Source of the DNA: Candidatus Levyibacteriota bacterium
GTDB lineage: Bacteria; Patescibacteriota; Microgenomatia; Levybacterales; UBA12049
Length of the DNA: 64,000 nt
Direction: 5' to 3'
Assembly: GCA_043823085.1 (NCBI GenBank)
Contig: JBDRBE010000004.1
Span: 5,510 to 69,509, forward strand
In this document: piece by piece, positions 1 to 64,000 of the stretch
Position numbering within the stretch: the stretch's first letter is position 1
Layout of the letters: every line of letters starts with the position of its first letter
Made by a program: the position numbers and the translations under genes
The notes under the pieces: model-generated
What the model was told of the DNA's origin: nothing
The model's database searches: none
Seen by the model: only the letters and a program-made list of their open reading frames with translations

Positions 1-848
1 CTTTAAAAGAAGCAATAATGACAGATAGTGGTTTAAAACATATAATTCAATATTACACGCGGGAAGCCGGTGTTCGAAGTCTTGAACGTCAAATTGCGGC
101 AATCTTGCGAAAAATTGCAAAAAGAGTGGCAGAGGGTAAAAAGGGAAAAATTGAGATTACGTCAAAAAATGTGGCAAAGTTTTTGGGTCCGGAAAAATTC
201 GCTTCGACAATGCTTGAAAAGAAAGATGAAGTTGGTATGTCCACCGGTCTTGCCTGGACAGAAGCAGGTGGAGATATTTTGTTTATCGAAGTTGCCCTAA
301 TGCCCGGAAAAGGGAGTCTTTTGTTAACCGGTCAGCTTGGCGATGTAATGAAAGAATCATGTCAGGCCGCCATGTCTTATATTCGCGCAAGAGCAGGAGA
401 GCTTGGACTTTCGGAAAAGTTTTATCAAAAACTTGATGTTCATGTGCATGTTCCCGAAGGCGCAGTGCCAAAAGACGGACCGTCGGCCGGAATTGCCATT
501 ACAACAGCTATCGTATCTGCGCTGATAAAAATTCCGGCAAAAAGAACTATTGGAATGACCGGAGAAATTACGCTTCGGGGAAGAGTTTTGGAAATCGGCG
601 GAATTAAAGAAAAAGTAATTGCCGCCCATAGAGCGAAACTCAAGACAATTATAATGCCAAAGGAAAACAAGAAAGATTTAGAAGATGTGCCAAAAGAAGT
701 TTTACGCGATTTAAGATTCGTTTATGTTTCGCATATGGATGAGGTTTTAAAGGTTGCCCTTTCCAAGCCTTTGCCAAAAGTTTCCATTCAACCAATAATT
801 TCAGCCCGTCCCATTCTCCACGCCCCCCAACCCCCAAAAGCGGACTAA
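1..848 (+). CDS. lon: ATP-dependent Lon protease, C-terminal peptidase S16 domain (5'-truncated by window edge)
   Basis: Reading frame is open to the window start. Serine active-site motif [19 protein letters not shown] and the GEITLRG..IGGIKEK..AAHR block match the LonA proteolytic domain. Confidence 0.85.
807..848. repeat. GC-rich direct repeat copy 1 (gtcc..tccacgcccc..cccccaaaagcggaCtaa), overlapping the lon 3' end
   Basis: Shares about 30 nt with the 1558-1602 copy. The two copies bracket the DUF433/DUF5615 cassette. Confidence 0.6.
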
Positions 849-869
849 GCCTTTAAATTAGTTTATTGC

Positions 870-1274
870 CTAAAATGATTTTTTGTAAACAATTTTTCCT
901 TTTTTAATTTTTATTAATCTGTTCGAAGTAACTCTTACGAGAGAATTTTTTACAAAATTTTCATTAATAATACCAAGAAGTTTTTTGCACACTTTGTTTA
1001 TGTTGTTGGGAGTTGCCGATCCAACAGAAATAACTATAACTCCTGGGTGTTTAGTCAAACTGACTTTTTCGTAATAAATAAAATCTCTGTCCAAAGTAAG
1101 AAGAACCCTATTTATCTTTTTACTTTTTTTCAGATGCAATTGGTCTGATTTCCCAACAAGCTTCTTATCATAAGCGTGAACTATTGAGAATCCGAGAAAT
1201 TTTAAATAGCTAACTGTAGGAATAGGGAAACATTCGTCGGCGTAGAGCTGTATACGGGATTTTTTAGAGGGCAT
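870..1274 (-). CDS. DUF5615-family (Mut7-C/PIN-like) putative toxin
   Basis: 134 aa with acidic N-terminus (YADECFP), LTLDRDF and KHPGVIVIS blocks typical of DUF5615. It overlaps the upstream DUF433 gene by 11 nt, a common two-gene arrangement. Confidence 0.6.
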   Translation of the reverse strand: MPSKKSRIQLYADECFPIPTVSYLKFLGFSIVHAYDKKLVGKSDQLHLKKSKKINRVLLTLDRDFIYYEKVSLTKHPGVIVISVGSATPNNINKVCKKLLGIINENFVKNSLVRVTSNRLIKIKKGKIVYKKSF

Positions 1275-1461
1275 AACGAGCAGTGAATTCTCGCGTTTTA
1301 ATTTCGTCCAGCGCTTTTTCGATGTCTTTTTTCTTTAGCCATGGATAAGATGCAAGGAAATCAGATATACTATATCCTTCCTTGATGTAATCTAAAAGAT
1401 ACGCAATTGGAATTTTGCTTTTTGGAACTAAGTTTGTTTTGATGCTTGTAGTTTTTTTCAT
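1264..1461 (-). CDS. DUF433-family protein (putative antitoxin partner of DUF5615)
   Basis: 65 aa. Sequence IPIAYLLDYIKEGYSISDFLASYPWLKKKDIEKAL matches the DUF433 consensus (ILdlLaaG.S.eEIL..YP.Lt.eDI.aAL). Confidence 0.65.
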   Translation of the reverse strand: MKKTTSIKTNLVPKSKIPIAYLLDYIKEGYSISDFLASYPWLKKKDIEKALDEIKTREFTARYAL

Positions 1462-1557
1462 AAGTTACAAAAGATTATATCTAAATTATACACCATTTTT
1501 TTCGTTGGGGCAAAAATTGCTTGGTTTATAAGCCTTTTTATGTCTTGACAAATTTTC

Positions 1558-1602
1558 GTCCTCCACGCCCCTGAACTTTCCCAGCCCCCAAAAGCGGATT
1601 AA
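1558..1602. repeat. GC-rich direct repeat copy 2 (gtcc tccacgcccc ..cccccaaaagcggaTtaa)
   Basis: Matches the 807-848 copy with a 13-nt internal indel. It lies upstream of the 1647 gene. Confidence 0.6.
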
Positions 1603-1646
1603 AACCATTCTCTGGGTAATATAAATGTGATATTATCTATTTTAGA

Positions 1647-2438
1647 ATGGATTTGTTTTTGTTAAAGCTTTTCATTTCTTTTGTCTCAGGGGGATTATGG
1701 GTATTGTTTACAACAATCCTGGCCGATAAATTTGGGACCAAAATTGGAGGTTTAGTAAACGGGATGCCATCAACATTATTATTCGGTCTTCTTTTTATTG
1801 CCTGGACACAATCGCCCCAAACTTCTGTTAATGCCACTACTATTGTTCCAGCGATTGGAGGAATAAATATGTTGTTTATGGCATCTTATATTTATTTTGT
1901 AAGAATTAATTTTTCGTTATCTTTAATGTTTTCTGTTTTTTTATGGATGATTTTTTCATTTCTCTTTTTGCTAATTCATCTCAATAATTTTATTGTTTCT
2001 ATTTTAATCTATGTTATTTTATTGCTTTTATCTTATTTATTAGTAGAGCATATACTTAAAACGAAATCTATAGAAGGTAAAAAAATAAAATATAGTTTTA
2101 ATCTTCTTTTATCCAGGGGAATACTTAGTGGTTTTATTATCGCTTTCGCAGTTCTTGTTGCAAAAATTGGTGGTCCAATCATGGGTGGGATTTTTTCTAT
2201 GTTTCCTGCAGCCACGGTTAGTACAATTCTAATTACTCATCGTGCACATGGCTCTGAGTTTTCTTCTGGGGTAGTAAAGAGTATATTGTTGGGGTCGGTG
2301 GGAGCGATAATGTATGGCCTACTTGTTAGATATACATATCTTTCTATCGGTGTTTTCCTAGGAACGCTAGTTTCGATGTTAGGAGCTTATCTTAGCGGAT
2401 ACCTAGTTTATTATCTAGTAATTAAAAAAATTAGATAA
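1647..2438 (+). CDS. Hypothetical integral membrane protein with internal duplication (two similar ~120 aa halves)
   Basis: 263 aa, about 8 predicted TM segments. The halves GGLWVLFTTILADKFGTKIGGLVNGMPSTLLFG and ILSGFIIAFAVLVAKIGGPIMGGIFSMFPAATVST are similar. No family recognised with confidence. Confidence 0.55.
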   Translation: MDLFLLKLFISFVSGGLWVLFTTILADKFGTKIGGLVNGMPSTLLFGLLFIAWTQSPQTSVNATTIVPAIGGINMLFMASYIYFVRINFSLSLMFSVFLWMIFSFLFLLIHLNNFIVSILIYVILLLLSYLLVEHILKTKSIEGKKIKYSFNLLLSRGILSGFIIAFAVLVAKIGGPIMGGIFSMFPAATVSTILITHRAHGSEFSSGVVKSILLGSVGAIMYGLLVRYTYLSIGVFLGTLVSMLGAYLSGYLVYYLVIKKIR

Positions 2439-2443
2439 CTACT

Positions 2444-2459
2444 ACCGCCAGCGGGAGTT
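2444..2459. repeat. 16-nt exact inverted copy of the tRNA-Glu 3' end (actcccgctggcggta)
   Basis: taccgccagcgggagt is the reverse complement of 3134-3149. The two copies flank the GNAT gene. Confidence 0.6.
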
Positions 2460-2472
2460 TTGTTTCAAGTTG

Positions 2473-2494
2473 TTTTAAGGACTGTCCTTTAAAA
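2473..2494. terminator. Weak candidate bidirectional terminator hairpin (ttttAAGGActgTCCTTtaaaa) between convergent genes
   Basis: 5-bp stem, 3-nt loop, flanked by T and A runs between the 1647 (+) and 2500 (-) genes. The stem is short and AT-rich. Confidence 0.25.
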
Positions 2495-2499
2495 GGTTG

Positions 2500-3012
2500 C
2501 TAGGACAATGTAATCCAGTAACGGCGTTTTTGGGGTTTGCCTTTTTCAGCGTCAATAATATTTTCCAAAATCCCTCCGTTTGACTCAATAATTTTACAAG
2601 AGGCAAGATTATTATCGTCGCAAGTAACGAGAATTTTTGATAAGCCTAATTTTTTTGCTTCAAGCAATGCCAATTCCAATATCTTTTTTCCATAACCCAT
2701 TTTTCTTTTTGAAGGACGAATATAATAACCAATATGGCCGCCTATCTTAAATAAATGCTCGGTTAGTGAGTGGCGGATAGAAACACGCCCGATAAATTCT
2801 TTGCAATCAGTAAGCCATAATTCTGTCGCAGGCACCCAATTTTCCGGCAAGTTTAGTCCTTTTGCTTCTTCGCGTTTGTTTTTTACAAATTCTTGGAAAG
2901 ATTGATTTGCTTTTGGTCTGCTAAGTACAGTATCCCCAGTTTCATCTTTTATTTCCTCAAGCGCTTCAAGATAACTTTCTTTATATTTTACCAATGGCCT
3001 GACCAATTTCAT
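2500..3012 (-). CDS. GNAT-family N-acetyltransferase
   Basis: Acetyl-CoA binding motif A (IRPSKRKMGYGKKILELAL) and the core LVTCDDNNLASCKIIESNGG block. The ORF extends to 3084 but that overlaps the tRNA, so the start is taken at MKLVRPL (3012). Confidence 0.7.
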   Translation of the reverse strand: MKLVRPLVKYKESYLEALEEIKDETGDTVLSRPKANQSFQEFVKNKREEAKGLNLPENWVPATELWLTDCKEFIGRVSIRHSLTEHLFKIGGHIGYYIRPSKRKMGYGKKILELALLEAKKLGLSKILVTCDDNNLASCKIIESNGGILENIIDAEKGKPQKRRYWITLS

Positions 3013-3076
3013 AAACTGATTATAGCATTGCGAAGTTGCTTGTTCCAGATTTGAATTTAAGGTAAAATATAGATGC

Positions 3077-3150
3077 GCCGCCATCGTCTAGTGGCCTAGG
3101 ACGTCACGTTCTCAACGTGAAGATCGCGGGTTCGACTCCCGCTGGCGGTA
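3077..3150 (+). tRNA. tRNA-Glu (anticodon CUC)
   Basis: Cloverleaf folds by hand: acceptor gccgcca/tggcggt, D-arm gtc-tagtggcctag-gac, anticodon stem tcacg/cgtga with loop ttCTCaa, T-arm gcggg-ttcgact-cccgc. The D-loop resembles bacterial tRNA-Glu. No CCA is encoded. Confidence 0.8.
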
Positions 3151-3263
3151 CTACAATTTTTCCGATACCTCTTATTGAAAAAATAGTTTATTGATTGTAT
3201 GCTTAAATATTTTCAAGAGTGAGATTAATTGTGTCTTGTTGATATTTCTAGTATAATTTTTGT

Positions 3264-4028
3264 GTGAATAAAATTTATCTCTCTATTGTTATTCCTTGCT
3301 TTGATGAAATGACAAATCTTCAAAAAGGAGTTTTGGATAAGGTTGAGCACTTTTTGAATAAAAAGAATTATCTTTGGGAAGTTATTGTAGTTGATGATGG
3401 TTCAAAAGACGGGAGTATTGATTTTTTAGAACAATTTATCAGGGAAAATCCAAAGTTTAGAATGATGAAAAATTCTCATCTTGGGAAAGCGGGAGCTGTA
3501 ACAGCCGGGGTTTTGGATTCGAAAGGGGAATATATTCTTTTTACAGATATGGATCAGGCTACTCCAATTGAAGAAGTTGAAAAGCTTTTGCCATATTTCG
3601 ATGAAAAAAATGGGAATTTTGATGTGGTAATTGGATCAAGAGATACAAAGCGTAAAGGTTCACCATTAACACGTCTTATTATTTCAAGGGCGGCCATTAT
3701 ATTAAGGAAACTTCTTATTGGAATGAATGAGATCTCAGATACCCAGTGTGGTTTTAAGGCGTTTAAAAATGATGTTGCAAAGCAATTATTTACAAAAGTC
3801 AAAAATTTGCACAATGGATTTAGAAAGATATCAGGATCAGCTGTAACTGCAGGATTTGATATTGAGCTTTTATATCTTTCGGAAAAGCTAGGTTATAAAA
3901 TCAAAGAAGCTCCGGTTAATTGGCTATATGTGGAAACAAGGAGGGTAAATCCAATTAAAGATTCAATAGAGGGGTTAGTTGATTTAATCAGGATAAAGAT
4001 AAACGATATTAGAGGAATTTATAAGTGA
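3264..4028 (+). CDS. Family-2 glycosyltransferase, Dpm1/GtrB/CsbB-like polyprenyl-phosphate sugar synthase
   Basis: GTG start. Motifs SIVIPCFDE..VIVVDDGSKDGS..TDMDQ..GSR and QCGFKAF indicate a DPM1-like GT2 fold. Confidence 0.8.
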   Translation: MNKIYLSIVIPCFDEMTNLQKGVLDKVEHFLNKKNYLWEVIVVDDGSKDGSIDFLEQFIRENPKFRMMKNSHLGKAGAVTAGVLDSKGEYILFTDMDQATPIEEVEKLLPYFDEKNGNFDVVIGSRDTKRKGSPLTRLIISRAAIILRKLLIGMNEISDTQCGFKAFKNDVAKQLFTKVKNLHNGFRKISGSAVTAGFDIELLYLSEKLGYKIKEAPVNWLYVETRRVNPIKDSIEGLVDLIRIKINDIRGIYK

Positions 4029-5197
4029 AGGTAAAATTGTTATTAATTGGTTATTTAATAGTTATTGTTGGATTATTTTTTTATTCTTTTACCCAGGTTG
4101 ATCTTGGTTTAACATTGACACGCTGGTCTCCTTGGCAAGTGGCGCAGAAATTTTTTCAAAGCATCGGTTATTTCAATAGGCCTTTGTCGGCAGTTTTATA
4201 TATTGCCATCGTTTTCCTTCTTTTTCTTTTTTATCTTTTGTTTTTATGGCTTTCTGTCAAGAAAAAAATAGCCAAAAAAGAGATTTGGACAGTAATAATT
4301 ATCACAAGTGTTATCTTAGGTTTTTCCTATAATGCTTTCTCCTATGATTTATTTAATTATATTTTTGACGCAAAAATTGTAACTTTTTATCATCAAAATC
4401 CATATTTGCATAAAGCTCTTGATTATCAGGGAGATGCGATGCTTTCTTTTATGCATTGGACGCACAGAGTCTACCCCTACGGGCCCGTTTGGTTAGGATT
4501 AACTGCTCCTTTATCGTTTTTAGGACTTCAGTTTTTTTTGCCTACGTTCTTTTTATTTAAATTCCTTTCAGTTGCTTCATTTCTGGGAACGGCTTTTTAT
4601 ATTTCGAAAATTTTAAAAAAAATATCTGCGGAAAACGAGCTTCACGGTATAGTCTTTTTTGCCCTTAATCCGCTGGTTATAATTGAAAGTCTAGTATCTG
4701 GCCATAATGATACTGCGATGATGTTTTTGTCAATAATGGCATTATATCTAATTATGAACATGAAATATTTTCGTTCAATTTTAGTACTCGGATTATCAAT
4801 CGGAGTTAAATTCGCTACGATTTTCCTAGTTCCTATTTTTATACTATTATTTTTATCTAAAAAGATAAAAAAAGAAATTAGCTGGCGGCAAGTGTCATTC
4901 TTGTTAATTGTTCTAATGATTATTCCAGTTTTTATTGCATCGCTACGGACAAATTTTCAGCCATGGTATTTACTTTATGTACTGCCTTTTGCCTCATTGC
5001 TTTCGAAAAAGTATTTTATTTTGATTCCGTCAATTATAATATCTTTCTTTTCTCTTTTAATGTACGTACCTTTTTTGTATTCAGGCAATTGGAATCCTCC
5101 TGTTCCCACGATATTATTCTGGATAGTATTGAGTTCAATCATTGTTTCTCTTTTTATTACCTCTATTTACTCTCTTGCCGCAAATAGAGTAAAATAA
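4025..5197 (+). CDS. Polytopic membrane protein, candidate GT-C glycosyltransferase (paralog of 43458-44603)
   Basis: 390 aa, more than 10 TM segments. Shares the NPLVIIESLVSGHNDTAMMFL block with the 43458 gene. GTG start overlaps the upstream stop by 4 nt. Confidence 0.6.
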   Translation: MKVKLLLIGYLIVIVGLFFYSFTQVDLGLTLTRWSPWQVAQKFFQSIGYFNRPLSAVLYIAIVFLLFLFYLLFLWLSVKKKIAKKEIWTVIIITSVILGFSYNAFSYDLFNYIFDAKIVTFYHQNPYLHKALDYQGDAMLSFMHWTHRVYPYGPVWLGLTAPLSFLGLQFFLPTFFLFKFLSVASFLGTAFYISKILKKISAENELHGIVFFALNPLVIIESLVSGHNDTAMMFLSIMALYLIMNMKYFRSILVLGLSIGVKFATIFLVPIFILLFLSKKIKKEISWRQVSFLLIVLMIIPVFIASLRTNFQPWYLLYVLPFASLLSKKYFILIPSIIISFFSLLMYVPFLYSGNWNPPVPTILFWIVLSSIIVSLFITSIYSLAANRVK

Positions 5198-5203
5198 ATT
5201 AAA

Positions 5204-6727
5204 ATGAATTTAAATTTTTTCAAAAAATATCGCATAGAAATAATTCTTTTTATTATAGCTTCCTTTCTTTTTTTCGCCTCTAGACTTTTTAAGCTTGATT
5301 CTTTACCAATTTTTACAGATGAAGCAATTTATCTCCGCTGGTCGCAAATTGCAAAGCAGGATGCCGCTTGGAGATTTATTTCTTTAACCGACGGTAAACA
5401 ACCGTTTTTTATTTGGCTTTCGATGATTTTTATGCGTTTTATAAAAGATCCGCTGATTGCGGGAAGAATGGTCTCTGTAATGGCCGGATTTTTCTCAATG
5501 ATCGGTCTTTTCTTTTTAGGCAGAGAAATTTTTAAAAACAGATGGGTTGGGATTATTTCTTCCTTTCTCTATGTCATTCTTCCTTTTTCTTTGGTCTATG
5601 ATCGCATGGCGCTTTATGATAGTCTTGTTGGGACTTTTGCCGTTTGGGGTTTATATTTTGAAATCTTACTAATCAGAAAACTTCGTTTTGATTTAGCTCT
5701 TATTCTCGGAATGATTTTGGGAGGAGCGGTTTTAACAAAAACTTCAGGATTTTTTGGAATTTATCTTCTTCCTTTTTCACTCTTGCTATTTAACTTCTCC
5801 AAGAAAGATAATCTTAGTAAGTTTCTCAAGTGGATTGTTTTGGCTATTATTGTTGTAATTTTTGTTTATGTTTATTATTCGGTTCTAAGACTTTCTCCGT
5901 TCTTCCATATAATTGATGAAAAAAATGCAATTTTTGTTTATCCTTTTAAAGACTGGTTAGCGCACCCATTTAATTATTTGTGGGGGAATTTAGTTGGTCT
6001 TTGGGATTGGTTTATTACTTATTTAACTTGGCCTATTTTTGCTCTTATCATTATTTCTTTATTTTTTTACCGTTCTTATTTTAGAGAAAAATTATTATTG
6101 TTGGTTTGGTTTTTGGCGCCCTTTTTTGCATTAGCGCTTTTTGGCAGAACTCTTTATCCCCGCTTTATCTTTTTTATGGTTCTTTCTCTTTTGCCTCTGG
6201 TTGCTCTTTCAATTTATCACGTGAGCCAATTAATCAAGAATCGTTTAATTTTTGTTATTTTTATTTTGTTAATTGGCGTATTTTCTCTTTATTCTGGTTT
6301 TTATATTCTAACAGATTTTTCAAAAGCGCCGATTCCAAATGCAGATAGAACGCAATATTTTAGCGGATGGTCTTCCGGTGTCGGCGTAAAAGAAGCGGTA
6401 GCCTACTTTAAAGACGAGGCAAAAAAGGGCCCAATCTATATTGCAACGCAAGGGACTTTTGGTTTAATGCCATATTCGCTTGAGATTTATCTTGATGAAA
6501 ATACAAATGTAAAAATTACAAGTTTTTGGCCGATTCCCGATAATATTCCAAAGGAATATTTGGATGCAAGTAAAAAGATGCCAACGTATCTTGTTTTTTA
6601 CCAGCCCTGCTATTCTTGCATGGGGACTGGTCTTGCTCCAGCGATCTGGCCGCTTGAAGAGATAATTAAAATTAATAAAGTAGAGCCAGGAATTTATTTT
6701 AGTGTTTATAAAGTGACGCCAAGATGA
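5204..6727 (+). CDS. GT-C fold membrane glycosyltransferase-like protein (ArnT/PMT-like, DE motif)
   Basis: 507 aa. N-terminal TM followed by an FTDEAIYLRW loop (the DE motif of GT-C first periplasmic loop), many TM segments and a C-terminal soluble domain. Confidence 0.6.
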   Translation: MNLNFFKKYRIEIILFIIASFLFFASRLFKLDSLPIFTDEAIYLRWSQIAKQDAAWRFISLTDGKQPFFIWLSMIFMRFIKDPLIAGRMVSVMAGFFSMIGLFFLGREIFKNRWVGIISSFLYVILPFSLVYDRMALYDSLVGTFAVWGLYFEILLIRKLRFDLALILGMILGGAVLTKTSGFFGIYLLPFSLLLFNFSKKDNLSKFLKWIVLAIIVVIFVYVYYSVLRLSPFFHIIDEKNAIFVYPFKDWLAHPFNYLWGNLVGLWDWFITYLTWPIFALIIISLFFYRSYFREKLLLLVWFLAPFFALALFGRTLYPRFIFFMVLSLLPLVALSIYHVSQLIKNRLIFVIFILLIGVFSLYSGFYILTDFSKAPIPNADRTQYFSGWSSGVGVKEAVAYFKDEAKKGPIYIATQGTFGLMPYSLEIYLDENTNVKITSFWPIPDNIPKEYLDASKKMPTYLVFYQPCYSCMGTGLAPAIWPLEEIIKINKVEPGIYFSVYKVTPR

Positions 6728-9132
6728 GAAAAGAATTTTTCTGGGCGTTTTTATTTTTTATCATCGTTTCTCTGTTTTTTTTCTATCCTCTGTTTGGGGG
6801 ATTTATTCCTTTCCCGGGAGATAATTTAGTTGGTAATTTTGGTCCTTACGATTCATTATCTTATGGTAAATATGGTCCTGGGGCGGTTCCAAATCTTGCC
6901 CAAGGACCCGATGTTATCCGGGAACTTTTTCCTTGGAAAAATTTTGTTATCGAAAGTTTCAAGCAATTTCAAATTCCTTTTTGGAATCCGTATAATTTTT
7001 CAGGTAACCCCTTAATGGCCAATTTTCAAAGCGGTGCGTTTTATCCTCTTAATTTGGTTTTTTTAATATTCAATTTTTTAAACGGCTGGTCGATTTTTAT
7101 TCTTCTTATCCCAGTTTTGGCTGGTATTTTTACTTATCTTTTTCTTCGGGAACTTAGCCTTTTAAAGTTAGCGAGTGTTTTTGGAGGAATTGTTTTTGCC
7201 TTTTCTTCCTACATGGTTGTGTGGATGGAATATGGTAACGTTGGACATACATTTCTTTGGCTGCCTCTTGGTCTCTTTTTTACAGAAAAGTTAATAAAAA
7301 AAACCAATTATAAATATATTTTCTTTTTAGTCATGGTTTTATTTTTTGCTCTTCTTGCCGGTTATATTCAAGGATATATTTATTCAATCGCAATAGTTAT
7401 TTTTTATTATCTTCTAAAAAATATTTTAGCAAGAAAATTTTCTTTCAAAAAAACCATTTTGTTTTTGACAAGCGTTTTAATTTTTCCATTGGGATTAGCA
7501 TTGTTTCAAATTTTACCAACTCTTGAATTGTTTTCTAATTCTTCAAGAGGAAGTTATAGCTTTGAACAGACTATCAAAATCTTAAATCCATTTTGGTATT
7601 TTATTACGACAGTTGCTCCTGATTTTTTTGGTAATCCGGCAACGAGAAATCACTGGTTTTTGGGAACATATATAGAAAAGGTGTCCTATTTCGGCCTTAT
7701 TCCTTTGATATTGGCAATAAGCGCGGTTTTCAATTTTAAAAAAAGAAAAGAGATTGCCATTTTTGGAGCATTACTTATTTTAAGTTTTATTTTGGCAACA
7801 GATTTATTTTTCAACCGAATCGTTTATCTTTTTCCAATTCCAATAATTTCTACAATGGTTCAAACGAGAATTTTAAGCATTTTTGTTTTTTCCGGGAGTA
7901 TTCTTTCTGCTTTCGGGTTTAATTTTTTTCTAAAAAAAGATAACAAAAAAGGTCTTTGTTTATCATTTACTTTAATTTCAGTCTTAATTTTTATCGCATG
8001 GGTTTTTGTATTCTTAATGCCAAAAATTTTTCCCCAAGAAAATTGGACTCAAAATTTAGCAGTTGCCAAAAGAAATCTTATTTTACCTTCAATTTTTCTT
8101 CTTTGTTTTTTAATTCTGTCAGTAAGCTACTTGAAGATATTCAAGAAGTCGTATCTTATCAAAATAATAATTATTTTGATATTTTTACTGACTTTGTTTG
8201 ATCTTTTCCGTTTCTTTCAAAAAATTACGCCTTTTTCGCCAAAAGATTATGTTTATCCAAGTACACCGGTCATAGATTATCTAAAGAAAAATGGTTCACT
8301 TTATCGTTTCTGGGGTTATGGCAGCGGTTATGTTGACAGTAATTTCCAAACATATGATCACACCTTTTCACCGGAGGGGAATGATCCGATTCATATTAAA
8401 AACTATACGGAATTTTTATCTTCGTCCAAAGATGGAACTCTACCTTCTATTCTTCCTCGCCCCGATGCAAATATCGCATCGGGTTTTAGTCAGACAGACC
8501 TCAATGATAATAATTTTCGGCAGAAAGTTTTAAATATTTTGGGAGTGAAATATATTTTAAATAAAAGCAATCTATTATCAAATAATTTTCAACCCGATAA
8601 CATAACTTTTCCGCAAACAAAATATAAACTAATTTGGCAAAATGCCCCCTGGCAAATTTATGAAAATTTAAAAGTAGTTCCGCGTGTTTTTTTGACAACG
8701 AATTATATTGTTGTGCAGGACAAAAAAGAAATCCTTAAGAAATTCTATTCCAAAGATTTTGATGAATCAAAGAAAATTATTCTGAATGAAGACCCTCGTT
8801 TATTAATTAATAATAACTCGCTCTCAAAAGCTGCGATTATTTCTTACGAGCCAAACAAAGTTGTTGTCCAAACAAGCTCCAATAGTAACGCTTTGCTTTT
8901 TCTTTCCGATACTTATTACATATCATGGAAAGCAAAAGTTGATGAAAATGCAACCAAAGTTTATTTAGCAGATTATACTTTTAGAGCAGTTGCTGTTCCA
9001 AAAGGAGAACACAAAGTAACTTTTTATTTTGAATCAGACTCGTTTAAAAAAGGGTTAGTTTTATCCGGCATAATTTTTATTCTTTTTATAACTTTTATAA
9101 TCTTTATAAAGAGGCAAAAAAATTATGAATAA
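6724..9132 (+). CDS. YfhO-family large membrane protein (GT-C superfamily) A1
   Basis: 802 aa. N-terminal block D..REL(F)PW..FWNPYNFSGNPLMANFQSG and C-terminal block YLADYTFRAVAVPKGEHKVTFYF followed by a C-terminal TM. Paralog of 19853, 23551 and 29047. Confidence 0.7.
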   Translation: MRKEFFWAFLFFIIVSLFFFYPLFGGFIPFPGDNLVGNFGPYDSLSYGKYGPGAVPNLAQGPDVIRELFPWKNFVIESFKQFQIPFWNPYNFSGNPLMANFQSGAFYPLNLVFLIFNFLNGWSIFILLIPVLAGIFTYLFLRELSLLKLASVFGGIVFAFSSYMVVWMEYGNVGHTFLWLPLGLFFTEKLIKKTNYKYIFFLVMVLFFALLAGYIQGYIYSIAIVIFYYLLKNILARKFSFKKTILFLTSVLIFPLGLALFQILPTLELFSNSSRGSYSFEQTIKILNPFWYFITTVAPDFFGNPATRNHWFLGTYIEKVSYFGLIPLILAISAVFNFKKRKEIAIFGALLILSFILATDLFFNRIVYLFPIPIISTMVQTRILSIFVFSGSILSAFGFNFFLKKDNKKGLCLSFTLISVLIFIAWVFVFLMPKIFPQENWTQNLAVAKRNLILPSIFLLCFLILSVSYLKIFKKSYLIKIIIILIFLLTLFDLFRFFQKITPFSPKDYVYPSTPVIDYLKKNGSLYRFWGYGSGYVDSNFQTYDHTFSPEGNDPIHIKNYTEFLSSSKDGTLPSILPRPDANIASGFSQTDLNDNNFRQKVLNILGVKYILNKSNLLSNNFQPDNITFPQTKYKLIWQNAPWQIYENLKVVPRVFLTTNYIVVQDKKEILKKFYSKDFDESKKIILNEDPRLLINNNSLSKAAIISYEPNKVVVQTSSNSNALLFLSDTYYISWKAKVDENATKVYLADYTFRAVAVPKGEHKVTFYFESDSFKKGLVLSGIIFILFITFIIFIKRQKNYE

Positions 9133-10669
9133 AAAAACACTTTTAATTTTATTTCTTGTTTTTGTAATTTCTCTTCCTGCGATAGTTTTTCTTTTACAAA
9201 AGGGATTTTTTTTGACAGACGATGGAGAGTGGATGGTTATAAGATTTTCCGCTTTTCATCAGGCGCTGCGCGATGGCCAATTCCCCGTTAGGTTTTTGGG
9301 ACGATTAAATTATGGCTATGGATATCCTGTTGCAAATTTCTTATATCCGGGTTTTATGTATATGGCGGAAATTCCTAAAATTTTGGGTTTTGGTTTTGTC
9401 AATTCAATAAAAATAATTTTAGGCTTATCAATGGTCACTTCTGCCATTTTTACATATCTATGGTTGTCAAAATTATTTAATAGAATATCAGCTATTATCG
9501 GTTCTCTTTTCTATCTTTATACTCCTTATCATCTTTTCGACCTTTATAAAAGGGGATCAATCGGTGAAATTCTAGCGTTTTCAATAATTCCTTTTATTCT
9601 TTGGCAGATAGAGCGAAAGAGCCTATTTTGGATAGCGATAGGAATTTCATTTCTAATTCTTTCTCATAACACGCTGGCTCTGCTTTTTGTGCCAGTAATT
9701 TTTCTTTATTGTTTTTTAGGTAAACTATTTTCTATACGCCATACGCTATTTGCCATTCTTATTGGTCTTGGTCTTTCTTCATTTTTTATCATTCCTGTAT
9801 TTTTTGAACTTTCTTATACGCAATTTTCAAATATTCAAATATCAAATTTTAAAAACTATTTTGCACCGTTTGAATTGATTGGTGTTTCGACAATTTTCAT
9901 TTTAATTTTTGCCTCGTTATCTATATTTGATATTTTACAGAAAAAGAATTGGATAAAGCAAAATATTAATAAATTGTTTTTTTTGATGGCTTTTGTAGCT
10001 TTGCTAAGTATTGTTTTAAGCACAAAAGCGAGTCTAATCCTGTGGAATTTTATTCCTGCCTCTCTTGTTCAATTTCCGTTTAGATTCTTGTCTTATCTTC
10101 CGGTATCTCTGGCATTTATCGCAGGGTTTGTCGCTTTTCACTTCAAAGGTAAAAAGCAAATTATTGTTTGTTCAATTTTATTAGTTTCATTGATTTTTTC
10201 AGCCTATTTATTTTTGAAGCCTTCGCAAGTTTTTGATAAAGGGGAAGGATTTTATGCAACAAACGAGGCGACAACTACTGTGCAGGATGAATATATGCCA
10301 AAGTGGGTGAAGAGTAAACCTGCAAAACATTTTGATCAGAAGGTAGAAATAATTAAAGGAAAAGGAAATATCAATGATATTGTTTATAACTCAAAAAATG
10401 TTGGGTTCAATATTCAATCGACAGAAAACACAAAGGTTAGAATAAACACTATTTATTATCCGGGATGGAAAGCGTTTATCAACGGAAAAGAATCAGCGAT
10501 TGAATACAACAATGATTTTGGCGTAATGGATTTATCAATTCCAAAAGGGGAGCATAAGATTGAGTTTAATTTCTCCGAAACTCCTCTTCGTCTATTTGCC
10601 GACATAATTTCAATTTTATCTTTGCTCACGTTGTTTTTGGTCACAAAAATTTATAAGTCTAAGTTCTGA
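9125..10669 (+). CDS. YfhO-related large membrane protein, family B (HDG..H..R / GYGYP N-terminus, YYPGW..PKGEH C-terminal module) B1
   Basis: 514 aa. TDDGEWMVIRF...FPVRFLGRLNYGYGYPVANFLYP, many TM segments, C-terminal IYYPGWKAFINGKE...IPKGEHKIEF plus a terminal TM. Possibly the PTPS-related membrane family (unverified). Confidence 0.6.
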   Translation: MNKKTLLILFLVFVISLPAIVFLLQKGFFLTDDGEWMVIRFSAFHQALRDGQFPVRFLGRLNYGYGYPVANFLYPGFMYMAEIPKILGFGFVNSIKIILGLSMVTSAIFTYLWLSKLFNRISAIIGSLFYLYTPYHLFDLYKRGSIGEILAFSIIPFILWQIERKSLFWIAIGISFLILSHNTLALLFVPVIFLYCFLGKLFSIRHTLFAILIGLGLSSFFIIPVFFELSYTQFSNIQISNFKNYFAPFELIGVSTIFILIFASLSIFDILQKKNWIKQNINKLFFLMAFVALLSIVLSTKASLILWNFIPASLVQFPFRFLSYLPVSLAFIAGFVAFHFKGKKQIIVCSILLVSLIFSAYLFLKPSQVFDKGEGFYATNEATTTVQDEYMPKWVKSKPAKHFDQKVEIIKGKGNINDIVYNSKNVGFNIQSTENTKVRINTIYYPGWKAFINGKESAIEYNNDFGVMDLSIPKGEHKIEFNFSETPLRLFADIISILSLLTLFLVTKIYKSKF

Positions 10670-10704
10670 ATAATTCCGCTTCATTTAGTATAATAATAGG
10701 TAGC

Positions 10705-12423
10705 ATGAACTTATTGAGAAGAAATTTTGGGTTGATTGTCGTTCTCCTTTTGTCAATTCTTTCCATTTTGCCGCTTTTTCATTCAGGACTTTTTCCAATA
10801 CATGATGATACGCAGGTTGCCAGGGTTTATGAGATGGGCAAGAGCTTAGGAGACGGAATGTTTCCGGTTAGATGGGTGGCGGATCTTGGTTATGGTTACG
10901 GCTATCCGATTTTTAATTTTTACGCCCCATTTGCTTATTACATTGGAGGATTGTTTACTCTCTTGGGTTTTGATGCGCTTATTGCTACAAAGATAATGAT
11001 GGGGCTAGGAGTTATTTTTTCCGGAGTTTTCATGTATCTTTTAGCAAAAGAATTTTGGGGAGAAATTGGCGGTATTACGGCTGGCTTATTCTATGTTTTT
11101 GCGCCATATCATGCGCTTGATATTTATGTTAGGGGAGACGTGGGGGAATACTATGCCTATGCATTTATCCCATTAGTCTTCTTGGGGCTACATAAAGTTT
11201 TTAAAGAAGCTAATCGTAATAAATTAAATATCAAATGGATTGCAGTTGGTGCCTTTGGATACGCCGGACTTATCACGTCGCACAATCTTACGGCGATGAT
11301 GGTAACACCATTTCTTATAATTGTTCTATTATTCTATTATTCTATTGTTTGTAGGAAGAAAGAACTATCCGCTATCAACTATCCGCTATGTGTTATTTTC
11401 TTCGGTTTATTATTGTCAGCATTTTATTGGCTTCCAGTATTTTTGGAAATGAAATATACCAATGTTTTATCGCAAATTGGCGGTGGAGCGGATTTTCGTG
11501 ATCATTTTATTTGTGTTGGGCAGCTTTGGGATAGTCCGTGGGGATTTGGGGGATCGGCAAAAGGTTGTATCGATGGCTTATCTTTTAAAATCGGTAAATT
11601 ACACTTACTAATAGTTTTGGTTTTATTAATATTTAGCGTTTGGAGTACATTCAAGAGGAAATACTTAAATGATATATATCATTTAAGTGAGGAGACGGCG
11701 GCCATATTTCTTTCTGTTATTGGTTTAATCTTATTGATTTTTTTAACACTGGAAATATCAAAGCCGGTTTGGCACGCGATTCCTCTCATGGCGTTTTTTC
11801 AATACCCTTGGAGATTTTTATTGTTGATATCATTTTTCTCTTCATTTCTGGCTGGCTCAATTTTCTGGTACTTAAAAAAACTTAATTTCTTAGCAATTTT
11901 TGTGTCATTCTTTTTGATTTTTATTTTAATTTTTTTCAATCTTAAGTTATTTTCGCCTCAAAATTTTAATCTCAAAAATGCCAGCGATTATACAAATGAA
12001 ATTGCATTAAAATGGGTAACTTCAAGAGTTTCGGATGAATATATGCCAAAGGATTTTTTTAAGCCCAAATCTTTTGAACAGATTTCTACGAAAATAATTT
12101 CAAGCGAAGATAAACCAATAATTATTAATGTTTTGTCTTCAAAAACGCAAAGTTTTACGGCAAAAGTCTATGCTTTGGATCATGCGTCTGTATTGTTAAA
12201 TATCGCATATTTTCCGGCATGGAATGTTTTTATCGATGAAAAAGTGTTTAATTATCAAATAACAAATCAAGGATTACGTATCGAATTTCCAAAAGGAGAA
12301 CATAATCTGACTGTTAAATTTATTGAAACGCCAATAGAAAGAATTAGTAATATTTTATCTCTGATTGGTATTACGGTTATTATTATTGGTATAATCTATG
12401 CAAGAAAGAGGTCTGTTTCGTGA
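10705..12423 (+). CDS. YfhO-related large membrane protein, family B (B2)
   Basis: 572 aa. HDDTQVARVYEM...FPVRWVADLGYGYGYPIFNFYAP; C-terminal YFPAWNVFIDEK...FPKGEHNLTVKF. Confidence 0.6.
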   Translation: MNLLRRNFGLIVVLLLSILSILPLFHSGLFPIHDDTQVARVYEMGKSLGDGMFPVRWVADLGYGYGYPIFNFYAPFAYYIGGLFTLLGFDALIATKIMMGLGVIFSGVFMYLLAKEFWGEIGGITAGLFYVFAPYHALDIYVRGDVGEYYAYAFIPLVFLGLHKVFKEANRNKLNIKWIAVGAFGYAGLITSHNLTAMMVTPFLIIVLLFYYSIVCRKKELSAINYPLCVIFFGLLLSAFYWLPVFLEMKYTNVLSQIGGGADFRDHFICVGQLWDSPWGFGGSAKGCIDGLSFKIGKLHLLIVLVLLIFSVWSTFKRKYLNDIYHLSEETAAIFLSVIGLILLIFLTLEISKPVWHAIPLMAFFQYPWRFLLLISFFSSFLAGSIFWYLKKLNFLAIFVSFFLIFILIFFNLKLFSPQNFNLKNASDYTNEIALKWVTSRVSDEYMPKDFFKPKSFEQISTKIISSEDKPIIINVLSSKTQSFTAKVYALDHASVLLNIAYFPAWNVFIDEKVFNYQITNQGLRIEFPKGEHNLTVKFIETPIERISNILSLIGITVIIIGIIYARKRSVS

Positions 12424-13133
12424 ATAAAAGAGTACCCGAGCTTTCAATTTTTTTTCCCTTTTGGAATGAGGAAAAAAATATAGAAAAAGTTGTTAGGAAT
12501 GCCATTCCTGTAGCCGAAAAAGTGGCTTTGAAATGGGAAATTATTATGATAGATGACGGATCGTCCGATAAAACACTTAAGATTTGTCAAAAACTAGCTA
12601 GGGAAAATAATCATCTTCGGGTAATTTCACACAAGCCAAACAGAGGATATGGTGCCGCACTTAAAGAAGGATTTGAAAACGCAAAATACGATTTGGTTGT
12701 TTTTAATGACGGTGATGGGCAATTTGATTTTTCGCAAGTGAATAAATTTATTGAGAAAATAGATGATGCGGATATGGTTATTGGTTTTAGAAAAAAACGT
12801 TTAGACAATCCCTTCAGACATTTCTTAATGAATCTTCTAAAGATTTGGGATGCTGTATTTTTTGGATTCTATTTTCGCGATATCGATTGCGGTTTTAAAT
12901 TATTTAAAAAAAGAGCCTTACAGAGAATGGAGCCTTTTATGTCAGAAGGAGCGATGATAACAACCGAAATTTTGGCAAAAGCAAAGAAGAGCAAGATGAA
13001 AATTTTGGAAGTTGAAGTTTCTCATTTTCCAAGAAAATATGGCGATCAAAGCGGAGGGAATCTTAGAGTTATTGTTCGGGCAATTAAAGAGAGTTTTAAT
13101 TTATGGAATAATTTAAATTATGGAAGAGCTTGA
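12420..13133 (+). CDS. Family-2 glycosyltransferase, Dpm1-like
   Basis: GTG start overlapping the upstream stop (GTGA). Motifs FFPFWNEE..IIMIDDGSSDKT..NDGDGQFD (DXD region) and CGFKLF. Confidence 0.75.
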   Translation: MNKRVPELSIFFPFWNEEKNIEKVVRNAIPVAEKVALKWEIIMIDDGSSDKTLKICQKLARENNHLRVISHKPNRGYGAALKEGFENAKYDLVVFNDGDGQFDFSQVNKFIEKIDDADMVIGFRKKRLDNPFRHFLMNLLKIWDAVFFGFYFRDIDCGFKLFKKRALQRMEPFMSEGAMITTEILAKAKKSKMKILEVEVSHFPRKYGDQSGGNLRVIVRAIKESFNLWNNLNYGRA

Positions 13134-14574
13134 TATCAGTTTAATAAAAAAAAGGTCTATTCAGGGTGTTTTTGCTCTCGTTTCAAGAACTTTTTTTATT
13201 CAGGTAATTAGTTTTGGCGTTAATTTTCTTTTGACGATTTTTCTATCACCTGCGATTTTTGGTGTTTATTTTATTGTTACGGCAGTCATTTCTTTTTTAA
13301 CATATTTTTCTGATATTGGTCTTGCTGCGGCACTAATCCAAAAGAAAGATGCTTTGACCCAAGAAGATCTTAAAACAACTTTTACTTTACAACAAGTGTT
13401 AGTTGTTTCGATTTCTCTAGTCGCACTTTTTTCCTCTGGCTGGATTGGAAAGTTTTACAATCTTAATTTAGAAGGCGTTTGGCTTTTTAGAGCGTTGGTA
13501 ATTGCCTTTTTTCTCTCCTCTCTAAAAACAATTCCCTCCGTTATTATGGAAAGAAATCTTCGATTTCAAAAATTTGTCATTCCTCAAGTTGTCGAAACAC
13601 TTTTTTTTAATGCAACGGTTTTATTTTTTGCAATTAAAGGATTTGGTATTACAAGTTTTACCTATGCAGTTTTGGCCAGAGGAATTTCTGGAGTGATCAC
13701 CATTTACATCGTTTCGCCTTGGAGGATAAAATTTGGTTTTTCTAAAAGTGCGGCCAGGAAACTCCTTTCTTTTGGGATACCATTTCAGACAAACAGCCTT
13801 TTGGCTTTACTTAAAGATGATTTATTAACTGTATACCTTGGAAAAATTTTGCCTCTTGCCCAAGTTGGCTATATTGGTTTTGCCCAAAAGTGGGCACTAA
13901 CTCCTTTAAGGCTAATTATGGATAATATTATTCGCATTACTTTTCCATCTTTTTCTAGGCTTCAACATGAAAAAAAAGTTTTGAGTCAGGCTTTGGAAAA
14001 ATCCTTATTTGCCTCGACTTTTTTTATTTTTCCATCAATTCTTGGATTAGTTATACTTTTTAGTTATCTTATTGCATTAATTCCAAAATATAATAAATGG
14101 GAACCGGCGCTTTTTTCTCTTTCTTTTTTCGCTATCAATGCGGCTCTCTCGTCTATATCAACGCCATTAACAAATGCTTTAAATGCAATCGGTAAAATAA
14201 AAATAACTCTTTTTTTGATGATTTTTTGGGTTATTGCGACTTGGATTTTAACTCCATTTGCTATCTTTTTATTTGGTTTTAATGGAGTTTCGATGGCCTC
14301 GGCCTTTTTATCAATCTCAGTAATAATAGTTGTCTTCCTTGTCAGAAAGTTTGTAGAATTTGATATATTTAAATCAGTGGGATATCCTTTCTTGGCATCT
14401 ATTGTTATGGCGGTTTTTCTTTATTTTTTAAGTCCTATTATTGTAAAAAATATTGCAATGTTAATTATTATGATAATTGCTGGTGCACTTATTTATTTTA
14501 TGACGATTTTCCTTTTGGCAAAAAACCAACTGTTGGCAGATATAAGATTAATAAGAGAAAACTTGAGGAGATAA
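13120..14574 (+). CDS. Wzx-like oligosaccharide/polysaccharide flippase (MOP superfamily)
   Basis: 484 aa, about 12-14 TM segments. N-terminus ...FALVSRTFFIQVISFGVNFLLTIFLSPAIFGVY...GLAAALIQKKD is typical of Polysacc_synt/Wzx proteins. Confidence 0.7.
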   Translation: MEELDISLIKKRSIQGVFALVSRTFFIQVISFGVNFLLTIFLSPAIFGVYFIVTAVISFLTYFSDIGLAAALIQKKDALTQEDLKTTFTLQQVLVVSISLVALFSSGWIGKFYNLNLEGVWLFRALVIAFFLSSLKTIPSVIMERNLRFQKFVIPQVVETLFFNATVLFFAIKGFGITSFTYAVLARGISGVITIYIVSPWRIKFGFSKSAARKLLSFGIPFQTNSLLALLKDDLLTVYLGKILPLAQVGYIGFAQKWALTPLRLIMDNIIRITFPSFSRLQHEKKVLSQALEKSLFASTFFIFPSILGLVILFSYLIALIPKYNKWEPALFSLSFFAINAALSSISTPLTNALNAIGKIKITLFLMIFWVIATWILTPFAIFLFGFNGVSMASAFLSISVIIVVFLVRKFVEFDIFKSVGYPFLASIVMAVFLYFLSPIIVKNIAMLIIMIIAGALIYFMTIFLLAKNQLLADIRLIRENLRR

Positions 14575-14575
14575 A

Positions 14576-15487
14576 ATGAATAAAATTTCGGCAGTTATAA
14601 CCTGTTTTAATGAGGAAAAAAAGATAAAAGATTGTTTGGAGTCAGTCCTTTGGGCAGATGAGATTATTTTGGTTGATAATTCATCGAAAGACAAAACAGT
14701 CGAGATTGTAAAGAAATATACAAAAAATATTTTTAACCAAGAAAACGATCCTGGTGCGATAGATATTTTAAAGAATTTTGGTTTTTCTAAAGCAAGTAGC
14801 GAGTGGATTTTAAGTCTTGATGCCGATGAGAGAGTAACGCCTGAATTAAGAAAAGAAATTGAATCAACAATCAACAACCAGCAATCAGCAATCAACGGCT
14901 ACTGGATTCCGAGAAAAAATATTATTTTTGGTAAATGGATAGAACATACCGGTTGGTATCCTGATTTTCAATTAAGATTGTTTCGAAAAGGGAGAGGAAA
15001 GTTTATTAAGAAACATTTTCATGAAATGCTTGAACTTAATGGTAAAACTGAAAATCTTAATTCTAATTTACTGCATTATAACTATGAAAGTGTTCTGCAG
15101 TTTTTAAACCGTCATGCCAATATTTATGCGCAAAATGAAGTAGAGAATATTTTGGAAAAAGGTTATATTTTTAATTATCTTGATGCAATTCGTTTCCCTT
15201 TTAACGAATTTTTAAGTAGATTTTTCAAAAGAGAAGGATACAAAGATGGGATTCACGGATTAGTGCTTTCGCTTCTAATGGCTTTTTATCATTTGATTAT
15301 CTTTTCGTTAATTTGGGAGAAAGAGAAATTCAAAGAATTGGAAAAAGAAAATATTCTTAAGGCAACGGAAAATGAGTTCAGAAAAGAGTGTAAAGATATT
15401 GGGTTTTGGTTCTTAAATGAGAAGATAAAACAAACGGGCAACCTATTTAGCAAATTTCGGTTAAAAGTAAAACGTAAGTTTTTTTGA
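14576..15487 (+). CDS. Family-2 glycosyltransferase, WaaE/KdtX-like
   Basis: Motifs SAVITCFNEE, ILVDNSSKDKT, SLDADERVTPEL, NGYWIPRKN and WYPDFQLRLFRKG. Paralogs at 19099 and 41143. Confidence 0.75.
   Translation: MNKISAVITCFNEEKKIKDCLESVLWADEIILVDNSSKDKTVEIVKKYTKNIFNQENDPGAIDILKNFGFSKASSEWILSLDADERVTPELRKEIESTINNQQSAINGYWIPRKNIIFGKWIEHTGWYPDFQLRLFRKGRGKFIKKHFHEMLELNGKTENLNSNLLHYNYESVLQFLNRHANIYAQNEVENILEKGYIFNYLDAIRFPFNEFLSRFFKREGYKDGIHGLVLSLLMAFYHLIIFSLIWEKEKFKELEKENILKATENEFRKECKDIGFWFLNEKIKQTGNLFSKFRLKVKRKFF
14862..14896. repeat. Imperfect heptanucleotide tandem repeat (aatcaac/aaccagc/aatcagc, 5 units) inside a GT2 CDS
   Basis: 7-nt periodicity over 35 nt, read directly. Encodes STINNQQSAING just before the NGYWIP motif. 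Confidence 0.6.
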
Positions 15488-15488
15488 T

Positions 15489-16181
15489 ATGCTCTCAAAA
15501 CTTAGTCGAATTTTATCTTGGAAATTAATTTTTGTTTTAATTTTTATTAATTTGGCTATTTTAGACTACTTAGCAATCACAGGCATTAATTCTTTTGTAG
15601 AACTTAAAAATCAGATACTCAAGAATGCAAGCATTGTATTGCCAGAAATCGAACAGGTAAAACCAAGCGTTATTTCAACTCCTGCAACAGACGAATCATG
15701 TTCTTTGTCCTGCATAACAAAAATAAATGAAGCTATGTCTTCGTTAAAGCTTTCCTCGCCAACTTCAAAAATTGTTCCTACTTCGCCGTTAAATAATACT
15801 CCTCAATTTTCGTCGCAAGTCAAGGAATTTTTTATTCCGTTTGGTTCAGGGACGAATTCGACAGATGATTGGGCAGATGTTTCGGGTCTTGCGGCAACAA
15901 TAGATACAACACAATATAATCAGATAAAAAGTGCATATTTTGAAGTATCCCTTCGAATACCAACCGGAAATGAAAAAGCTTATGCGAGGCTTTATAATGC
16001 AACGGACAAACACCCTGTCTGGTTTTCGGACGTTTCTATAGAAGGAGGGACTCCGCAGCTTGTAATTTCAAATCCAATTATACTCGATGCTGGTAAAAAA
16101 CTTTACCAGGTCCAAATGAAAACAAGCCTTAAATATCCAGCATTAATCGATCAGGCAAGAGTGCATATTAATACCTATTAG
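15489..16181 (+). CDS. Hypothetical membrane-anchored protein with Ser/Thr/Pro-rich linker
   Basis: N-terminal TM (LIFVLIFINLAIL), then S/T/P-rich low-complexity segment (PSVISTPATDESCS...SSPTSKIVPTSPLNNTPQFSS), then a beta-rich C-terminal domain. Confidence 0.5.
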   Translation: MLSKLSRILSWKLIFVLIFINLAILDYLAITGINSFVELKNQILKNASIVLPEIEQVKPSVISTPATDESCSLSCITKINEAMSSLKLSSPTSKIVPTSPLNNTPQFSSQVKEFFIPFGSGTNSTDDWADVSGLAATIDTTQYNQIKSAYFEVSLRIPTGNEKAYARLYNATDKHPVWFSDVSIEGGTPQLVISNPIILDAGKKLYQVQMKTSLKYPALIDQARVHINTY

Positions 16182-17141
16182 ATGAAAAAAATCGCAATCG
16201 TTATCCTTCATTTTAATGGAGAAAAAGATACACTTCGATGCTTAGATAGTATTGAACAGTTATCCTGCGAAGCAGGATCTCGCTTCGCGAGGCAAGTTAT
16301 CGTGGTTGATAATGGATCAGATGAAGAATTCAAAGTTCCCGCCTTCGCCCCTTCGACTCCGCTCAGGGCTTCGGCGGGCAAACAAAATTCAATTAAGGAA
16401 GTAAAAGTTATTAGGAATGAAAGAAACTTGGGGTTTGCGGGTGGAAATAATGTCGGAATCAAATACGCGCTTGAAAATGGGGCGGATTACGTTCTAATTC
16501 TCAATAATGATACTTTAGTTGATAAAGGTTTGATTACGGAATTATTAAAAGTTGCAGATTCCGATGAAAAGATTGGAATTGTTGCTCCTAAAATATATTT
16601 TGCCAAAGGATTTGAATTCCATAAAGACCGATACCGTGAAAGCGAACGCGGTAGAATAATTTGGTATGCGGGAGGGATCATGGATTGGAAAAATATTATT
16701 GGGCATCATCGGGGAGTTGATGAGGTTGATAAAGGTCAGTTTGAAAAAGTAGAAGAAACGGATTATGCTACCGGTTGTTGCATGTTAATAAAAAAAGAAG
16801 TATTCGAAATGATAGGCTTTTTGGATAAAAAATATTTTTTATATTATGAAGATAGTGATTTCAGCCAAAGATCAAAATTAGTAGGGTATAAAATAAAATT
16901 TGTCCCAAAAGCGATTGTTTGGCACAAAAATGCGGGTTCGGCCGGAGGTTCGGGTTCTTCAATGCAGGATTATTATATAACTCGAAACCGTTTAATTTTT
17001 GGAATAAAATATGCTTCTCTTAGAGCGAAGTTGGCTTTAATAAAAGAAACCATCAAATTGTTTTTTTCCGGAAGACCGTGGCAAAAAAGAGGTGTTTTTG
17101 ATTTTTATTTAATGAAATTTAATAAAGGCAGTTACCGATAA
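16182..17141 (+). CDS. Family-2 glycosyltransferase (rhamnosyltransferase-like; paralog of 57373) carrying GC-rich in-frame insertions
   Basis: Motifs AIVILHFNGE..VIVVDNGSDE..NLGFAGGNN..ILNNDTLV; C-terminal YYEDSDF. Compared with the 57373 paralog it has extra GC-rich segments at 16265-16294 and 16334-16385. Confidence 0.75.
   Translation: MKKIAIVILHFNGEKDTLRCLDSIEQLSCEAGSRFARQVIVVDNGSDEEFKVPAFAPSTPLRASAGKQNSIKEVKVIRNERNLGFAGGNNVGIKYALENGADYVLILNNDTLVDKGLITELLKVADSDEKIGIVAPKIYFAKGFEFHKDRYRESERGRIIWYAGGIMDWKNIIGHHRGVDEVDKGQFEKVEETDYATGCCMLIKKEVFEMIGFLDKKYFLYYEDSDFSQRSKLVGYKIKFVPKAIVWHKNAGSAGGSGSSMQDYYITRNRLIFGIKYASLRAKLALIKETIKLFFSGRPWQKRGVFDFYLMKFNKGSYR
16258..16301. repeat. GC-rich palindromic in-frame insertion (ctgcgaagcaggatctcgcttcgcgaggca) flanked by 7-bp direct repeat agttatc
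   Basis: Two short hairpins (cctgc-gaa-gcagg; ctcgc-ttc-gcgag) in an AT-rich gene, with agttatc on both sides. Encodes SCEAGSRFARQ, which the paralog lacks. Confidence 0.6.
16327..16392. repeat. GC-rich in-frame insertion (cccgccttcgccccttcgactccgctcagggcttcggcgggc) flanked by direct repeat aattcaa
   Basis: Terminal inverted cccgcc/ggcggg. Shares cccttcgact...ctcagg with the intergenic element at 26779-26834. Encodes PAFAPSTPLRASAGKQ, which the paralog lacks. Confidence 0.55.
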
Positions 17142-17144
17142 AAA

Positions 17145-19094
17145 ATGTTTTTAAATTTCCTCGCAGTTTTTTTTAATTTCTTTTATTTTTTAATTGCAAT
17201 CTTTTTTGCTTTATATATTCCGGGAAATATTCTAAATAATAAAATTCTTCATGTCTTTGGAAGTAAATTTGAAAAAATCGTAGTTAATTTAATAGTTGGC
17301 TTAGTTTTATGGAGTTATCAAGGTTTTATTTTTGGATTTTTAGACTTAAGATTTTTATCATATTTTTATCTTGTGTTTTTCTTTTATCTTTGGGTTAGAA
17401 ATAAATCAATAAAAAATCTTAAGTCTCAACTGTTCGGTCTTATTAAAATAAAGCCAAATTATTTTCTTGCTGCAATTTTTATTTTAGGAATTTTTGGACA
17501 GGTTCAGCAATTTTTAATAACAGGATGGTCCTTTTCCAAAGGAATTTTTATTTTAACCGCATCAAGCGATGATGCTTTTTGGCATGCATCGCTTATCAAT
17601 CAAATTGTAAGCAGATTTCCTCCGATTGAACCTGGTTTGTCCGGAGTTTTAGTTCGTAACTATCATTATTTATCGAATTTAACTATCGCCGAATTCGTTA
17701 GGGTTTTTAATCTTCCGCTTCTTCCAACGCAATTTATTTATAGCTACTTATTAATTTCATTTCTTCTTGGTGCGGTAGCTTATGTGTTGGCGAAAACATT
17801 GAATTTTTCAAAAATAGGTATAATTTTACTTGTTTATTTTCAGTATTTTAATTCTGACATAATATATTTATTAACATTAGCTACGAGAAGATTAGTTGAG
17901 TTTAAAGTCTCTCCATTAGAAGATGGAACAATGCTTTTGGAAAATCCACCGAGAGCTTTTTCCTATGTTGTTTTACTTGCAGGAATTATTTTTCTTTTTT
18001 ATTGGTTGAAAACTAAAAATCTAAGATTCGGAATACTAATGGCATTGCTTTTTGGTTCATTAATTGGATTTAAGGTTAATACAGGAGTGCCTGCTCTTTT
18101 AGGTCTTTCTTTGCTTGGAATTTATTTTATCTTAAAGAAGGAAGTGAAAATGGTTTTTGTGCTTTTATTAACTGTATTTATAAGTTTTTGTATTTATTTA
18201 CCCGTAAATAGAGAAGCGGGATTTTTATTATTTGCACCTTTTGAAATGTCCAGAATGTTTATTGTTCAGCCTGGTTTAAATATCAGCCATTTTGAGCTAG
18301 CCAGAAGAATATATGCCAGTCATTTTAATTTTCTCCAGTCGATTAGAATGGATTTAACAATTTTTATTATTTTTTTCGTTTCCCAATTTGGAATTGCCAA
18401 TATTGGTTTTATTGCCGTTAAAAATATGCTTTTAAAATTTAACAAGCTTTTTGTGTTATTTATATATAGCACTATTTTATTTTCTATTATTTTGGGTACA
18501 TTTTTTATCCAGCCGGTAGCATTTTCTGATATTTTTAATTTTTATCTTACTTCAAGCCTGCTTTTATTTATCCCTTCGGCTTTTATATTGAGTTCGTTAT
18601 TTTTAAATAAAAGTAAATTATTAAAAGTGTCGGTTATAATCTTGATTTTACTTATGACAGTTCCTCGTTGGATCAATAAAACGCAATCTTTCGCAGGTTA
18701 TTTCAATTTAAATACGCCGGCTATTCCAAGAAATGAGCTTGATGCAATGCAATCTCTTCAAGATTTGACAAAATCAAATGAAATAGTATTAGTTTTTAAT
18801 AAAGGCCAGTGGGATTCGATGTATCCTTATGTAAGTATATTTACAAAAAGAGACATGTTTTTATCAGGACAAACAATTTTGTCAAGACATAGTATTCCTT
18901 TTGAAGATAGGGCAAAAATCGTAGAAAAAATAATTTCAAGTAAAGATATGGTTGAAATTAGAGGGATATTGATAGAAAATAAGATTGGCATCCTATATTT
19001 TTACGGCGAACCAAATTTATCTATAGATATTTCTAAAGTAGGAGTAAAGACGATTTTTAAAAACAATGCTATTAGCATTTATAGAGTAATTTAA
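17145..19094 (+). CDS. Large polytopic membrane protein, candidate GT-C (paralog of 44608-46482)
   Basis: 649 aa, more than 12 TM segments. The block HASLINQIVSRFPPIEPGLSGVLVRNYHY aligns with HVPFIRSFSLGNNFPAEVPFFANNGLIYHF in the 44608 gene. Confidence 0.55.
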   Translation: MFLNFLAVFFNFFYFLIAIFFALYIPGNILNNKILHVFGSKFEKIVVNLIVGLVLWSYQGFIFGFLDLRFLSYFYLVFFFYLWVRNKSIKNLKSQLFGLIKIKPNYFLAAIFILGIFGQVQQFLITGWSFSKGIFILTASSDDAFWHASLINQIVSRFPPIEPGLSGVLVRNYHYLSNLTIAEFVRVFNLPLLPTQFIYSYLLISFLLGAVAYVLAKTLNFSKIGIILLVYFQYFNSDIIYLLTLATRRLVEFKVSPLEDGTMLLENPPRAFSYVVLLAGIIFLFYWLKTKNLRFGILMALLFGSLIGFKVNTGVPALLGLSLLGIYFILKKEVKMVFVLLLTVFISFCIYLPVNREAGFLLFAPFEMSRMFIVQPGLNISHFELARRIYASHFNFLQSIRMDLTIFIIFFVSQFGIANIGFIAVKNMLLKFNKLFVLFIYSTILFSIILGTFFIQPVAFSDIFNFYLTSSLLLFIPSAFILSSLFLNKSKLLKVSVIILILLMTVPRWINKTQSFAGYFNLNTPAIPRNELDAMQSLQDLTKSNEIVLVFNKGQWDSMYPYVSIFTKRDMFLSGQTILSRHSIPFEDRAKIVEKIISSKDMVEIRGILIENKIGILYFYGEPNLSIDISKVGVKTIFKNNAISIYRVI

Positions 19095-19098
19095 AAAT

Positions 19099-19863
19099 AT
19101 GAAACTTTCAGCGATTGTTATTGCCAAAAACGAAGAGAATATGATTGCGGATTGCTTAGATAGTCTTTCGTTTTGCGATGAGGTTATCGTTATTGATAAT
19201 GGATCAACTGATCGGACATCGGAAATTGCCAAAAAAATGGGAGCAGAGATATTTATCTGTCAAACAGATGATTTTTCAGAGATGAGAAATTTTGGTCTAT
19301 CTAAGGCAAAAAATGAATGGATTTTATATGTGGATGCGGATGAGCGCGTCACAAGTGAGCTTGTACACGATATCAAATATCAAATATTAAATATCAAAGA
19401 CGTAAATATCACTGCGTTTAATATTAAGAGAAAGAATTTTTATTTTGGTTCGCAAGCGGAGAATGAGTGGCCGTACATAGAACATTTAGAGAGACTGTTT
19501 AAAAAAGAAAATCTGAAAGGTTGGAGGGGAAAACTTCATGAGAGTCCTATTATTGAGGGTAAAGTGGGGGAGTTAGAGGGATTTTTATTGCATTATACTC
19601 ATCAGGATCTTTCTTCAATGCTGGAAAAAACCATCGAGTGGTCAAAAACAGAGGCAGAGTTAAGATTAAAAGCAAATCATCCCAAAATGACCTGGTGGCG
19701 GTTTCCCAGGGTAATGGTAAGTGCTTTTTTAAATTCTTATATCAGGCAAGGCGGATGGAAAGTCGGAACAATGGGGTTAGTTGAAAGCATTTATCAATCT
19801 TTTAGTATTTTTATAACCTACGCCAGGCTTTGGGAGTTACAAAATAGAGAAAATGCAAATTAA
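19099..19863 (+). CDS. Family-2 glycosyltransferase, WaaE/KdtX-like
   Basis: Motifs LSAIVIAKNEE..VIVIDNGSTDRT..YVDADERVTSEL. Paralog of 14576 and 41143. Confidence 0.75.
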   Translation: MKLSAIVIAKNEENMIADCLDSLSFCDEVIVIDNGSTDRTSEIAKKMGAEIFICQTDDFSEMRNFGLSKAKNEWILYVDADERVTSELVHDIKYQILNIKDVNITAFNIKRKNFYFGSQAENEWPYIEHLERLFKKENLKGWRGKLHESPIIEGKVGELEGFLLHYTHQDLSSMLEKTIEWSKTEAELRLKANHPKMTWWRFPRVMVSAFLNSYIRQGGWKVGTMGLVESIYQSFSIFITYARLWELQNRENAN

Positions 19864-22198
19864 AATTAAAAAATTTTTAATTACTTTTTGGCCGGTTATT
19901 TTTATTTTTTTTGTTTGGTTTATTTTTGCCAGCCCATATTTTTTAAAAGCAAGTGTTCCATTCTCGTCGACTTATCAAGTTAATTTTTTTCCTCCCTGGA
20001 ATGCTTACCCTCAATTTGGAAGTCCTATTAAAAATAACGCCATGCCGGATGTAATTAACCAAATATATCCTTGGAGACATTTGGCTATTGAAATCTGGAG
20101 AAGTGGTCAAATTCCACTTTGGAATCAATACAGTTTTTCGGGCACGCCCCTTTTGGCAAATTACCAGTCTGCTGTTTTGTCGCCCTTTAATGTTTTGTTT
20201 TTTGTTTTGCCTTTTGTTGATGCCTGGAGCGTTCTTGTTTTACTTCAACCTTTATTGGCAGGATTTTTTATGTATTTATTGTTGAGAAGTTTAGGAAGAA
20301 GTAACTCTGCAAGTACGATTGGTTCGATTTCATTTATGTTTTGCGGTTTTATTACTACTTGGCTTGGATACGCAACGCTTGGGTATGCAATTTTATTTTT
20401 GCCCTTATCAATTTACGCTATTGAAAATTATTATAATTCAAATAGGTTACGATTCTTATTCTTACTTTCTATAACTATTCCTCTCTCTTTTTTTAGCGGA
20501 CATTTCCAGATAAGTATTTATTTTTTTATTCTTACAGTTATATATATTTTTTATAAATCTATTTCGACAAAAAAGATGCGTAACAATTTGTTTTTAATGC
20601 TTTATGTTTTTTTTGGCCTACTTCTCTCACTCCCGCAGATTCTGCCTTCTATTGAATTTTATTTTCAAGCTGTTAGAAGTAATATCTTTGAAAAGGCAGA
20701 GGCTATTCCTTGGCAGTATGTTTCTACATTTTTAGCTCCTGATTTTTTTGGCAACCCGGTGACAAGAAATGATTGGTTCGGTCATTATGCGGAATGGAAT
20801 GCTTATCTAGGAATTATCCCGTTCTTATTGGTTATTTACAGTTTATTGATCAAAAAAAGATTTCATACAATTTTTTTATTCATTCTTGGTATTTTAGTAC
20901 TTTTTTTAGCATTTGATACGCCAATTCTTGATTTAATGGTCAATTTGCATATCCCAGTGCTGGCAACGAGTGCCGCCAGTCGAATTATAGTAGTTTTTAG
21001 TTTCTTATTTGCGATTCTTGCGGCTTATGGATGCGATGATTTAATTAAAGATATTAATAAAGAGAAGATAAAGAAAATATCAATGTGGTTATTTATTTTT
21101 TTTCTTGCGTTTTCTTTCATGTGGTCAATTATTTTTCTTAAACTTTTTATGCCGCTTGATAAAATTAGTATCGCCAAAAGTAATCTCATTTTGCCCACAA
21201 TTATATTTTTATTTTTTGCTTTCTCAATTTTTTTGATGGTTTTTTTAAAACATCAAAAAAAGCCTCTCTTATTTATATTCCCTTTTATAATTATCGCTCT
21301 TATTGCATTTGATATGCTTCGATTTGCAACAAAGTGGCAGGCTTTTGACCCGAAAAATTTAGTTTTTGCTAATGTTGGAATTGCTGAAGGTTTTTCAAAA
21401 ATTGCCGGTTACCAAAGAGTTCTCGGAAACTTCGGAGCTGAAGCTTCGGTTTATTATCATCTACCATCAGTTGAAGGTTATGATTCTTTATATAGTGAAA
21501 GATATGGAGAATTTATGTCCACTTTGAATGATGGTAAAATTCAAAAAATTGGCAGGACTGTGGTTTCTTTTTCCAAAAACGATCTTTATACAAAGAAAGC
21601 AATAGATCTTCTTGGAATTAAATATATCGTTCATAAAATTGCAGATACGAATAAGGTTTGGACATTTCCTTATTGGTTATATCCGAAAAACATTTTTAAA
21701 TTGGTCTATTCAGACGATAAATATCAAATTTATGAAAATACGGATGTTTTACCTCGAGCTTTTCTGGTTCAAAACTATAGAGTTGTAAATTCTCCTCAAA
21801 AAATAATTGATGCAATACTTAGTGATAATTTTGACTTGAGAAAGGAAGTGGTTTTAGAGGAAAATCCTCAAATCAAAAATGTTGAGAATATAAAGGGTAA
21901 AGCAGAAATAATTAGTTATATAGATAATAAAATTAAAGTTAAAACAAATGCCGATAACGATTCGCTTTTATTTCTTTCGGATAGTTTTTACCCAGGTTGG
22001 AAAGCTTTTGTCGACGGAAAGGAAACAAAAATTTATCGTGCAGATTATGCGTTTAGAGCGGTTGCTGTTCTAAAAGGAGAGCATTTGGTTGAATTTATAT
22101 ATGATCCTTTTAGTTTCAAAATTGGAGTTTATAGTGCTATTTTGGGTTTAATTTTTATATTTGGGATACCTTCGGTATGGAGGAAAAAATTTATTTAG
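19853..22198 (+). CDS. YfhO-family large membrane protein (A2)
   Basis: 781 aa. INQIYPWRHL..IPLWNQYSFSGTPLLANYQSA; C-terminal FYPGWKAFVDGKETKIYRADYAFRAVAVLKGEHLVEFIY plus a terminal TM. Confidence 0.7.
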   Translation: MQIKIKKFLITFWPVIFIFFVWFIFASPYFLKASVPFSSTYQVNFFPPWNAYPQFGSPIKNNAMPDVINQIYPWRHLAIEIWRSGQIPLWNQYSFSGTPLLANYQSAVLSPFNVLFFVLPFVDAWSVLVLLQPLLAGFFMYLLLRSLGRSNSASTIGSISFMFCGFITTWLGYATLGYAILFLPLSIYAIENYYNSNRLRFLFLLSITIPLSFFSGHFQISIYFFILTVIYIFYKSISTKKMRNNLFLMLYVFFGLLLSLPQILPSIEFYFQAVRSNIFEKAEAIPWQYVSTFLAPDFFGNPVTRNDWFGHYAEWNAYLGIIPFLLVIYSLLIKKRFHTIFLFILGILVLFLAFDTPILDLMVNLHIPVLATSAASRIIVVFSFLFAILAAYGCDDLIKDINKEKIKKISMWLFIFFLAFSFMWSIIFLKLFMPLDKISIAKSNLILPTIIFLFFAFSIFLMVFLKHQKKPLLFIFPFIIIALIAFDMLRFATKWQAFDPKNLVFANVGIAEGFSKIAGYQRVLGNFGAEASVYYHLPSVEGYDSLYSERYGEFMSTLNDGKIQKIGRTVVSFSKNDLYTKKAIDLLGIKYIVHKIADTNKVWTFPYWLYPKNIFKLVYSDDKYQIYENTDVLPRAFLVQNYRVVNSPQKIIDAILSDNFDLRKEVVLEENPQIKNVENIKGKAEIISYIDNKIKVKTNADNDSLLFLSDSFYPGWKAFVDGKETKIYRADYAFRAVAVLKGEHLVEFIYDPFSFKIGVYSAILGLIFIFGIPSVWRKKFI

Positions 22199-22427
22199 AC
22201 CTCGGAAATTTAAGATCGCTTAACTTCATTTTGACTTTGGCGAAACCAAAAAGATAAACAATCTCAAGAATTCCAACCGTGTTTAAAACAAGAATTGCAA
22301 TAAACCAATAGAGCTGATTGTATTTTGATGCTTTCCAAAGCGCAAGTCCTTTCCAAAACAAAGACCATACAAGTACTATATAAAAATATATTGACGGCAG
22401 TTGAGGAAATCCTCCCAATAAATCCAT
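22191..22427 (-). CDS. Hypothetical small membrane protein (2 TM, Trp-rich)
   Basis: 78 aa ORF filling the ~290 bp gap between + strand genes; two clear hydrophobic helices. No family assigned. Confidence 0.4.
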   Translation of the reverse strand: MDLLGGFPQLPSIYFYIVLVWSLFWKGLALWKASKYNQLYWFIAILVLNTVGILEIVYLFGFAKVKMKLSDLKFPRSK

Positions 22428-22490
22428 AAGCAGATGCTAACATAGTAAAAAAAGCTTTGCAAGAGGCAAAAAAGTTGATAGAATTATGAA

Positions 22491-23561
22491 GTGAGAATTG
22501 GAATTTACGATCCTTATCTTCGAGGATTAGAGGGTGGAGAAAAGTACATGCTGACGATTGCCTCTTGTTTGTCAAAGAGTCATAATGTTAGTGTTTTTTG
22601 GGATGAGAAATTAATTTTAGATAGAGCAAGCGAAAAATTTGCCATAGATCTTAAAAAAGTTGGATTAGATAAAAATTTTTTTTCCGCAGACTTTAATACT
22701 TTCCAAAGAATAAAAGAACTTAGAAAATATGATAGAATAATTTTTTTAAGCGACGGGAGCATTCCTTTTATATTTTCCAAAAAACTAATTCTTCATTTTC
22801 AGTTTCCCGTCGAGTGGATTAGTCCATCATTAAAGACAAAATTTAAACTTTCCCGCGTAAAAAAAATTATTTGCAACTCTTATTTCACAAAGTTTTATAT
22901 TGATAATAAATTCAATGTAAACAGTGTTGTATTATACCCTCCGGTAGAGATAAAATACGACAATAAAATTAAAAAAGAAAATATCATCCTCCACATGGGA
23001 AGATTTGGGAGAACGATTGAAGGAGCAAACTATAAAAAACAAGATGTTATGATTAAAACTTTTTGTCAGATGATTGATGATGGTTTAAAGGACTGGAGAT
23101 TTGTTCTTGTTGTTGGTGTAAAAGAAGAAGATGAGGTGCGATTCCAAAGTTTAAAAAAAATGGCCACTGGTTATCCGATAGAATTTATTAAAAATCCTAC
23201 AAACAGTAAATTATGGGAAAATTATTCAAAGGCAAAAATCTATTGGCATGCGAGCGGTTTTGGTGAGGATTTAAAAAAACATCCAGAATACGCCGAGCAT
23301 TTTGGCATCTCAACTGTTGAAGCAATGGGTGCAGGATGTGTGCCCATAGTTATCAATGAAGGAGGACAAAAAGAAATAGTTGAGGATAATAAAAGTGGCT
23401 TTTTGTGGAATTCACTTGAACAATTAAAAAAACAAACATCAGAATTAATTAAAGATGGCGATTTATGGGAGAGATTATCAAAAGGATCAAAAAAAAGAGC
23501 GGAAATCTTTAGCGGTAATAGATTTTGTCGTGAAATTAACGAAATTATTGATGAAAAATAA
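22491..23561 (+). CDS. GT4-family (group 1) glycosyltransferase
   Basis: GTG start. C-terminal EHFGISTVEAMGAGCVPIVINEGGQKEIV is the GT-B/GT4 signature. Confidence 0.75.
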   Translation: MRIGIYDPYLRGLEGGEKYMLTIASCLSKSHNVSVFWDEKLILDRASEKFAIDLKKVGLDKNFFSADFNTFQRIKELRKYDRIIFLSDGSIPFIFSKKLILHFQFPVEWISPSLKTKFKLSRVKKIICNSYFTKFYIDNKFNVNSVVLYPPVEIKYDNKIKKENIILHMGRFGRTIEGANYKKQDVMIKTFCQMIDDGLKDWRFVLVVGVKEEDEVRFQSLKKMATGYPIEFIKNPTNSKLWENYSKAKIYWHASGFGEDLKKHPEYAEHFGISTVEAMGAGCVPIVINEGGQKEIVEDNKSGFLWNSLEQLKKQTSELIKDGDLWERLSKGSKKRAEIFSGNRFCREINEIIDEK

Positions 23562-25830
23562 ATTTTTACCTCTGGTTTTTATTTGTGTTGTTTTTTTTAT
23601 TTTCTTTAGGTCCTTTCTTTTTCAAGGAAGATTACCCATCCCTTCAGATACTATTATTGGACTTTATCATCCTTTCCGCGATTATTACGCAAAAGAGTAT
23701 CCAAACGGAATTCCTTTTAAAAATTTTCTCATAACAGATCCTGTAAGACAGCAGTATCCTTGGCGAAATTTAGTAGTTACGCTTGAGAAAAAATTAGAAC
23801 TGCCTCTTTGGAATCCTTATTCATTTTCGGGAATGCCGCTTTTAGCAAATTTTCAGTCAGCTGTTTTTTATCCATTAAATTTTTTATTTTTTATTTTTCC
23901 TTTTTATCTTGCCTGGAGCATCTTGATTTTCTTGCAGCCATTAATGGCGTGCGTTTTTTTATATTTCTTTTTAAGAAACTTAAAAATCGAGAAATTACCA
24001 AGTTTATTTGGTTCGATGACATTTGCATTTTCCGGTTTTTTTATTGCGTGGCTTGAATGGGGAACGGTAATTCATACAGCTTTATGGTTGCCTTTAATAT
24101 TATTGTCGATAGACAAAATATTTATAAACTCAAAACTACAACTCAAAAATAAAAGCTTATTGCTCTGGACCCTTATTTTCATTTTTTCTCTTGTTTCTTC
24201 TTTTTTTGCAGGGCATCTTCAGACTTTTTTTTATCTTTTTATTTTTTCAGTGGTATTTCTGTTGATCAGATGGTGGCAGTACGGGAGGAATAAAAAAGCG
24301 GTTTTGCTATTTGCTATTTGCTTCCTGCTATTTGCTATTTTAACTTCAATTCAATGGGCGCCAACGTTGCAATTAATAGGTTTTTCTTCAAGAAGTATTG
24401 ATCAGTCATGGCATGATCCCGGATGGTTTATTCCCTGGCAAAATTTAGTGCAGTTTTTGATTCCCGATTTTTTTGGTAATCCGGCAACGTTAAATTATTG
24501 GGGGGTTTGGAATTACGGGGAATTTATAGGGTATGTAGGATTGCTTCCGTTAATGATGGCAATATTTGCTCTTTTTTTCAGGCGAGACAAAAAAACCTTA
24601 TTTTTTGGATTCTTATTTTTTCTCTCTTTGATTTTTTCATTGCCTACAATTTTTGCAAAGGCTCCATTTTTTCTAAAAATTCCATTTATTAGTACGTCTC
24701 AACCAACAAGACTTTTATTCATTACTGATTTTTGTTTGGCAGTTTTATCTGCAGTAGGCTTTGAACATTTTTTAAAAAACAAAAAAGGAATATTCTACGT
24801 TTTGGGATTTATCGGTTTTATTTTTGTTTCAGTTTGGGCATTTATTGTTATTGGAAAAGGTTTTAAAATCATAACTTTTGAGAATTTGAGTATCGCAAAA
24901 AATAATCTATTGCTTCCCACGGTTTTGTTTATTTTTTTCTTTATTCTAATATCAATTTATAAATTGTATCCCCAAAAAAATAAATATAGATTATTTATTT
25001 TATTAATAATTCCATATATTATGCTGTTTGGATTAATTTTTGATTTAGTACGTTTTGGGTGGAAGTTTACCCCTTTTAATCCAAAAGATTATCTTTTTCC
25101 GCAAACCTCAACAATCAAATTCTTGAAGGAACAGGAGGGACTTTTTAGAATTATGTCAAGCGATAGTACTATACTTCCGCCAAATTTTTCCGTTTTTTTC
25201 CGCTTGCAAAGCGTTGACGGGTATGATCCGTTGTATATTCAAAGATATGCGGAGTTAATGGCGGCTTATGGAAGAATGAAGCCTGATATTCACGAGCCTT
25301 TTGGATTTAATCGTATAATTACTCCGCAAAATCAGGGACGCATTATGAATTTTTTAGGCGTTAAGTATGTTATTAGCGGAAAAAGTAATTTTCCTCCGGA
25401 AAATTTAGAAAAAGTTTTTAGCGAAGGAGAGATCACGGTTTACAAAAACAAAGAAGCATTTGATAGATTCTTCTTTGTGGCAGATACAATAGTTGTTAAA
25501 GACAAGCAGTCTGCAATTGAAGCGATGTTCGATACAAACTATCTTCTTAATGAGAGAGCAATAATCGAGAATACTAATGAGCAGAAACTTATTAACGCAA
25601 ATTGGTCAAAAGGCAGCGTTGTCTTATTAAAATATACTGAAAATAAAGTTTTAATAAAAACATACAATAAAGGAAATGGGTTTTTGGTTTTTACCGATAC
25701 TTATTATCCTACTTGGCATGTTAGAATTGATGGAGTAGAAACGAAAATATATTTGACTGATTTTAATTTCCGGGGAATAATTGTCCCTAAGGGAACGCAC
25801 ATGATAGAGTTTTCTGATTCATTATTTTAA
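23551..25830 (+). CDS. YfhO-family large membrane protein (A3)
   Basis: Start chosen at MKNKFLPL (ATG 23551, overlapping the GT4 stop by 11 nt) rather than ORF start 23455. RQQYPWRNL..LPLWNPYSFSGMPLLANFQSAVFYP; C-terminal YYPTWHVRIDGVETKIYLTDFNFRGIIVPKGTHMIEF. Confidence 0.7.
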   Translation: MKNKFLPLVFICVVFFIFFRSFLFQGRLPIPSDTIIGLYHPFRDYYAKEYPNGIPFKNFLITDPVRQQYPWRNLVVTLEKKLELPLWNPYSFSGMPLLANFQSAVFYPLNFLFFIFPFYLAWSILIFLQPLMACVFLYFFLRNLKIEKLPSLFGSMTFAFSGFFIAWLEWGTVIHTALWLPLILLSIDKIFINSKLQLKNKSLLLWTLIFIFSLVSSFFAGHLQTFFYLFIFSVVFLLIRWWQYGRNKKAVLLFAICFLLFAILTSIQWAPTLQLIGFSSRSIDQSWHDPGWFIPWQNLVQFLIPDFFGNPATLNYWGVWNYGEFIGYVGLLPLMMAIFALFFRRDKKTLFFGFLFFLSLIFSLPTIFAKAPFFLKIPFISTSQPTRLLFITDFCLAVLSAVGFEHFLKNKKGIFYVLGFIGFIFVSVWAFIVIGKGFKIITFENLSIAKNNLLLPTVLFIFFFILISIYKLYPQKNKYRLFILLIIPYIMLFGLIFDLVRFGWKFTPFNPKDYLFPQTSTIKFLKEQEGLFRIMSSDSTILPPNFSVFFRLQSVDGYDPLYIQRYAELMAAYGRMKPDIHEPFGFNRIITPQNQGRIMNFLGVKYVISGKSNFPPENLEKVFSEGEITVYKNKEAFDRFFFVADTIVVKDKQSAIEAMFDTNYLLNERAIIENTNEQKLINANWSKGSVVLLKYTENKVLIKTYNKGNGFLVFTDTYYPTWHVRIDGVETKIYLTDFNFRGIIVPKGTHMIEFSDSLF
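24305..24340. repeat. Interrupted heptamer repeat tgctatt x2 + tgcttcc + tgctatt x2
   Basis: Read directly. The same ATTTGCT/TGCTATT unit recurs at 36056-36083 and 40139-40156 in other gene families. Encodes LLFAICFLLFAIL. Confidence 0.5.
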
Positions 25831-25833
25831 CTT

Positions 25834-26781
25834 ATGAATATCAGTATTGTTATTCCGAATTATAATGGGGAAGAGTTATTAGAAAAGAATTTACCAAAAG
25901 TAATAGAAGCAATTTCCGAGTATAATGGCGGCGAGATTGAATTTGTTATAGTCGATGACGGTTCGACGGATGATTCAATTGAGAAAATCAAAAATCAAAA
26001 ATCAAAAATCAAAAATACAAATGTAAAATTAAAAATTATTGAAAATTCGAAGAATTTAGGATTTTCCTCAACAGTTAATCGTGGAGTAAAAGAGTCAATG
26101 GGGGAGATTATTATTCTGCTCAATACAGATGTTATACCAGAGAAGAATTTTTTAGGACCTCTTCTTTTGCATTTTAACGATCCAAATGTTTTTGCTGTTG
26201 GATGTATGGATAAAAGCATAGAGGATGGTAAGGTTATTTTGCGAGGCAGGGGGATTGGCAGATGGGAGAGAGGATTTTTTGTTCACAAGAGAGGGGAGGT
26301 TGATAAGAAAGATACGCTTTGGGTCAATGGGGGCAGTGGCGCTTTTAGGAAATCAATTTGGGATAAGATTGGAGGTTTCAATGAACTTTATAATCCTTTT
26401 TATTGGGAAGATATTGATCTTTCCTATCGTGCACAAAAAATGGGCTATAAAATATTATTTGAACCCAAAAGTATAGTTGTTCACGAGCATGAGAAAGGGA
26501 TTATTAAGAAGAAAATGTCTTTATCAAAAATTAAAACAGTCGCCTATCGGAATCAAATAATTTTTACTTGGTTAAACATCACCGATTTAGATTGGCAGTT
26601 TCAGCATTTTTTTTGGTTGCCCTATCATCTCTTTAAATCTTTGATACACAGGAACAGGGAGTTTTTAATTGGTTTTTTTCAAGCTCTAATTTTACTTCCA
26701 AAGATTATAAAAACATCTTCCAAAATACAGAAGTTATTCGTAAAAAAAGATAAGGAAATTATTGGAGATTTTTTAGAATGA
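25834..26781 (+). CDS. Family-2 glycosyltransferase
   Basis: Motifs ISIVIPNYNGEE..FVIVDDGSTDDS..NLGFSSTVNRG..LLNTDV..YWEDIDLSYR. Confidence 0.75.
   Translation: MNISIVIPNYNGEELLEKNLPKVIEAISEYNGGEIEFVIVDDGSTDDSIEKIKNQKSKIKNTNVKLKIIENSKNLGFSSTVNRGVKESMGEIIILLNTDVIPEKNFLGPLLLHFNDPNVFAVGCMDKSIEDGKVILRGRGIGRWERGFFVHKRGEVDKKDTLWVNGGSGAFRKSIWDKIGGFNELYNPFYWEDIDLSYRAQKMGYKILFEPKSIVVHEHEKGIIKKKMSLSKIKTVAYRNQIIFTWLNITDLDWQFQHFFWLPYHLFKSLIHRNREFLIGFFQALILLPKIIKTSSKIQKLFVKKDKEIIGDFLE
25986..26015. repeat. Perfect heptanucleotide tandem repeat (aatcaaa)x4 inside a GT2 CDS
   Basis: aatcaaa aatcaaa aatcaaa aatcaaa aat read directly. Encodes KIKNQKSKIKN in the linker after the DDGS motif. Confidence 0.8.
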
Positions 26782-26834
26782 CCCTTCGACTTTACTCAGG
26801 CCTTTGGCTCTGAGGCTCAGGCTCGAAGAGGTCA
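26779..26834. repeat. GC-rich imperfect hairpin element at a gene 3' end (tgacccttcga...tcgaagaggtca)
   Basis: Outer inverted repeat tgacccttcga/tcgaagaggtca plus an inner hairpin ctcag-gcctttggct-ctgag. Shares cccttcgact...ctcagg with the in-frame insert at 16337-16382. It spans the stop codon of the 25834 gene. May act as a terminator, but there is no downstream T-run. Confidence 0.55.
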
Positions 26835-26853
26835 TAGTGAGTTAATCGAATCT

Positions 26854-27570
26854 ATGAAATTATCAATTATAATTCCGGTTTACAACGAAGAAGGAACAGT
26901 CGCTGAAATTTTAAAGAGAGTAACAGCTTTAAACATTCCCGGTGTAAACAAAGAAGTAATTATTACAGATGATGGATCAACCGATGCAACGGCATCAATA
27001 ATCTCAAATCTCAAATCTCAAATCTCAAATCTCAAAATAATTTATCACAAAAAAAATCAGGGGAAGGGGGCGGCAGTAAGAACTGGAATTAAACATGCAA
27101 GTGGAGATTATATCTTAATTCAAGACGCAGATTTAGAATATAATCCAAAAGATATTATTAGGCTTTTGATACCTGTCAAAGATAAAATTGCCCAAGTAGT
27201 TTATGGTACAAGGCTAAATAGAATGCCTAATTTTACCAGAGATGAAAGAGAGCCACGTTTCCTGCTTCACTATCTTGGCAATAAAGCATTGAGTTTTATT
27301 ACAAGTTTATTGTACGGGCAATGGATTACAGACATGGAAACATGTTATAAACTTTTTCCCAAAAAATCGTTGGAAAAAATAAAACTTAATTCAAAAAGTT
27401 TTGATTTTGAGCCGGAAATTACTGCCAAACTTCTCAAAAATGGATATAAAATACTGGAGATTCCAATAACAACAAACCCAAGAGGATACAAAGAGGGTAA
27501 AAAATTGAATACTTTTAGGGATGGTTCAATAGCCCTTTGGACATTAATGAAATATCGATTTTTTGATTAA
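26854..27570 (+). CDS. Family-2 glycosyltransferase, Dpm1-like
   Basis: Motifs LSIIIPVYNEE..VIITDDGSTDAT..NQGKGAAVRTG..ILIQDADLEYNP. Confidence 0.75.
   Translation: MKLSIIIPVYNEEGTVAEILKRVTALNIPGVNKEVIITDDGSTDATASIISNLKSQISNLKIIYHKKNQGKGAAVRTGIKHASGDYILIQDADLEYNPKDIIRLLIPVKDKIAQVVYGTRLNRMPNFTRDEREPRFLLHYLGNKALSFITSLLYGQWITDMETCYKLFPKKSLEKIKLNSKSFDFEPEITAKLLKNGYKILEIPITTNPRGYKEGKKLNTFRDGSIALWTLMKYRFFD
27001..27035. repeat. Perfect heptanucleotide tandem repeat (atctcaa)x5 inside a GT2 CDS
   Basis: Read directly. Encodes SNLKSQISNLK at the same linker position as the (aatcaaa)x4 repeat in the adjacent GT2. Confidence 0.8.
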
Positions 27571-27573
27571 GCA

Positions 27574-29043
27574 ATGATTAAATTAGTGCAGTTTGCTAAA
27601 AAATATTGGTTTGAAATTTCTGTTTTTTTGATTCTTATTTTTGCAATATTTTTAAGGTTTTATAATTATGAAAATAGATGGGGATTAGCTTACGATCAAG
27701 CAAGAGATGTTATTGTTGCCAAGGAAGCAATTAGACAATTTAAGATTCCTTTAATTGGTCCTTTTTCCTCTGCCGGACAATTTGTTTATGGACCACAGTG
27801 GTTTTGGGTGTTAATGTTTCTCGTAAGCGTTTTTCCTTCGTCGATTATTACGCCGTGGATTATTTTAACGCTTCTATATGTGGCTATGGTTTTCCTTCTA
27901 ATTATTATCGGTAAAGAACTTGGAGGAAAATTTTTTGCAGTAATTTTAGGAGTGTTATCTGCTGTTTCTCCGGCACAAATTTCTCAAAGCATTAATCTTA
28001 CTTCTCCGTCATTCGTAAGTATTCTATCTGTGTTGTCGATATATTTTCTTATTAAATTCTTAAAAGACGGCAAAAAATTATTTTACTTTCTAATGTCATT
28101 TTGTGTTGGTACGGCAATAAATATTCATTTTCAAGCTCTTGGTCTGTTGTTTCTTATTCCAATAGCTTTTATATTTGGGAAGAGAAGCTTAAAAACTTTA
28201 TTCTCTTCAGTAATTGGGCTTATGAGTCCTTTTATTCCTTTAATTATTTTTGATTTATCCAATAAATTTTTTGAGAGTCGAAATCTTCTAGATTATTATC
28301 TTTACGGGCAGTATAGGATATATGTTCCCAATAGATGGCTTACTTATGCCGGCGAGTATTGGCCAAGGGCCTGGAGCTTGATAATTGGAGGAGAAAAAAT
28401 AATTGGTTATTTGTTCATGATTCTTGTAGCTTTTTTTATTCTTTTTCTTTTTAAAAAAAGAGAAAACAAGAAATTTATGGCAGTTCTATTAGGGTTTATT
28501 TTTTCTTTTTTAACTTTACGCTATTATCGGGGGGAAAGATATGACGCATATCTTGTTTTTTTGCATCCTTTTGTTTTAATTTTAAGCTCTTGGACAATAT
28601 GGAGACTATTTAAATTAAATAAAATTTTAGCAATGTTGTTATTATTTGCAGCAGTTTTTTTTAGTATAAAGTTAGAGATTAACGAGATAAAAAATGCAAC
28701 AAATGTTACGGCTTTTAATTCGAGTTCATTGGCAAAATCAATCATAGAAACATATCCGGGTAAAAATTTTGCCCTGTATGATCATGCTTTTAAATCAAAC
28801 AGCTATAGCCTTCCGTTAGCGCTATATTTAGACAAAGAGGGTAAATTATCGGACGATGGTTACAGGGTGGGTTTTGGATCAAAATTAAATACAGTTGATT
28901 ATCCGAAGATTAAAAATAACAAAATTGGATTTGACCTAAGAGATTTAAATACCAGTTCTTCAGCAGAGTTGCAAAAAAATAAATGGGTTTTAGTAAATCC
29001 TAGTGAAATCTACAAAATGACAGAAGATTGGTACAAGAAATAG
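27574..29043 (+). CDS. GT-C fold membrane protein, PMT_2/ArnT-like variant with DQxRD loop motif (C1)
   Basis: 489 aa. LRFYNYENRWGLAYDQARDVIVAKEA..IPLIGPFSSAGQFVYGPQWFW. Paralogs at 36507 and 37991. Confidence 0.6.
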   Translation: MIKLVQFAKKYWFEISVFLILIFAIFLRFYNYENRWGLAYDQARDVIVAKEAIRQFKIPLIGPFSSAGQFVYGPQWFWVLMFLVSVFPSSIITPWIILTLLYVAMVFLLIIIGKELGGKFFAVILGVLSAVSPAQISQSINLTSPSFVSILSVLSIYFLIKFLKDGKKLFYFLMSFCVGTAINIHFQALGLLFLIPIAFIFGKRSLKTLFSSVIGLMSPFIPLIIFDLSNKFFESRNLLDYYLYGQYRIYVPNRWLTYAGEYWPRAWSLIIGGEKIIGYLFMILVAFFILFLFKKRENKKFMAVLLGFIFSFLTLRYYRGERYDAYLVFLHPFVLILSSWTIWRLFKLNKILAMLLLFAAVFFSIKLEINEIKNATNVTAFNSSSLAKSIIETYPGKNFALYDHAFKSNSYSLPLALYLDKEGKLSDDGYRVGFGSKLNTVDYPKIKNNKIGFDLRDLNTSSSAELQKNKWVLVNPSEIYKMTEDWYKK

Positions 29044-29046
29044 AAG

Positions 29047-31467
29047 TTATTTTTTGAAAAAAATCCGCAAGAATAGGGCTAAATATATTAATAAGAAAGA
29101 GCTGCTAATTAGGAGTCCAATTTTAAACGAAGGGGAGTTATATGACATTACGATTTTATGTTTTCCTTTTGGTACTTCTATAGCTCGAAAAGAATAATTA
29201 GCCCTAAGTATTGTTGTTTCTTTCCCGTCAATAAATGCTTTCCAGTCGGGATAATAATTATCGGAGAGTACTAAAATACCATTGGAACTAGAATCTGATT
29301 CAATTTGAATTTTATTTTCCTGATAATTTTTGATTTTTACTTGTTGTATCTTTTCATCATTTTTTGCAATAGATAATTTTGGTTCTTTTTCTAAAATTAC
29401 ATTGGAAGAAGCATCGAAAGATTCGGAGAATAATTTCTCGAGGATTTTTTGATTGTCAGTGGCCACTTCATAATTGCTAACAAGATATGCTCTTGGTAGG
29501 GTAAAGTTATTAATTTTAACATACCAAGTGTTGTCTTCCCAAAGGATATTATTAATGCTGATACTTCCCTTGGGAACTTCAAATTTTTTAAAGATTAAAT
29601 ATCTTATGCCCAAAAGATTCAATAATCTGTTTCTTCTTACTTCAAGAGACGCGCTTACGGTAGTATCTTTTATAATTCCTACATCACTTCTTGATAGAAT
29701 TTTTCCTACTTTCCCGGAATTTGCATAATTGATAAGTTCTCCATAGCGTCTAATGTATAAAGGGTGATAATATTGTGGATCGTAGATGCGAAAATAAGTG
29801 GCAATATTGGTTGGAAGGTTAGCTTCTCCTATCCCAAAAACTCTTGAGTTTAAAGTGTTTTGGGTTAAAGCTCTCAAGAGATTATTTGTGGGAAGAAACG
29901 TCTCTTTTGGAGAGAATGGCATAAATTTATAGACATTATAGAGACCTAAAAACAGCACTATTAATAATGCAAGAATTTTAGATATAGAATAAAATTTTTT
30001 GTTTAGTTTTAAAATTACAATAAGAGCAGTAATAATAAATAGCATAGAAGGAATTACTTGGAGCAGAGTGTTTCTTAATGCAATTCCTTGACAGTTTTTA
30101 ATGATGTTATTTATGCAAGGGATTTCCTGTGGATTCATGAGTAGCGTGAATAAAAGCAAAAATATTATAAATGCTAAAAAAAATCCTACTTTTTTAATCA
30201 AAAGCTTTGGAAAATTTGCTATTTTTTCAAAATATAAGTTATCGAAACCATAGCCTGCAAGAATTACTAAGCAAAAAATAGTTATTAAAAAAATTCTTGA
30301 AGGGATGCCTGTAGAAATGATGGGGATAGGTAATGAAAATAAAAATCTTGAACCAAACCAATCGATGCATGAGATAATTGTTAAAACAATAATAATAAGA
30401 AATAATTTTCTAAGGTCAACGATTTTAATCTTAGAGATATTAAATATTCCTATATATGCAAAAAAACATGGAATTATGCCTAAATAAATAGAGCTTTGTA
30501 TGTAGCCTCCAGGCCCCCAAAAATTATAAGTTGCAAGGTTTCCAAAATAATTTGGAATAAATAATGTTAAAAAATGTTGAATTGGCAGTAAAAATTGCTC
30601 GAATATAAAAGAAGAGGACGCAGTATTAATATTTGCTTGTTTAAAAAGTTCAAAGGTTGGGATTAATTGAACAGAAGAAAGCCCAAAACCTAGCATTATG
30701 AGCAAAAGAGGGAATAAGAATTTTTTTAAATTTCTTTTGAAATTTCTCTCTTTAGAGAGAAATCGATAAAGATAATAAATAATTAAAAAAGAAATGATAT
30801 AAAGAGATATTTGAGGTTGAGTTGAAGCGATTAGTATGGAAAGTACTATCGGTAAAAGATAAATAAGTTTGGTTTTGTTATTTTGTAAATAACATTCGAT
30901 GAGGTATAGCGTTAATGGAAGAGAAGCAATTGCAATCCCATAGACTTCATAAATTAGTCTTACAACTGTGAAACCAGATAAAACGAAAGTAATAGAAGCA
31001 AATAAGGAGGCCATAAAGCTTAATGATATTTTTCGGCAGAATAAATAAGTAAAATAACCGATAAGAATAGGTTGGATAATAATTGAAATACTCCAGCTCA
31101 AATAGTTTGGGAGGAACAAAAACAGCAGCATAGAAGGACTTAAAAGTCCGGTGTTTATTGTTGCAAGAAGAGGCATGCCCGCGCCATTATAGGGATTCCA
31201 AAGAGGAGGTTCAAATCTTTTGAAAATATCTGCGGCAAGTGTTTTAAAAGGATAAATTTGTCTAAATACATCATCGGCAACAGGTTTATGCGCAAGTGTG
31301 ATGACGCCATTTGAAAAATTTTCGCTTTTCCATGGCTCGTACCATGAAAGTAAATAATTTCCGGGAAAGGGATACAATCCGCCAAAAAAGAATTTCCAAA
31401 AGATAAATATATCTAAAATAATAAACAAAAGGAATATAACCAATCGTTTTTTTATTATTTTTTCCAT
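29047..31467 (-). CDS. YfhO-family large membrane protein (A4), the only large gene on the minus strand in the array
   Basis: FRQIYPFKTL..PPLWNPYNGAGMPLLATINTG; C-terminal YYPDWKAFIDGKETTILRANYSFRAIEVPKGKHKIVMSY. Start taken at MEKIIKK (31467); the ORF extends to 31515. Confidence 0.65.
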   Translation of the reverse strand: MEKIIKKRLVIFLLFIILDIFIFWKFFFGGLYPFPGNYLLSWYEPWKSENFSNGVITLAHKPVADDVFRQIYPFKTLAADIFKRFEPPLWNPYNGAGMPLLATINTGLLSPSMLLFLFLPNYLSWSISIIIQPILIGYFTYLFCRKISLSFMASLFASITFVLSGFTVVRLIYEVYGIAIASLPLTLYLIECYLQNNKTKLIYLLPIVLSILIASTQPQISLYIISFLIIYYLYRFLSKERNFKRNLKKFLFPLLLIMLGFGLSSVQLIPTFELFKQANINTASSSFIFEQFLLPIQHFLTLFIPNYFGNLATYNFWGPGGYIQSSIYLGIIPCFFAYIGIFNISKIKIVDLRKLFLIIIVLTIISCIDWFGSRFLFSLPIPIISTGIPSRIFLITIFCLVILAGYGFDNLYFEKIANFPKLLIKKVGFFLAFIIFLLLFTLLMNPQEIPCINNIIKNCQGIALRNTLLQVIPSMLFIITALIVILKLNKKFYSISKILALLIVLFLGLYNVYKFMPFSPKETFLPTNNLLRALTQNTLNSRVFGIGEANLPTNIATYFRIYDPQYYHPLYIRRYGELINYANSGKVGKILSRSDVGIIKDTTVSASLEVRRNRLLNLLGIRYLIFKKFEVPKGSISINNILWEDNTWYVKINNFTLPRAYLVSNYEVATDNQKILEKLFSESFDASSNVILEKEPKLSIAKNDEKIQQVKIKNYQENKIQIESDSSSNGILVLSDNYYPDWKAFIDGKETTILRANYSFRAIEVPKGKHKIVMSYNSPSFKIGLLISSSFLLIYLALFLRIFFKK

Positions 31468-31532
31468 TTTAGGATTTGCAATGATTTTAATATTATAATA
31501 AAGTAAATATATCATAAGTTCTTGCCCGAGTC

Positions 31533-33224
31533 ATGAGAAAACAATTTATAGCCCTCTTTTTTATCATTCTTGTTGCTTCCTTCCTCCGTTTTTATCAATT
31601 GGGGACAATTCCTGCTGGTTTAACTAATGACGAGGCGAATACGGGCTACGATGCTTTTTCGCTCCTTCTTACCGGTCGCGATCAATGGAATAATTTTTTA
31701 CCGATAACTAATTTTATTGGTTTTGGAGATTATCCTCCGCCGCTCTATAGGTATCTTTCTATTGTTCCTATTTCTCTTTTTGGTTTAAATATGTTTTCAG
31801 TTAGATTTATTTCCGCACTTTCTGGTGTTTTGTCGGTCGTGGTTTTATATTTTTTAATCAAGAAAATTTTTAACCAAAAAGCAGCTATTTTTAGCGCATT
31901 ATCTCTTGCAATTCTTCCCTGGTCTATCGGTTTGAGCAGAGTTGCTATTGAGTCAAATCTGGCAATCCTTTTTTTAATCACTGCTCTTTATTTTGGAATA
32001 GCGCTAAAGTCTGATAAAAGTATTTTCTTTTCTGTCATATTTTTGGTTTTATCAATTTTTACCTATTCTGCCTATACACTTTTTGCGCCTTTGGTTTTTT
32101 TGCTGATTTTGTTTTTTAATTATAAAAAAGTAAAAACAAAGATACTTTTATTTTCGATAATTTTATTTTTATGTCTTTGTCTTCCACTTTTTGTTCATAA
32201 AGGGGCGGCTTCGACGAGATTCTCCCAAATTGGAATCACCCAAAACATAAATAGTATAGGGTTAATGAATGTTTTAAACGATCAAAGGGGACAATGTCTC
32301 AATTCGTTCAATCCTTTGATGTGTAAATTATCGGAAAATAAACCGGTACTTTTTACGGGTGTTTTTTTCAAGAATTATTTGTCCCACTTCTCGCTTAATT
32401 TTTTATACGCCAAAGGGACAGTAACACAGTTTTCGATTTTGGAGGAGAGGGGGTTGGATTATTTATTTTGCATCATTTTTCTTACCTTAGGTCTATATTT
32501 CCTCATTGCAAAAAATAAAAATACCAAAATTTCCTTAGTGGTAATTCTTCTTTTTCTTTTTTCAGCGATTCCTGATTCTCTAACAGGAGATGGAAATTAT
32601 TCCAGGGCTTCAATGATGCAGCCTTTCATCGCTATTTTGAATGGATTGGGTTTAGCTTTTCTTTTTGCTTTATTAAATAAGATAAAAAATAAAAATTTAA
32701 AGATTTTAGGAATGTTTTTTATAGCCTTTTTAATTATGTTTTCAATATCCTCGTTTTTTGTTAACTATTTAACTTACTTTAAAAATAATTATGCAATGTA
32801 TTCGCAATATGGCTATAAAAATTTGATGGAATATGTCGGTAAGGTAAAAAATGACTATGAAAGAATATACATATCTAAGCATTTAAATGATACCAAGCAA
32901 TACATATATTATTTATTTTTTAATAAATATGATCCAAGAAAATTCCAGACAAAAACGAACATAGGATATCATTTGGAAGATAACGGGTGGGTCTCCGTAG
33001 ATAGGATTGATAACGTTTACTTTGTACAAAACTTGCCACTAATCTCTAAAAAATTGACCAATTTGAACAATAACATTCTGTATATTTCGAATCCTGTTGA
33101 TTTTCCAAAAGGAGTGAAAACAGAATTTATAACGAAAGATAAGTTAGAAAACGTTATTTTTAAAGCAGTTAAAAAAGAAAATTTGATAGAATATTATCAG
33201 GAATTTGATTATTTAAATGAGTAA
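31533..33224 (+). CDS. ArnT/PMT-like GT-C glycosyltransferase (GT39/83-like) D1
   Basis: LRFYQLGTIPAGLTNDEANTGYDAFSLLLTGRDQW..DYPPPLYRY..FGLNMFSVRFISALSGV is a classic N-terminal DE-motif loop of the 4-amino-arabinose/mannosyl transferase family. Confidence 0.75.
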   Translation: MRKQFIALFFIILVASFLRFYQLGTIPAGLTNDEANTGYDAFSLLLTGRDQWNNFLPITNFIGFGDYPPPLYRYLSIVPISLFGLNMFSVRFISALSGVLSVVVLYFLIKKIFNQKAAIFSALSLAILPWSIGLSRVAIESNLAILFLITALYFGIALKSDKSIFFSVIFLVLSIFTYSAYTLFAPLVFLLILFFNYKKVKTKILLFSIILFLCLCLPLFVHKGAASTRFSQIGITQNINSIGLMNVLNDQRGQCLNSFNPLMCKLSENKPVLFTGVFFKNYLSHFSLNFLYAKGTVTQFSILEERGLDYLFCIIFLTLGLYFLIAKNKNTKISLVVILLFLFSAIPDSLTGDGNYSRASMMQPFIAILNGLGLAFLFALLNKIKNKNLKILGMFFIAFLIMFSISSFFVNYLTYFKNNYAMYSQYGYKNLMEYVGKVKNDYERIYISKHLNDTKQYIYYLFFNKYDPRKFQTKTNIGYHLEDNGWVSVDRIDNVYFVQNLPLISKKLTNLNNNILYISNPVDFPKGVKTEFITKDKLENVIFKAVKKENLIEYYQEFDYLNE

Positions 33225-34878
33225 GTTTTTTAATTGGAAGTTAATATTAATTTTTATAATTATTCTTGCGGGATTTTTAAGATTTTATAAGCTTTCATCA
33301 AATCCTCCTTCTCTGACATGGGATGAGGCGGCTTGGGGATATAATGCTTATTCTTTGGGAATTGATGCAAGAGATGAATTCGGCAGATTTCTGCCTTACG
33401 ATTATCTTGAATCATTCGGCGATTTTAAACCTCCTGCCTACGCGTATTTAGACATATTGCCTATAAAAATTTTTGGACTTAATGAATTTGGCGTTCGGTT
33501 TCCTTCAGCGCTTTTTGGCGTGCTAACAGTTTTAGCTACTTATTTTTTGGTAAGAAGAATATTTCCTAATGCGAAAAAATTTTCAATTTTCAATTTTCAA
33601 TTTTCAATAGCGGAGATATCAGCTTTTATTCTTGCTATATCCCCGTGGCATATTTTGCTTTCCCGTGCCGCATTTGAAGCAAACGTGGCTACATTTTTTC
33701 TGGTTACGGGAGTCTGGCTGTTTTTAGCAGGAGCCCATGAGAAAAAATGGTGTTTGCCTTTCTCTATTTTTTTCTTTGTCCTTTCCCTTTATGCCTTTAA
33801 CACTTCAAGGATTGTAGCGCCTCTTCTGGTTTTATTATTAATGATTGGTCTTAGAAAACAGCTTTTAGAGCGAAAAAAAGAAGCAATAATAGCTTGTATT
33901 GTCGGAGTAATTCTTGTTTTGCCAATAGCACGATTTTTACTTTCGCCTCAGGCAAGTCTTCGATTTCGCGAGGTAAATATTTTTTCGGATGCAAGCGTAA
34001 TTAAAACAGTTAATCAGGAAATTAAAAATGATAATAATGCTTTTTGGTCAAAAATTATTCATAACAGGCGTTTTGCATATGGGGTTGAGTATTTTAAACA
34101 TTATTTTGACAACCTTAGTCCCGACTTTTTGTTTATAAAAGGGGATGGTAATCCAAAATTCTCGATTCAGACAGTTGGGCAGATGTATCTTTGGGAAATA
34201 CCCTTTTTTATCGGAGGAATTTTGTTCATTTTTCGAAAAAGGCAAGGATATTGGTGGATTGTTCCGTTCTGGCTTGTTTTAGGAATTATTCCGGCAGCAA
34301 CCGCTCGAGAAACGCCGCATGCATTAAGAATAGAAACAACTCTGCCAACGTTTCAAATTCTAACAGCCATAGGCTTAGCGACGGCAATAGAATTTTTATT
34401 GGCAGTGAAGAATAAAGGATTGATTACAAAACTATTAAAACTATTTGTGATATGTTATTCGCTATTCGCTATTTTCAATTTTTCATATTTTTATCATGAT
34501 TATTTTACTCATTATCCGATACAATTTTCCGGAGAATGGCAATATGGATACAAAGAATCAATTGCTTTCGTTTCCGAAAATTTAAGTAAATATGATAAGG
34601 TTGAAATTACCGACGCACTTGGTAGACCTTATATTTATTATTTATTTTACACAAAAGAAAATCCCCAGGATTTTAGAGCATCTTTAAAAGTCAAAAGAGA
34701 TGTTTTTGGCTTTGTTAATGTAACTGGATTTGGTAAATATGAGTTTAAAAGTAATCTATCGATTGATAAAAATACCCTTTTTATTAACTCGCCTGTCAAC
34801 GTGCCAAAAAATGCGGAAGCGCTAAAAACGTTTTACCTTTTAGACGGTAATTCTATACTTTCTGCGTATTCATTATGA
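33217..34878 (+). CDS. ArnT/PMT-like GT-C glycosyltransferase D2
   Basis: LRFYKLSSNPPSLTWDEAAWGYNAYSLGIDARDEFG..FKPPAYAYL..FGLNEFGVRFPSALFGV. Tandem paralog of D1 and D3. Confidence 0.75.
   Translation: MSKFFNWKLILIFIIILAGFLRFYKLSSNPPSLTWDEAAWGYNAYSLGIDARDEFGRFLPYDYLESFGDFKPPAYAYLDILPIKIFGLNEFGVRFPSALFGVLTVLATYFLVRRIFPNAKKFSIFNFQFSIAEISAFILAISPWHILLSRAAFEANVATFFLVTGVWLFLAGAHEKKWCLPFSIFFFVLSLYAFNTSRIVAPLLVLLLMIGLRKQLLERKKEAIIACIVGVILVLPIARFLLSPQASLRFREVNIFSDASVIKTVNQEIKNDNNAFWSKIIHNRRFAYGVEYFKHYFDNLSPDFLFIKGDGNPKFSIQTVGQMYLWEIPFFIGGILFIFRKRQGYWWIVPFWLVLGIIPAATARETPHALRIETTLPTFQILTAIGLATAIEFLLAVKNKGLITKLLKLFVICYSLFAIFNFSYFYHDYFTHYPIQFSGEWQYGYKESIAFVSENLSKYDKVEITDALGRPYIYYLFYTKENPQDFRASLKVKRDVFGFVNVTGFGKYEFKSNLSIDKNTLFINSPVNVPKNAEALKTFYLLDGNSILSAYSL
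33579..33606. repeat. Perfect heptanucleotide tandem repeat (attttca)x4 inside an ArnT-like CDS
   Basis: Read directly. Encodes KFSIFNFQFSI. Confidence 0.8.
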
Positions 34879-36503
34879 GTAAAAAAATTATTATTATTTT
34901 ATTTCTAATTCTTGCGATTGCTACAGTTTTACGTTTTTATAAACTTGGTGATATCCCGCCGTCACCGGATTGGGATGAAGTTGCTTTAGGTTATGATGCA
35001 TATTCTATAATTCATACAGGACGTGATGAATACGGAAAGTTTTTACCGGTTGTTTTGCGATCATTTGATGATTATAAACCGGCTTTATATGCTTATCTTT
35101 CTGTCCCGTCGGTTTTCTTTTTTGGACTAAATGAATTTAGCGTTCGGTTTCCATCCGCCTTATTAGGTGTTTTAACTGTTTTTGCAACATTTTTTCTTGT
35201 AAAGGAATTATTTAAAAGAAACGAGATAGCGCTTCTTGCATCATTTTTTTTGGCGATTTCTCCCTGGCATATTCAGTTTTCAAGAGTTGGTTTCGAATCA
35301 AATATAGGTGTAGCTTTTAATGTTTTTATGGCGCTTTTTTTTATTAAAGCATTTAGAAAACCCTACTTTTTACTTTTTTCTGCGTTTTTTGCCGGCTTAA
35401 ATCAGTATATTTATCAAAGCGATCGGGTTTTTACGCCACTTTTACTCTTAGCGCTGGTCATTATTTATTGGAAAGACTTGTTTAAGATTTCTAAAAAATA
35501 TCTTTTGACATCGGTGATTTTAGGACTAATTGTCGTTTTGCCAATGATTATTTACATCGCAACCGATAAACAAGCTCTTCTTCGTGTTTCTGGAACAAGT
35601 ATTTTTTCAAGCCAAACCGAATTGCTCAAAAATGACATTCCAAAACTTCTTCGCGATACGGCAAAGAATGATAAAATTGGATTAATTCTTGACAACAGAC
35701 GTTTCACTTTTGCTAAAATAATAGCATCAAATTATCTTTCGCATTTTAATCTCAATTGGCTTTTTATAACCGGTGATATTGCAAGACATCATGCTCCGCA
35801 AATGGGCCTTTTGTATCTTTTTGAATTACCCTTTCTTTTTATTGGGTTATACATCTTTATTTTTGGTCAATACTCAAAAAAAACAAAGTTATTAATAATT
35901 GCTTGGTTTTTGATTACTCCAATTCCGGCCTCAATTACGACCGGCGTTCCGCATGCAGTAAGGACTTTAAATTTTCTTCCGACATTTCAAATTTTTATAG
36001 CCATAGGATTAATCACAGCGATAAAATTACTATCAAACATTAAGTTTTGGAAAATATTTGCTATTTGCTATTTGCTATTTGCTATCTTTAATTTTTCATA
36101 TTATCTCAACCAGTATTTTGTGCAATTGAATTACTTTAACTCACAGGAATGGCAGTATGGTTATAAACAAGCTGTTAGTGAGGTAAAAAATATTGGGGGG
36201 AATTATCCAAAAATTGTTGTTTCGGACAAAGAGCCATTAGATAAATCTTACATGTTTTTTCTATTTTATCTTCAATATCCGCCTTTTGAATATCAAAAAG
36301 TTGGTCAATATCAATCAGGTGGATTTGCCGCCCATCATAATTTTGATAAATATGAATTCAGGCCAATAGATTGGCAAAAAGATTCTAAAGCAAAAAACGT
36401 TTTATATATTGGAACACCTGGAGAATTTCCGCCAGATATTGATGCTTTAAAAGTAATTTATAATAAAGACGGCACGCCAGCGATAAAATTAGTTAGGACT
36501 TAA
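34875..36503 (+). CDS. ArnT/PMT-like GT-C glycosyltransferase D3
   Basis: LRFYKLGDIPPSPDWDEVALGYDAYSIIHTGRDEYG..YKPALYAYL..FGLNEFSVRFPSALLGV. Confidence 0.75.
   Translation: MSKKIIIILFLILAIATVLRFYKLGDIPPSPDWDEVALGYDAYSIIHTGRDEYGKFLPVVLRSFDDYKPALYAYLSVPSVFFFGLNEFSVRFPSALLGVLTVFATFFLVKELFKRNEIALLASFFLAISPWHIQFSRVGFESNIGVAFNVFMALFFIKAFRKPYFLLFSAFFAGLNQYIYQSDRVFTPLLLLALVIIYWKDLFKISKKYLLTSVILGLIVVLPMIIYIATDKQALLRVSGTSIFSSQTELLKNDIPKLLRDTAKNDKIGLILDNRRFTFAKIIASNYLSHFNLNWLFITGDIARHHAPQMGLLYLFELPFLFIGLYIFIFGQYSKKTKLLIIAWFLITPIPASITTGVPHAVRTLNFLPTFQIFIAIGLITAIKLLSNIKFWKIFAICYLLFAIFNFSYYLNQYFVQLNYFNSQEWQYGYKQAVSEVKNIGGNYPKIVVSDKEPLDKSYMFFLFYLQYPPFEYQKVGQYQSGGFAAHHNFDKYEFRPIDWQKDSKAKNVLYIGTPGEFPPDIDALKVIYNKDGTPAIKLVRT
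36056..36083. repeat. Perfect heptanucleotide tandem repeat (atttgct)x4 inside an ArnT-like CDS
   Basis: Read directly. Encodes IFAICYLLFAIF. Confidence 0.8.
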
Positions 36504-36506
36504 ATA

Positions 36507-37994
36507 ATGAAAAATGTAAAATCTTTTTTAAAGAAGCATTGGTTTGCGATTTTGCTAGGTGCGATAATAGTTCTCGCTTTTGTACTTAGGTTTTATAGTT
36601 ACAATAATCGATGGGCTCTTTCTTCTGATCAGGCAAGAGATGCGTTAATTGGTCAGGAAATATTGCGTCAGCACAAAATTCCAATGCTTGGTCAATTTTC
36701 TCAAGCAGGGTCATTTGTAATGGGTCCGGTGTGGTTTTGGTTAGTAGCTCTTGCGACTTTGTTATATCCTCCGTCGTTATTAACACCATGGGTTGTTTTA
36801 ACCCTGTCCTATGTTTTTATCGTATATCTAATGTTTCTAATCGGTAAGGAATTGGGAGGAAAATGGCTTGGGTTAATTATTGGTCTTTTTACGGCGATTT
36901 CTCCAGGTCAAGTTTCTCAAAGTGTTAATCTTACTAATCCGTCAGGTATTGGAATTATTGCGCCTTTTGCAGTTTATTTTACAATTAGATATATTAAAAC
37001 AGGAAGAAATCTGTTTTTATTTTTGTTTTCTTTTTTTATCGCAATCGCGATAAATATTCACTTACAGGCAACTGGGCTATTGGTTCTTTTTCCAATAGCT
37101 TTCATTCTAAAACGTCCAAAATTTAAAAATTTATTTCTTTTCCTAGTTGGACTTATCTTGCCGTTTGTCCCTCTCATCTTTTTTGATCTTACGCATAATT
37201 TTTATGATTCTCGCAGTATGATTGATTATCTAATGTATGGACAATTCAATATTTATGTTCCAAACAGATGGTTAACTTACACTTTTGAATATTGGCCAAA
37301 AACTTGGGCAAGAATCATAGGGGGAGAGGTATTTCTTGGATATATAAGCATGGTGCTTTTATCTGTTATTAGCGTTTATTCACTTATTGCTAAAAAAATA
37401 AACAGACAAACCATAGCAATTATAGTTAGTTTTTTACTAATTTTTATTCAATTAAGATATTATCGCGGAATAAGATTTGATTCTTATATTATGTTTTTGA
37501 ACTCTTTAGTTTTAGTTTTAGCAGGATGGATGGTTTTTAGAATATTTAAAGCCAACCGTTTTATTGGTCTACTTTTAATTTTATTATTTGTGGTATTCAG
37601 CCTAAAAGCAGTTTTCTACGAGATTAAGACAACAACTAATTATAGATTTATTCAAGCAGAAGGCTGGACGAATTTATTAATTAAGACTTATCCTGATAAG
37701 AAATTTGCAATTTACGACTATGGCTATAGGTCTTCAAGTTTTAGTTTGCCTCTGGTTTTATATCTATATAAGGCAGATAAAATAAAAGATGATGGCTATA
37801 AAATAGGTTTTGGCGGTCCACCAGAAGCTTCCAAGTTGCTTCATCCAGAAATTAAAGGAAATAAATTCGGTTTTGAATTGCGTGATCTTAATAATAGTTC
37901 TTCAGTCGAGCTTCGAAAAGAAGGTTGGGCATTTGTTAATCCAAGCGAGGTTTATAAAGAGGTAGTGGAATGGTACTTTGGGAAAAAACTATGA
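36507..37994 (+). CDS. GT-C fold membrane protein, PMT_2/ArnT-like DQxRD variant (C2)
   Basis: 495 aa. LRFYSYNNRWALSSDQARDALIGQEI..IPMLGQFSQAGSFVMGPVWFW. Close paralog of 27574. Confidence 0.6.
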   Translation: MKNVKSFLKKHWFAILLGAIIVLAFVLRFYSYNNRWALSSDQARDALIGQEILRQHKIPMLGQFSQAGSFVMGPVWFWLVALATLLYPPSLLTPWVVLTLSYVFIVYLMFLIGKELGGKWLGLIIGLFTAISPGQVSQSVNLTNPSGIGIIAPFAVYFTIRYIKTGRNLFLFLFSFFIAIAINIHLQATGLLVLFPIAFILKRPKFKNLFLFLVGLILPFVPLIFFDLTHNFYDSRSMIDYLMYGQFNIYVPNRWLTYTFEYWPKTWARIIGGEVFLGYISMVLLSVISVYSLIAKKINRQTIAIIVSFLLIFIQLRYYRGIRFDSYIMFLNSLVLVLAGWMVFRIFKANRFIGLLLILLFVVFSLKAVFYEIKTTTNYRFIQAEGWTNLLIKTYPDKKFAIYDYGYRSSSFSLPLVLYLYKADKIKDDGYKIGFGGPPEASKLLHPEIKGNKFGFELRDLNNSSSVELRKEGWAFVNPSEVYKEVVEWYFGKKL

Positions 37995-39487
37995 AAAAAT
38001 TTTTGTTATTAACTCTTTTTATCTTACTTTTTTTTATTGCTTTATTTCCTAGGTCGGTTGAAGTCTTGAATCATAATCCGATTTTTGGATTTGATCAGGG
38101 AAGAGATTATTTGGCTGTTAGAAGTATTGTTGTTGACGGAAAATTTACTTTAATCGGTGCGGAAATCGGAGCAGGAAGTGCCGGAATAAACGGAATCTTC
38201 CAAGGACCTTTTCATTATTATTTTTTGGCAATACCGTTTATTATTTTTAGAGGCGATCCCTATGGCGGTCTTTTATTAATGTTTTTACTAAGTATTGCTA
38301 CAGTCTTTTTTAGCCTTTATTTTGGAAAAAAAATGTTTGGATTTTTTGGGGGTTTAATGATGGCGTTGCTTGTGGCAGTATCCCCGCCTCTAATTTCTCA
38401 AGCTCGATTTATTTGGAATTCTCATCAGTCATCTTTATTTGTTCTGCTTAGTTTTTATTTTACTTATTACATTAGAGAAAAAAAGTATAAAAACATTTTT
38501 TTAGCAGCTTTTTTTGCAGGTTTTATTTATAATTTTGAAATTGCGATTGCAATTCCGATGTGTGTGGCAATTTTTATCTATTCGGTTTTAATCTTTCGCT
38601 TTAAGCAGTTAAAGCAGTATTTTTTTATGATACTTGGATTTGTTTTGGCGTTTTTGCCAATGATCATGTTTGAAGCCCGGCATGGTTTCATAGGATTTAG
38701 AGGATTATTAAATTATATTCTTGCACCTAACAGAAACAGTTTCCCACTTGATATGGGAAAGCAATTAATGGATCATTTTAATTCGTTTAAATATAATTTT
38801 TTGGGTACATTTCCGGGTTCTCCGATTCCCTTATGGATGTTGGCTTTAATTATTATTCTCCCGGCTATTTACTTTCTAATAACCGAAAAGAACAAACTCT
38901 TAAAATCTTTTATTTTTTATTTATTCATTTTATTAGTTTCAAGTTTTTTTGTTTTCTCTTTTTTAAAAAATGCAGTTTGGCAGTTTTATCTAATAGAATT
39001 AAATTTTGCATACATAGTATTTTTTGTCTATGTTATTTACTCTTTATTTCAAAGAAAAGCTTATTATTTTTTACCGATCCCTTTGATTTTATCTGTCATT
39101 TTTTTATGGCAGGGAACAATCAGCGCCTATAAAATTTCAAAATACGACTATTCTGATTATGGAGGAACAGAAAAAATGAGCGGAAAGCTCGATGCGATTG
39201 ATTATATCTATAAGGATGCAGAAGGCAGATCATTTGGTGTATTTTTCTTTGCTCCGCCGATTTACACTTATCCCTACGATTATCTTTTAGTATGGTATGG
39301 AAAGGAAAAATATAGTTATTTGCCGTATCATGAAAAGAAAGGGACATTTTATCTTTTGATAGAGCCAGACAGTGCTCGTCTTTGGTATAAGGGTTGGCTT
39401 GAAACCGTTATTAAAACTGGCCAAATTATAGAAACAAAGACGTTACCAAGCGGTTTTATTATCCAAAAAAGATTTGGCGAAATCTAA
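37991..39487 (+). CDS. GT-C fold membrane protein, PMT_2-like DQxRD variant (C3)
   Basis: Start at MKKFLLL (ATGA overlap with the upstream stop). FGFDQGRDYLAVRSIVVDGKFTLIGAEIGAGSAG..GPFHYYF; polytopic. Confidence 0.55.
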   Translation: MKKFLLLTLFILLFFIALFPRSVEVLNHNPIFGFDQGRDYLAVRSIVVDGKFTLIGAEIGAGSAGINGIFQGPFHYYFLAIPFIIFRGDPYGGLLLMFLLSIATVFFSLYFGKKMFGFFGGLMMALLVAVSPPLISQARFIWNSHQSSLFVLLSFYFTYYIREKKYKNIFLAAFFAGFIYNFEIAIAIPMCVAIFIYSVLIFRFKQLKQYFFMILGFVLAFLPMIMFEARHGFIGFRGLLNYILAPNRNSFPLDMGKQLMDHFNSFKYNFLGTFPGSPIPLWMLALIIILPAIYFLITEKNKLLKSFIFYLFILLVSSFFVFSFLKNAVWQFYLIELNFAYIVFFVYVIYSLFQRKAYYFLPIPLILSVIFLWQGTISAYKISKYDYSDYGGTEKMSGKLDAIDYIYKDAEGRSFGVFFFAPPIYTYPYDYLLVWYGKEKYSYLPYHEKKGTFYLLIEPDSARLWYKGWLETVIKTGQIIETKTLPSGFIIQKRFGEI

Positions 39488-39488
39488 T

Positions 39489-41132
39489 ATGAAACGCTTA
39501 TTGTTTCTATTCATCTTTATTGTTTTTTCTCTTATTCCAATCATTGGTTTTTTTCATGGTGGTTTACCCCTTACTCATGATGGTCAAGATCATGTGGCAA
39601 GAATTGCCAATTTTTACGAGAATTTATCGCAAGGTGTTATTATTCCGCGTTGGGCGCCAAATCTTAATTGGGGTTATGGACATCCGATTCTAGAATTTTT
39701 ATATCCTTTACCTTCTTATATTGCTTCTTTTTTCCATTTCTTGGGTTTTTCCTTAATCGACTCAACAAAACTTGTTTTTGGATTGGGAATGGTTTTGTCC
39801 ACACTTTTTATGTTTCTTTGGCTGTCAACTTTTTTGGGAAAGCTATCCGCTTTTTTTGGTGCAATTTTATATAGCTATGCTCCGTATCGATTCGTTGAAC
39901 TTTATGTTAGGGGAGATATTGGAGAAAATTTAGCTTTTGCCTTTATTCCTCTGACACTCTTTTTCGTTTATAGATTTTACCAATCGCAAAACTATAAACA
40001 TATTTTTTTTGGTTCTCTTTCTCTTGCCCTGCTAATTCTTTCTCACAACGCGATAAGTTTAATGTTTATGCCATTTTTAATTTTTTATTGTTTTTATCTT
40101 GTTTGGCAATCGCCTTTGTGGAGGCTATTCGCCACGCGTTATTTGCTATTTGCTATTTTTGGTTTTGGTTTATCAGCATTTTTCTGGATTCCAGGGCTTT
40201 TTGAAGCGAAATATACGCTTCGCAATATCGTTACTGCCGGTGAATATTTAAATCGTTTCGCAAATCCTCGTGAACTTTTATATGGTTCATGGAGCTATGG
40301 GGGAAGCGGACAATTTTCTTTACAATTAGGAATTATTCAGTGGATCTCTTTAATTCTATCGCCGTTGGTGGTTTTTTATTTTTACAAAAGAAAAGAAAAA
40401 AAATACCTCTTTGTTTTAGGGCTAATTATTTATACTTTTTTTGCCATCTTTTTTATGCTTTCGCAATCGAACTTTATTTGGTTAAAAGCTATGCTTTTAC
40501 AAAATTTTCAATTTCCCTGGCGCTTTATCGCAATTACAGTTTTTTCAACTTCAGTTCTTGGGGCAATTTCAATTTCTGTTTTATCTAAAAAAATAAAGTT
40601 TATTTTAGTAGGAATTTTATTGGTTTTAATTCTTTTAATAAGCAAAGATTATTGGCAGGCAAATGGTTATTTTTACAAGCCGGACAGTTTTTTTACGGAT
40701 ATTTATAATGGTACAACAGATACCGGGGAGAGTGCACCTATTTGGTCGATTAGATTTATGGAAACTAGAGCAAAAGAGCCGTTGGAGGTTATTTCAGGTC
40801 TCGCAAAGATTAATCAAATAAAAAGAACGTCGGTTAATCATTTTTACAATGTTGAAGCTTTAGAAAAAACGAGGCTTTTGGAAAATACTTTATATTTTCC
40901 CGGTTGGGAAATTTTAGTTGACAAAAGAGCGGTTTCAATTCAGTTTCAGGACCCGAGCTTTAGAGGTTTAATGACCTTCCAAATAGATAAAGGCAAGCAT
41001 ACGGTGGAAGTTGTTTATAAGGAAACAAAGCTAAGGATGATTGCGGACATTATTTCATTTATCAGTTTAATAATTTTGTTATTTGGGCTTTACCTTGTAT
41101 CTGACAATAAATTGTTCGTAAAAAAGATATAA
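39489..41132 (+). CDS. YfhO-related large membrane protein, family B (B3)
   Basis: Start at MKRLLF just after the upstream stop. THDGQDHVARIANFYENL..IPRWAPNLNWGYGHPILEFLYP; C-terminal YFPGWEILVDKR..QIDKGKHTVEVVY plus a terminal TM. Confidence 0.6.
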   Translation: MKRLLFLFIFIVFSLIPIIGFFHGGLPLTHDGQDHVARIANFYENLSQGVIIPRWAPNLNWGYGHPILEFLYPLPSYIASFFHFLGFSLIDSTKLVFGLGMVLSTLFMFLWLSTFLGKLSAFFGAILYSYAPYRFVELYVRGDIGENLAFAFIPLTLFFVYRFYQSQNYKHIFFGSLSLALLILSHNAISLMFMPFLIFYCFYLVWQSPLWRLFATRYLLFAIFGFGLSAFFWIPGLFEAKYTLRNIVTAGEYLNRFANPRELLYGSWSYGGSGQFSLQLGIIQWISLILSPLVVFYFYKRKEKKYLFVLGLIIYTFFAIFFMLSQSNFIWLKAMLLQNFQFPWRFIAITVFSTSVLGAISISVLSKKIKFILVGILLVLILLISKDYWQANGYFYKPDSFFTDIYNGTTDTGESAPIWSIRFMETRAKEPLEVISGLAKINQIKRTSVNHFYNVEALEKTRLLENTLYFPGWEILVDKRAVSIQFQDPSFRGLMTFQIDKGKHTVEVVYKETKLRMIADIISFISLIILLFGLYLVSDNKLFVKKI

Positions 41133-41142
41133 TAAAGGTATT

Positions 41143-41910
41143 ATGCCAAAGATTTCAGTCGTCTTAGCTGTTCTTAACGAGGAAAAAAATCTTAGCACTT
41201 GTCTTGATTCGGTTAAAGATTTTGCCGATGAAATAGTCATTGTTGATGGCAGTTCTACCGATAAAACCGTTGAGATTGCAAAAAAGTACGGTGCAAGAAT
41301 TGAAATAACTGCCAATCTGCAAAACTTCCATATCAATAAACAAAAGGCAATAGATATGGCAAATGGAGAATGGGTTTTGCAACTTGACGCGGACGAAAGA
41401 GTCACACCGTCGCTTTGCGACGAAATCAAAAATCAAATATCAAAAATCAAAGACAATGAGGTGAATGGGTACTGGATTCCGAGAAAAAATTGGTTCTTGG
41501 GAAGATTTTTGATGAAGGGCGGCCAATATCCGGATTATCAATTAAGATTTTATAAAAAAGGAAAAGGCAGACTGCCGCAAAAGGATGTTCATGAACAGAC
41601 AATTGTTCAAGGGCAGGTTGGATATTTAAAGAATCCGCTTGTTCATTTTGCCGACCCAAACTTTTCCCGTTATCTTTTACGTTTCAACCGATACACGGAT
41701 TTTATGGCAAATGAATTAAAAAATAAAAAAATTGGATTAAATCCTCTGATTCCTATCCGATATCTTTTAATTTCACCAGTTTGGTGGTTTCTTTTAACTT
41801 ACATTAGACATAAAGGGTTTGTAGATAGTTGGCAGGGATTTGTTTTTTCTTTTTTTTCCGCTTTGAGATTTCCTGTTTCTTATGTAAAATATATTAAGCT
41901 ACTCTTTTAA
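41143..41910 (+). CDS. Family-2 glycosyltransferase, WaaE/KdtX-like
   Basis: Motifs ISVVLAVLNEE..IVIVDGSSTDKT..QLDADERVTPSL..NGYWIPRKN..YPDYQLRFYKKG. Confidence 0.75.
   Translation: MPKISVVLAVLNEEKNLSTCLDSVKDFADEIVIVDGSSTDKTVEIAKKYGARIEITANLQNFHINKQKAIDMANGEWVLQLDADERVTPSLCDEIKNQISKIKDNEVNGYWIPRKNWFLGRFLMKGGQYPDYQLRFYKKGKGRLPQKDVHEQTIVQGQVGYLKNPLVHFADPNFSRYLLRFNRYTDFMANELKNKKIGLNPLIPIRYLLISPVWWFLLTYIRHKGFVDSWQGFVFSFFSALRFPVSYVKYIKLLF
41424..41451. repeat. Heptanucleotide tandem repeat (aatcaaa)x4 with one variant unit, inside a GT2 CDS
   Basis: aatcaaa aatcaaa tatcaaa aatcaaa. Same unit as 25986-26013. Encodes EIKNQISKIKDN before NGYWIP. Confidence 0.7.
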
Positions 41911-41920
41911 AGATTTAAAT

Positions 41921-42931
41921 ATGAAAATTTTAGTTACTGGCGGAGGAGGCTATATTGGAAGTTTTATGACCAAAAGACTTCTAGATGATGGTTTTGAAGT
42001 TGTTGTGGCCGACAGCTTCGAAAGAGGATATAAGGAAGTTGTAGATAAAAGAGCAAAATTATTAATTGGAAATTTACTTGACAAAGAATTCGTTAAAAAT
42101 ATTTTTTTGTCAGATGATATTGAAGCTGTTATTAATTTTGCAGGATACATCTCAATGGCCGAGTCGGTTGAAAATCCTGGAATTTACTTTGAAAATAACG
42201 TTTTTGGAGCATTAAATCTTTTAGAGGAAATGAGAAAAAGAGAAATAAAGAAATTTATATTTTCTTCAACAGCAGGCGTTTATGGAAATCCTAAAAGTTT
42301 GCCAATTCCTGAAGATCATCCCAAAAATCCTACAAATCCATATGGAGAAAGTAAATTAATGGTTGAAAAAATTCTTTTATGGTATAAGCCCTTTATAAAT
42401 TTTGTCAGTCTTCGATACTTTAACGCGGCAGGTGCATCTTTTGATGCAACTTTAGGAGAAAATCACAAACCGGAAACCCACATTATTCCAAATGCAATAA
42501 ACGCAGCACTTACTAATTCCGAATTTACTCTTTATGGCGATGATTACAATACTCCCGATGGTACCTGCATAAGAGATTATATTCATGTAGTAGATTTGGT
42601 TGATTCTCATGCGTTGGCTTTAAAAAAGCTGCAAACAGAAAATGGCGGCCAGGCTTTTGGCGGGCAGGGTTTTTTCTATAATGTCGGAACAGGAAAAGGT
42701 TATTCAAATAAAGAGGTGTTTGAAATGGTAAAGAAAATTTCAGGAATTGATTTTAAAGTTAATATTTCAGGAAGGAGATCGGGCGATGCGGAAAAATTAA
42801 TAGCCGACCCGACAAAAATTAAAAATGAACTCATGTTTATTCCGAAATATTCAGACCTTGAAACTTTGGTTAAAACCGCATGGCAATGGCACTCCAAAAT
42901 ATCAAATACCAAATACCAAATATCAAAATGA
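41921..42931 (+). CDS. galE: UDP-glucose 4-epimerase (GalE-type extended SDR)
   Basis: Motifs MKILVTGGGGYIGS, YGESKLMVEKIL (YxxxK), LRYFN, GDDYNTPDGTCIRDYIHVVDL match E. coli GalE closely. Confidence 0.8.
   Translation: MKILVTGGGGYIGSFMTKRLLDDGFEVVVADSFERGYKEVVDKRAKLLIGNLLDKEFVKNIFLSDDIEAVINFAGYISMAESVENPGIYFENNVFGALNLLEEMRKREIKKFIFSSTAGVYGNPKSLPIPEDHPKNPTNPYGESKLMVEKILLWYKPFINFVSLRYFNAAGASFDATLGENHKPETHIIPNAINAALTNSEFTLYGDDYNTPDGTCIRDYIHVVDLVDSHALALKKLQTENGGQAFGGQGFFYNVGTGKGYSNKEVFEMVKKISGIDFKVNISGRRSGDAEKLIADPTKIKNELMFIPKYSDLETLVKTAWQWHSKISNTKYQISK
42898..42925. repeat. Heptanucleotide tandem repeat (aataYca)x4 at the galE 3' end / start of the next gene
   Basis: aatatca aatacca aatacca aatatca read directly. 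Encodes the galE C-terminal tail ISNTKYQISK. Confidence 0.7.
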
Positions 42932-43461
42932 AGAACAGGCTTCTCTGGGTATTCCTTTTTTTTACTATCACGCTTATGCTCTTTTTATCTTCTCAAGCTC
43001 ATGCTGGGTCTTCTTATGTTCTTCCTTATCCTTCGTCTATGCCTGGAAGTATTTTTTATAAAGTTAATTTAATAAAAGATAAAATATTAGAATATTGGTA
43101 TTTTGGAAATTTTGGTCAGTTTGAATATAATCAAAAGCTCTCGGATAAATATTTAGTTGAGGCAAAAACGCTTTTTGAGTACAGTCAATATCTTTTGGCA
43201 TGTTCTGCCCTTAAAAAATCTAATGAATATTTTGAAAATATTTATCCGAATCTTATTCAAGCCAAAAAAGAAAATAAAAATATATCCAGAAAGCAGCAAT
43301 TATTTAAAGAAGAAGCCCTAAAACATATTGAGGAATTAATTAAGTTAGAAAAAGAAGTTCCAAACAGCTTTTATTGGCAGCCTGAAAAAACCTCACCAAC
43401 AATCCTTAATTTAAAACAATTGATACAAGAATCTATAAACATTAGAAAAACATATTTATGA
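42928..43461 (+). CDS. Hypothetical secreted protein (signal peptide, alpha-helical)
   Basis: Start at MKNRLLWVFLFFTITLMLFLSSQAHA (signal peptide, AHA-G cleavage site), ATGA overlap with the galE stop. No family recognised. Confidence 0.5.
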   Translation: MKNRLLWVFLFFTITLMLFLSSQAHAGSSYVLPYPSSMPGSIFYKVNLIKDKILEYWYFGNFGQFEYNQKLSDKYLVEAKTLFEYSQYLLACSALKKSNEYFENIYPNLIQAKKENKNISRKQQLFKEEALKHIEELIKLEKEVPNSFYWQPEKTSPTILNLKQLIQESINIRKTYL

Positions 43462-44603
43462 GAAAAATAATTTTAGCATTGTATTCATTGCTTCTTTTTT
43501 TTACTGCAGTTTTTTCTTATGCGTTTATTGACTCAAACTTAATTTACTTAAAAGGTCTATTTACGGATTTTGCTTTTGTACATAGGCAAATAACAACCGT
43601 AATTTACATCTCGGTTATATTTTTATTTTTTATTTTTTATTTTTTATTTTTGTCACTTGTTAGAGAAGGGAAGCTGAATCAAAAACAGTTTAAATTTATC
43701 ATTATTATTACTTCGGGAATTCTTTTGTTCTCTTATCCGGCTATGCTTTCGTATGACATTTTCAATTATATTGCAACGGCAAAAGTTACATTTTTTCATC
43801 ATGAAAATCCATACTTAATTATGCCGATTGAATTTATCGGAGATCCTCTTTTGCTGTTTACGCATGCGGCAAACAAAATAGCATTGTATGGGCCGATTTG
43901 GATTATTTTGTCGGCAATTCCTTATTTATTGAGCTTTGGTAAATTTGTTCTTATCTTACTGAACTTTAAATTATTTATTTTAGGTTTTTATTTGGCAACA
44001 ATTGCTTTGATTTGGAAAATATCAAGAAATTTATTATCAGTTGCATTATTTGCGTTAAATCCGTTAATAATAATTGAAACATTAGTGAGCGGGCATAACG
44101 ATATTGCCATGATGTTTCTTGCACTACTTGCTTTTTATTTTTTGATAAAAAAGAAATTATTCAGCTCTTTTATTTTCTTGGTATTGTCAATATTTATCAA
44201 ATACTCAACATTATTTTTAGTTCCAGTTTTTGCCTATACGCTTTTTAAAGCATGGAGAAAAGAAGCTTTAAATTGGAATAAAATATTTTATTTATCCTCT
44301 CTTTCTATGTTTACTATTTTTCTTTTATCTCCAATACGTGAAGAGATTTATTCTTGGTATGCAATTTGGTTTTTAACTTTTATCGCATTAATGCCCCAAA
44401 AGAAAATTATATTCTATTTTTCTTTTTCATTATCTTTTGGCTTACTTCTAAGGTATATTCCCTATATGCTTATGGGAACTTATTTTGATCCGACTCCAAT
44501 TTTAAAGACAATACTGACTTTCGCTCCCTCTTTTTTTCTCCTAATATATCTTTTTTTAACTCAAAGAAAAAGTCTTTTTAGAGACCTCTTCGTAATAAAT
44601 TAA
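43458..44603 (+). CDS. Polytopic membrane protein, candidate GT-C (paralog of 4025-5197)
   Basis: 381 aa. NPLIIIETLVSGHNDIAMMFLALLAFYFLIKK block shared with the 4025 gene. Confidence 0.6.
   Translation: MRKIILALYSLLLFFTAVFSYAFIDSNLIYLKGLFTDFAFVHRQITTVIYISVIFLFFIFYFLFLSLVREGKLNQKQFKFIIIITSGILLFSYPAMLSYDIFNYIATAKVTFFHHENPYLIMPIEFIGDPLLLFTHAANKIALYGPIWIILSAIPYLLSFGKFVLILLNFKLFILGFYLATIALIWKISRNLLSVALFALNPLIIIETLVSGHNDIAMMFLALLAFYFLIKKKLFSSFIFLVLSIFIKYSTLFLVPVFAYTLFKAWRKEALNWNKIFYLSSLSMFTIFLLSPIREEIYSWYAIWFLTFIALMPQKKIIFYFSFSLSFGLLLRYIPYMLMGTYFDPTPILKTILTFAPSFFLLIYLFLTQRKSLFRDLFVIN
43625..43652. repeat. T-rich heptamer repeat (atttttt)x3 + atttttg inside a CDS
   Basis: A residues spaced exactly 7 nt apart (43625, 43632, 43639, 43646). 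Low complexity; encodes IFLFFIFYFLFL. Confidence 0.5.
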
Positions 44604-44607
44604 CAAT

Positions 44608-46482
44608 ATGTATTGGATATTATTTCTTCTAGCCGTTTTTTTAAACGGATATATTCTGAATAGTTTTTTTCTGCCAAAAAACAAAGGAATATTAGAATTC
44701 GTTAATGCGTTTATTTTAGGTTCATTTTTTTCCGTAAATTATATTTATTTTTTAAATATTTTGCTATTAAATTTATCGCTGGCAACAATTGTTTATCTTT
44801 TAACATCATTATTTTTAATTTTTATATTTAAAAAGAATCTATTAAAAAACTTTTTATCAATTTTTACCTCTTTAAATAAGAGGGAGGGAATATTTTTTTC
44901 AATAATTTTTATCGGTGCTTCATATCTTTTTTTTAAAACGTTCAATTATGATTCAAAAACAGGAGAATTTTTAATTGCATCAAATATTTATTTAGATTTT
45001 GGTTCACACGTTCCTTTTATTCGATCCTTTTCTTTGGGAAATAACTTTCCGGCGGAAGTTCCTTTTTTCGCCAATAATGGACTGATTTATCATTTTATGT
45101 TTGATTTATACGCCGGTATTTTGGAGTATTTAGGGCTTAGAATAGATATCGCATTTAATCTGGTCAGCATATTAGCCTTTGCAGGCCTATTTATTTATAT
45201 CTATAAATTAAGTCAAAAGATTTTTGATAGTGGAGTTTTGATCCCGATTGTTACGGTTATGCTTTGTCTTTTTAATAGCAGTCTTTCTTTTCTCTTATTT
45301 TTTAAAAAAAATGGGTTTAGTCCTTCAGCAATATCGTCTTTTTGGCATAATACGTTTTATTTAGATGATTTATACAAACCTTTTACAGGTGATTTTGCAG
45401 TTGCCGGATTTTGGAGTCTTAACACATTGTTCAACCAAAGACATTTAATTTTTGGGCTTTTAGTTGCGTTTCTCTGTATTTATATATTGTTAAACATCAT
45501 TGACTTGGGAAATAAACCAAAAATTAGAACGCTAGTTTTTTTAGGGGCGATAATCGGTCTCATGCCTTTTTGGCATTCAATGATGTTCATGGCGATTATT
45601 TTTGTTTTGGCAGGGTTTATCATTTTAAGCAAGTCATTGCGCAAGCAATTTTTAATCTTGTTATTAATAGCATTGATATTCGCTTTGCCGGAATTTTTTG
45701 CGATTAAGTTGCATTCTGAAAATACAATTATTTTTAAACCTGGATTTTTAGCTAATGAAAACTTTTCAATTATAAATTTCATTAAGTTTTGGTTCTATAA
45801 TTTGGGATTTAGTATTTTAACATTGCCGATTGGGTTCTTTTTGGCTAATAATAAACAAAGAAAGATTTTTCTTGTGTTTATGCTGCTTTTTATAATTCCA
45901 AATTTATTCCAATTTAGCAATCGATTTGTCTTTGATGATCATAAATTCTTTAATTTATGGATTCTTTTAATGAATGGATTTTCGGCGTTTGCTCTTATTG
46001 CAATCTATAAAAAAAATATTTTTGGTAAAACATTTTCTGTTTCTGTTTTTATTCTTTTGACGCTTTCAGGTATTATTAGCATCATGGTTGCAAAAAATGA
46101 CGTTTATGCTCGTATAATCGATTATCCAAAAAATTCTTTTCTTTCGTGGTCAATAAAAAATATTCCAAAAAATGCAATTGTTGCAACTAGCGGAGAAATT
46201 TATGATCCGATGTCTATAATTGGAAAGAAAACAATAATGGGCAGAGCTCACTATGTTTTTGTTTATGGGGGTAATCCAAGCCAAAGGCTTATGGAACAAG
46301 ATGAGATCCTTGCTGGCAATATTGCAAAAACAAAAGAGGTAATAAAAAGAGATAATATTAATTATATTGTTTTATATAAAAATGGTTTTGCAAAAAATAA
46401 TAAAGAATATGATTTAAAGTTGATTGAAAAGGAGTTTAAAAAAATTTATGATGACAAGTATGGCACGATTTTTAAAATTTAA
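44608..46482 (+). CDS. Large polytopic membrane protein, candidate GT-C (paralog of 17145-19094)
   Basis: 624 aa, more than 12 TM segments. Shared block HVPFIRSFSLGNNFPAEVPFFANNGLIYHFMFD. Confidence 0.55.
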   Translation: MYWILFLLAVFLNGYILNSFFLPKNKGILEFVNAFILGSFFSVNYIYFLNILLLNLSLATIVYLLTSLFLIFIFKKNLLKNFLSIFTSLNKREGIFFSIIFIGASYLFFKTFNYDSKTGEFLIASNIYLDFGSHVPFIRSFSLGNNFPAEVPFFANNGLIYHFMFDLYAGILEYLGLRIDIAFNLVSILAFAGLFIYIYKLSQKIFDSGVLIPIVTVMLCLFNSSLSFLLFFKKNGFSPSAISSFWHNTFYLDDLYKPFTGDFAVAGFWSLNTLFNQRHLIFGLLVAFLCIYILLNIIDLGNKPKIRTLVFLGAIIGLMPFWHSMMFMAIIFVLAGFIILSKSLRKQFLILLLIALIFALPEFFAIKLHSENTIIFKPGFLANENFSIINFIKFWFYNLGFSILTLPIGFFLANNKQRKIFLVFMLLFIIPNLFQFSNRFVFDDHKFFNLWILLMNGFSAFALIAIYKKNIFGKTFSVSVFILLTLSGIISIMVAKNDVYARIIDYPKNSFLSWSIKNIPKNAIVATSGEIYDPMSIIGKKTIMGRAHYVFVYGGNPSQRLMEQDEILAGNIAKTKEVIKRDNINYIVLYKNGFAKNNKEYDLKLIEKEFKKIYDDKYGTIFKI

Positions 46483-48100
46483 ATACATATTATTAGTATT
46501 AATAATTAGTTTCTTTTCGGTCCTGGCATTATTGCCTCACGGTTTGCTGCCAACCCATGATGGCGAGTATCATGTCATAAGATTTTACGAGTTTGATAAA
46601 GTTTTACGAGACGGAAATTTTTATCCGAGATGGGCTCCCGATTTAAATAATGGTTTTGGCGTGCCGCTTTTTAACTATGTTTATCCGTTGCCAAATTACT
46701 TTGCTTCTTTGCTTCATCTCTTTGGGATAAGTTTTATTGATTCCTTTAAGCTAAACATGTTTTTTGCATCGATTTTTGGAACTATATTTTTCTATCTTTG
46801 GACAAGACGATTTTGGGGAAATTTGGGAGGTGTTGTTTCTTGCGCCTTCTATTCGTTTTCTCCATATCGGTTTGTTGATGTTTACATTAGGGGGTCTGTA
46901 GGTGAAATTTGGGCGCTTGCTTTTTTCCCGGCCTTTCTTTGGTCAATAACCAATTTCATAAAAACAAAAAGCATGAAGGATTTTGTTCTGTCAAGTTTAT
47001 TTTTATCGGCATTAATTTTTTCTCATAATATCTTGGCGTTAATGTTTTTCTTTTTCTCAATGTCGTATGTAGCCTTTTTAATTTTAAAAGAAGAAAATAA
47101 AAAAGATGTAGTATTAAAAATTTTACTCATAATATTTTTAGGATTAGGTTTGTCTTCGATTTTTTGGCTTCCGGCAGTTTTAGAAACAAAGTTCGTTACA
47201 GGGCTTCAGATTTATAATGTAAAAGAAAATTTTCCAGATCTTTTTGCGCTTTTAATTCCATCTTGGGGGTCGGGTTTTTCAGGGGGAAGTCTTCAAAATC
47301 AAATGTCTTTTCAAATAGGGATTGCTAATTTGTTTGCAGTTTTTTCATCTGTAATTATTTTGGTTTTATCGATAAGGAAAAAAGCTGAATACAAAAGCTC
47401 AATATTCTTTTTTCTAACTTGGTTTGTAATTACATTTTTTTTGATGCTTAAAACTTCCTTGCCGATTTGGGAAAAAGTTCCTTTTATGGATTATTTCCAA
47501 TTTCCTTGGCGTTTCTTGAGTCTTGAAATTGTTGTAGCGTCTTTTCTAGCAGGTAGTATCGTAAAAGCCCACAAGCCAAAATTACTGGCGGCATTTTTTA
47601 TTATTTTAGTTTTTTTGTTAGGCATAGGATATGCAAAACCAGCTTATTATTTTAACAGAGATGATAATTATTATGTGACTCGTTCTAATTTTATAGACGG
47701 GACAAATAGTCCGGGAAATTTTTTCAACACAATTTGGATGAATAATCAGTTGGCAAAACAAAAAGAAAAAATTATTCTCAAAAAAGAAGACGGAGAAATT
47801 AATTCGTTTAAAATTAAGTCAACAATTTACGAGTTTAATGTTTTTATAAAAAAAGATTTAAAAATTGCTGTAAATACTGCTTATTTTCCGGGTTGGATTG
47901 CTACTGTTGATGGAAGAAACGTTGAAACGTTTTACGATAAAGACGGACTTCTTACTTTTTCCGTTCCCAAGGGAAACCATAATATAATGGTTAGGTTTTC
48001 AGAAACGCCAATTAGAAAAATCGCATTAGTTTGGACTTTAACATCAATTTGTCTATTGGCTTTATTTGGTGTAAGCCGCTATGTTAAAATTAAAAAATGA
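46460..48100 (+). CDS. YfhO-related large membrane protein, family B (B4)
   Basis: PTHDGEYHVIRFYEFDKVLRDGNFYPRWAPDLNNGFGVPLFNYVYP; C-terminal YFPGWIATVDGRNVE..VPKGNHNIMVRF plus a terminal TM. Start uncertain: ATG 46460 chosen; the ORF begins at 46424. Confidence 0.6.
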   Translation: MARFLKFKYILLVLIISFFSVLALLPHGLLPTHDGEYHVIRFYEFDKVLRDGNFYPRWAPDLNNGFGVPLFNYVYPLPNYFASLLHLFGISFIDSFKLNMFFASIFGTIFFYLWTRRFWGNLGGVVSCAFYSFSPYRFVDVYIRGSVGEIWALAFFPAFLWSITNFIKTKSMKDFVLSSLFLSALIFSHNILALMFFFFSMSYVAFLILKEENKKDVVLKILLIIFLGLGLSSIFWLPAVLETKFVTGLQIYNVKENFPDLFALLIPSWGSGFSGGSLQNQMSFQIGIANLFAVFSSVIILVLSIRKKAEYKSSIFFFLTWFVITFFLMLKTSLPIWEKVPFMDYFQFPWRFLSLEIVVASFLAGSIVKAHKPKLLAAFFIILVFLLGIGYAKPAYYFNRDDNYYVTRSNFIDGTNSPGNFFNTIWMNNQLAKQKEKIILKKEDGEINSFKIKSTIYEFNVFIKKDLKIAVNTAYFPGWIATVDGRNVETFYDKDGLLTFSVPKGNHNIMVRFSETPIRKIALVWTLTSICLLALFGVSRYVKIKK

Positions 48101-49164
48101 AAGTTGCTATTGATATATCGCCTCTCAAGTCAGGTCATAAGGTGAGAGGAGTGGGGTTTTATTTAGAAAATTTAAAAAAATCACTTGTTGAATACGAAAA
48201 TTCTATTGAGTATGTTTTTTTTGATGAAGAAAAAGAAATACCTAATAATATTGATCTTGTTCACTATCCTTATTTTGACCCCTTTTTTTTAACATTACCA
48301 ATATTCAAGAAATACAAAACTATTGTTACAGTTCACGATTTAACTCCTCTTGTTTTCCCCAAAGCTTTTCCGAAGGGATTAAAAGGGAATATTAAATGGC
48401 AGATGCAAAAGATAGCGTTAAGAACAACCTGTGCAGTTATCACTGATTCCAAAGCTTCAAAATCAGATATCGTAAAGTTTACAGGAATAAATGAAGAAGA
48501 AATTCACGTAGTTTACTTGGCGGCAGGGGAAGAATTTATGAAGATGGAAGATGCCCGCCTGCCGGACGGGCAGGGAAGATGGAAGATGGAAATTAGAAAA
48601 AAATATAATTTGCCAGAGAAATTTGTTTTATATGTTGGAGATGTGACATGGAATAAGAATTTGCCAAGACTAGTGGAAGCTTTGAAGAAAACCAATTTAC
48701 CCTTGGTTATGGTTGGTAAAGCAATTGCAAGTAATGATTTTGATAAGAATAATTTTTGGAATTCTGATTTGACTAAAGTTCAAAATTTAATAAAAGGTGA
48801 TGAAAGATTTTTAAGGCTTGGATTTGTTCCTACAATTGATTTAGTTTGTCTTTATAATCTTGCAACTGTTTTTGTTATGCCATCTCTTTATGAAGGTTTT
48901 GGGTTACCGGTATTGGAAGCCATGAGTTGTGGTTGTCCAGTTGTGACAACGAAAGAGGGTTCATTAAAAGAAATCGCCGGGGATGCGGCGTTTTTTGTTG
49001 AAGCTTACGATACGGAAAGTATTGCAGACGGAATTAATAAAGTTTTTAGCGATAAGTTAATTCAGGAGAATTTATCTAGAGAAGGGTTAGTTTGGGCTAA
49101 AAATTTTAAGTGGAAAAAAACAGCTAAAAATACAGCCGCTGTTTATAAAAGTTTAACTTCATGA
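48097..49164 (+). CDS. GT4-family glycosyltransferase carrying a GC-rich in-frame insertion
   Basis: YEGFGLPVLEAMSCGCPVVTTKEGSLKEIAGDAA is the GT4 signature. It contains the palindromic insert at 48554-48575. Confidence 0.75.
   Translation: MKVAIDISPLKSGHKVRGVGFYLENLKKSLVEYENSIEYVFFDEEKEIPNNIDLVHYPYFDPFFLTLPIFKKYKTIVTVHDLTPLVFPKAFPKGLKGNIKWQMQKIALRTTCAVITDSKASKSDIVKFTGINEEEIHVVYLAAGEEFMKMEDARLPDGQGRWKMEIRKKYNLPEKFVLYVGDVTWNKNLPRLVEALKKTNLPLVMVGKAIASNDFDKNNFWNSDLTKVQNLIKGDERFLRLGFVPTIDLVCLYNLATVFVMPSLYEGFGLPVLEAMSCGCPVVTTKEGSLKEIAGDAAFFVEAYDTESIADGINKVFSDKLIQENLSREGLVWAKNFKWKKTAKNTAAVYKSLTS
48540..48588. repeat. GC-rich hairpin (cccgCCTGCCggacgGGCAGGg) flanked by 13-14 bp direct repeat (g)aagatggaagatg, in-frame within a GT4 CDS
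   Basis: Direct repeat at 48541-48553 and 48576-48588 with a 6-bp stem / 5-nt loop hairpin between them. Encodes KMEDARLPDGQGRWKMEI. Structure resembles a target-site duplication. Confidence 0.6.
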
Positions 49165-50426
49165 AGAAAAAAATCCTTTATTTAATCAAGAACCCTTTAA
49201 TTTCTGGCAGTACAATTATTTTTTTTGGTTTGGGATTGGCTAATCTTTTGAACTATTTTTTTAATTTGAGCATGGGGAGACTGCTTTCAGTTTCAGACTA
49301 TGGCACATTAGGTTCTTTAATATCAATCGTTAATATTTTTAATATTGTAGCATTGACGATAACCGTTGTTTTTACTAAATTCACAGCTTCCTTTTTGGGT
49401 CAAAACAAAGAAACAAGTATTCCGCTCCTTTTTCGTAAAGGAACGCTTTGGATTGGTGCAATAAGCTTATTTATTCTAGTGGTGCTCGTTATTTCATCTG
49501 GTCAAATTGCGCATTTTCTAAACATAAAAGATAAATTTTTAATAGATATAATTTCTTTAGCAGTTTTTTTCCTTTTGCTTCTTGCGGTCGTATTCGGTAT
49601 TGTTCAGGGACTTCTTAAATTTACTTTTTATTCAATCTCCAATATTTTAGTTTCTCTTGTTAAATTAGTTTTAGGTGTTGTTTTAGTTTTTTTAGGATTT
49701 CGGGTATTTGGTTCAGTATTGGCAATTATGGTCTCGTTAGCATTGGGATATTTTTTCACTTTTTTCTATATCCGCCGTTTTTTTCTTAAAAATAAAACAA
49801 AAGATTTTGCAATCCCTAATTTAGCAAGCACGCTTTCAGGCTACGGAATTCCTGTGCTTTTGGCAAATCTTGGTATAATTTCCATTATTTCAATGGATCT
49901 TATTGTTGTAAAACACTTCTTTTCGGATACTATTTCCGGTCAATATGCGGCACTATCTCTGATGGGGAGGTCGATATCCTACGTGGTTACTCCAATTCTT
50001 CTTGTGCTTTTTCCTCTTATTGCACAAAAAAAAGAACGTCGGGAAAAATTACTTGGAACGGTTTTCCTTTCGGCGCTTCTCATTGGAGTACCTTCAATAT
50101 CCTTAAGTGCACTATATTTTTTATTCCCAAATATCGTTTTAAAGATTTTTTTCCCCGCACAAGCATATGCAACACTCGCTCAATTTCTAGGTCCTTTTTC
50201 TATTTTTATTCTTTTTTACACATTTGCATCACTTCTAAACAGTTTTTATCTGTCAATTGGAAAAACTAAAGTGTTTATTTTTAATCTTATTGCTCTTTTT
50301 TTGGAAATCTTATTTATTACTTTTTTCCATGCAAATATTTCTCAAGTGGTTACAGGGTTAATTGGAATATCTTTTTTACTTCTTTTAGCGCTTTTGCTAT
50401 ACTACCCACATGCAACAAAAAAATAA
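49161..50426 (+). CDS. Wzx/MOP-family flippase-like membrane protein
   Basis: 421 aa, about 12-14 TM segments. Paralog of 51221 (shared PLISGSTIIFFGLGLANLLNYFFNL / PIISGSIIIFLGATLASFFSFLFNL N-termini). Confidence 0.65.
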   Translation: MKKKILYLIKNPLISGSTIIFFGLGLANLLNYFFNLSMGRLLSVSDYGTLGSLISIVNIFNIVALTITVVFTKFTASFLGQNKETSIPLLFRKGTLWIGAISLFILVVLVISSGQIAHFLNIKDKFLIDIISLAVFFLLLLAVVFGIVQGLLKFTFYSISNILVSLVKLVLGVVLVFLGFRVFGSVLAIMVSLALGYFFTFFYIRRFFLKNKTKDFAIPNLASTLSGYGIPVLLANLGIISIISMDLIVVKHFFSDTISGQYAALSLMGRSISYVVTPILLVLFPLIAQKKERREKLLGTVFLSALLIGVPSISLSALYFLFPNIVLKIFFPAQAYATLAQFLGPFSIFILFYTFASLLNSFYLSIGKTKVFIFNLIALFLEILFITFFHANISQVVTGLIGISFLLLLALLLYYPHATKK

Positions 50427-51210
50427 TCTTGTTTCTCTTATTATCCCTGCATTTAAGCAAGAAAAAACGATAAAGAAAGATCTTATACGTATCAAAAACG
50501 TTATAGATCAATTAAGATATGAATACGAAATTATTGTTGTTGTTGATGGCCGTCTTGATAAAACCTTTGAAAAAGCTTCAGAAATAAAATCTGAGAAAAT
50601 AAAGGTTATTGGTTATCAGAATAATTATGGCAAAGGACATGCTGTTAGATTTGGTATGGCAAAGGCAAAAGGGGATATAGTTGCTTTTATTGATTCGGGG
50701 ATGGATATTAATCCTAATGGTTTATCGATGCTTTTGGAGCACTTTGAATGGTATAATGCGGATATTATTGTTGGATCAAAGCTTCATCCTGTTTCAAAAG
50801 TAAGTTATCCACCTTACAGAAAAATCTTATCTTTCGGGTATAGAATTTTGGTAAGAATACTTTTTGGTTTATCAATCAAAGATACTCAAGTTGGGATGAA
50901 GTTCTTCAGAAGAAAAGTCTTGGAAGATGTTCTACCGCGGCTTTTGGTTAAAACATACGCTTTTGATATTGAAATATTAGCAGTTTCTTATTATCTTGGA
51001 TATAAAAGAATTTTTGAAGCTCCTATAGAGCTTGATTTTGGCGGAGAAACATCCATCGTTTCAAAAGGTTTTTGGCGAACAATATTTCATATGCTTTGGG
51101 ATACGCTAGCCGTGTTTTACAGGCTTAAAATTCTAAGGTATTATGATAATAGAAATAAAAGAAAATGGAGATTCGATCCGGATTTAAACTTCAAAATAAA
51201 TCTACAGTAA
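50410..51210 (+). CDS. Family-2 glycosyltransferase, GtrB/ArnC/Dpm1-like polyprenyl-phosphate glycosyltransferase
   Basis: Motifs VSLIIPAFKQE..IIVVVDGRLDKT..GKGHAVRFG..AFIDSGMDINP..QVGMKFFRR. Confidence 0.75.
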   Translation: MQQKNNLVSLIIPAFKQEKTIKKDLIRIKNVIDQLRYEYEIIVVVDGRLDKTFEKASEIKSEKIKVIGYQNNYGKGHAVRFGMAKAKGDIVAFIDSGMDINPNGLSMLLEHFEWYNADIIVGSKLHPVSKVSYPPYRKILSFGYRILVRILFGLSIKDTQVGMKFFRRKVLEDVLPRLLVKTYAFDIEILAVSYYLGYKRIFEAPIELDFGGETSIVSKGFWRTIFHMLWDTLAVFYRLKILRYYDNRNKRKWRFDPDLNFKINLQ

Positions 51211-51220
51211 AGCTTGCCTT

Positions 51221-52480
51221 ATGAAAAAAAAGATACAGTTAGCCTTCAAACACCCCATTATTTCGGGAAGCATTATTATTTTTTTAGGAGCAACACTCGC
51301 AAGTTTTTTTAGCTTCTTGTTTAATCTTTTTATGACCAGAAATCTTTCGGTTGTTGATTATGGAGTATTAGCAAGTTTACTTTCTCTGACTACGTTTTTT
51401 GGATTAGTAGGAGGTGCATTTGTTCCAACCATAGTTAACTTTGCCGGAGGTTATTTTGCAAAAAAAGAATATAACAAAGCTTTCGGACTTTTCAGAAAAC
51501 TTAGTTTTTTTTCTTTTTTTCTTGGTTTTATTATTTTTATTAATTTTTTATTGTTCCAAAAACAAATTGGAAGTTTTTTTAATATTCAGGAGCAATCGTT
51601 AATTCCTCTTATAGGGCTTATGATTCTTTTAGGCTATATGAGCATAGTTAATACCGCATTTCTTCAAGCTAAACTTGCTTTTTCATTCTTATCTTTCAAC
51701 AGTTTCATGTCTGGGTTTTTGAAGCTTTTGTTTGGAATAATATTTATTTTTTTGGGATTTAGAGTAGCAGGAGCCTTGTGGGCGAATACACTTTCAGGGA
51801 TAATACCTTATTTAGTAACGTTTTTAGCCTTGAAATTTCTTTTTTCTTCAAAGGTTGATTCAGCTGTTGAAATTAAGAAAGTCATTTCATATGGTGCTCC
51901 TGCTGCAGTTTCACTTGTTAGCCTATCTTCTTTTGTTACGACTGATATTATTTTAGTAAAACATTTTTTTACTCCGGAACTTGCTGGAATCTATGCCGGC
52001 ATATCTTTAATTGCGAGAATTATTTTCTTTTTTTCAGCTCCAGTTGGAACAGTCATGTTTTCTCTTATAGTTCAAAAACATACTCGAAAAGAAAATTATA
52101 ACGGGGATTTTTTACTTTCTTTGTTTCTGGTTCTTGTTCCTTCGTTATGTCTTAGCCTTATTTATTTCATTTTCCCGCAATTTATATTGTCAGTCTCTAC
52201 AAAGTCAGAGTATGTTAAAGGAGCATCTATGCTTGGAATATTTAGTATTTTTTCGACATTATATGCACTGTTATATTTATTCACAAATTTCTACTTATCA
52301 GTAAAAAAAACAATGATCTTTTTACCTCTTGCTTTTGGAGCAGTTGCTCAAGCAGTGCTTATTTGGTTTTTTCATAGTTCATTTTTTCAGGTTATTTTAA
52401 TTTCCATTGGTATTACCGGATTACTCGTTATCGCTCTTTTTTTACATTACTTCAAATCCTACTTAAAACAGAATAGTTGA
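51221..52480 (+). CDS. Wzx/MOP-family flippase-like membrane protein
   Basis: 419 aa polytopic membrane protein. Paralog of 49161. Confidence 0.65.
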   Translation: MKKKIQLAFKHPIISGSIIIFLGATLASFFSFLFNLFMTRNLSVVDYGVLASLLSLTTFFGLVGGAFVPTIVNFAGGYFAKKEYNKAFGLFRKLSFFSFFLGFIIFINFLLFQKQIGSFFNIQEQSLIPLIGLMILLGYMSIVNTAFLQAKLAFSFLSFNSFMSGFLKLLFGIIFIFLGFRVAGALWANTLSGIIPYLVTFLALKFLFSSKVDSAVEIKKVISYGAPAAVSLVSLSSFVTTDIILVKHFFTPELAGIYAGISLIARIIFFFSAPVGTVMFSLIVQKHTRKENYNGDFLLSLFLVLVPSLCLSLIYFIFPQFILSVSTKSEYVKGASMLGIFSIFSTLYALLYLFTNFYLSVKKTMIFLPLAFGAVAQAVLIWFFHSSFFQVILISIGITGLLVIALFLHYFKSYLKQNS

Positions 52481-52490
52481 ATTAATCCGC

Positions 52491-53081
52491 TTATTTGCTG
52501 ATTTTTACTTTAATAAAATTATTTGTAAAACTAAAAACTTTTTCTCTCAGCAGGAAATAAATAAGATTTCCAATTATTCCAAATAAAATTATCAGTACTA
52601 TTAATTCTAAAGATGTTAAGGTTGTAAAAATATCAGCTGTAAGTTTCTGAAAATTGAAGATAATATCCCATGAATTTAATCTATGCATTCTTCCTAAAAT
52701 AACTCCAAACGAAATTAAAAAAATAAGAATTATTATCAACGTTCTCCTCAAAAGTCGCTTATGTATATAATAGGACAGGAATCCTTCTAAAGGGTATACT
52801 CCATAAATAAATGTCAGAGCACCAATTGTTAAAAAAAGCAAATACTGAATTATAAGTAAAAAAACTTCAAAATTACTTACGAGATTAATCTGTTTAATTA
52901 AATGAATAATATCAGTTAAAATATAGATGGTGTTTGGAAGAAATATTAACCAAAGTAGTCCAAAAATTATCTTAAATATTATTTGGCGAGAATTCATTGC
53001 AATCCAACCCGCTAAAACAGCAAATAATGCTAAGGCGATGTTAAAACTCATCCAAAGTGCGTTTTCAACAAAGATGCTCAT
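52491..53081 (-). CDS. Hypothetical membrane protein (possibly DUF1361-like)
   Basis: 196 aa, 5-6 TM segments, with a GRMHRLNSWDIIFNF block. Family assignment tentative. Confidence 0.5.
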   Translation of the reverse strand: MSIFVENALWMSFNIALALFAVLAGWIAMNSRQIIFKIIFGLLWLIFLPNTIYILTDIIHLIKQINLVSNFEVFLLIIQYLLFLTIGALTFIYGVYPLEGFLSYYIHKRLLRRTLIIILIFLISFGVILGRMHRLNSWDIIFNFQKLTADIFTTLTSLELIVLIILFGIIGNLIYFLLREKVFSFTNNFIKVKISK

Positions 53082-53154
53082 AATTTATTTTAAATGCTAA
53101 TTCTTAATGATGCAAGAAAGAACAACGATAACTTTTTGGGAAGTAATTGTAAGC

Positions 53155-54387
53155 CTATACGATCTTGAAATCTTCGTTTGGAAGTATAAATTTTACGCCT
53201 TGTTTTCTTAAAGCGGCATTTTTATTCAGAATTTCTTCCGCAAAATTCCATGCTAATATTACAACGTAATCAGGAGAATCAGAAAGAACCTTATTTTCGT
53301 GATAAATTGGAACGTGGCTGTTAGGAAGGAATAAGCCCTGTTTGTAAGGCGTGGAATCGACGATATAAGATAAGTCTTTTTTTGTAATTTTACAGTAATT
53401 AAGAAAAGTATTCCCCTTAGCAGGAGCTCCATATCCAACGATTTTCTTTTTCTTTGCTTTTAGTTTATTGATGAGTTTTCTGAATTTTATTTTCCGCTCA
53501 ATAACACTTTTTGCAAATTTTTCGTATGGAGCCAATGTATCCAGTTTGTATAGTCGCTCTTTTTCTAAAAATTTCTCAACTTCAGGATATTTCTCATTTT
53601 CCTTCCTCTTCTTTCTAACGAATACTCTTACAGAGCCTCCATCTAAGTCCATGTGCTCTATATCAAATATTTCAAGACTGGTTAAAGTGAATAATCGAAC
53701 GAGGGGATGAATAGAGAAGTATGATAAATGTTCATGATAAATTGTATCAAACTCACAGTATTCTAAAAAATCAATTAGATATGGAAATTCAATTGTAAAA
53801 ATTCCGTTGTCTGCTATAAGGGTTTCGATACCTTTAATAAATTCCTTAATATTGTCTACGTGGGCAAAGACATTGGTAGCCGTAATAATTTTTGCCTTGC
53901 CATGATCTTTTACAATTTTTTGCGCTGTTTTCTTTGTGAAAAAAGTATTAACAGTATGGATTCCTTTGAGTTCTGCTACTTTTGCAAGATTTACAGACGG
54001 ATCAACTCCCAAAATTCTAATGCCATACTGCATAAAACATTCTAACAGCGAGCCATCATTGCTTCCTATATCTATGACGAGATCTTTAGAGGATGCTTTT
54101 GTTCTGGTTGCAAGGGTTTGAGCCAGTTCGTAAAAATGGTTGATTCTTGTTTTGGAGGCAGATGGAATATATAGATAGTTTTTAAACATTAATTTGCCTG
54201 GAATAATTTCTTTGAGTTGCACCAATAAACACTCTTTACATAAACATAGTGTTAAGGGGTATTTAAGTTCTTTTTTTGATAAGTTTTCCTTACGAACAAA
54301 CCCATTTGCCAAGGGCTGATTACCCAAAGAAAGAAATTTATGTAATTTCCTGTTTTCACAAACACGGCATTGATTCATTTTTCCCAT
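53155..54387 (-). CDS. SAM-dependent sugar C-methyltransferase (TylCIII/NovU-like: N-terminal zinc ribbon + methyltransferase + C-methyltransferase C-terminal domain)
   Basis: N-terminus MNQCRVCEN..LSLGNQPLANGF...LTLCLCKECLLVQL matches this family; SAM-binding motif VIDIGSNDGSLL. Length 410 aa. Confidence 0.7.
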   Translation of the reverse strand: MGKMNQCRVCENRKLHKFLSLGNQPLANGFVRKENLSKKELKYPLTLCLCKECLLVQLKEIIPGKLMFKNYLYIPSASKTRINHFYELAQTLATRTKASSKDLVIDIGSNDGSLLECFMQYGIRILGVDPSVNLAKVAELKGIHTVNTFFTKKTAQKIVKDHGKAKIITATNVFAHVDNIKEFIKGIETLIADNGIFTIEFPYLIDFLEYCEFDTIYHEHLSYFSIHPLVRLFTLTSLEIFDIEHMDLDGGSVRVFVRKKRKENEKYPEVEKFLEKERLYKLDTLAPYEKFAKSVIERKIKFRKLINKLKAKKKKIVGYGAPAKGNTFLNYCKITKKDLSYIVDSTPYKQGLFLPNSHVPIYHENKVLSDSPDYVVILAWNFAEEILNKNAALRKQGVKFILPNEDFKIV

Positions 54388-54477
54388 TATATAGTAACTT
54401 TTTTAAAAAAACAATCTACATCTGCGACATACTTTTATTTTTTTACAGCTATGATATACTTAATCAGTTTCAGGCAG
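54388..54477. promoter_or_regulatory. AT-rich divergent intergenic region between the C-methyltransferase (-) and GT4 (+) genes, with a candidate extended -10 (cTaTGaTATAcT)
   Basis: It is the only sizeable divergent gap in the right half of the window. TGnTATAcT-like element at ~54446-54456. Purely sequence-pattern based. Confidence 0.25.
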
Positions 54478-55605
54478 ATGAGAATTCTTATTTTAAATTG
54501 GAGAGATATAAAAAATCCCTCTTCAGGAGGAGCAGAAATACTTACCCATGAAATAGCAAAATATTTAGCGCAGAAAGGCAACGACGTGGTTTTATTCTCC
54601 AGTAGATTTGAAAGATCAAAATCGAATGAAATTTTAGACGGTGTAAAAATAATTCGTAAAGGTCATACGATTGTTCGATATCTCACACGCTCTGTTCATT
54701 TTTTGGCGTTTCAGGAATATAAAAAATACTTTAAAGGGAATATAGATTTAATTATAGACGAGGTGCATGGATTTCCTTTTTTTACTCCCCTATATGCGAA
54801 AGAAAAAAAAATTGCGTTGGTTTGTGAAGTGGCGGGTAATCTTTGGTTTAAGCTTTTTGGTCCATTTTTAGGTTTGGCAGGATGGCTGGTTGAAAAATTG
54901 TACTTGCGTATAATTTACAGAAATACTCAGTTTATTACAATTTCCGAATCTGCAAAAGAAAGTTTAATAAGAAATGGAGTAAATAAAAAAAACATAAAAG
55001 TAATTCCGATTGGTTTTTCATTTCCAAAACAAACGATTAAAGCATCAAAAGAAAAAGAACCAACTCTAATTTTTTTAGGAAGAGTAGCAAAATCAAAGGG
55101 CGTTGAAGATGCGATTTTAGTTTTAGAGAAATTAAAACATTTTTCCAAAATTAAGTTATGGGTGGTTGGTAAAGGAGATAGCGATTACGTAGAAAGTCTA
55201 AAGAAATTAATAAAAGATTTTGGTTTGAAAGATAAGGTTACATTGTATGGTTCTGTTTCCGATTATAAAAAATTTGAATTGCTTTCCCGAGCATGGATTT
55301 TAATTCATCCTTCTAAAACAGAAGGATGGGGAATTAATGTAATTGAGGCAAATGCGGTTGGAACTCCAGCTGTAGGCTATAACGTGCCTGGGCTAAAAGA
55401 TTCGATTCAAAATAATAAGACAGGTTTGTTGACCGATAAAAATTCAATAGATAGCCTTGTAAATAAAACTGCTCTTTTACTTAACGACAAGGAAATGTAT
55501 GGAAGATTTTCCAGGGAGGTTATTGTTTGGTCTAAGCGATTTGAGTGGCAAAACGCAGGAGAGAAAACGTGGAGTATAATTAAAGAACTTTATGGAAAAA
55601 AATAG
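54478..55605 (+). CDS. GT4-family glycosyltransferase
   Basis: Start taken at MRILILNWRD (ATG 54478); the ORF begins at 54370. IHPSKTEGWGINVIEANAVGTPAVGYNVPGLKDSI is the GT4 signature. Confidence 0.75.
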   Translation: MRILILNWRDIKNPSSGGAEILTHEIAKYLAQKGNDVVLFSSRFERSKSNEILDGVKIIRKGHTIVRYLTRSVHFLAFQEYKKYFKGNIDLIIDEVHGFPFFTPLYAKEKKIALVCEVAGNLWFKLFGPFLGLAGWLVEKLYLRIIYRNTQFITISESAKESLIRNGVNKKNIKVIPIGFSFPKQTIKASKEKEPTLIFLGRVAKSKGVEDAILVLEKLKHFSKIKLWVVGKGDSDYVESLKKLIKDFGLKDKVTLYGSVSDYKKFELLSRAWILIHPSKTEGWGINVIEANAVGTPAVGYNVPGLKDSIQNNKTGLLTDKNSIDSLVNKTALLLNDKEMYGRFSREVIVWSKRFEWQNAGEKTWSIIKELYGKK

Positions 55606-56434
55606 AAATAAAGAAAAAGCTCCTTTAGTATCAGTCGCCCTTGCGACATATAATAGTGTTCGGACAATAGAAAAATGTTTGCAGTCTATAAAAGCTCAAA
55701 CTTATCCCAATATTGAAATTATTGTGGTTGATAGTCCTTATTACGATAAGGAGGTGCAAAAAAAATGTGAGGAGATTATAAAAAAATATGGACGGCTTTT
55801 TAAAGATGGACCCGAAAGAAGTATCCAAAGAAATAGAGGGATAAAAGAAGCAAAGGGAGAATACATTTTGATTATTGATCAGGATATGTATCTAACGCCG
55901 AAAGTTGTCTGGGAGTGTTTAGAGACTTTAAGAAAAGGATGTTATATGGCTTTAACAATACCCGAAATTTCTATCGGAAAAGGATTTTGGACAGAATGTG
56001 TTGCTCTTGAAAGATATGTAAGCACTTTTTTGGAAGAAGGAATGAACGAATGCTGTAGGTTCTTTAGAAAAAAAGATGCACTTGTAATTTCAGGGTATGA
56101 TGAATCAACTGTCGGAGTTGAAGATTCGGATTTTCATTACAGAATGGCTGAAAAAGGTAAAATAGGAAAGATAAAAAATTTTATATATCATGATGAAGGA
56201 GAGACAAAATTTTTCCAGAGAATAAGAAAGAAATTTTATTACAGCCGTGCTTTTAGAGAATATTTAAAAAGAAGACCGCAGATTGCGACTTCCCAATTTT
56301 TTCCAATAAAGAAAGCTTATTTTAAACATTGGAAATTGTTTGCGAAAAAACCTTTGGTGACTCTTGGTGTTATAATCTTAAGAAGTGCTGAGGTAATGGC
56401 AGGGGCTATTGGTTTATTAATAAAAAAAGGATAA
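55592..56434 (+). CDS. Family-2 glycosyltransferase
   Basis: Motifs VSVALATYNSVRTIEKCL..IIVVDSPYYD..ILIIDQDM. Confidence 0.7.
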   Translation: MEKNRNKEKAPLVSVALATYNSVRTIEKCLQSIKAQTYPNIEIIVVDSPYYDKEVQKKCEEIIKKYGRLFKDGPERSIQRNRGIKEAKGEYILIIDQDMYLTPKVVWECLETLRKGCYMALTIPEISIGKGFWTECVALERYVSTFLEEGMNECCRFFRKKDALVISGYDESTVGVEDSDFHYRMAEKGKIGKIKNFIYHDEGETKFFQRIRKKFYYSRAFREYLKRRPQIATSQFFPIKKAYFKHWKLFAKKPLVTLGVIILRSAEVMAGAIGLLIKKG

Positions 56435-56436
56435 TT

Positions 56437-57372
56437 ATGCAAGCAGGAAATATAAAAGGAAAAAAAATATTAATAACTGGGATAAATGGTTTTGTGGGAG
56501 GAAATCTTGCAAAAAAACTTAAGAGTCAGGGTGCGGATGTGTATGGAGTGTCAAGGTCGGTTGAAGAAAAAAACAAAATTCTAAAGGCAAACATTTTAGA
56601 TTTTTCTAAAATTAATGAATTTATAAGAAAAACAAAAATAGAAATTTGTTTTCATCTCGCAGGTGAGGCATTGGTGGAAACAGGCCAGATTGATCCTTTT
56701 AACACGTTTAAAGTAAACATTGAAGGCACATTGAATATTTTAGAAAGCGCAAGGAAAAATAATATTGGAAGAGTTATTATATCTTCAACATCGCATGTAT
56801 ATGGGAAAAATAGAGTTCCTTATTTTGAAGGATACACTCCAAGACCTTCAAGGCCCTATGAAACTTCAAAAGCCTGCATGGATTTAATTGCACAATCTTA
56901 TAATGGTAGTTTTAATTTACCGGTGCTTATTCCAAGATTTGTAAATATCTACGGCCCCAAAGATCTAAACTTTAATAGATTAATTCCAAAGACAATAAGA
57001 GCAGTTCTATCAGATGAAGATCCAACAATGTGGGGCGGAAATGTTATAAGAGATTATTTATTTATTGACGACGCCGTGAATGCGTACATTCTTTTAGCCG
57101 GAGTAGATTTAGAAAAAATTGGAGAAAATAAAATTTTTAATTTTGGCGGCGGAAATAATATTTCTGTGGAAGATTTAATAAAAAAAATAATTTCTTTGTC
57201 CGATAAAAAATTAAAAATAAAGAAAATAAGCGAAGAAAGGCCATTAGAAATAAACCAACAGTATGTATCCTTGAATAAGGCATCAAAAATTTTAGGCTGG
57301 AAGAATGCCACTTCTTTGGATGAAGGTTTAAAAAAGACAATCGATTGGTATAGGAGTTACTTTGGGAAATAA
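56437..57372 (+). CDS. NAD-dependent epimerase/dehydratase (extended SDR), nucleotide-sugar modifying
   Basis: Motifs ILITGINGFVGGNL (Rossmann), STSHVYG and YETSKACMDL (YxxxK). Confidence 0.7.
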   Translation: MQAGNIKGKKILITGINGFVGGNLAKKLKSQGADVYGVSRSVEEKNKILKANILDFSKINEFIRKTKIEICFHLAGEALVETGQIDPFNTFKVNIEGTLNILESARKNNIGRVIISSTSHVYGKNRVPYFEGYTPRPSRPYETSKACMDLIAQSYNGSFNLPVLIPRFVNIYGPKDLNFNRLIPKTIRAVLSDEDPTMWGGNVIRDYLFIDDAVNAYILLAGVDLEKIGENKIFNFGGGNNISVEDLIKKIISLSDKKLKIKKISEERPLEINQQYVSLNKASKILGWKNATSLDEGLKKTIDWYRSYFGK

Positions 57373-58425
57373 ATGGAGATCAAAAAATTGAAAATACCAC
57401 TAGTATCAGTAATTATCGTTAATTGGAATGGAAGAAAGTTTATAGGGCAATGTTTAGATTCCTTGTCGAAAATCGACTATGAAAATATCGAGGTGTTATT
57501 TGTTGACAATGCTTCCACAGACAACTCGGTTTTATTTATCAAAGAGAAGTATCCAAAAGTACGAATATTCGTAAACAAAGAAAATTTAGGTTTAGGCGGA
57601 GGACACGAAGTAGCGCTAAAAAATGTTAAAGGAGAAGCAGTTCTTCTGCTAAACAGCGATACAATTATTCAAAAATCTCTTTTAAAAAATTTAGTAAAAA
57701 GTCTTTATTCGGATAAAAAAATAGGGGGCGTCCAGCCTAAACTTGTAATTTATCCTCAAGTAAACCAGATAGATTCAATTGGCTGTTTTTTCCTGCCGAC
57801 AGGAAATCTTTATCATTATGGTCGGGAAAAAGATCCGTCTTTGAAGCAGTATAACCTGCGAATGGAAATTTTTTCTACAAAAGGCGCATGTATGCTTATA
57901 AAAAAAGAAGTATTGGATAAAACCGGACTTTTTGACGAAGATTTTTTTGCCTATTATGAAGATACGGATTTTTGCATGAGAATATGGCTTGCCGGTTACA
58001 AAGTAATTTATGAACCAATAGAGACAGTTTTTCACAGAGGAGGAGCTACGTCAGAAAAGATAATGCAATCTAATATTTTATTCCATTCATATAAAAATAT
58101 AATATTCACATATATAAAAAATTTTTCACCCAAATATCTTCTAAAAATTTTACCGATTACAATACTTTTATATCAAGTAGTATTTTTCGGCTATCTGTTA
58201 ACTGGAAAATTTTCTTCGGCGATTGCTGTACAAAAGAGTATACTTTGGAATCTTGTTAACCTACAGTTAATTCTAAAAAAAAGAGAATATGTGCAAAAGA
58301 ATATTAGGAAAATAAGCGATGATGAATATATCCCAAAATTAACAAAAAAGGTTCATCTCATTTATTATTGGTATCAGTTTTTTGGAGGAATGGGAAACTA
58401 TAGAGATGAGCCTGTTATAAAATGA
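57373..58425 (+). CDS. Family-2 glycosyltransferase (rhamnosyltransferase-like, C-terminal membrane segments)
   Basis: Motifs VSVIIVNWNGR..VLFVDNASTDNS..NLGLGGGHE..LLNSDTII..YYEDTDFCMR. Paralog of 16182 but lacks its GC-rich inserts. Confidence 0.75.
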   Translation: MEIKKLKIPLVSVIIVNWNGRKFIGQCLDSLSKIDYENIEVLFVDNASTDNSVLFIKEKYPKVRIFVNKENLGLGGGHEVALKNVKGEAVLLLNSDTIIQKSLLKNLVKSLYSDKKIGGVQPKLVIYPQVNQIDSIGCFFLPTGNLYHYGREKDPSLKQYNLRMEIFSTKGACMLIKKEVLDKTGLFDEDFFAYYEDTDFCMRIWLAGYKVIYEPIETVFHRGGATSEKIMQSNILFHSYKNIIFTYIKNFSPKYLLKILPITILLYQVVFFGYLLTGKFSSAIAVQKSILWNLVNLQLILKKREYVQKNIRKISDDEYIPKLTKKVHLIYYWYQFFGGMGNYRDEPVIK

Positions 58426-59300
58426 AAAAGATAAAAACATTGTTGCTATGCACAGGCATTTTTTTTATAGCGATTTTTTTAACATTTGCCTACGGTTTTT
58501 ATACAAAGAAAAGTTCATTATCACTACTAAAGTCTAACTATTCAAAACAATCAATTGTTAATTTTCCCCGAGGGGAGCTTTTATCAGGGAGTAAAGCGAG
58601 CGGTGAGTTTCAAGCAAAAGAAAACAATCTTGGGATTATTGAGATTCGTTTTAATACCTATGGCAGAATTAATACTGACTCTATTATTTTTCGGTTGAAA
58701 GAAAAAGAAAGTGATATATGGTATTACGAACAAGTATATAACGCAAAAGAATTTGGTGGTTATCCGCTTTTTCCTTTTGGCTTTCCTATTATAAATAATT
58801 CTAAAGGTAAAGAATATTCTTTTGAGTTAGAATCTCTTAACGGAAAGCCAGGGAATGCAATAGGGATTAGTCAGGATGAACCAGTATTTATATCAGAGTA
58901 TAAATTTAGCAAGAAGGAACTGTTAGCTGATAAAAAAGCTCTTTTCTTTTTTCTGTTCAAAAAAAGCGGTGAGCTTACACAAGATTTTTATATATTGCGT
59001 TTTTCTTTATTAATTTTTCTTGTTCTTATTTCTCCGCTCCTATTATTTAAGCTATTTTCCAAAGCAAATATTTTAAAGCATGTTAAAAAACTACAAATGA
59101 GATCAAAAAAGGAAGTCCGTTTATTCAAAGAATACTCCCCTTTTAAAAATGTTTTTATAAGATTTATTTCAAAAGCAATTATTGTTGTTTTTGAGATATT
59201 TTCAAACATGCGTGGAGCAATACTAAGAATAGTTAAGCTCGCATATAGATTAATAATGAAAATTTTATTTTATTTTTTTAATTGGTTAGAAGAGGAATAA
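58422..59300 (+). CDS. Hypothetical membrane-anchored protein
   Basis: 292 aa. N-terminal TM, central soluble domain, C-terminal hydrophobic segments. No family recognised. Confidence 0.5.
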   Translation: MKKIKTLLLCTGIFFIAIFLTFAYGFYTKKSSLSLLKSNYSKQSIVNFPRGELLSGSKASGEFQAKENNLGIIEIRFNTYGRINTDSIIFRLKEKESDIWYYEQVYNAKEFGGYPLFPFGFPIINNSKGKEYSFELESLNGKPGNAIGISQDEPVFISEYKFSKKELLADKKALFFFLFKKSGELTQDFYILRFSLLIFLVLISPLLLFKLFSKANILKHVKKLQMRSKKEVRLFKEYSPFKNVFIRFISKAIIVVFEIFSNMRGAILRIVKLAYRLIMKILFYFFNWLEEE

Positions 59301-59324
59301 TACCATAGCGTATAATTGCAATAG

Positions 59325-60473
59325 ATGATTAATTTTATTAAATCAACATTTCTTCTTGTTGGTCACTACGCAACCTTTGCTGAAGAGGATATGCTTTTTG
59401 ACTATCTTAGTGAAAATAGGGTAAAAACAATCACAAGAATAAATTTTCCACTTCCCGAGTTGCCATACATGGAGAGAATAAAAATTACTATCAACGAGCA
59501 AGGAATAGTTAAAGAATCAAAGAGTATATCATCATTTGTACGCCCTATATGGCTTGCCTATATTTTACAATCGTTTCAATTGCTTTTTTTGATTTTTAGA
59601 TCAAGACGAACATACGATATTCTTATTGCGCAAGATTCTCTGCTTGCTTTTTTGGGAATTATCTTTAGGACTTTTGGAAAGTGCAAAAAAGTCATCTTTT
59701 TTTCCCACGGAATAGACAAACAGAGATTTAGAAATCCTGTTATGAATGGCTTTTATCGTTTGCTTGATTCGTTTTCTGCCAAAGCAAGTGACTTTAATTG
59801 GTTTATGAGCAAAAATATGATTCCAGTTCGCCGGAAACAAGGGATAAAGGATGAGAAGATGTTTTGGATACCGTCTACGGTGCCAATTAAGTCAATAACG
59901 AGAAAAAAGATAGGTAAACCAAACACCATTGTTTTTTTAGGTACGATTGATGAAAAAAATGGAGCTCAGCTTTTGCCAGACATTGTTGCCCAAGTTAAGC
60001 AAAACATTCCAGAAGTGACTTTTGATGTCATGGGAAATGGCCCTCTTTTTAAAAAAGTTTCACAAGAGATAAAAAAACTGCATCTTGAGAGGAAGATCAG
60101 TTTACTTGGACATCTGCCTTTGGAAAAATTTTCGACCAAACTTACCGATTACGCTGTAGGTATTGCACCCTATGCATATTCAGAAAAAAGTCTAACGCCG
60201 CTTTCCGATTCGTTAAAAATGAGGCTTTATTTAGCAGCAGGATTACCCGTAGTTATTACAAAAGGCTATTGGTTTTCAGATGAGATTGAAGAAAACAGAT
60301 TAGGTTTTGCAGTTAATCAAACTGTTGATGATTTTGCAAGAGCGATTATTAAATTGCTTAACGACAATGAATTAAATCAAGAAATTAGAGGCCGTGCTCT
60401 TTCGTATTCAAAAAAGCTTGATCTAACAGGATTTTATAATAGAGCATTTAAAATTGTTCTTCGCACTCTATAA
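59325..60473 (+). CDS. Glycosyltransferase, GT-B fold (GT1/GT4-like)
   Basis: C-terminal half (LGTIDEKNG..LLGHLP..LAAGLPVVITKGYWFSDEIEENRLGFAV) resembles a GT-B C-domain. The N-terminal domain is divergent. Confidence 0.55.
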   Translation: MINFIKSTFLLVGHYATFAEEDMLFDYLSENRVKTITRINFPLPELPYMERIKITINEQGIVKESKSISSFVRPIWLAYILQSFQLLFLIFRSRRTYDILIAQDSLLAFLGIIFRTFGKCKKVIFFSHGIDKQRFRNPVMNGFYRLLDSFSAKASDFNWFMSKNMIPVRRKQGIKDEKMFWIPSTVPIKSITRKKIGKPNTIVFLGTIDEKNGAQLLPDIVAQVKQNIPEVTFDVMGNGPLFKKVSQEIKKLHLERKISLLGHLPLEKFSTKLTDYAVGIAPYAYSEKSLTPLSDSLKMRLYLAAGLPVVITKGYWFSDEIEENRLGFAVNQTVDDFARAIIKLLNDNELNQEIRGRALSYSKKLDLTGFYNRAFKIVLRTL

Positions 60474-60555
60474 ATATTTTTGATTATCTATTCTTGCTAA
60501 ATTTTTAAAAAAGAGATATCATCTTAAAATAAAAGATAACAAATTAAGGATTTTT

Positions 60556-61737
60556 ATGATTAAACTTGTTAAATCGACGTTTTATAAGGAAAATGAGGTA
60601 AAAAAGAAACTCTGTAAATTTATAATGTCGGCAAAACAGCTTAGTATTGGCAACGAGTGTAGAAAATTCGAAAAAAGATTCGCCAAATGGCAAGGAAGGA
60701 AATACGCGGTTATGGTTAACAGCGGAAGTTCTGCAAATCTTGCTCTCATTCAAGCGCTTCTTAATTTAGGAAAGATTAAAAGAGGTGACAATGTTGGATT
60801 TTCAGCCATGACATGGTCCACAAACGTCATGCCGATTATAGAATTAGGGCTGAATGCAGTTCCGATCGATGTTGAATTAAACACCTTAAATGTTTCAAGT
60901 AAAAAACTTCTTGATGTCATTAAAACCTATTCATTAAAAGCCCTTTTTATTACAAATTTACTTGGTTTTTGCGATGACATAGATAAGATAAAAAGAATTT
61001 GTGATCAGAAAAAAATTATTCTTATCGAAGACACCTGTGAGTCTTTAGGAACCGTTTATAAAGGAAAAAAATTAGGAAATTTTGGGTTTGCAAGTACTTT
61101 TTCTTTTTACGTTGGTCATCATATGTCAACAATTGAAGGAGGTGCTGTATGTACTGACAATAATGAGTTTTATACTATGCTGCAGTTTGTAAGAGCGCAT
61201 GGTTGGGACAGGAATTTGACAGAAAAAAAACAGCTAAAAATCAGAGATAAGTTTAAGATAAATTCTACATTTTATTCCAGATATACTTTTTATGACCTTG
61301 GTTATAATCTAAGAACTACCGAAATTAATGGTTTCATCGGAAATAGTCAGATTGAATATTTGAATGAAATAATTGAAAAAAGAAAAAATAATTTCTTTAA
61401 AATGGCAATGCCTATATATAGGCAAAAAGATAAATATTTTCCTATAAAATTTGATCATATAGATTTTCTTTCCAATTTTGCAGTTCCTGTTCTTTGTAAA
61501 AGTCAGGAAATTAGGGATGAATTGATAAAAAAATGTGATAAAAAAGTAGAAATTAGACCGGTAGTTGGGGGCGACATGATGCTTCAGCCATTTTTTGGTA
61601 AGTATATGTCTCAATTTCTGAATACTTTTCATAATTCTAATTCAAAACTTATTCATCAGAACGGTTTATATTTTGGCAATAACCCGGAATTAACAGAGAA
61701 AGAAATGAATGAGATTATTGCGATATTTACAAAATGA
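60556..61737 (+). CDS. DegT/DnrJ/EryC1/StrS-family PLP/PMP enzyme, RfbH/DdhC-like (His replaces the Schiff-base Lys): candidate nucleotide-sugar 3-dehydrase
   Basis: Motifs VNSGSSANLALIQAL, GDNVGFSAMTW, LIEDTCESLG and FSFYVGHHMSTIEGGAV. The lysine position carries His-His, as in CDP-6-deoxy-4-keto-glucose 3-dehydrase E1. Confidence 0.6.
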   Translation: MIKLVKSTFYKENEVKKKLCKFIMSAKQLSIGNECRKFEKRFAKWQGRKYAVMVNSGSSANLALIQALLNLGKIKRGDNVGFSAMTWSTNVMPIIELGLNAVPIDVELNTLNVSSKKLLDVIKTYSLKALFITNLLGFCDDIDKIKRICDQKKIILIEDTCESLGTVYKGKKLGNFGFASTFSFYVGHHMSTIEGGAVCTDNNEFYTMLQFVRAHGWDRNLTEKKQLKIRDKFKINSTFYSRYTFYDLGYNLRTTEINGFIGNSQIEYLNEIIEKRKNNFFKMAMPIYRQKDKYFPIKFDHIDFLSNFAVPVLCKSQEIRDELIKKCDKKVEIRPVVGGDMMLQPFFGKYMSQFLNTFHNSNSKLIHQNGLYFGNNPELTEKEMNEIIAIFTK

Positions 61738-62738
61738 TGAATTCTTTTTGGACAGGAAAAAAAGTTTTAATAACAGGCGGTGCCGGATTTATCGGCAGCC
61801 ATGTTGTTGAAAAATTAATCGCAAGAGGAGCAAAAGTATCTATATTTGATAATCTAAGGCCGGGCAATATGCAAAACTTAGTAAACGTTAAGAAACAATA
61901 TCAATTTATAGAAGGTGACTGTCGAAATGAGAATAGCATATTTACTGCATGCAAAGGGAAGGATGTTGTATTTAATTTGGCAGCAAAAGTTGCGGGAGTT
62001 GATTACAACAAAAAACATAAAGGTACGATGCTGTCCCAAAATCTTTTAATATCAGCATCAGTAACTAAGGCAGCTGCGGAAGCTGGAATCGAAAGATTTC
62101 TTGTTGTATCATCGGCCTGTGTTTATCCTGATAATTGTTCGGTACCAACTCCCGAAGATGAGGGTGTAGTTGGAGATCCGGAATCTGCAAATTCCGGATA
62201 TGGATGGGCAAAACGCATGAGTGAGATATTGGGGAAGTACTATCAGGAAGAATTTGGAATAAAAGTGGCAATTGTCAGGCCATATAATTGCTATGGTCCT
62301 CGTGATCATTTCTTGCCTATTCCAACTCATGTTGTTCCATCTTTGATAAAAAGAGTTGTTGACGGAGAAAATCCGATAACAGTGTGGGGCAGCGGAAATC
62401 AAACAAGAGCATTTCTACATGTCGAAGATTTAAGTGAGGGAATGATTTTGGCGGTTGAAAAATATGCAGTCTGCGACCCTGTTAATTTAGGAACAGATGA
62501 AGAAGTAACGATGAAAGAGCTTGTGGAAAAAATAATTAAAATAAATGGTCGGGATGTTCCTGTTGTTTTTGATACATCAAAACCGGATGGTAGTCCAAGA
62601 AGAAATAGCGATAATAAAAAAGCATTTAAAAAACTTGGGTTCAAAGCAAAAATTTCTCTTGAAGAAGGACTGAAAGAGACAATTCAGTGGTATAAAAAAC
62701 AAAACATGCGCAAGCTATCTAGACAGCAAGATATATAA
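61734..62738 (+). CDS. NAD(P)-dependent epimerase/dehydratase/reductase (extended SDR), nucleotide-sugar modifying
   Basis: Motifs VLITGGAGFIGSHV, SSACVYPD, YGWAKRMSE (YxxxK) and NCYGPRD. Confidence 0.7.
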   Translation: MMNSFWTGKKVLITGGAGFIGSHVVEKLIARGAKVSIFDNLRPGNMQNLVNVKKQYQFIEGDCRNENSIFTACKGKDVVFNLAAKVAGVDYNKKHKGTMLSQNLLISASVTKAAAEAGIERFLVVSSACVYPDNCSVPTPEDEGVVGDPESANSGYGWAKRMSEILGKYYQEEFGIKVAIVRPYNCYGPRDHFLPIPTHVVPSLIKRVVDGENPITVWGSGNQTRAFLHVEDLSEGMILAVEKYAVCDPVNLGTDEEVTMKELVEKIIKINGRDVPVVFDTSKPDGSPRRNSDNKKAFKKLGFKAKISLEEGLKETIQWYKKQNMRKLSRQQDI

Positions 62739-62745
62739 TTATCAT

Positions 62746-63852
62746 ATGGGAAATGCAAACAGTAAATGGATTCCTCTTTTTAAAGTGTATATGGCAAAGG
62801 GTTTAATGAAACCCCTTGCAGATGTGCTTTATTCGGGTTTTGTTACTCAAGGACCAAGAGTCGACGAATTCGAAGAAAAACTGGCAAAATTTTTTAAAAC
62901 CCCTTTTGTTTTAACTGTTAATAGCGGTACATCGGCACTGCATATGGCTCTTGATCTATCAGGTGTTGGGCAGGGAGACGAAGTAATAACAACTCCTATG
63001 ACTTGTACTGCAACCAATTGGCCAATTCTTGCTCACAAGGCAAAAATTGTTTGGGCAGACATCGATTCTCAAACTGGGAATATAGATCCGGAAAGTATTA
63101 AATGCCTCATTACTAAGAAAACAAAAGCAATAATTGCTGTTGACTGGGGAGGTTATCCTTGCGATATAGATAAAATAAAAAAATATGCAGGGAATATACC
63201 TATTATAGAAGATGCTGCTCATGCGTTTGGAGCTATATATAAAAATAAAATGGTTGGTCAGTCAGCCGATTATACTTGTTTTTCTTTCCAGGCAATTAAA
63301 CATCTCACAACTATAGATGGGGGTGCACTTGTAATGAAAAAAAAAGATGATTACACAAAAGGCAATCTGCTTCGCTATTTTGGGATAGATAGAAAGAAAA
63401 GATCAAAAGATTATAGAATAGAAAAAGATATTTGTTGTTGGGGATATAAATTTCATATGAATGATGTTAATGCTACAATCGGCATTGAAAATTTTAAGCA
63501 CGTAGAGGAGATTCTTAAAAAACACAGAGAAAATGCAAAATATTACAAACGTGAATTCCGCAATCATCCTAAAATAAAACTTATGCGTGAAGACGAAGGA
63601 TACTTATCCAGTTACTGGCTTTTTACGATGCGTGTAGATAATCCTGAAAAATTCATGGAGTATATGAAAGCAAGGAATATTATGGCATCGCAAGTTCATC
63701 GTAGAAATGATAATCACCCGGTAACAAGGGTATTTATGCGTCATTTGCCAAATGTTGATAAATTTTCGAAATATATGATTTGCATTCCGGTAGGTTGGTG
63801 GGTAAGTAAAAAAAACAGAGAATATATTATAGAAGCAGTGAAAAACTACTAA
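62746..63852 (+). CDS. DegT/DnrJ/EryC1/StrS-family PLP-dependent sugar aminotransferase
   Basis: Motifs VNSGTSALHMAL, GDEVITTPMT, IEDAAHAFGA and FSFQAIKHLTTIDGGAL (catalytic Lys present). True start may be MAKGLMKPL (62791). Confidence 0.7.
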   Translation: MGNANSKWIPLFKVYMAKGLMKPLADVLYSGFVTQGPRVDEFEEKLAKFFKTPFVLTVNSGTSALHMALDLSGVGQGDEVITTPMTCTATNWPILAHKAKIVWADIDSQTGNIDPESIKCLITKKTKAIIAVDWGGYPCDIDKIKKYAGNIPIIEDAAHAFGAIYKNKMVGQSADYTCFSFQAIKHLTTIDGGALVMKKKDDYTKGNLLRYFGIDRKKRSKDYRIEKDICCWGYKFHMNDVNATIGIENFKHVEEILKKHRENAKYYKREFRNHPKIKLMREDEGYLSSYWLFTMRVDNPEKFMEYMKARNIMASQVHRRNDNHPVTRVFMRHLPNVDKFSKYMICIPVGWWVSKKNREYIIEAVKNY

Positions 63853-63908
63853 GGAGTCATTAATGAATCTTTGCATAATTCGTTTCCGTTCTCTCCAAGT
63901 TTAAAAAA

Positions 63909-64000
63909 ATGGTTAATTTAGACATAAAGAAAAAAATATTATTAAGTATTGTATTACTGGCGGTTCTGATTGTAATTTTTAACTTAAGGATAGTTGGTAA
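63909..64000 (+). CDS. Hypothetical protein with N-terminal TM segment, 3'-truncated by the window edge
   Basis: ATG at 63909 opens a frame running to the window end (MVNLDIKKKILLSIVLLAVLIVIFNL...). Too short to classify. Confidence 0.3.
   Translation, partial: MVNLDIKKKILLSIVLLAVLIVIFNLRIVG

Follow-up and report, generated by a model that had tools for sequence, protein, structure and literature searches.

Small GC-rich hairpin modules read in frame within glycosyltransferase genes of a Candidatus Levyibacteriota genome

Results

The window, by which we mean the whole stretch of 64,000 nucleotides analyzed here (Candidatus Levyibacteriota bacterium, contig JBDRBE010000004.1), contains two glycosyltransferase genes, termed GT2 (family 2) and GT4, that harbor GC-rich hairpin modules of 21-42 nt translated as extra loops. 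Both the genes and the GC-rich cores belong to a 60-kb envelope-glycan island. The GT2 host protein matches Pfam PF00535 (E = 3e-16) and is 100% identical to a protein from a Candidatus Levyibacteriota MAG, encoded on a 431-kb contig; its length of 319 aa compares with mostly 300-307 aa in orthologs. A preliminary description of this DNA had given the remainder of the gene as ~30% GC. The patches indeed stand out, but the figure is 33% without them and 36% with them, in a window of 32.2% GC. Cores contain 63-86% GC in a 32% GC genome, and their hairpins are more stable than those of shuffled sequences (z = -2.2 to -3.8). All are multiples of three in length and lack stop codons in the frame used, the basic units being stop-free in five or six frames. 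Feature positions are compiled in Table 1.

Table 1 Modules, adjacent repeats and related features of the window
Feature	Position	Strand	Remarks
GT2 host gene (family-2 glycosyltransferase), carrier of elements 1 and 2	16182..17141	+	319 aa ORF
Left AGTTATC heptamer, adjoining element 1	16258..16264	+	
Element 1, 30-nt GC-rich double hairpin, CTGCGAAGCAGGATCTCGCTTCGCGAGGCA	16265..16294	+	63% GC
Right AGTTATC heptamer, adjoining element 1	16295..16301	+	37 nt from left copy, not a multiple of three
Left AATTCAA repeat near element 2, within K-F-x-I heptamer-array site	16327..16333	+	
Element 2, 42-nt composite, 76% GC	16338..16379	+	translated as PAFAPSTPLRASAG
Inner 21-nt C core of element 2, CCCTTCGACTCCGCTCAGGGC	16349..16369	+	
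Right AATTCAA repeat near element 2	16386..16392	+	59 nt spacing
GC-rich codons of NAGSAGGSGS motif, outside the feature	16932..16957	+	
Decayed C-like cores in an intergenic inverted doublet, a long hairpin like a REPIN	26779..26836	.	between two GT2 genes
(GAAGATG)x2 heptamer array left of A core	48540..48553	+	
Third in-gene copy, 21-nt A core CCCGCCTGCCGGACGGGCAGG	48554..48574	+	GT4 gene 48097-49164; translated (D)ARLPDGQ(G)
(GAAGATG)x2 + GAA heptamer array right of A core	48575..48591	+	

Element 1 was found as initially described, namely as a GC-rich double hairpin enclosed by AGTTATC copies. Its two hairpins, CCTGC-GAA-GCAGG followed by CTCGC-TTC-GCGAG, lie next to each other, and a DNA fold of -10.5 kcal/mol (z = -3.8) was matched by none of 200 shuffles. 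The element is translated as (S)CEAGSRFAR(Q), is devoid of stop codons in all six frames and maps to a loop between helix 14-25 and strand 35-44 in the AF2 model. Taking out the 30-nt core leaves (AGTTATC)x2 and preserves the reading frame. Element 1 behaves like a simple insertion only on the assumption of an unusually short ancestral loop. The right half is similar to B-type cores at 18143 of locus L010 and 11653 of locus L027. Neither the central 22-mer of element 1 nor the B core has an exact match in IMG/VR.

The second insert, with arms CCCGCC...GGCGGG and flanking AATTCAA copies, was likewise recovered, although not with its reported length: ~52 nt is the distance between the repeats, while the GC-rich part comprises 42 nt, which we infer to be the inserted unit. 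Element 2 consists of an outer hairpin module (CCCGCCTTCGCC...GGCTTCGGCGGG) with a second module in its loop, and its RNA fold reaches -20.6 kcal/mol (z = -2.4). In IMG/VR, 56 viral stretches contain the 26-nt outer module (CCCGCCTTCGCCRAGGCTTCGGCGGG) by itself. Residues 55-68 of the protein have AF2 pLDDT values below 50 and form a loop between strands 35-44 and 74-79. At the position of the left repeat, orthologs harbor (AAATTCA/G/C)n arrays; no empty allele of element 2 was seen. A third GC-rich patch further downstream in the gene, also pointed out in the preliminary description, was dismissed as an element. Since its NAGSAGGSGS motif is invariant in 31 homologs (columns N250-S259) and the DNA is unstructured (z = -0.15), it is ordinary coding sequence.

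The copy in the GT4 gene, an A core (DNA fold z = -3.0), is embedded in a heptamer array. Without the 21 nt of the core, the gene reads KMEDGRWKMEI, matching KMENGKWKMEI of the ortholog, and the junction turns into a perfect 4.4-copy array. This site is occupied by an A core also in L287, where it holds CCCGCCTGCCGGCGAGGCAGG, by a C core in L288 and by other sequences in P0196 and P0208, and its length differs by steps of 7 or 14 aa. Further members of the A-core family are present in L027, L042, L048 and L070. The array flanks of the window and L287 are 100% identical, yet the GT4 proteins share only 66% identity; because the insert is common to genes this diverged, some copies are old. The intergenic doublet between two GT2 genes includes a C-like match at 26782-26802 and has an RNA fold of -30.5 kcal/mol.

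The peptides SCEAGSRFARQ and PAFAPSTPLRASAG, said to be missing from a paralog at 57373, are indeed absent there, with gaps at both insert positions. As this paralog is only 29% identical, true orthologs provide the better test, and most of ~110 GT2 homologs lack both peptides, the two sites being length-variable loops. Site 2 of GT2, the position of element 2, is occupied in different ways: by a C core in plus orientation in the window (frame PSTPLRA) and in L083 and L084 (frame PFGFAQG), by a reversed C core in L082 (PALSEAEG), by an A-like core in L081 and by a B-type peptide in P0017. These differences in orientation, frame and core identity, seen in sequence comparison, point to independent insertions. 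Taken over all loci, C cores are translated as PSTPLRA, PFGFAQG or LRIRSGR and, when reversed, as PALSEAEG. The identical 21-mer of the window recurs at L082 3388-3408, in a different GT2 gene of the closest relative. Modules are nested in element 2, L081 and L048. Three of the four window copies and 13 of ~15 copies at related loci lie inside ORFs, at a low overall density of ~15 cores per 1.3 Mb of Levybacteria-type DNA. The same insert was found in independent assemblies (L083 from ENA, L084 from JGI). No strictly recent presence/absence polymorphism was identified, the difference between L001 and L083 falling within a 500-nt divergent recombinant patch. A pairing constraint between positions 8 and 11 of the C core was rejected, with variant counts of 96/49/43/19 and no covariation.

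Direct repeats of 7 nt do accompany elements 1 and 2 (AGTTATC and AATTCAA), as had been noted. Flanking repeats of at least 7 nt were found at 7 of 14 validly placed cores, with a 13-nt repeat at a fifteenth core in L081; random positions of these genomes show such repeats in only 2.6% of cases. Around half of the related cores lack any flanking repeat. Repeat lengths at cores vary from 0 to 14 nt (7, 9, 13 and 14 seen) and often correspond to two heptamer units. Their interpretation as target-site duplications did not hold, as each of the three window copies would be thrown out of frame if a core were taken out together with one repeat. None of the repeat spacings (37, 59 and 35 nt) is divisible by three, and the inserted unit therefore cannot be a core with one repeat. 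Compensating frameshifts (37 + 59 = 96) were ruled out, VVDNGS between the two elements being in the correct frame. For the GT4 copy, target-site duplication was rejected as well: the (GAAGATG)x4 array pre-exists in orthologs and excision of 21 nt alone restores their sequence. Removal of 21 nt (window GT4, L008) or 24 nt (L083) yields a perfect array of 4.4-4.9 copies along with the ortholog peptide.

Six of 16 core junctions lie inside heptamer arrays, although these make up only 0.23% of the DNA, and modules sit preferentially at the exact center of an array or in the loop of another hairpin. Heptamer arrays are abundant in ORFs of these genomes, nearly all in long ORFs and with ~4.4 copies; core-free (AAATTTC)x4 arrays exist in L001 at the GT2 site and in many other genes. 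Alternatively, the preference for array centers could arise if a single process generated both arrays and cores.

The modules have additional copies not only within the window but also in related genomes and well outside this lineage. The C-core family pattern is present in at least 120 metagenome and 69 viral stretches, mostly of 55-73% GC, and the identical 21-mer occurs 41 times in the metagenome and viral loci examined. Copies in these metagenome and viral stretches have sharp borders followed by a conserved AGGC tail, and their flanks are unrelated. Named hosts include Sphingomonas, Trichlorobacter and Nostoc, and a C-core copy is present in plasmids of Nostoc flagelliforme and Anabaena. 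Cyanobacteria and proteobacteria thereby join many high-GC environmental contigs and phage-like contigs as carriers of identical units. In Sphingomonas, C units form inverted doublets between genes, at 23 and 27 places per plasmid, and the Nostoc plasmid copy adjoins a (CTCCTGA)n array. One 21-mer is common, base for base, to organisms of 32% and 70% GC. The feature is not peculiar to candidate-phylum genomes: the cores are cosmopolitan, with the majority of copies in high-GC DNA. In the literature searched, no paper tied such elements to candidate-phylum genomes or printed the 15-mers.

No transposase, reverse transcriptase or integrase was detected among 40 scanned ORFs of the window, and 3 Mb of loci showed no linkage of cores with genes for RAYT/IS200 or GIY-YIG proteins. 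With approximate query sequences of IS200 TnpA and E. coli RAYT, tblastn gave a single weak match in 3 Mb, away from any core, and no match in the window, the 64 kb of the source genome that were covered; a RAYT/IS200 enzyme might still operate in trans. In Sphingomonas, inverted C units stand on either side of a small GIY-YIG gene, and GIY-YIG genes are located near GC hairpins in L141 and L045. The nuclease was rejected as driver because a single gene compares with 27 repeat places in the Sphingomonas replicon, where doublets elsewhere are ordinary intergenic ones, and because such a gene is present at only 2 of ~190 core loci and is lacking in the window. We judge the association to be coincidental. 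None of 12 core-bearing loci gave an Rfam match that passed the gathering thresholds, and around 16100-16500 no relevant family appeared at E <= 10.

Discussion

The modules have their closest precedents in the small dispersed repeats (SDRs) of Nostocaceae, in REP/REPIN elements and in Rickettsia palindromic elements. We know of no enzyme for the SDRs. A 2008 study by Elhai et al. (Genome Res 18:1484) is said to have associated these repeats with tandem heptamers. SDR4-6 are described as hairpin units of ~21-27 nt that nest and insert precisely, without target duplication, into palindrome centers (PMC3116915, PMC4390886, PMC5861425), with SDR5 inserting between nt 3 and 4 of HIP1 (PMC4390886). 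Compared with such descriptions, the modules reported here are similar as hairpins of 21 nt plus an AGG(C) tail (C unit) or 26 nt (outer module) that nest and insert cleanly, excision of 21 or 24 nt restoring arrays. Unlike SDRs, they occur in a candidate-phylum genome, in proteobacteria and in soil and viral contigs, and lie inside ORFs that are translated. REP and REPIN sequences are GC-rich imperfect palindromes of ~20-30 nt, mobilized by RAYT (Y1) transposases, whose genes REPs often flank, extragenic and specific to species or genera (PMC3116915). Likeness to them extends to short GC-rich palindromes, the inverted doublets of Sphingomonas, one intergenic doublet in the window and the lack of target duplication; in contrast, the present modules are intragenic, single, translated and identical across phyla, with few copies in Levybacteria-type DNA. 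The direct repeats beside the modules are heptanucleotide simple-sequence repeats (SSRs), in which period 7 is over-represented and four units are the commonest length, as in Xanthomonas (PMC4692102). Published bacterial heptanucleotide SSRs are mostly intergenic (PMC4692102, PMC4679880, citing Mrazek et al. 2007), whereas the arrays analyzed here almost all reside in long ORFs, with ~4.4 copies (a pristine copy plus 21 nt), and act as landing sites for GC cores.

In byps, the ribosome hops over the element from one matching codon to the other, and their length need not be a multiple of three. The GC clusters and byps of yeast mitochondria, attributed to Weiller 1989 and to Lang et al. 2014 in PNAS, are reportedly GC-rich hairpins of ~30-55 nt, some of them in coding sequence. 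The modules resemble these organellar elements as short GC-rich hairpins in an AT-rich genome, some of them coding, but are read through with the frame kept. Programmed bypass elements (gene 60, byps) were rejected, as cores are multiples of three, stop-free in the frame used and flanked by sequence in the ortholog frame.

To our knowledge, no transposase has been assigned to Rickettsia palindromic elements (RPE) either. The modules share with RPE a palindromic sequence, an in-frame position in unrelated genes of a reduced genome and tolerance by the protein structure. RPE are ~150 bp long, genus-restricted and each encode a conserved peptide in one frame (PMC10969869). The modules, in contrast, measure 21-42 nt, are GC-rich in an AT-rich host, are read in several frames and both orientations, and are cosmopolitan. 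Membership in the RPE, as initially suggested, is implausible from the size difference alone (21, 24, 30 and 42 nt versus ~100-150 bp), and reading further sets the modules apart, since frames and orientations vary.

Collectively, the observations of the preliminary description were confirmed for the two inserts, their repeats and their translation, but not for the third patch or for spacing and size; its interpretation stands with respect to dispersed, in-frame palindromic mini-elements and falls with respect to target-site duplications and RPE. Neither outcome named beforehand as contradicting it, peptides common to every ortholog or a lack of additional copies, was observed. We favor, with a probability of roughly 0.6, a reading in which elements 1 and 2 and the A core at 48554-48574 represent copies of dispersed repeats of very small size that are not specific to a lineage and are tolerated in frame. 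The basic unit is a strongly GC-rich, hairpin-forming sequence of ~21-27 nt, and units can nest in each other's loops. In this gene-dense genome of 32% GC, copies that persist add up to a multiple of three nucleotides (21, 24, 30, 42 nt); being also stop-free, they cause neither frameshift nor termination, and 7-14 extra residues are translated. The modules lie in surface loops of envelope-glycan enzymes. Insertion would proceed without a target duplication of its own, the adjacent direct repeats representing slippage-prone heptanucleotide tandem arrays. By analogy with what is thought for REP/REPIN and cyanobacterial SDRs, modules probably insert into single-stranded or slipped DNA structures. 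They may represent non-autonomous selfish or neutral DNA moved in trans, and their alien base composition suggests a recent or repeated horizontal origin.

Several other explanations were weighed. Without any transposition, short foreign GC-rich or hairpin fragments might serve as filler where DNA is repaired or replication restarts at slippage-prone heptamer arrays and hairpin loops, with selection retaining those that are stop-free and a multiple of three. The alien composition of the cores (63-86% GC) and their identity to units common in high-GC organisms are compatible with this, as are their position at centers of arrays or loops, where DNA slips or becomes single-stranded, the failure to find an enzyme or target motif, and microhomology between core ends and flanks in L027 (GAGC) and L081 (AGGC). 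Random capture, however, would not keep choosing the same few sharp-bordered units, and those of Sphingomonas behave as a classical amplified REP/REPIN family; precise ends in both orientations suggest that the unit itself is recognized, which leaves filler capture unlikely. We consider quite unlikely that classical miniature elements of the RPE or MITE kind were inserted by a transposase with 7-bp target-site duplication. Palindromic, in-frame, multi-copy sequences with exact 7-nt repeats at both elements, and repeats of 7, 9, 13 and 14 nt at other cores, far above chance, would fit such elements. Yet the 37-, 59- and 35-nt spacings would shift the frame although flanks are in the ortholog frame, the GT4 repeat precedes the core in orthologs, whose sequence returns upon excision of 21 nt, repeat lengths range from 0 to 14 nt, and core-free (AAATTTC)x4 arrays are found in L001 and many genes. 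No transposase was found in the window, and size and frame behavior differ from RPE (PMC10969869). MITEs in particular were rejected on the variable repeats (0 to 14 nt), their pre-existence in orthologs and their out-of-frame spacings; no parent IS was seen.

A function selected by the host, as phase-variation switch or mRNA structure signal in surface-glycan genes or through translational bypass as in T4 gene 60 and byp, appears improbable. It would be in line with the location in the 60-kb envelope-glycan island, with frame shifts caused by gain or loss of units in heptamer arrays, with hairpins more stable than shuffles, and with array flanks 100% identical between the window and L287 in proteins only 66% identical. 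Against it, every core is crossed by a stop-free reading frame that stays in register with the orthologs and makes bypass unnecessary, and a ribosome that hopped from one 7-nt repeat to the next would lose the frame. Moreover, identical units are found in unrelated genes, intergenic DNA and unrelated phyla, one site accommodates different core families, and most orthologs function without cores. Ordinary loop sequence peculiar to the lineage, or an artifact of sequencing or assembly, could be entertained since both sites are variable loops in a metagenome-assembled genome. This is essentially refuted by an identical 21-mer that recurs across unrelated phyla and genes, in either orientation and in several frames, by the insert in independent ENA and JGI assemblies, by inserts common to diverged orthologs, and by junctions internal to k141 contigs.

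The favored reading of small dispersed modules may be taken further, although we advance this extension only tentatively and regard it as more likely wrong than right. Hairpin units of 21-27 nt, such as CCCTTCGRCTYCGCTCAGGGC(AGG) and CCCGCCTTCGCCRAGGCTTCGGCGGG, would be the smallest known horizontally mobile DNA, crossing phyla and phages without a transposase of their own by using universal replication or repair machinery where heptamer arrays slip or hairpins form loops; in genes of ultra-small candidate-phylum bacteria they would be kept as stop-free cassettes, a multiple of three in length, that add loops of 7 residues. A 21-mer common to organisms of 32% and 70% GC implies that a 21-27-nt unit has spread horizontally or else that some universal mechanism generates it. 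"Nano" repeats, earlier reported from Nostocaceae only, would become a cross-phylum phenomenon. The modules account for many odd low-complexity peptides in metagenome-predicted proteins (PFDFAQGR, LRLRSGQ, PALSEVEG, LPAGRQ and others) and call for caution, as GC-rich k-mers identical across phyla can mislead assembly, binning and homology searches. For the organism itself, they offer a concrete path for protein loops to evolve in quanta of 7 residues. Selfish or neutral DNA appears able to colonize even the most streamlined, gene-dense genomes, hidden in coding sequence, which is possible because the units are length-neutral multiples of three and stop-free.

Two GC-rich hairpin elements reside in a glycosyltransferase gene

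Gene 16182-17141 encodes a family-2 glycosyltransferase (GT2) with 100% identity to a protein on a 431-kb contig of a Candidatus Levyibacteriota genome. It lies in a ~60-kb envelope-glycan island of GT2, GT4, YfhO, PMT_2, PTPS_related and flippase-like genes, in a window (64 kb, 32.2% GC) from a metagenome-assembled genome of Candidatus Levyibacteriota (Microgenomates, candidate phyla radiation). The island spans nearly all 64 kb (at least ten GT2, two GT4, five YfhO-like, five PMT_2, four PTPS_related and three flippase-like genes), almost entirely on the + strand, and one tRNA gene is present (tRNA-Glu, 3077-3151). None of 40 scanned window ORFs encodes a transposase, reverse transcriptase or integrase. 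Near the window start, GC-rich direct repeats of ~45 nt (CTCCACGCCCC...CCCCCAAAAGCGGA; 816-848 and 1561-1602) flank a ~750-nt segment between the lon and DUF3147 genes; the segment encodes DUF5615 (873-1274, minus strand) and resembles a small inserted cassette.

The preliminary description of two palindromic GC-rich patches within the GT2 gene, in frame and each beside 7-nt repeats, is borne out by folds, translation and coordinates. The DNA fold of element 1 has a z-score of -3.8, with 0 of 200 shuffles as stable, and RNA folding of element 2, a check suggested at the outset, gave a z-score of -2.4. Both elements are translated in frame and are placed in loops by an AlphaFold model (pLDDT <50 at residues 55-68, between strands 35-44 and 74-79). 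The outer hairpin of element 2, the 26-nt CCCGCCTTCGCCRAGGCTTCGGCGGG, was found in 56 viral stretches, making it another cosmopolitan unit. Element 2 is accordingly a composite of nested units: the 21-nt C core, described below, occupies the loop of the 26-nt one. At 42 nt overall the composite keeps the frame, whereas the 26-nt unit by itself would not. Further nesting of units was seen in the related loci L081 and L048. Removing the 30 nt of element 1 leaves (AGTTATC)x2 and keeps the frame, but the resulting loop falls eight residues short of that in most orthologs, and only homolog P0052 has a comparably short one. Element 1 is the least clean insertion case, with replacement, or insertion then deletion, as possible alternatives. 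A third GC-rich patch of the gene (16932-16957), also mentioned initially, is ordinary coding sequence: it encodes NAGSAGGSGS, invariant in 31 homologs, and has no fold.

Positions of hairpin units, flanking repeats and heptamer arrays in the window
Feature	Position	Description
Element 1	16265-16294	30 nt, 63% GC, two adjoining hairpins
AGTTATC repeat pair	16258 and 16295	flanks element 1
Element 2	16338-16379	42 nt, 76% GC, arms CCCGCC/GGCGGG
AATTCAA repeat pair	16327 and 16386	flanks element 2
Third in-gene copy	48554-48574	CCCGCCTGCCGGACGGGCAGG, in GT4 gene 48097-49164
Heptamer array	19370-19398	
Heptamer array	25984-26016	
Heptamer array	27000-27036	
Heptamer array	33578-33608	
Heptamer array	36055-36085	
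Heptamer array	41423-41451	
Heptamer array	42897-42927	

Orthologous sites carry different units in both orientations and several frames

Ortholog comparison, as the preliminary description had called for, showed that most GT2 orthologs are 300-307 aa long and have neither peptide (top protein matches and 80 loci, one genome per species), both sites being loops of variable length. Two ortholog matches, L024 10001-11378 and L027 10001-11211, extend over 1378 and 1211 nt where about 909 nt would be expected; these two orthologs are thereby implied to contain large insertions (an intron, an intein or some other element).

The decisive observation for insertion is the DNA-level comparison at site 2, the loop position of element 2. 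The window carries the 21-mer CCCTTCGACTCCGCTCAGGGC (the C core) in frame PSTPLRA, L083 and L084 carry CCCTTCGGCTTCGCTCAAGGC in a different frame (PFGFAQG), the closest homolog, L082, has the C core in reverse (PALSEAEG), and L081 has a hairpin of another sequence. Peptide PASQRGEQ of homolog P0017 belongs to a third core family, and that family is also represented in an unrelated gene of L027. The exact C 21-mer of the window recurs in another GT2 gene of L082, and a relative with three mismatches in L010. Because one DNA unit appears in both orientations and several frames, a conserved peptide is ruled out, and repeated insertion of a DNA element fits.

The proposed search for further copies was likewise fruitful, yielding a third in-window copy, in a GT4 gene, as well as copies in related loci and in metagenome and viral stretches. 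At the GT4 site, L287 has an A-type core and L288 a C core, other orthologs have different GC-rich peptides, and lengths change in steps of 7 or 14 residues. Between the window (48540-48591) and L287, the 14 + 17 nt of heptamer flank are 100% identical and every difference falls within the core. The NAD-dependent epimerase gene (41921-42931) holds a GC-rich patch at 42644-42669, GGCGGCCAGGCTTTTGGCGGGCAGGG (ENGGQAFGGQGFF), which may be a further, decayed core. An assembly artefact was rejected, as the identical insert is found in independent assemblies (L083, ENA; L084, JGI) and the GT4 insert is common to genes of the window and L287 whose proteins are only 66% identical. So far, insert lengths of 21, 24, 30 and 42 nt have been measured, each a multiple of three, and every such unit is stop-free in five or six frames.

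Cores are associated with coding heptamer arrays

The 7-bp repeats had been taken for target-site duplications. Repeat spacings of 37, 59 and 35 nt mean that excising a core plus one repeat would shift the frame, yet conserved sequence on either side of each core is in one and the same frame. Removal of exactly 21 nt from the GT4 copy gives KMEDGRWKMEI (KMENGKWKMEI in orthologs) and joins its flanks into a perfect (GAAGATG)x4.4 array. Given these out-of-frame spacings and the near-ortholog peptide, the repeats are not target-site duplications. Perfect heptamer arrays also result in L008 minus 21 nt (4.9 copies) and L083 minus 24 nt (4.7 copies), and GT2 site 2 of L001 is a core-free (AAATTTC)x4.4. 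L001 (631-8719) and L083 (1-8113) are ~99.9% identical across 8.1 kb save a ~500-nt patch (L083 ~1458-1950), ~22% divergent, whose start coincides exactly with the array/core site in the GT2 gene; the patch reflects either mosaic recombination, the array being the breakpoint, or an assembly that mixed strains.

Heptamer arrays also characterise these genomes independently of the cores. Across 1.26 Mb of Levybacteria-type DNA, a count of exact triple tandem repeats gave 24 for period 7 and 0, 4, 0 and 1 for periods 5, 6, 8 and 9, making 7 the only over-represented period in this range. A looser scan returned 116 arrays in L001-L084, most commonly of 4.3-4.7 copies and nearly all within long ORFs; seven arrays lie in the window. 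Their units are mostly TCAAA[AT][AT]-like, or the reverse TATTTGC, and are translated into 7-residue cyclic peptides such as KYQISNI and YLLFAIC. Heptamer repeats are over-represented in bacteria, four units being commonest (PMC4692102, PMC4679880); what is unusual here is the coding location. Cores are strongly associated with the arrays: 6 of 16 core junctions lie within arrays, which make up only 0.23% of the DNA, and a flanking repeat of at least 7 nt accompanies 7 of 14 validly placed cores versus 2.6% of random sites. A 15th core (L081), mis-placed in this test, has a 13-nt repeat. Roughly half the cores lack a flanking repeat entirely.

The units are cosmopolitan

Scanning with CCCTTCGRCTYCGCTCARGGC identified more than 120 metagenome stretches among the matches listed, and 69 IMG/VR stretches; nearly all of those listed are contigs of 55-73% GC. 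Chance matches are excluded by 192 distinct contexts in which the C unit is sharply bordered, is followed by a conserved AGGC tail and has unrelated flanks. The exact variant of the window is present 41 times among these loci. Plasmids of Sphingomonas parapaucimobilis carry the C unit at 23 and 27 places, where it forms REPIN-type inverted doublets between genes, and a Trichlorobacter lovleyi plasmid carries it at six; Nostoc, Anabaena and Planktothrix plasmids carry it too. On Nostoc flagelliforme plasmid pNFSY08 (L289, 401-460), the C core GACCCTTCGACTGCGCTCAGGGCAT immediately adjoins a (CTCCTGA/CCCCTGA)x4 array, so the core-array association recurs in a cyanobacterium. The window itself holds a REPIN-like form of the C family, an intergenic inverted doublet of partly AT-decayed C-like cores between two GT2 genes (26779-26836; RNA -30.5 kcal/mol). 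No Rfam family covers these units.

Relation to known repeats and possible mechanism

The finding holds up and is of greater interest than the preliminary description suggested, and the elements are classified with very small dispersed hairpin repeats, an already known kind. Size, palindromic form and the Sphingomonas-type doublets recall REP/REPIN sequences, which are, however, extragenic and lineage-specific. Organelles offer an analogue in mitochondrial GC clusters and byps. The closest precedent is the small dispersed repeats (SDR) of Nostocaceae, reported by Elhai et al. in 2008. SDR are mobile 21-27-nt units that insert precisely into the HIP1 palindrome centre (PMC4390886) and are reported absent outside Nostocaceae (PMC5861425). 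In-frame residence within genes is shared with Rickettsia palindromic elements, the kind originally suggested, but those measure about 150 bp and encode one conserved peptide each (PMC10969869), so that membership fails on size and on frame behaviour; the RPE-like mechanism with 7-bp target duplication is not supported. In the literature searched, elements of this sort are not described for candidate-phylum genomes.

As discrete units, the elements either move between sites or are acquired again and again; they insert in either orientation without producing a duplication, and nest both in the loops of hairpins and at the centres of arrays. Both locations would be transiently single-stranded or slipped DNA, which suggests either a single-strand mechanism targeted to DNA structure, as has been proposed for REP/REPIN and cyanobacterial SDR elements, or capture of the units during repair at such sites. 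A search for RAYT/IS200 was essentially negative. A GIY-YIG nuclease, considered as the enzyme, was rejected because its adjacency to the units proved coincidental. A small GIY-YIG gene in L045 (200-760) is wedged in beside a tRNA gene; its other side is occupied by a GC-rich hairpin and an incomplete copy of the tRNA 5' half. Base composition alien to the host and identity to units of high-GC organisms would argue for a horizontal origin.

Within coding DNA only 3n-long, stop-free versions were observed. The units may be non-autonomous selfish or neutral DNA, in which GC-richness would keep stop codons away and the 21-nt quantum would avoid frameshifts; they could thereby persist in genes of a ~90%-coding genome, tolerated as loops of 7-14 residues. 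Three features stand out: translated, frame-neutral residence within genes of a streamlined genome, tight association with coding heptamer arrays, and units base-for-base identical across phyla.

Follow-up and report, generated by a model that had tools for sequence, protein, structure and literature searches.

Heptanucleotide arrays at an indel-tolerant site of adjacent glycosyltransferase genes in a Candidatus Levyibacteriota bacterium

Introduction

Two neighbouring genes of a Candidatus Levyibacteriota bacterium, both encoding family-2 glycosyltransferases, carry tandem copies of a 7-nt unit within their reading frames. Are these tracts contingency switches that turn the enzymes OFF and ON by slipped-strand mispairing, as a first, sequence-only reading of the locus proposed? 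CPR bacteria live attached to host cells and have large islands given to surface glycosylation. If the tracts were switches, these bacteria would possess a pathogen-like means of surface variation. The two genes, here termed GT2a and GT2b, are part of a glycosylation island within a window of 64,000 nt, the window being the whole stretch of DNA that was analysed. Coordinates are positions in the window, and all features described are on the + strand.

Two tracts at one site of the fold

GT2a (25834..26781) encodes a 315-aa family-2 glycosyltransferase and GT2b (26854..27570) a 238-aa Dpm1/ArnC/GtrB-like member of the same family; both match PF00535 and both open reading frames are intact. The expected perfect heptanucleotide microsatellites are present in each. 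In GT2a, a perfect run of AAAATCA (x4.7) extends from 25984 to 26016 and degenerate units continue to 26036; TRF gives 25984-26036, period 7, 7.7 copies and 85% matches. In GT2b, the run is AATCTCA (x5.3) at 27000-27036 and is perfect throughout (TRF: period 7, 100%). These units are rotations of those first reported, aatcaaa and atctcaa, respectively. The GT2a array encodes KIKNQKSKIKN (residues 51-61) and the GT2b array IISNLKSQISNLK (residues 49-61), each directly past a DDGSTD motif, as originally noticed. GT2a and GT2b share 38% identity over 100 aa (BLASTP), and the arrays fall opposite each other in this alignment. The claim of a shared linker position therefore stands as regards the site; the word linker does not, as the model puts a helix end, a loop and the first part of a strand there (see below).

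As a 7-nt unit does not fill whole codons, each tract is translated in three frames and gives a 7-residue-periodic peptide, e.g. ISNLKSQ. The anticipated frame shift on a change of unit number is borne out. One unit gained or lost leads to a premature stop in both genes, with truncation to 61-71 aa in GT2a and 59-81 aa in GT2b, and changes of one or two units at codons 49-61 of either gene give products of 59-81 aa.

Do the arrays act at the RNA level? Their folding energy is 0 kcal/mol and Rfam gives no match in the 14-50 kb part of the window, and a structured-RNA role was rejected on these grounds. GT2a and GT2b are separated by a 72-nt spacer with a GC-rich palindrome (26778..26835; RNA fold -29 kcal/mol, z -3.1), which is ruled out as a canonical terminator by the lack of a T-run after it. 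Terminator-like sites were not found around the two genes and the promoter signal there is not above chance. An assembly artefact was also rejected, as the arrays, at 30-40 nt, are shorter than assembly k-mers and recur in independent assemblies.

The GT2b protein matches PF00535 at 1.3e-36 and shows similarity to ArnC (3e-18), DPMS (9e-18) and the GtrB-like sll0501 (1e-12). Its DxD motif, D91-A92-D93, is invariant, and the structural model, a confident one (pLDDT 87.6), has an alternating strand-helix topology. Fold, DxD motif and similarity together identify it as a putative GT-A-fold polyprenyl-phosphate glycosyltransferase of the Dpm1/ArnC/GtrB-like type. ArnC, GtrB and archaeal DPMS carry a C-terminal membrane anchor; GT2b, with only 238 aa, ends soon past the catalytic domain. 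The model places a helix at residues 46-54, a loop at 55-59 and a strand at 60-64, so that, in terms of the GT-A fold, the array is predicted to run from the end of the second Rossmann helix through the loop into the beginning of strand 3. Against ArnC, it aligns with an ordinary segment, with one single-residue gap.

How much change does this site accept? Among 119 GT2b orthologs, 40 of 40 deleted residues and 141 of 144 inserted residues map to residues 51-59, and the length at the array site ranges from -7 to +16 aa. Insertions are found in the array in 27 of the 119 and anywhere else in 3. It is GT2b's only indel-tolerant spot. Other GT2 subfamilies have arrays at the matching fold position, and arrays are also found at other indel-permissive sites, for which YfhO provides evidence.

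Heptamer arrays in the glycosylation island

The window has five perfect period-7 arrays of at least four copies, vs none in 200 dinucleotide-preserving shuffles; for arrays of at least three copies the shuffle mean is 0.005. Period 7 alone is enriched, with no arrays of at least four copies at periods 4-6 or 8-12, and the same specificity is seen in 187 related loci. A chance origin of the arrays is excluded.

Heptamer arrays are not special to GT2a and GT2b. At least 10 genes of the island bear them, and at least eight different units are present in the window. Past the DADERVT motif of other GT2 genes are an imperfect AATCAAC-type array (x4.7, 14862..14894; ORF 14576..15487), an ATATCAA array (x3.6, 19370..19394; ORF 19099..19863), for which TRF also gives a period-14 substructure, and an AAATCAA array (x4.1, 41423..41451; ORF 41143..41910). 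Perfect AATTTTC units (x4.4, 33578..33608) lie in a PMT-type membrane transferase gene (33217..34878) and perfect TATTTGC units (x4.4, 36055..36085) in a PMT_2-type gene (34875..36503). A TATTTGC-type array (x3, 40138..40158) is found in ORF 39474..41132, and a perfect TTTTTAT array (x4.6, 43620..43651) in ORF 43458..44603, which has no Pfam match. The last 10 codons of an epimerase gene (41921..42931) contain an AAATACC/AAATATC array (x4.4, 42897..42927); this array also overlaps the listed start of ORF 42880..43461. Genes of glycosylation type account for 76% of the ORF length in 50 CPR loci and contain 16 of the 16 in-ORF arrays found there (p=0.013). This hints at a gene-class bias, though the sites are not independent.

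To which known class do such arrays belong? Heptanucleotide simple sequence repeats are in general excess in bacteria, which is ascribed to polymerase slippage (Mrazek 2007, as summarised in PMC4679880 and PMC4692102), and form the dominant long-unit class there. The window resembles this LSSR class of 5-11-nt units in its beyond-chance perfect copies, the predominance of period 7 over all other periods from 4 to 12 and the typical array size of about 4-5 units; the cause proposed for the class is slippage bias, with no need for a dedicated function, and the same can be said here. The described cases are mainly intergenic and from large genomes of free-living bacteria. In contrast, every array of at least 3.4 units in the window is located within an ORF, and the bacterium is a CPR member with a small genome, a difference of setting, not of kind. 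Unlike the described cases, the tracts are read in three frames, stay at orthologous codons and change unit. The cyanobacterial STRR, Beggiatoaceae TAACTGA and Xanthomonas/Nostoc GGGNATC repeats also consist of heptamers in tandem and favour about four units (PMC4679880, PMC4692102). Each has one fixed unit per genome, is mostly intergenic and has proposed regulatory or G-quadruplex roles (PMC4679880, PMC4692102), whereas the arrays described here are coding, unstructured and of many units, both within the window and at one orthologous site.

Turnover of units among orthologs

What has become of the GT2b tract in related genomes? The nearest ortholog is 78% identical and exact-protein look-ups of GT2a and GT2b gave no recorded contig, so that comparisons for this organism are between species, not within one. 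At the codons of the GT2b array, orthologs from other Levybacteria likewise carry arrays; at least 13 different units are used, and the protein length is kept at 238 aa. When residues 45-55 of 121 GT2b sequences (the query and its identical copy P0001 included) are compared with pure three-frame translations of 7-nt units, 42 fit at 10 or more of 12 residues, vs 3-6 of 12 for background windows. The arrays are visible in the DNA of related loci, e.g. GAAATTC x4.9 (L083) and AATTTCC x4.3 (L106), and were also confirmed in L002, L005, L122, L082 and L087. Peptides at the site include ISNLKSQ, ISNFKFQ, ISNIKYQ, IQNSKFK, IRNSKFE and IRNTKYE, and the covarying residue pairs F,F / L,S / I,Y track one base of the 7-nt unit. 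More distant orthologs have ordinary, non-repetitive sequence at the site. What persists there is thus the DNA periodicity and not the peptide.

Might selection on the protein nevertheless maintain a functional K/N/Q-rich linker or amphipathic helix, with the DNA periodicity as a by-product? In its favour, the segment forms a helix-loop within a conserved fold and for the most part keeps its length. The explanation is barely credible, however. The peptide varies among orthologs, is replaced by non-repetitive sequence in distant ones and tolerates the wide length range given above, and the residue pairs covary exactly as one base change in the unit predicts; such unit-linked covariation already contradicts protein-level selection. 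The conserved linker that had been offered as the alternative to a switch is refuted by the same pairs, as a different DNA unit brings a different peptide.

For one orthologous site to show perfect arrays of different units, homogenisation must have occurred repeatedly, and the early argument that perfect copies speak for slippage gains from this: purity and unit turnover indicate that slippage-type homogenisation has acted. Because the unit is not a triplet, homogenisation would have to proceed via out-of-frame intermediates or in 3-unit steps, which counts against a slippage origin. So do the rarity of pure 3-unit variants (two proteins with -7 aa and no pure +7 aa case), the period-14 substructures of L122 and of the array at 19370 in the window, which point to past events that each broke the frame, the bias to glycosylation genes and the lack of a length excess. 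The GT2b proteins with arrays are no longer than the array-free orthologs, and simple expansion therefore does not explain the origin of the arrays. Recombination has left a trace in one case. A gap-free patch of about 130-150 nt, beginning some 10-15 nt ahead of the array, distinguishes the near-identical strains L186 and L082.

Are the tracts switches?

In the switch hypothesis, slipped-strand change by one 7-nt unit would reversibly set each glycosyltransferase OFF or ON, the episymbiont would gain a combinatorially variable surface glycan, and second-order selection for mutability would keep the tracts pure. Several features are in its favour: most tracts place a non-triplet unit within the first third of their ORF, any change by one or two units truncates the product soon past the tract, many tract-bearing genes share one surface-glycan island, and the tracts are pure and persist at orthologous sites across species. 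The gene-class bias and the earlier frame-breaking events implied by period-14 substructures can be added to these. As in contingency loci, the GT2a and GT2b repeats are non-triplet, in-ORF and placed such that a unit change would alter expression. Tract length differs, with 4.7 and 5.3 units vs 13-38 in the demonstrated heptanucleotide tracts (PMC2651432); three units served only as the screening threshold for heptanucleotide tracts. In Haemophilus influenzae, the hmw1A/hmw2A tracts and the in-ORF (AATTTTG)14 tract of PittAA cover this range, are strain-variable and include one that is frameshifted; the hmw tracts are promoter tracts that modulate transcription (PMC2651432). The likeness to GT2a and GT2b consists in the A/T-rich 7-nt unit, the surface-structure genes and the in-ORF potential for frame shifts, and the difference in the short tracts here, which show neither variation nor an OFF allele. 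The Haemophilus lic/lgt, Neisseria and Campylobacter glycosyltransferase genes have tetranucleotide or poly-G tracts (PMC6321876, PMC8437040). There, too, the repeats are non-triplet and lie towards the 5' end of the ORF, in several genes per glycan locus, but they have strain length polymorphism and frequent OFF alleles, both absent here, and they differ in unit length and type of organism.

Do OFF alleles or copy-number variants exist in relatives? Of 25 in-ORF arrays, 25 are in the ON frame, and no frameshifted homolog emerged from 986 protein-locus comparisons. The frame census gave four 'OFF?' calls (L009, L135, 13131 in L131, and L022, a 65% GC Chloroflexota locus); on inspection L009 and L135 were rejected as gene junctions, and the L131 array is non-coding, with a stop in its unit. 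A 177-aa cluster member thought to start past the array was rejected as well, being a C-terminal truncation at residue ~170. Assemblies of five species show no copy-number differences or indels at arrays, at the level of consensus sequences. In comparisons free of query selection, the GT2a array AATTTCA x5 is identical in 8 of 8 assemblies, and the AATTCAA and ATGGAAA arrays in 3 of 3 each. For GT2b, each array agrees across 3-10 assemblies, mainly as a consequence of how the comparison was set up, and the P0037 same-species set (10 assemblies) has only degenerate arrays and is hence a weak test of copy number. Inactivated alleles in relatives have a nonsense SNP or a break elsewhere in the gene. 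Some arrays are ill-placed for switching, e.g. in the last codons of the epimerase gene or late in membrane proteins. Pure variants of three units are almost absent although the site tolerates large length changes, and slippage would thus be rare on the evolutionary time scale. An unchanged repeat number in relatives had been named beforehand as evidence against a switch, and most related genomes do indeed share one array length and one protein length (modal 238 aa). The proposal of a phase-variation switch finds no support in these data and is unlikely. Switching at a low rate is possible. In its fullest form, this would make the tracts low-rate slipped-strand switches under mutability selection, a surface-glycan 'phasome' of at least 10 genes, conserved across Levybacteria and other Microgenomates and doubling as recombination and insertion hotspots; we consider this decidedly unlikely.

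GC-rich hairpin inserts

Of interest are the GC-rich hairpins found with the arrays. A GGAAGAT array in a GT4 gene (48097..49164) is split by the hairpin CCCGCCTGCCGGACGGGCAG (48539..48593). An insertion at 16338..16383, flanked by AATTCAA units, lies directly past the DNGSD motif of a GT2 gene (16182..17141), at the structural site where GT2a and GT2b have their arrays. In-frame palindromic mini-elements known elsewhere are the Rickettsia palindromic elements and the yeast mitochondrial GC clusters. The hairpins resemble these as short GC-rich palindromes in an AT-rich genome, in frame within genes and present or absent between close relatives; at 20-60 nt they are much shorter, and they are candidate elements.

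Could the arrays then be DNA-level elements, kept or made as landing pads or recombination hotspots and not by plain slippage, with small GC-rich hairpins and short conversion tracts as partners, in the manner of in-frame mobile palindromes? Hairpins are located within arrays or their remnants in L086, L003, L085 and L091 as well as at the two window sites, and one adjoins an intergenic array in L023. Several inserts have the 3' motif CTTCGCG(A/G)GGCAAG in common, the concentration of insertions in the GT2b array includes longer ones rich in G/R/S/A, two 96% identical sequences from one sample (P0025 and P0107) are set apart by a GC insert, and the L186/L082 patch begins at the array. On the other hand, 370 GC islands in low-GC loci share flanking heptamers in 3.0% of cases vs 2.6% at random sites, and no general link of this kind was found. 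The L086 insert adds exactly 30 nt, without a 7-nt target duplication, no transposase or other mobilising gene was noticed in passing, and the coincidence can also be explained if both kinds of change are tolerated at permissive sites only. A DNA-level role of this type is very improbable.

Origin and significance

The tracts are probably slippage-born, in-frame microsatellites at a permissive site, renewed by turnover, recombination and small insertions. Replication slippage, which is known to favour 7-nt units in bacteria, probably makes and occasionally renews them, acting where A-rich DNA encodes a surface segment that tolerates changes in sequence and length. Selection would retain only frame-preserving states, such that the protein stays at 238 aa. 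Turnover might take place by rare gain or loss of units, short-patch recombination with diverged alleles and small GC-rich in-frame insertions, and these processes would account for the unit differences between orthologs at matching codons. Slippage by a single unit would cut the enzyme short, yet the tracts do not seem to behave as frequent ON/OFF switches. We infer that slippage is the generating process, that the encoded peptide is nearly neutral and that the rate of switching is low.

Non-triplet DNA units are outside the subject of a recent study (FEBS J 2025; PMC12871928). Were the tracts low-rate switches, they would represent the first contingency-locus system in CPR episymbionts, and a role as recombination and insertion hotspots would diversify the enzymes that bear them. 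As slippage-born microsatellites, they indicate that a non-triplet repeat can persist for long at one codon window of an enzyme fold, its unit changing and the protein length kept. The microsatellite marks the protein's only indel-tolerant site, where short recombination tracts and GC-rich mini-insertions are also located. Peptide segments such as ISNLKSQISNLK would be DNA-driven, and annotators and family modellers should not take them as conserved motifs.

Heptanucleotide arrays in a glycosylation island

The neighbouring genes GT2a (25834..26781, + strand) and GT2b (26854..27570, + strand) are intact open reading frames of 315 and 238 aa. Both match PF00535 and are thus family-2 glycosyltransferases, and each carries a tandem array of 7-nt units a few residues past a DDGSTD motif, from residue 51 in GT2a and residue 49 in GT2b. 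TRF gives period 7 at 25984-26036 (7.7 copies, 85% matches) and at 27000-27036 (5.3 copies, 100% matches). A perfect-run scan gives AAAATCA x4.7 at 25984-26016 and AATCTCA x5.3 at 27000-27036, and the two methods together bear out the sequence-only reading, which had reported perfect heptamer repeats past this motif in adjacent GT2 genes. The observation is genuine, and stronger than that reading reported. Perfect period-7 arrays of at least four copies number five in the window, against none in 200 dinucleotide-preserving shuffles. The two proteins are 38% identical across their first 100 residues, where the arrays align to each other.

Perfect arrays of at least three copies are found five times at period 7 in the window and at most once at each other period from 4 to 12. 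Once mismatches are allowed, at least ten genes carry period-7 arrays: besides GT2a and GT2b, three more GT2 genes directly past a DADERVT motif (14862, 19370 and 41423), a sugar epimerase in its C-terminal tail (42897), PMT/GT-C-type membrane transferases (33578, 36055 and 40138) and an unassigned membrane protein (43620). The soluble enzymes have A-rich units, membrane helices T-rich ones. These arrays lie within 14.5-44 kb, and nearly all of 3.2-64 kb is a glycosylation island of GT2, GT4, YfhO, PMT_2, flippase and sugar-modifying enzyme genes. Its membrane glycosyltransferase battery is unusually large, with a tandem run of six PMT/PMT_2-type paralogs along with four or more of YfhO type (31533-41132, 6724-9132, 19853-22198, 23455-25830, 29047-31515), and gene order is kept in other Levybacteria (L161, L181, L188). 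At its left border, following a partial Lon protease gene at 18-848, lies a tRNA-Glu (CTC) at 3077-3151.

The window is the densest in perfect arrays of at least four copies (5 per 64 kb vs 10 per 642 kb of other CPR loci); none occur in 543 kb of other low-GC loci. Among 187 loci, such arrays all have period 7 except for three, two of period 9 and one of period 4. Long examples in non-CPR, higher-GC loci, TCCGTCC x13.6 (L051:15200-15294) and CCTCTGA x14.7 (L135:11-115), come from Akkermansiaceae and an unassigned contig, where they are at a contig edge or within short ORFs. According to Mrazek 2007, as summarised in two articles (PMC4679880, PMC4692102), heptanucleotides are the most abundant longer-unit SSR class in most bacterial genomes, an excess ascribed to polymerase slippage and not to function. 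The examples described there are mostly intergenic, whereas at least ten genes of the window bear arrays. No paper in the library searched connects CPR bacteria with either SSR phase variation or heptamer repeats. As RNA the arrays have no structure, and no Rfam family matches them.

A fixed site with a changing unit

A Candidatus Levyibacteriota MAG encodes a protein identical to GT2b; for the next relative, identity drops to 78%. Of the 120 best homologs of GT2b, most are exactly 238 aa long. Levybacteria, Roizmanbacteria, Woesebacteria and other Patescibacteria contribute the related loci. When the orthologs are aligned, the window's ISNLKSQISNLK is matched by ISNFKFQISNFK, ISNIKYQISNIK, ISNFQFPISNFQ, IQNSKFKIQN, EIRNSKFEIRN, EIRNTKYEIRN and others, each of which results when a 7-nt unit of its own is read in all three frames. 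Is the peptide then conserved as a K/N/Q-rich linker, the alternative that had been offered? It changes with the DNA unit, and the paired residues F,F / L,S / I,Y covary exactly with one base of that unit; the periodicity therefore belongs to the DNA rather than to the protein. When every 12-residue window of every ortholog was scored against all stop-free pure heptamer translations, 42 of 121 sequences (query and identical copy included) fitted one at 10 or more of 12 residues, against 3-6 of 12 for background windows. The best fit of each protein tends to fall at residues 45-55, and at least 13 canonical units are in use.

At the DNA level, related loci carry GAAATTC x4.9 (L083) and AATTTCC x4.3 (L106), both perfect and in frame, and six others (L002, L005, L122, L082, L001, L087) have related in-frame arrays. 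More distant GT2b orthologs have ordinary sequence of equal length at the site; the array therefore did not come in as extra sequence. GT2a is similar: its nearest orthologs have an array, or what is left of one, at this site, and its distant orthologs have an ordinary helix. The same fold position is used in other GT2 subfamilies (AAATCTC x4.9 in L028, Woesebacteria; AGCAAAC in L012 and L098). Arrays also occur at the DADE...GYW site (GTCCTCA x4.7 in L131) and near residue 200 of YfhO-like proteins of ~775 aa (L002, L089, L100).

GT2b resembles ArnC, archaeal dolichol-phosphate mannose synthase and the GtrB-like sll0501, and its array residues align with ArnC ELMVKASQEADSH with a single one-residue gap. 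The AlphaFold model (mean pLDDT 87.6, pTM 0.86) has a helix at 46-54, a loop at 55-59 and a strand at 60-64; the array therefore codes for the last part of the second Rossmann helix, then the loop and the beginning of the following strand, and not for the linker that had been proposed. Among 119 orthologs, residues 51-59 hold 40/40 deleted and 141/144 inserted residues (range -7 to +16 aa), and this is the only place where the GT2b enzyme tolerates indels. The DADE-type site is permissive too: some relatives have +20 to +35 aa there.

Turnover and GC-rich inserts

Some GT2b protein pairs are near-identical outside residues 44-64 and unrelated within. Two Hainich aquifer strains (L186, L082) are ~100% identical over 4.2 kb, then differ in a gap-free patch of ~130-150 nt (71-82% identity) that starts ~10-15 nt upstream of the GT2b array (L186:4200-4350), and are then 100% identical again. 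The patch, which exchanges an AAATATC-type for an AATTCAG-type array of equal length, is a short recombination (or gene-conversion) tract from a diverged allele. The gene just downstream is likewise mosaic (84-94% identity). Imperfect arrays contain single variant units and period-14 substructures, which indicate unit-level duplications, each of which would break the frame alone. Two alternating units give period 14 at 19370-19411 and at the L122 GT2b site, implying two-unit duplications.

In 27/119 GT2b orthologs the array is broken by an insertion, the longer ones G/R/S/A-rich. In a genome of 32% GC, their DNA forms GC-rich hairpins (in L086 30 nt long, its stem 9 bp; about 60 nt in L003 and L085). 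In the window, a hairpin splits a GGAAGAT array (48539-48593), another with AATTCAA flanks lies directly past DNGSD of a third GT2 (16338-16383), and 16263-16295 codes for SCEAGSRFARQ, near-equal to the insert of homolog P0002. A Berkelbacteria locus has an intergenic array followed by a similar block (L023:13727-13765). Such hairpin or G-rich blocks of 20-60 nt, often within heptamer arrays, are in frame at 16263-16295, 16338-16383, 42636-42678 and 48553-48575 and in L003, L085, L086 and L091; several have in common the 3' motif CTTCGCG(A/G)GGCAAG (peptide ...FARQ/SARQ/AGKQ). Heptamers shared by the two flanks were no commoner at 370 GC islands of low-GC loci than at random sites. The co-location of arrays and inserts may simply mean that neither is tolerated outside permissive sites. 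The GT2a-GT2b spacer holds a GC-rich palindrome (26778-26835, -29 kcal/mol, z -3.1); having no T-run, it is not a canonical terminator, and it may be of the same class as the in-frame inserts. Intergenic GC-rich stretches at 798-855 and 1556-1600 both contain CTCCACGCCCC...CCCCCAAAAGCGGA and are possibly a dispersed repeat element.

Are the arrays switches?

The arrays had been proposed as contingency loci, where slipped-strand mispairing would turn genes ON and OFF. The architecture is right: with one or two units more or fewer, 9/10 genes are truncated within about 5-35 codons, the exception being the epimerase, whose array sits in the last ten codons. Moreover, 16/16 in-ORF arrays in 50 CPR loci fall in ORFs of glycosylation type, a class that accounts for 76% of ORF length (p=0.013; sites not independent, comparison set small), and some gene-class bias is thereby favoured. 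Against switching, 25 of 34 distinct arrays (window and all loci) are in ORFs that stay open in one frame across the array, five are intergenic or at contig edges and four were flagged as possible frame switches; when all loci were searched by homology with 18 island proteins, none of 986 protein-locus pairs had a frameshift junction. Two of the four flagged cases proved to be gene junctions, the array spanning a stop and the next start. In junction-straddling arrays (L009:9502-9535, L135:5723-5758, window 42897-42927) a unit change would alter termini or translational coupling and not truncate a protein.

Comparison with related genomes had been suggested as a check; independent assemblies of five species, compared at consensus level, differ in no array copy number. 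The P0037 species has 98 SNP columns in 20.7 kb and a lone 11-nt indel off the arrays (10 assemblies; arrays degenerate). Assemblies of the P0041 species agree in the GT2a array AATTTCA x5 (8/8) and, by construction, in the GT2b array, which has the window's AATCTCA unit (10/10). Two other arrays are unchanged in 3/3 assemblies of the P0034 species, and the P0021/P0012 and P0006 species show zero indels, with 5.6-unit GT2b arrays identical in 3/3. In ten 90%-identity clusters all members have the representative's length, bar one that breaks off at residue ~170, well away from the array. Glycosylation-gene inactivating variants do occur among assemblies of single species, none at heptamer arrays: a TGG-to-TAG nonsense SNP in YfhO (L175, vs L174), a split YfhO (L170, 6811-9069) and a GT2b cut at residue ~170 (P0125, L187). 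Tract length also speaks against switching, as the documented phase-variable heptanucleotide tracts of H. influenzae have 13-38 units, with 14 in an ORF with observed frameshift, and three units are a screening threshold only (PMC2651432), vs 4.7 and 5.3 here. Only two orthologs have a -7 aa loss fitting three units and none a pure +7 aa gain, though the site tolerates large length change; slippage is therefore rare over evolutionary time. The proposal thus keeps its architecture and loses on OFF alleles, copy-number variation, tract length and evolutionary rate; it fails every available comparative test, and we consider it unlikely, even at a low rate.

The best-supported explanation, to which we give somewhat better than even credence, is that these are slippage-born microsatellites in permissive enzyme segments. 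The heptamers, which are in frame, would occupy indel-tolerant segments of glycosylation enzymes, where selection would keep them in frame while rare unit turnover, short-patch recombination and small insertions would renew them.

Follow-up and report, generated by a model that had tools for sequence, protein, structure and literature searches.

Very short, non-coding repeats that are dispersed in many copies, are apparently mobile and encode no enzyme of their own are known from Nostoc punctiforme as small dispersed repeats (SDRs). As Elhai et al. reportedly described in 2008, the SDR families are 21–27 nt long, have a hairpin fold and often lie within tandem repeats of heptamers; to our knowledge, the activity that mobilises them has been missing since that description. 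One of them, SDR5, inserts precisely between nucleotides 3 and 4 of HIP1 (PMC4390886), and SDR and SDR-like repeats have been reported only in Nostocaceae, with none outside (PMC5861425). A second group, the Rickettsia palindromic elements (RPEs), consists of palindromic selfish repeats that lie in frame in unrelated genes and are tolerated at structurally permissive places (PMC10969869), and a third, the REP sequences, comprises short (20–40 nt), GC-rich imperfect palindromes in many copies (PMC3733652, PMC3116915), which lie outside genes and are tagged on one side with GTAG or CGTC (PMC3733652). Heptamer SSRs are over-represented in many bacteria, possibly via polymerase slippage (PMC4692102, PMC4679880). 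The published heptamer arrays, among them the STRR of Calothrix and Nostoc, TAACTGA of Beggiatoaceae and GGGAATC of Xanthomonas, are overwhelmingly intergenic, with one or few units per genome. Two further systems belong in this comparison: the yeast mitochondrial GC clusters, which are apparently mobile, GC-rich palindromes of 30–50 bp in an AT-rich genome, occasionally in frame (var1) and in some classes flanked by short target repeats, and transposition of the IS200/IS605 type, which proceeds via single-stranded hairpin DNA and generates no target-site duplication (TSD).

Here we describe a 21-nt segment within a glycosyltransferase gene of Candidatus Levyibacteriota for which SDRs, compared by description, and RPEs are the closest known kinds. 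It lies in a stretch of 64,000 nucleotides, the whole of which was analysed and is called the window below; the contig from which it comes is at least 431 kb long. The features on which the argument turns are the following:

48097–49164, + strand: GT4/GT1-family glycosyltransferase (GT-B fold), 355 aa; ORF listing, Pfam PF00534/PF13439
48540–48553, + strand: putative left half of a split array, (GAAGATG)x2, encoding K-M-E-D; sequence GAAGATGGAAGATG, repeat search
48554–48574, + strand: putative inserted element, the near-palindrome CCCGCCTGCCGGACGGGCAGG; direct reading, unique in the window, absent from orthologs
48558–48574, + strand: hairpin with stem CCTGCC (48558–48563) and GGCAGG (48569–48574) and loop GGACG; folding, comparison with locus L001
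48575–48591, + strand: putative right half of the split array, (GAAGATG)x2.4, in the other frame, encoding (G)-R-W-K-M-E; TRF

The host protein is 100% identical to a protein of an NCBI 'Candidatus Levyibacteriota' MAG (P0001; protein database search), its closest non-self homolog in a search of 5.8 billion proteins is only 66% identical, and the protein database held no closer relative suited to an empty-site comparison. The locus is ordered GAAGATGGAAGATG, CCCGCCTGCCGGACGGGCAGG, GAAGATGGAAGATG, and the reading frame at 48097–49164 runs uninterrupted across it as ...FMKMEDARLPDGQGRWKMEIRKKY. The central 21-nt core, 18 of whose bases are G or C, adds seven residues to the protein, ARLPDGQ (A153–Q159), and contains zero stop codons across all six frames; it occurs once in the 64-kb window, with 0 occurrences expected at up to 3 mismatches. 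In the AlphaFold model (mean pLDDT 86.7), residues 139–161 form coil and the block 151–160 has a pLDDT of 56, and the best reading of this model is that the extra residues are tolerated in what would be a disordered inter-domain loop.

The 14-nt sequences at 48540–48553 and 48575–48588 are 100% identical at a spacing of 35 nt (repeat search), and TRF assigns 48574–48591 a period of 7 with 100% matches. The earlier note had rightly described an exact duplication flanking a GC-rich core; its dimensions change from 13 and 22 nt to 14 and 21 nt, a G being shared. Its reading of the duplication as an apparent TSD is the part that did not survive comparison with orthologs, a comparison it had itself proposed, and the flanks are better taken as the two halves of an older coding array, (GAAGATG)~4.6. 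Because 35 cannot be divided by 3, the two 14-mer copies are translated in different frames, KMED and RWKM. With the core left out, the sequence reads AAG ATG GAA GAT G/GA AGA TGG AAG ATG GAA (the slash marking the junction), or KMEDGRWKME. Removal of the 21 nt alone restores KMEDGRWKMEI, which fits the ortholog motif KL-E-x-G-x-W-K-x-EI, has KLEIGNWKLEI as its counterpart in L007 and L059, and places the core-less linker in the 36-residue class of orthologs. From YLAAGE.F to LYVGD this linker measures 36–37 residues in 99 of 120 homologs, as against 43 here, and its length classes (29/30, 36/37 and 43/44) differ by steps of 7 aa, that is, three heptamer units. The objection that the earlier note had raised against its own reading, namely that the repeat might belong to a protein motif conserved without the core, largely holds, since K-M-E stands in core-less orthologs such as L006/P0047, where KMENGKWKMEI is encoded by (AAAATGG)x4.4. 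Unbroken arrays likewise occupy the linker in L007 and L059, (GAAATTG)x4.8, and in L023, (AAATATC)x4.9, the perfect heptamer runs in these four loci spanning 31–34 nt.

The insert is present in 2 of the 120 protein homologs and in 1 of ~70 species-representative loci. As judged from this distribution and from the orthologous reading, the insertion is specific to the lineage and in frame, and appears to be clean, with exactly 21 nt gained, none duplicated and none deleted; within a perfect array, a TSD-less insertion is indistinguishable from one that duplicated 7 bp and was trimmed by a unit afterwards, and because array sites cannot discriminate between the two, the claim that no TSD is made rests on the sites outside arrays. 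A MITE-like transposon that duplicated a 13–14-bp (or 7-bp) target would account for the exact direct repeat of 14 nt that stands on either side of the core, but we consider it very improbable. The core plus 14 nt amounts to 35 nt and the core plus 7 nt to 28 nt, both of which shift the frame; a 35-nt insertion would also make the gene shorter than its orthologs, whose length and motif are regained by taking out 21 nt only, and other species have unbroken arrays at the site. That there was no insertion at all, and that the segment is instead a locally evolved or ancestral protein loop (LP-x-G-Q) under selection, or an assembly or library artefact, is scarcely credible. Peptides of the type RLPxxQG do occur at the same position in two species, but the other 118 of the 120 homologs have no insert, and the core has a GC content of 86% versus 34% for the surrounding gene.

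The core folds in two competing registers, the first being CCTGCC:GGCAGG with 6 bp and the second pairing TGCCCGCC with GG(A)CGGGCA (48552–48559 with 48564–48572). RNA folding gives −13.5 and −14.4 kcal/mol for the two strands (z = −1.9 and −2.65) and DNA folding −8.4 and −8.5 kcal/mol (z ~ −2.4); the hairpin is real but modest, its energy being about 2 sd better than that of shuffles. An intrinsic terminator was considered and rejected, as the terminator scan of 48000–49300 was silent, there is no T-run and the tail is GAAGATGG. Rfam found one tRNA and otherwise nothing in the whole window at gathering score, and no match in 48450–48680 at E≤10; a literature text search for the core sequence returned no match.

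The array that the core divides is not isolated. Perfect heptamer arrays with 2.5 units or more number 12 in the window, versus 0.13 expected, and repeat periods other than 7 are at expectation. All 12 lie inside ORFs, and all in envelope-glycosylation genes (GT2, GT4, YfhO, PMT, PTPS_related); they are tandem repeats in ORFs whose unit is no multiple of three nucleotides, as in phase-variable SSRs. The flanks of the core are heptamer arrays of a known kind, and the arrays here differ from the published ones in lying within ORFs, in having each its own unit and in occupying conserved positions in orthologs with units that differ between species.

Beyond the window, the core is a member of a discrete, widely dispersed 21-nt family. 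The family has the consensus CCYGCCTGCCGG-NNN-GGCAGG, beginning with CCYG and finishing with CAGG, and is a derivative, one base longer, of the perfect palindrome CCTGCCTGCC/GGCAGGCAGG. A metagenome scan returned at least 120 contigs and at least 128 sites, 103 of the sites listed being in contigs of ≤50% GC. The free triplet NNN is limited to few variants among the metagenome matches listed; the CCC...ACG variant to which the window core belongs is the second commonest, its exact 21-mer occurring at no fewer than 28 metagenome sites (20 low-GC, 8 high-GC). Among the matches listed, position 3 covaries with position 15 (T-A in 69/70, C-G in 22/32), with the reservation that the search pattern fixed 17 of 21 positions and family diversity and structure covariation are therefore under-sampled. 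At low-GC sites, again among the matches listed, the core is preceded by G or A in 93 of 102 cases and followed by G or T in 74 of 101.

Copies are both genic and intergenic, and the genes that carry them include the housekeeping genes LigA and a tsaE-like gene as well as phage structural genes; among the matches listed, 69 of 103 low-GC copies fall within stretches of 150 codons or more that are free of stops, and every one of the six combinations of frame and orientation is represented. A viral scan yielded 95 family copies, the exact 21-mer being found at ~35 viral-contig sites, and the flanks are unrelated there and at the metagenome sites. Some 30 exact copies are concentrated in the prophage contigs of a single Bacillota MAG, where tape-measure and sheath-like genes carry them in frame (one is translated as 'ARLPDGQGFW'). 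The Bacillota host was assigned via an exact protein match; megablast of the copy-rich contigs against plasmids and tblastn of their capsid against phages gave no match. Identical DNA, and not a peptide, recurs across frames and strands, which tells further against a selected protein loop, and an artefact is disfavoured by the independence of the core-bearing assemblies (NCBI, Logan, JGI, ENA), with their loop variants and intact reading frame. The view taken in the earlier note, that a tiny GC-rich insert tolerates landing in coding sequence, is borne out by the orthologs without it and by the 21-mer in long ORFs of unrelated contigs. The single family that the note drew around this core, the inserts of the gene at 16182 and the intergenic copy at 26779–26834 has to be given up: the sequences differ, only a single 21-mer match is found in the window at up to 3 mismatches, and the other GC-rich inserts comprise a 30-nt double hairpin and sequences with a CCCTTCGACnnnnCTCAGGGC-type motif.

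The flanks of the family members bear directly on the TSD. Among the matches listed, any repeat next to the core measures 0–2 nt at 122 of 139 distinct low-GC sites, the same as in controls. A TSD-generating transposon can point to eight family members with 7- or 14-nt abutting repeats, but every one of these lies in a heptamer array, and the MITE class was accordingly rejected on both counts, the flank being a pre-existing array and 122 of the 139 sites showing no repeat beyond chance. The core family is strongly over-represented within heptamer arrays: when the flanks are joined, at least 80% period-7 identity is reached at 16 of 124 of the sites listed (13%) versus 0 of 23,647 control positions, and no other period is enriched among them. 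The arrays concerned have unrelated units (GATTTTT, GGTTTTA, AATTTTG, TATCAGG, CGGTTTG and others). Directly abutting 10-nt flank complementarity showed no enrichment. Offset inverted flanks were seen by eye at several core sites.

Related genomes contain further copies. A loose GC-island scan of the loci was swamped by ordinary GC-rich coding stretches, and a strict hairpin scan took its place. In L034 the core lies 4 nt downstream in the same GT4 linker (GGAAA, core, TTGG; core-less reading RRLETGNWKSEI), and in L059 it lies antisense in a different, tsaE-like gene, to which it adds PALPAGR; both count as independent insertions. In LigA of a Wolfebacteria-like contig the core sits in an array that orthologs have without it, and LigA of other species has different GC cores within the same array. 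The window and L001 share the insertion site, with 32/32 identical flank nucleotides plus the core. With the linker masked, the two genes are 65% identical (73% for P0002 and the insert-free P0120) and fall in different NJ sub-clades, not as nearest relatives.

This pair is among the grounds for a recombinational origin, in which gene conversion, whether homologous or microhomology-mediated, copies 'array-core-array' modules from one locus or genome to another with the heptamers as homology arms or, in a variant, they arise by template switching during repair of array slippage. We hold this to be a minor possibility. The identity of core and flanks between the non-sister window and L001 genes speaks for it, and the window, L001 and L143, an unrelated 1270-aa ORF with (GAAGATG)3, core and GAAGATGGAAG in that order, all pair the core with GAAGATG, which fits spread of a module at least as well as transposition; L200 carries the exact window core in a (GAAAATG)n array, and several type-A sites have AAGATK-like units in the same relative orientation. 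However, the core also stands in arrays of unrelated units that have no homology to a donor, the majority of copies lie outside arrays, and the flanks in L034 are ordinary ancestral gene sequence.

The insert could also be kept for a function, either as an RNA or DNA hairpin (ribosome pausing, mRNA stability, protein binding) or as a 'lock' that breaks up a phase-variable heptamer tract and so fixes the glycosyltransferase in its ON frame. Such a role, which we regard as improbable, would agree with the L001 core, in which the stem is retained and the loop is changed to GGCGA, with the covariation of positions 3 and 15 and with the confinement of the window arrays to envelope-glycosylation genes, a classical contingency-locus setting. 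SSRs with fewer repeat units slip less, and an array of 4.6 units broken into 2 + 2.4 should do so too. The occurrence of the 21-mer in any frame and either orientation, in intergenic and genic positions and in housekeeping and phage genes, instead favours a selfish or neutral unit that acts at the DNA level, and the core is neither terminator-like (no T-run) nor matched in Rfam.

Taken together, these observations lead us to consider it probable that 48554–48574 is a copy of a non-coding, dispersed 21-nt mini-element that was cleanly inserted into the pre-existing (GAAGATG)~4.6 array of the GT4 linker. Like the SDRs, the family consists of sequences of tens of nucleotides that are multi-copy, dispersed in otherwise conserved sequence and encode nothing; unlike them, it is hosted by Patescibacteria (Levybacteria, Wolfebacteria-like) and by a Bacillota MAG and prophages instead of Nostocaceae, and its copies are mostly inside protein-coding genes. 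With the RPEs it shares a palindromic sequence and an in-frame position at a structurally permissive place within protein-coding genes, but RPEs, which measure ~100–150 bp and are limited to Rickettsia, code for a conserved peptide, whereas the core has 21 nt, is found in six frames and crosses phyla. The resemblance to REP/REPIN-RAYT lies in the short GC-rich imperfect palindrome and the many copies, and the difference in the lack of a GTAG/CGTC tag and the mostly genic location. Insertion without a TSD recalls IS200/IS605 'peel-and-paste'. The yeast GC clusters are likewise short GC-rich palindromes in AT-rich DNA, occasionally in frame, but they are larger, mitochondrial and have no link to heptamer arrays.

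The best reading of the element itself is a non-autonomous, TSD-less hairpin mini-element. It would be moved in trans by an enzyme that it does not encode, a step that we infer because no mobilising gene was found among the ORFs scanned. Window ORFs of at least 110 aa contain no transposase, HUH, RT, integrase, RAYT or TnpA domain, their Pfam content being only envelope-glycosylation genes, Lon, GNAT and DUFs; 60 ORFs of the copy-rich Bacillota prophage contigs contain no transposase, HUH or RT, and have phage structural, DNA adenine methylase-like (DAM-like-phage1) and HTH domains. The form that moves, or the form that is invaded, is probably hairpin DNA that is single-stranded or extruded, which would explain both the TSD-less insertion and the preference for arrays liable to slip and for the tips of other palindromes. 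Persistence within genes may follow from a length of 21 nt and the absence of stops in six frames. The local effects would likely be an extra seven-residue surface loop and, with the slippery array cut into 2 + 2.4 units, lower frameshifting by replication slippage.

A broader proposal, possible though doubtful, is that genic heptamer arrays and GC-rich palindromes of 21–30 nt form one cross-phylum system, with a candidate enzyme that makes or uses the arrays and inserts the palindromes without duplication. The arrays would then serve as landing pads that are prone to slippage and possibly also switch envelope-glycosylation genes by frameshift, no smaller mobile DNA than the palindromes would be known outside cyanobacteria, and CPR genomes of ~1 Mb would give a very short list of candidate mobilising genes.

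The insert apparently adds a new case to the smallest class of DNA that behaves as if mobile. Spreading elements of ~21 nt that are non-coding and TSD-less have so far been known only in Nostocaceae, as an unexplained curiosity; an identical 21-mer in CPR bacteria and in a Bacillota MAG and its prophages points to a general phenomenon and possibly extends the range of the smallest mobile DNA. Phyletic profiling, in which the number of copies is set against the gene complement of very small genomes, offers a practical route to the mechanism. The recurrent peptides LPAGRQ, PACRQAG, RLPDGQG and PALPAGR of metagenomic proteins are footprints of a DNA element and not protein motifs. For the Levybacteria, an uncultured lineage, the arrays of the envelope-glycosylation genes, with their conserved positions and species-specific units, are a candidate mechanism of phase variation.

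The GC-rich hairpin under study lies on the forward strand in an open reading frame (ORF) that spans 48097-49164 and encodes a GT4/GT1 glycosyltransferase, and direct reading of the sequence resolves it as follows:

48540-48588, + strand: left 14-mer GAAGATGGAAGATG, 21-nt core CCCGCCTGCCGGACGGGCAGG, right 14-mer GAAGATGGAAGATG

This reading confirms the hairpin, in frame and between exact direct repeats in an AT-rich GT4 gene, that the earlier note had described, and corrects its sizes from a 13-nt repeat and a 22-nt stem-loop to 14-mers and a 21-nt core. The 14-mers are mutually identical and spaced by 35 nt (repeat search of the window), and a tandem-repeat scan resolves them into heptamers, (GAAGATG)x2 on the left and x2.4 on the right. 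The G+C content is 86% in the core, 33.7% in the gene and 32% in the window, in which the core occurs once even with three mismatches allowed. The core hairpin is of modest stability, at -13.5 and -14.4 kcal/mol as RNA (z -1.9 and -2.65) and about -8.4 kcal/mol as DNA (z about -2.4); it lacks a T-run and does not resemble a terminator in a terminator scan, and Rfam searches of the whole window and the local region gave no match for it. The core holds no stop codon in any frame, and the ORF translates straight through it as FMKMEDARLPDGQGRWKMEIRKKY. The product has an identical counterpart in an NCBI 'Candidatus Levyibacteriota' MAG, encoded on a 431-kb contig, the next-nearest homolog among 5.8 billion proteins searched being 66% identical. 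In its AlphaFold model (mean pLDDT 86.7), residues 139-161 form a coil that joins the N-terminal domain's last strand to helix 162-169, and the 151-160 block has a pLDDT of 56, so the seven inserted residues, A153-Q159, are predicted to lie in a disordered inter-domain linker. The same gene holds a terminator-like hairpin at 48975-48990, CGCCGGGGATGCGGCG followed by TTTTTTG, which is probably a coding by-product because the conserved IAGDAAFF segment is encoded there.

Comparison with orthologous GT4 genes, which the earlier note had proposed, did yield insert-free orthologs: these read K-L/M-E-x-G-x-W-K-x-E-I at this place (alignment, n=30), as in KMENGKWKMEI of the homolog P0047, and the stretch from YLAAG to LYVGD measures 36 or 37 residues in 99 of 120 homologs and 43 in the window protein. 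Without the 21-nt core the gene reads AAG ATG GAA GAT GGA AGA TGG AAG ATG GAA, or KMEDGRWKME, which is the exact ortholog length and motif; the frame would be lost if the core were removed with a flank copy (35 nt) or with a single heptamer (28 nt). The earlier note had also asked whether the 35-nt period implies compensating changes; none is needed, and the 14-mers are read in different frames, because 35 is 2 mod 3. Uninterrupted perfect arrays occupy the same linker in other comparison loci:

L006: (AAAATGG)x4.4
L007 and L059: (GAAATTG)x4.8
L023: (AAATATC)x4.9
L018: array of unit AGAATTC

From these bare arrays and the core-less reading it follows that the direct repeat is an older coding heptamer array, now split. 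The apparent target-site duplication (TSD) of the earlier note is contradicted by the frame, by the ortholog length, which removal of 21 nt alone restores, and by the bare arrays elsewhere. Across species (L006-L085, at about locus position 10430 in most), the linker falls into classes of 29/30, 36/37 and 43/44 residues, a step of seven residues that equals three heptamer units; the position of the array is conserved and its unit sequence is species-specific.

Comparison loci show the core as a discrete sequence, inserted on more than one occasion. Locus L001, which encodes the homolog P0002, has identical flanks at the identical position and keeps the stem CCTGCC/GGCAGG around a different loop (GGCGA). 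L034 carries CCTGCCTGCCGGCGAGGCAGG in the same linker, four nucleotides farther downstream, and reads RRLETGNWKSEI without it, and L059 carries CCTGCCTGCCGGCAAGGCAGG in antisense within a degenerate heptamer array of a different gene, a 151-aa P-loop ORF that by eye looks like tsaE, to which it adds PALPAGR. The insertions of L034 and L059 are independent events. For the core shared by the window and L001, the explanation may be common descent with many losses, independent insertion or module transfer. Once the linker is masked, the window protein shares 65% identity with P0002; the two fall into different sub-clades by neighbour-joining, and each has closer relatives that are core-free (P0002-P0120 at 73%). 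Other GT4-linker arrays hold other inserts, namely a 24-nt core TCC(A/G)TTCGGCAAGCTCAGGACAAG in L002 and L031, another 24-nt core, ACCCTTCGGATTCGCTCAGGGCGA, in L003, and 30-nt inserts in L025 and L047.

A metagenome scan with the pattern CCYGCCTGCCGGNNNGGCAGG gave at least 128 sites on at least 120 contigs. Among the matches listed, 103 of 128 core sites lie on contigs of at most 50% G+C, positions 3 and 15 covary (T-A in 69 of 70, C-G in 22 of 32), the free triplet is nearly always one of CAA, CGA, ACA and TCA with T at position 3, and ACG or CGA with C there, and the exact 21-mer of the window is the second commonest variant (20 + 8 sites). Stop-free stretches of at least 150 codons contain 69 of the 103 low-GC sites listed, with copies in all six frame/orientation classes, and this, with the core-free orthologs, upholds the suggestion of a tiny insertion element tolerated in coding sequence. 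A scan of viral contigs found 95 family copies; about 30 exact copies of the window variant lie in prophage-like contigs of a single genome, a Bacillota MAG by exact protein look-up:

L213, L214, L216, L235, L239, L240, L263, L270 (IMGVR_UViG_2820306284_*): prophage-like contigs with about 30 exact copies

L270 has roughly one exact 21-mer per 1.4 kb, and many of the prophage copies keep the frame of terminase, tape-measure and sheath-like genes, where they encode peptides such as ARLPDGQGFW, DPPAGRAG and LPVRQAG; the examined parts of these contigs hold no transposase-like domain.

Family-wide, 122 of the 139 distinct low-GC sites listed show no more than 2 nt of abutting direct repeat, which equals random positions; long abutting repeats come in only two lengths, 7 nt at six of the 139 sites and 14 nt at two, and all of these are heptamer arrays. 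When the 14 nt on each side of the core were joined, a threshold of at least 80% period-7 identity was reached by 16 of 124 sites listed versus 0 of 23,647 control positions, and periods 3-6 and 8-12 were not enriched in the joined flanks of these 124 sites. The units are arbitrary (GATTTTT, GGTTTTA, AATTTTG, GATTTGA, TATCAGG, CGGTTTG, GAAGATG, GAAAATG and others). Across the family, there is no TSD, a strong preference for arrays and tolerance of coding DNA.

The event in the GT4 gene is a clean, in-frame, lineage-specific insertion of a 21-nt member of this dispersed family into a pre-existing array. The main rival holds that recombination spreads modules of array plus core, as the identical GAAGATG flanks of the window, L001 and L143 would suggest, but many arrays around cores have unrelated units and the majority of sites are array-free. 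On the insertion reading, the element would be non-autonomous and moved in trans. The lack of a TSD, the ability of either strand to form a hairpin, and landing sites from which single strands extrude (slipped arrays, palindrome tips) point, with low confidence, to a mobilisation step based on ssDNA or hairpins, of the IS200/IS605-RAYT type, with template switching at stalled forks as the alternative; domain scans found no candidate enzyme, and the ORFs of at least 110 aa in the 64-kb window have no transposase, recombinase, HUH or reverse-transcriptase domain (Pfam). By eye, the core sits at the tips of other palindromes in L188, L091 and L108. It is also nested centrally in another palindromic repeat, GTCATTGCGAGG...CGACGAAGCAATC, in L188 (~136), L151 (~7312), L178 (~2154) and L177 (~2685), which looks like insertion at hairpin tips, with a third dispersed repeat family.

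A parallel is found in LigA:

L115, 6728-8902, - strand: LigA with three array-plus-core modules, Patescibacteria (Wolfebacteria-like)

The orthologs of this LigA are 669 to 772 aa long, and peptides encoded by heptamers, along with a variety of GC-type inserts, crowd three hypervariable sites. One site holds the bare array AKIKNQKSKIKIK in two orthologs and a core of the window's family (type-A) in the query; further species have other inserts of the GC type there. Element-type peptides occur in 2 of 120 LigA and 2 of 120 GT4 orthologs, the sporadic distribution expected of insertions.

The window (1-64000) is a single envelope-glycosylation/polysaccharide super-cluster of roughly 40 genes, nearly all on the + strand, with at least 13 GT2, 5 GT4/GT1, 4 YfhO, 4 PMT-type and 4 PTPS_related genes, 3 flippases, epimerases and aminotransferases. 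It contains 12 perfect arrays of heptamers with 2.5 or more units, versus 0.13 expected under a first-order Markov model, with periods 4-6 and 8-12 at expectation, and all 12 lie inside long ORFs (GT2 genes, YfhO, PMT-type and PTPS_related membrane glycosyltransferases, an epimerase and the host GT4). Besides the array in the host GT4, there are eleven in envelope-glycosylation genes, of 2.6-5.3 units and each with its own unit:

19370-19387, 23879-23898, 24303-24322, 25984-26016: perfect heptamer arrays in long ORFs
27000-27036, 33578-33608, 34456-34473, 36055-36085: the same
40140-40158, 42903-42922, 43620-43651: the same

These arrays are candidate frameshift (phase-variation) tracts of a CPR genome.

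The earlier note had grouped the core with the inserts of the GT2 gene 16182-17141 and a copy at 26779-26834; those carry distinct motifs, and the core is unique in the window. At 16264-16293, a 30-nt GC-rich in-frame insert between two AGTTATC heptamers consists of two small hairpins (CTGC-GAA-GCAG, GAT, CTCGC-TTC-GCGAG), and the 30-nt insert of L025 has the same architecture in other sequence (GTCC-AAA-GGAC, GAT, CAGCC-TTT-GGCTG), which suggests a second, structure-defined class. A 42-nt in-frame GC-rich insert of the same GT2 gene (16338-16379) and the intergenic 56-nt palindrome at 26779-26834 share the motif CCCTTCGAC-nnnn-CTCAGGSC. The 19-mer CCTTCGACTCCGCTCAGGG, often with a downstream inverted partner, was counted 46 times across 37 loci on viral contigs (31-69% GC), and it defines a second family of wide dispersal, separate from that of the 21-nt core. 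GC-rich stretches at 818-845 and 1557-1595 share CCACGCCCC...CCCCCAAAAGC and bracket a DUF5615 gene (870-1274, - strand), where the Lon gene has its 3' end and upstream of a DUF3147 gene; the pair might be direct repeats that flank a small inserted cassette.

The closest described kind is the small dispersed repeat (SDR) of Nostoc, described by Elhai et al. in 2008 and reportedly a hairpin of 21-27 nt often embedded in tandem heptamers. Nostoc SDRs are cited among short palindromic repeats, interspersed and with an origin that is unknown (PMC3116915); HIP1 is the precise insertion site of SDR5 (PMC4390886), and no SDRs were found outside Nostocaceae (PMC5861425). Rickettsia palindromic elements likewise reside in frame in genes but measure about 150 bp (PMC10969869), against 21 nt for the core. 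REP/REPIN elements resemble the core in size and palindromy but are extragenic, with GTAG or CGTC tags (PMC3733652). Heptamer SSRs are over-represented in bacteria, little studied and mostly intergenic (PMC4692102, PMC4679880). The literature searched contained no occurrence of the core sequence and no paper joining CPR with palindromic, tandem-repeat and insertion terms. The core belongs with the very small palindromic elements that lie dispersed in genomes, a kind both known and obscure; it widens their range of hosts, and its association with coding heptamer arrays is reproducible. With the slippery 4.6-unit tract split into 2 and 2.4 units, the reading frame should be stabilised.
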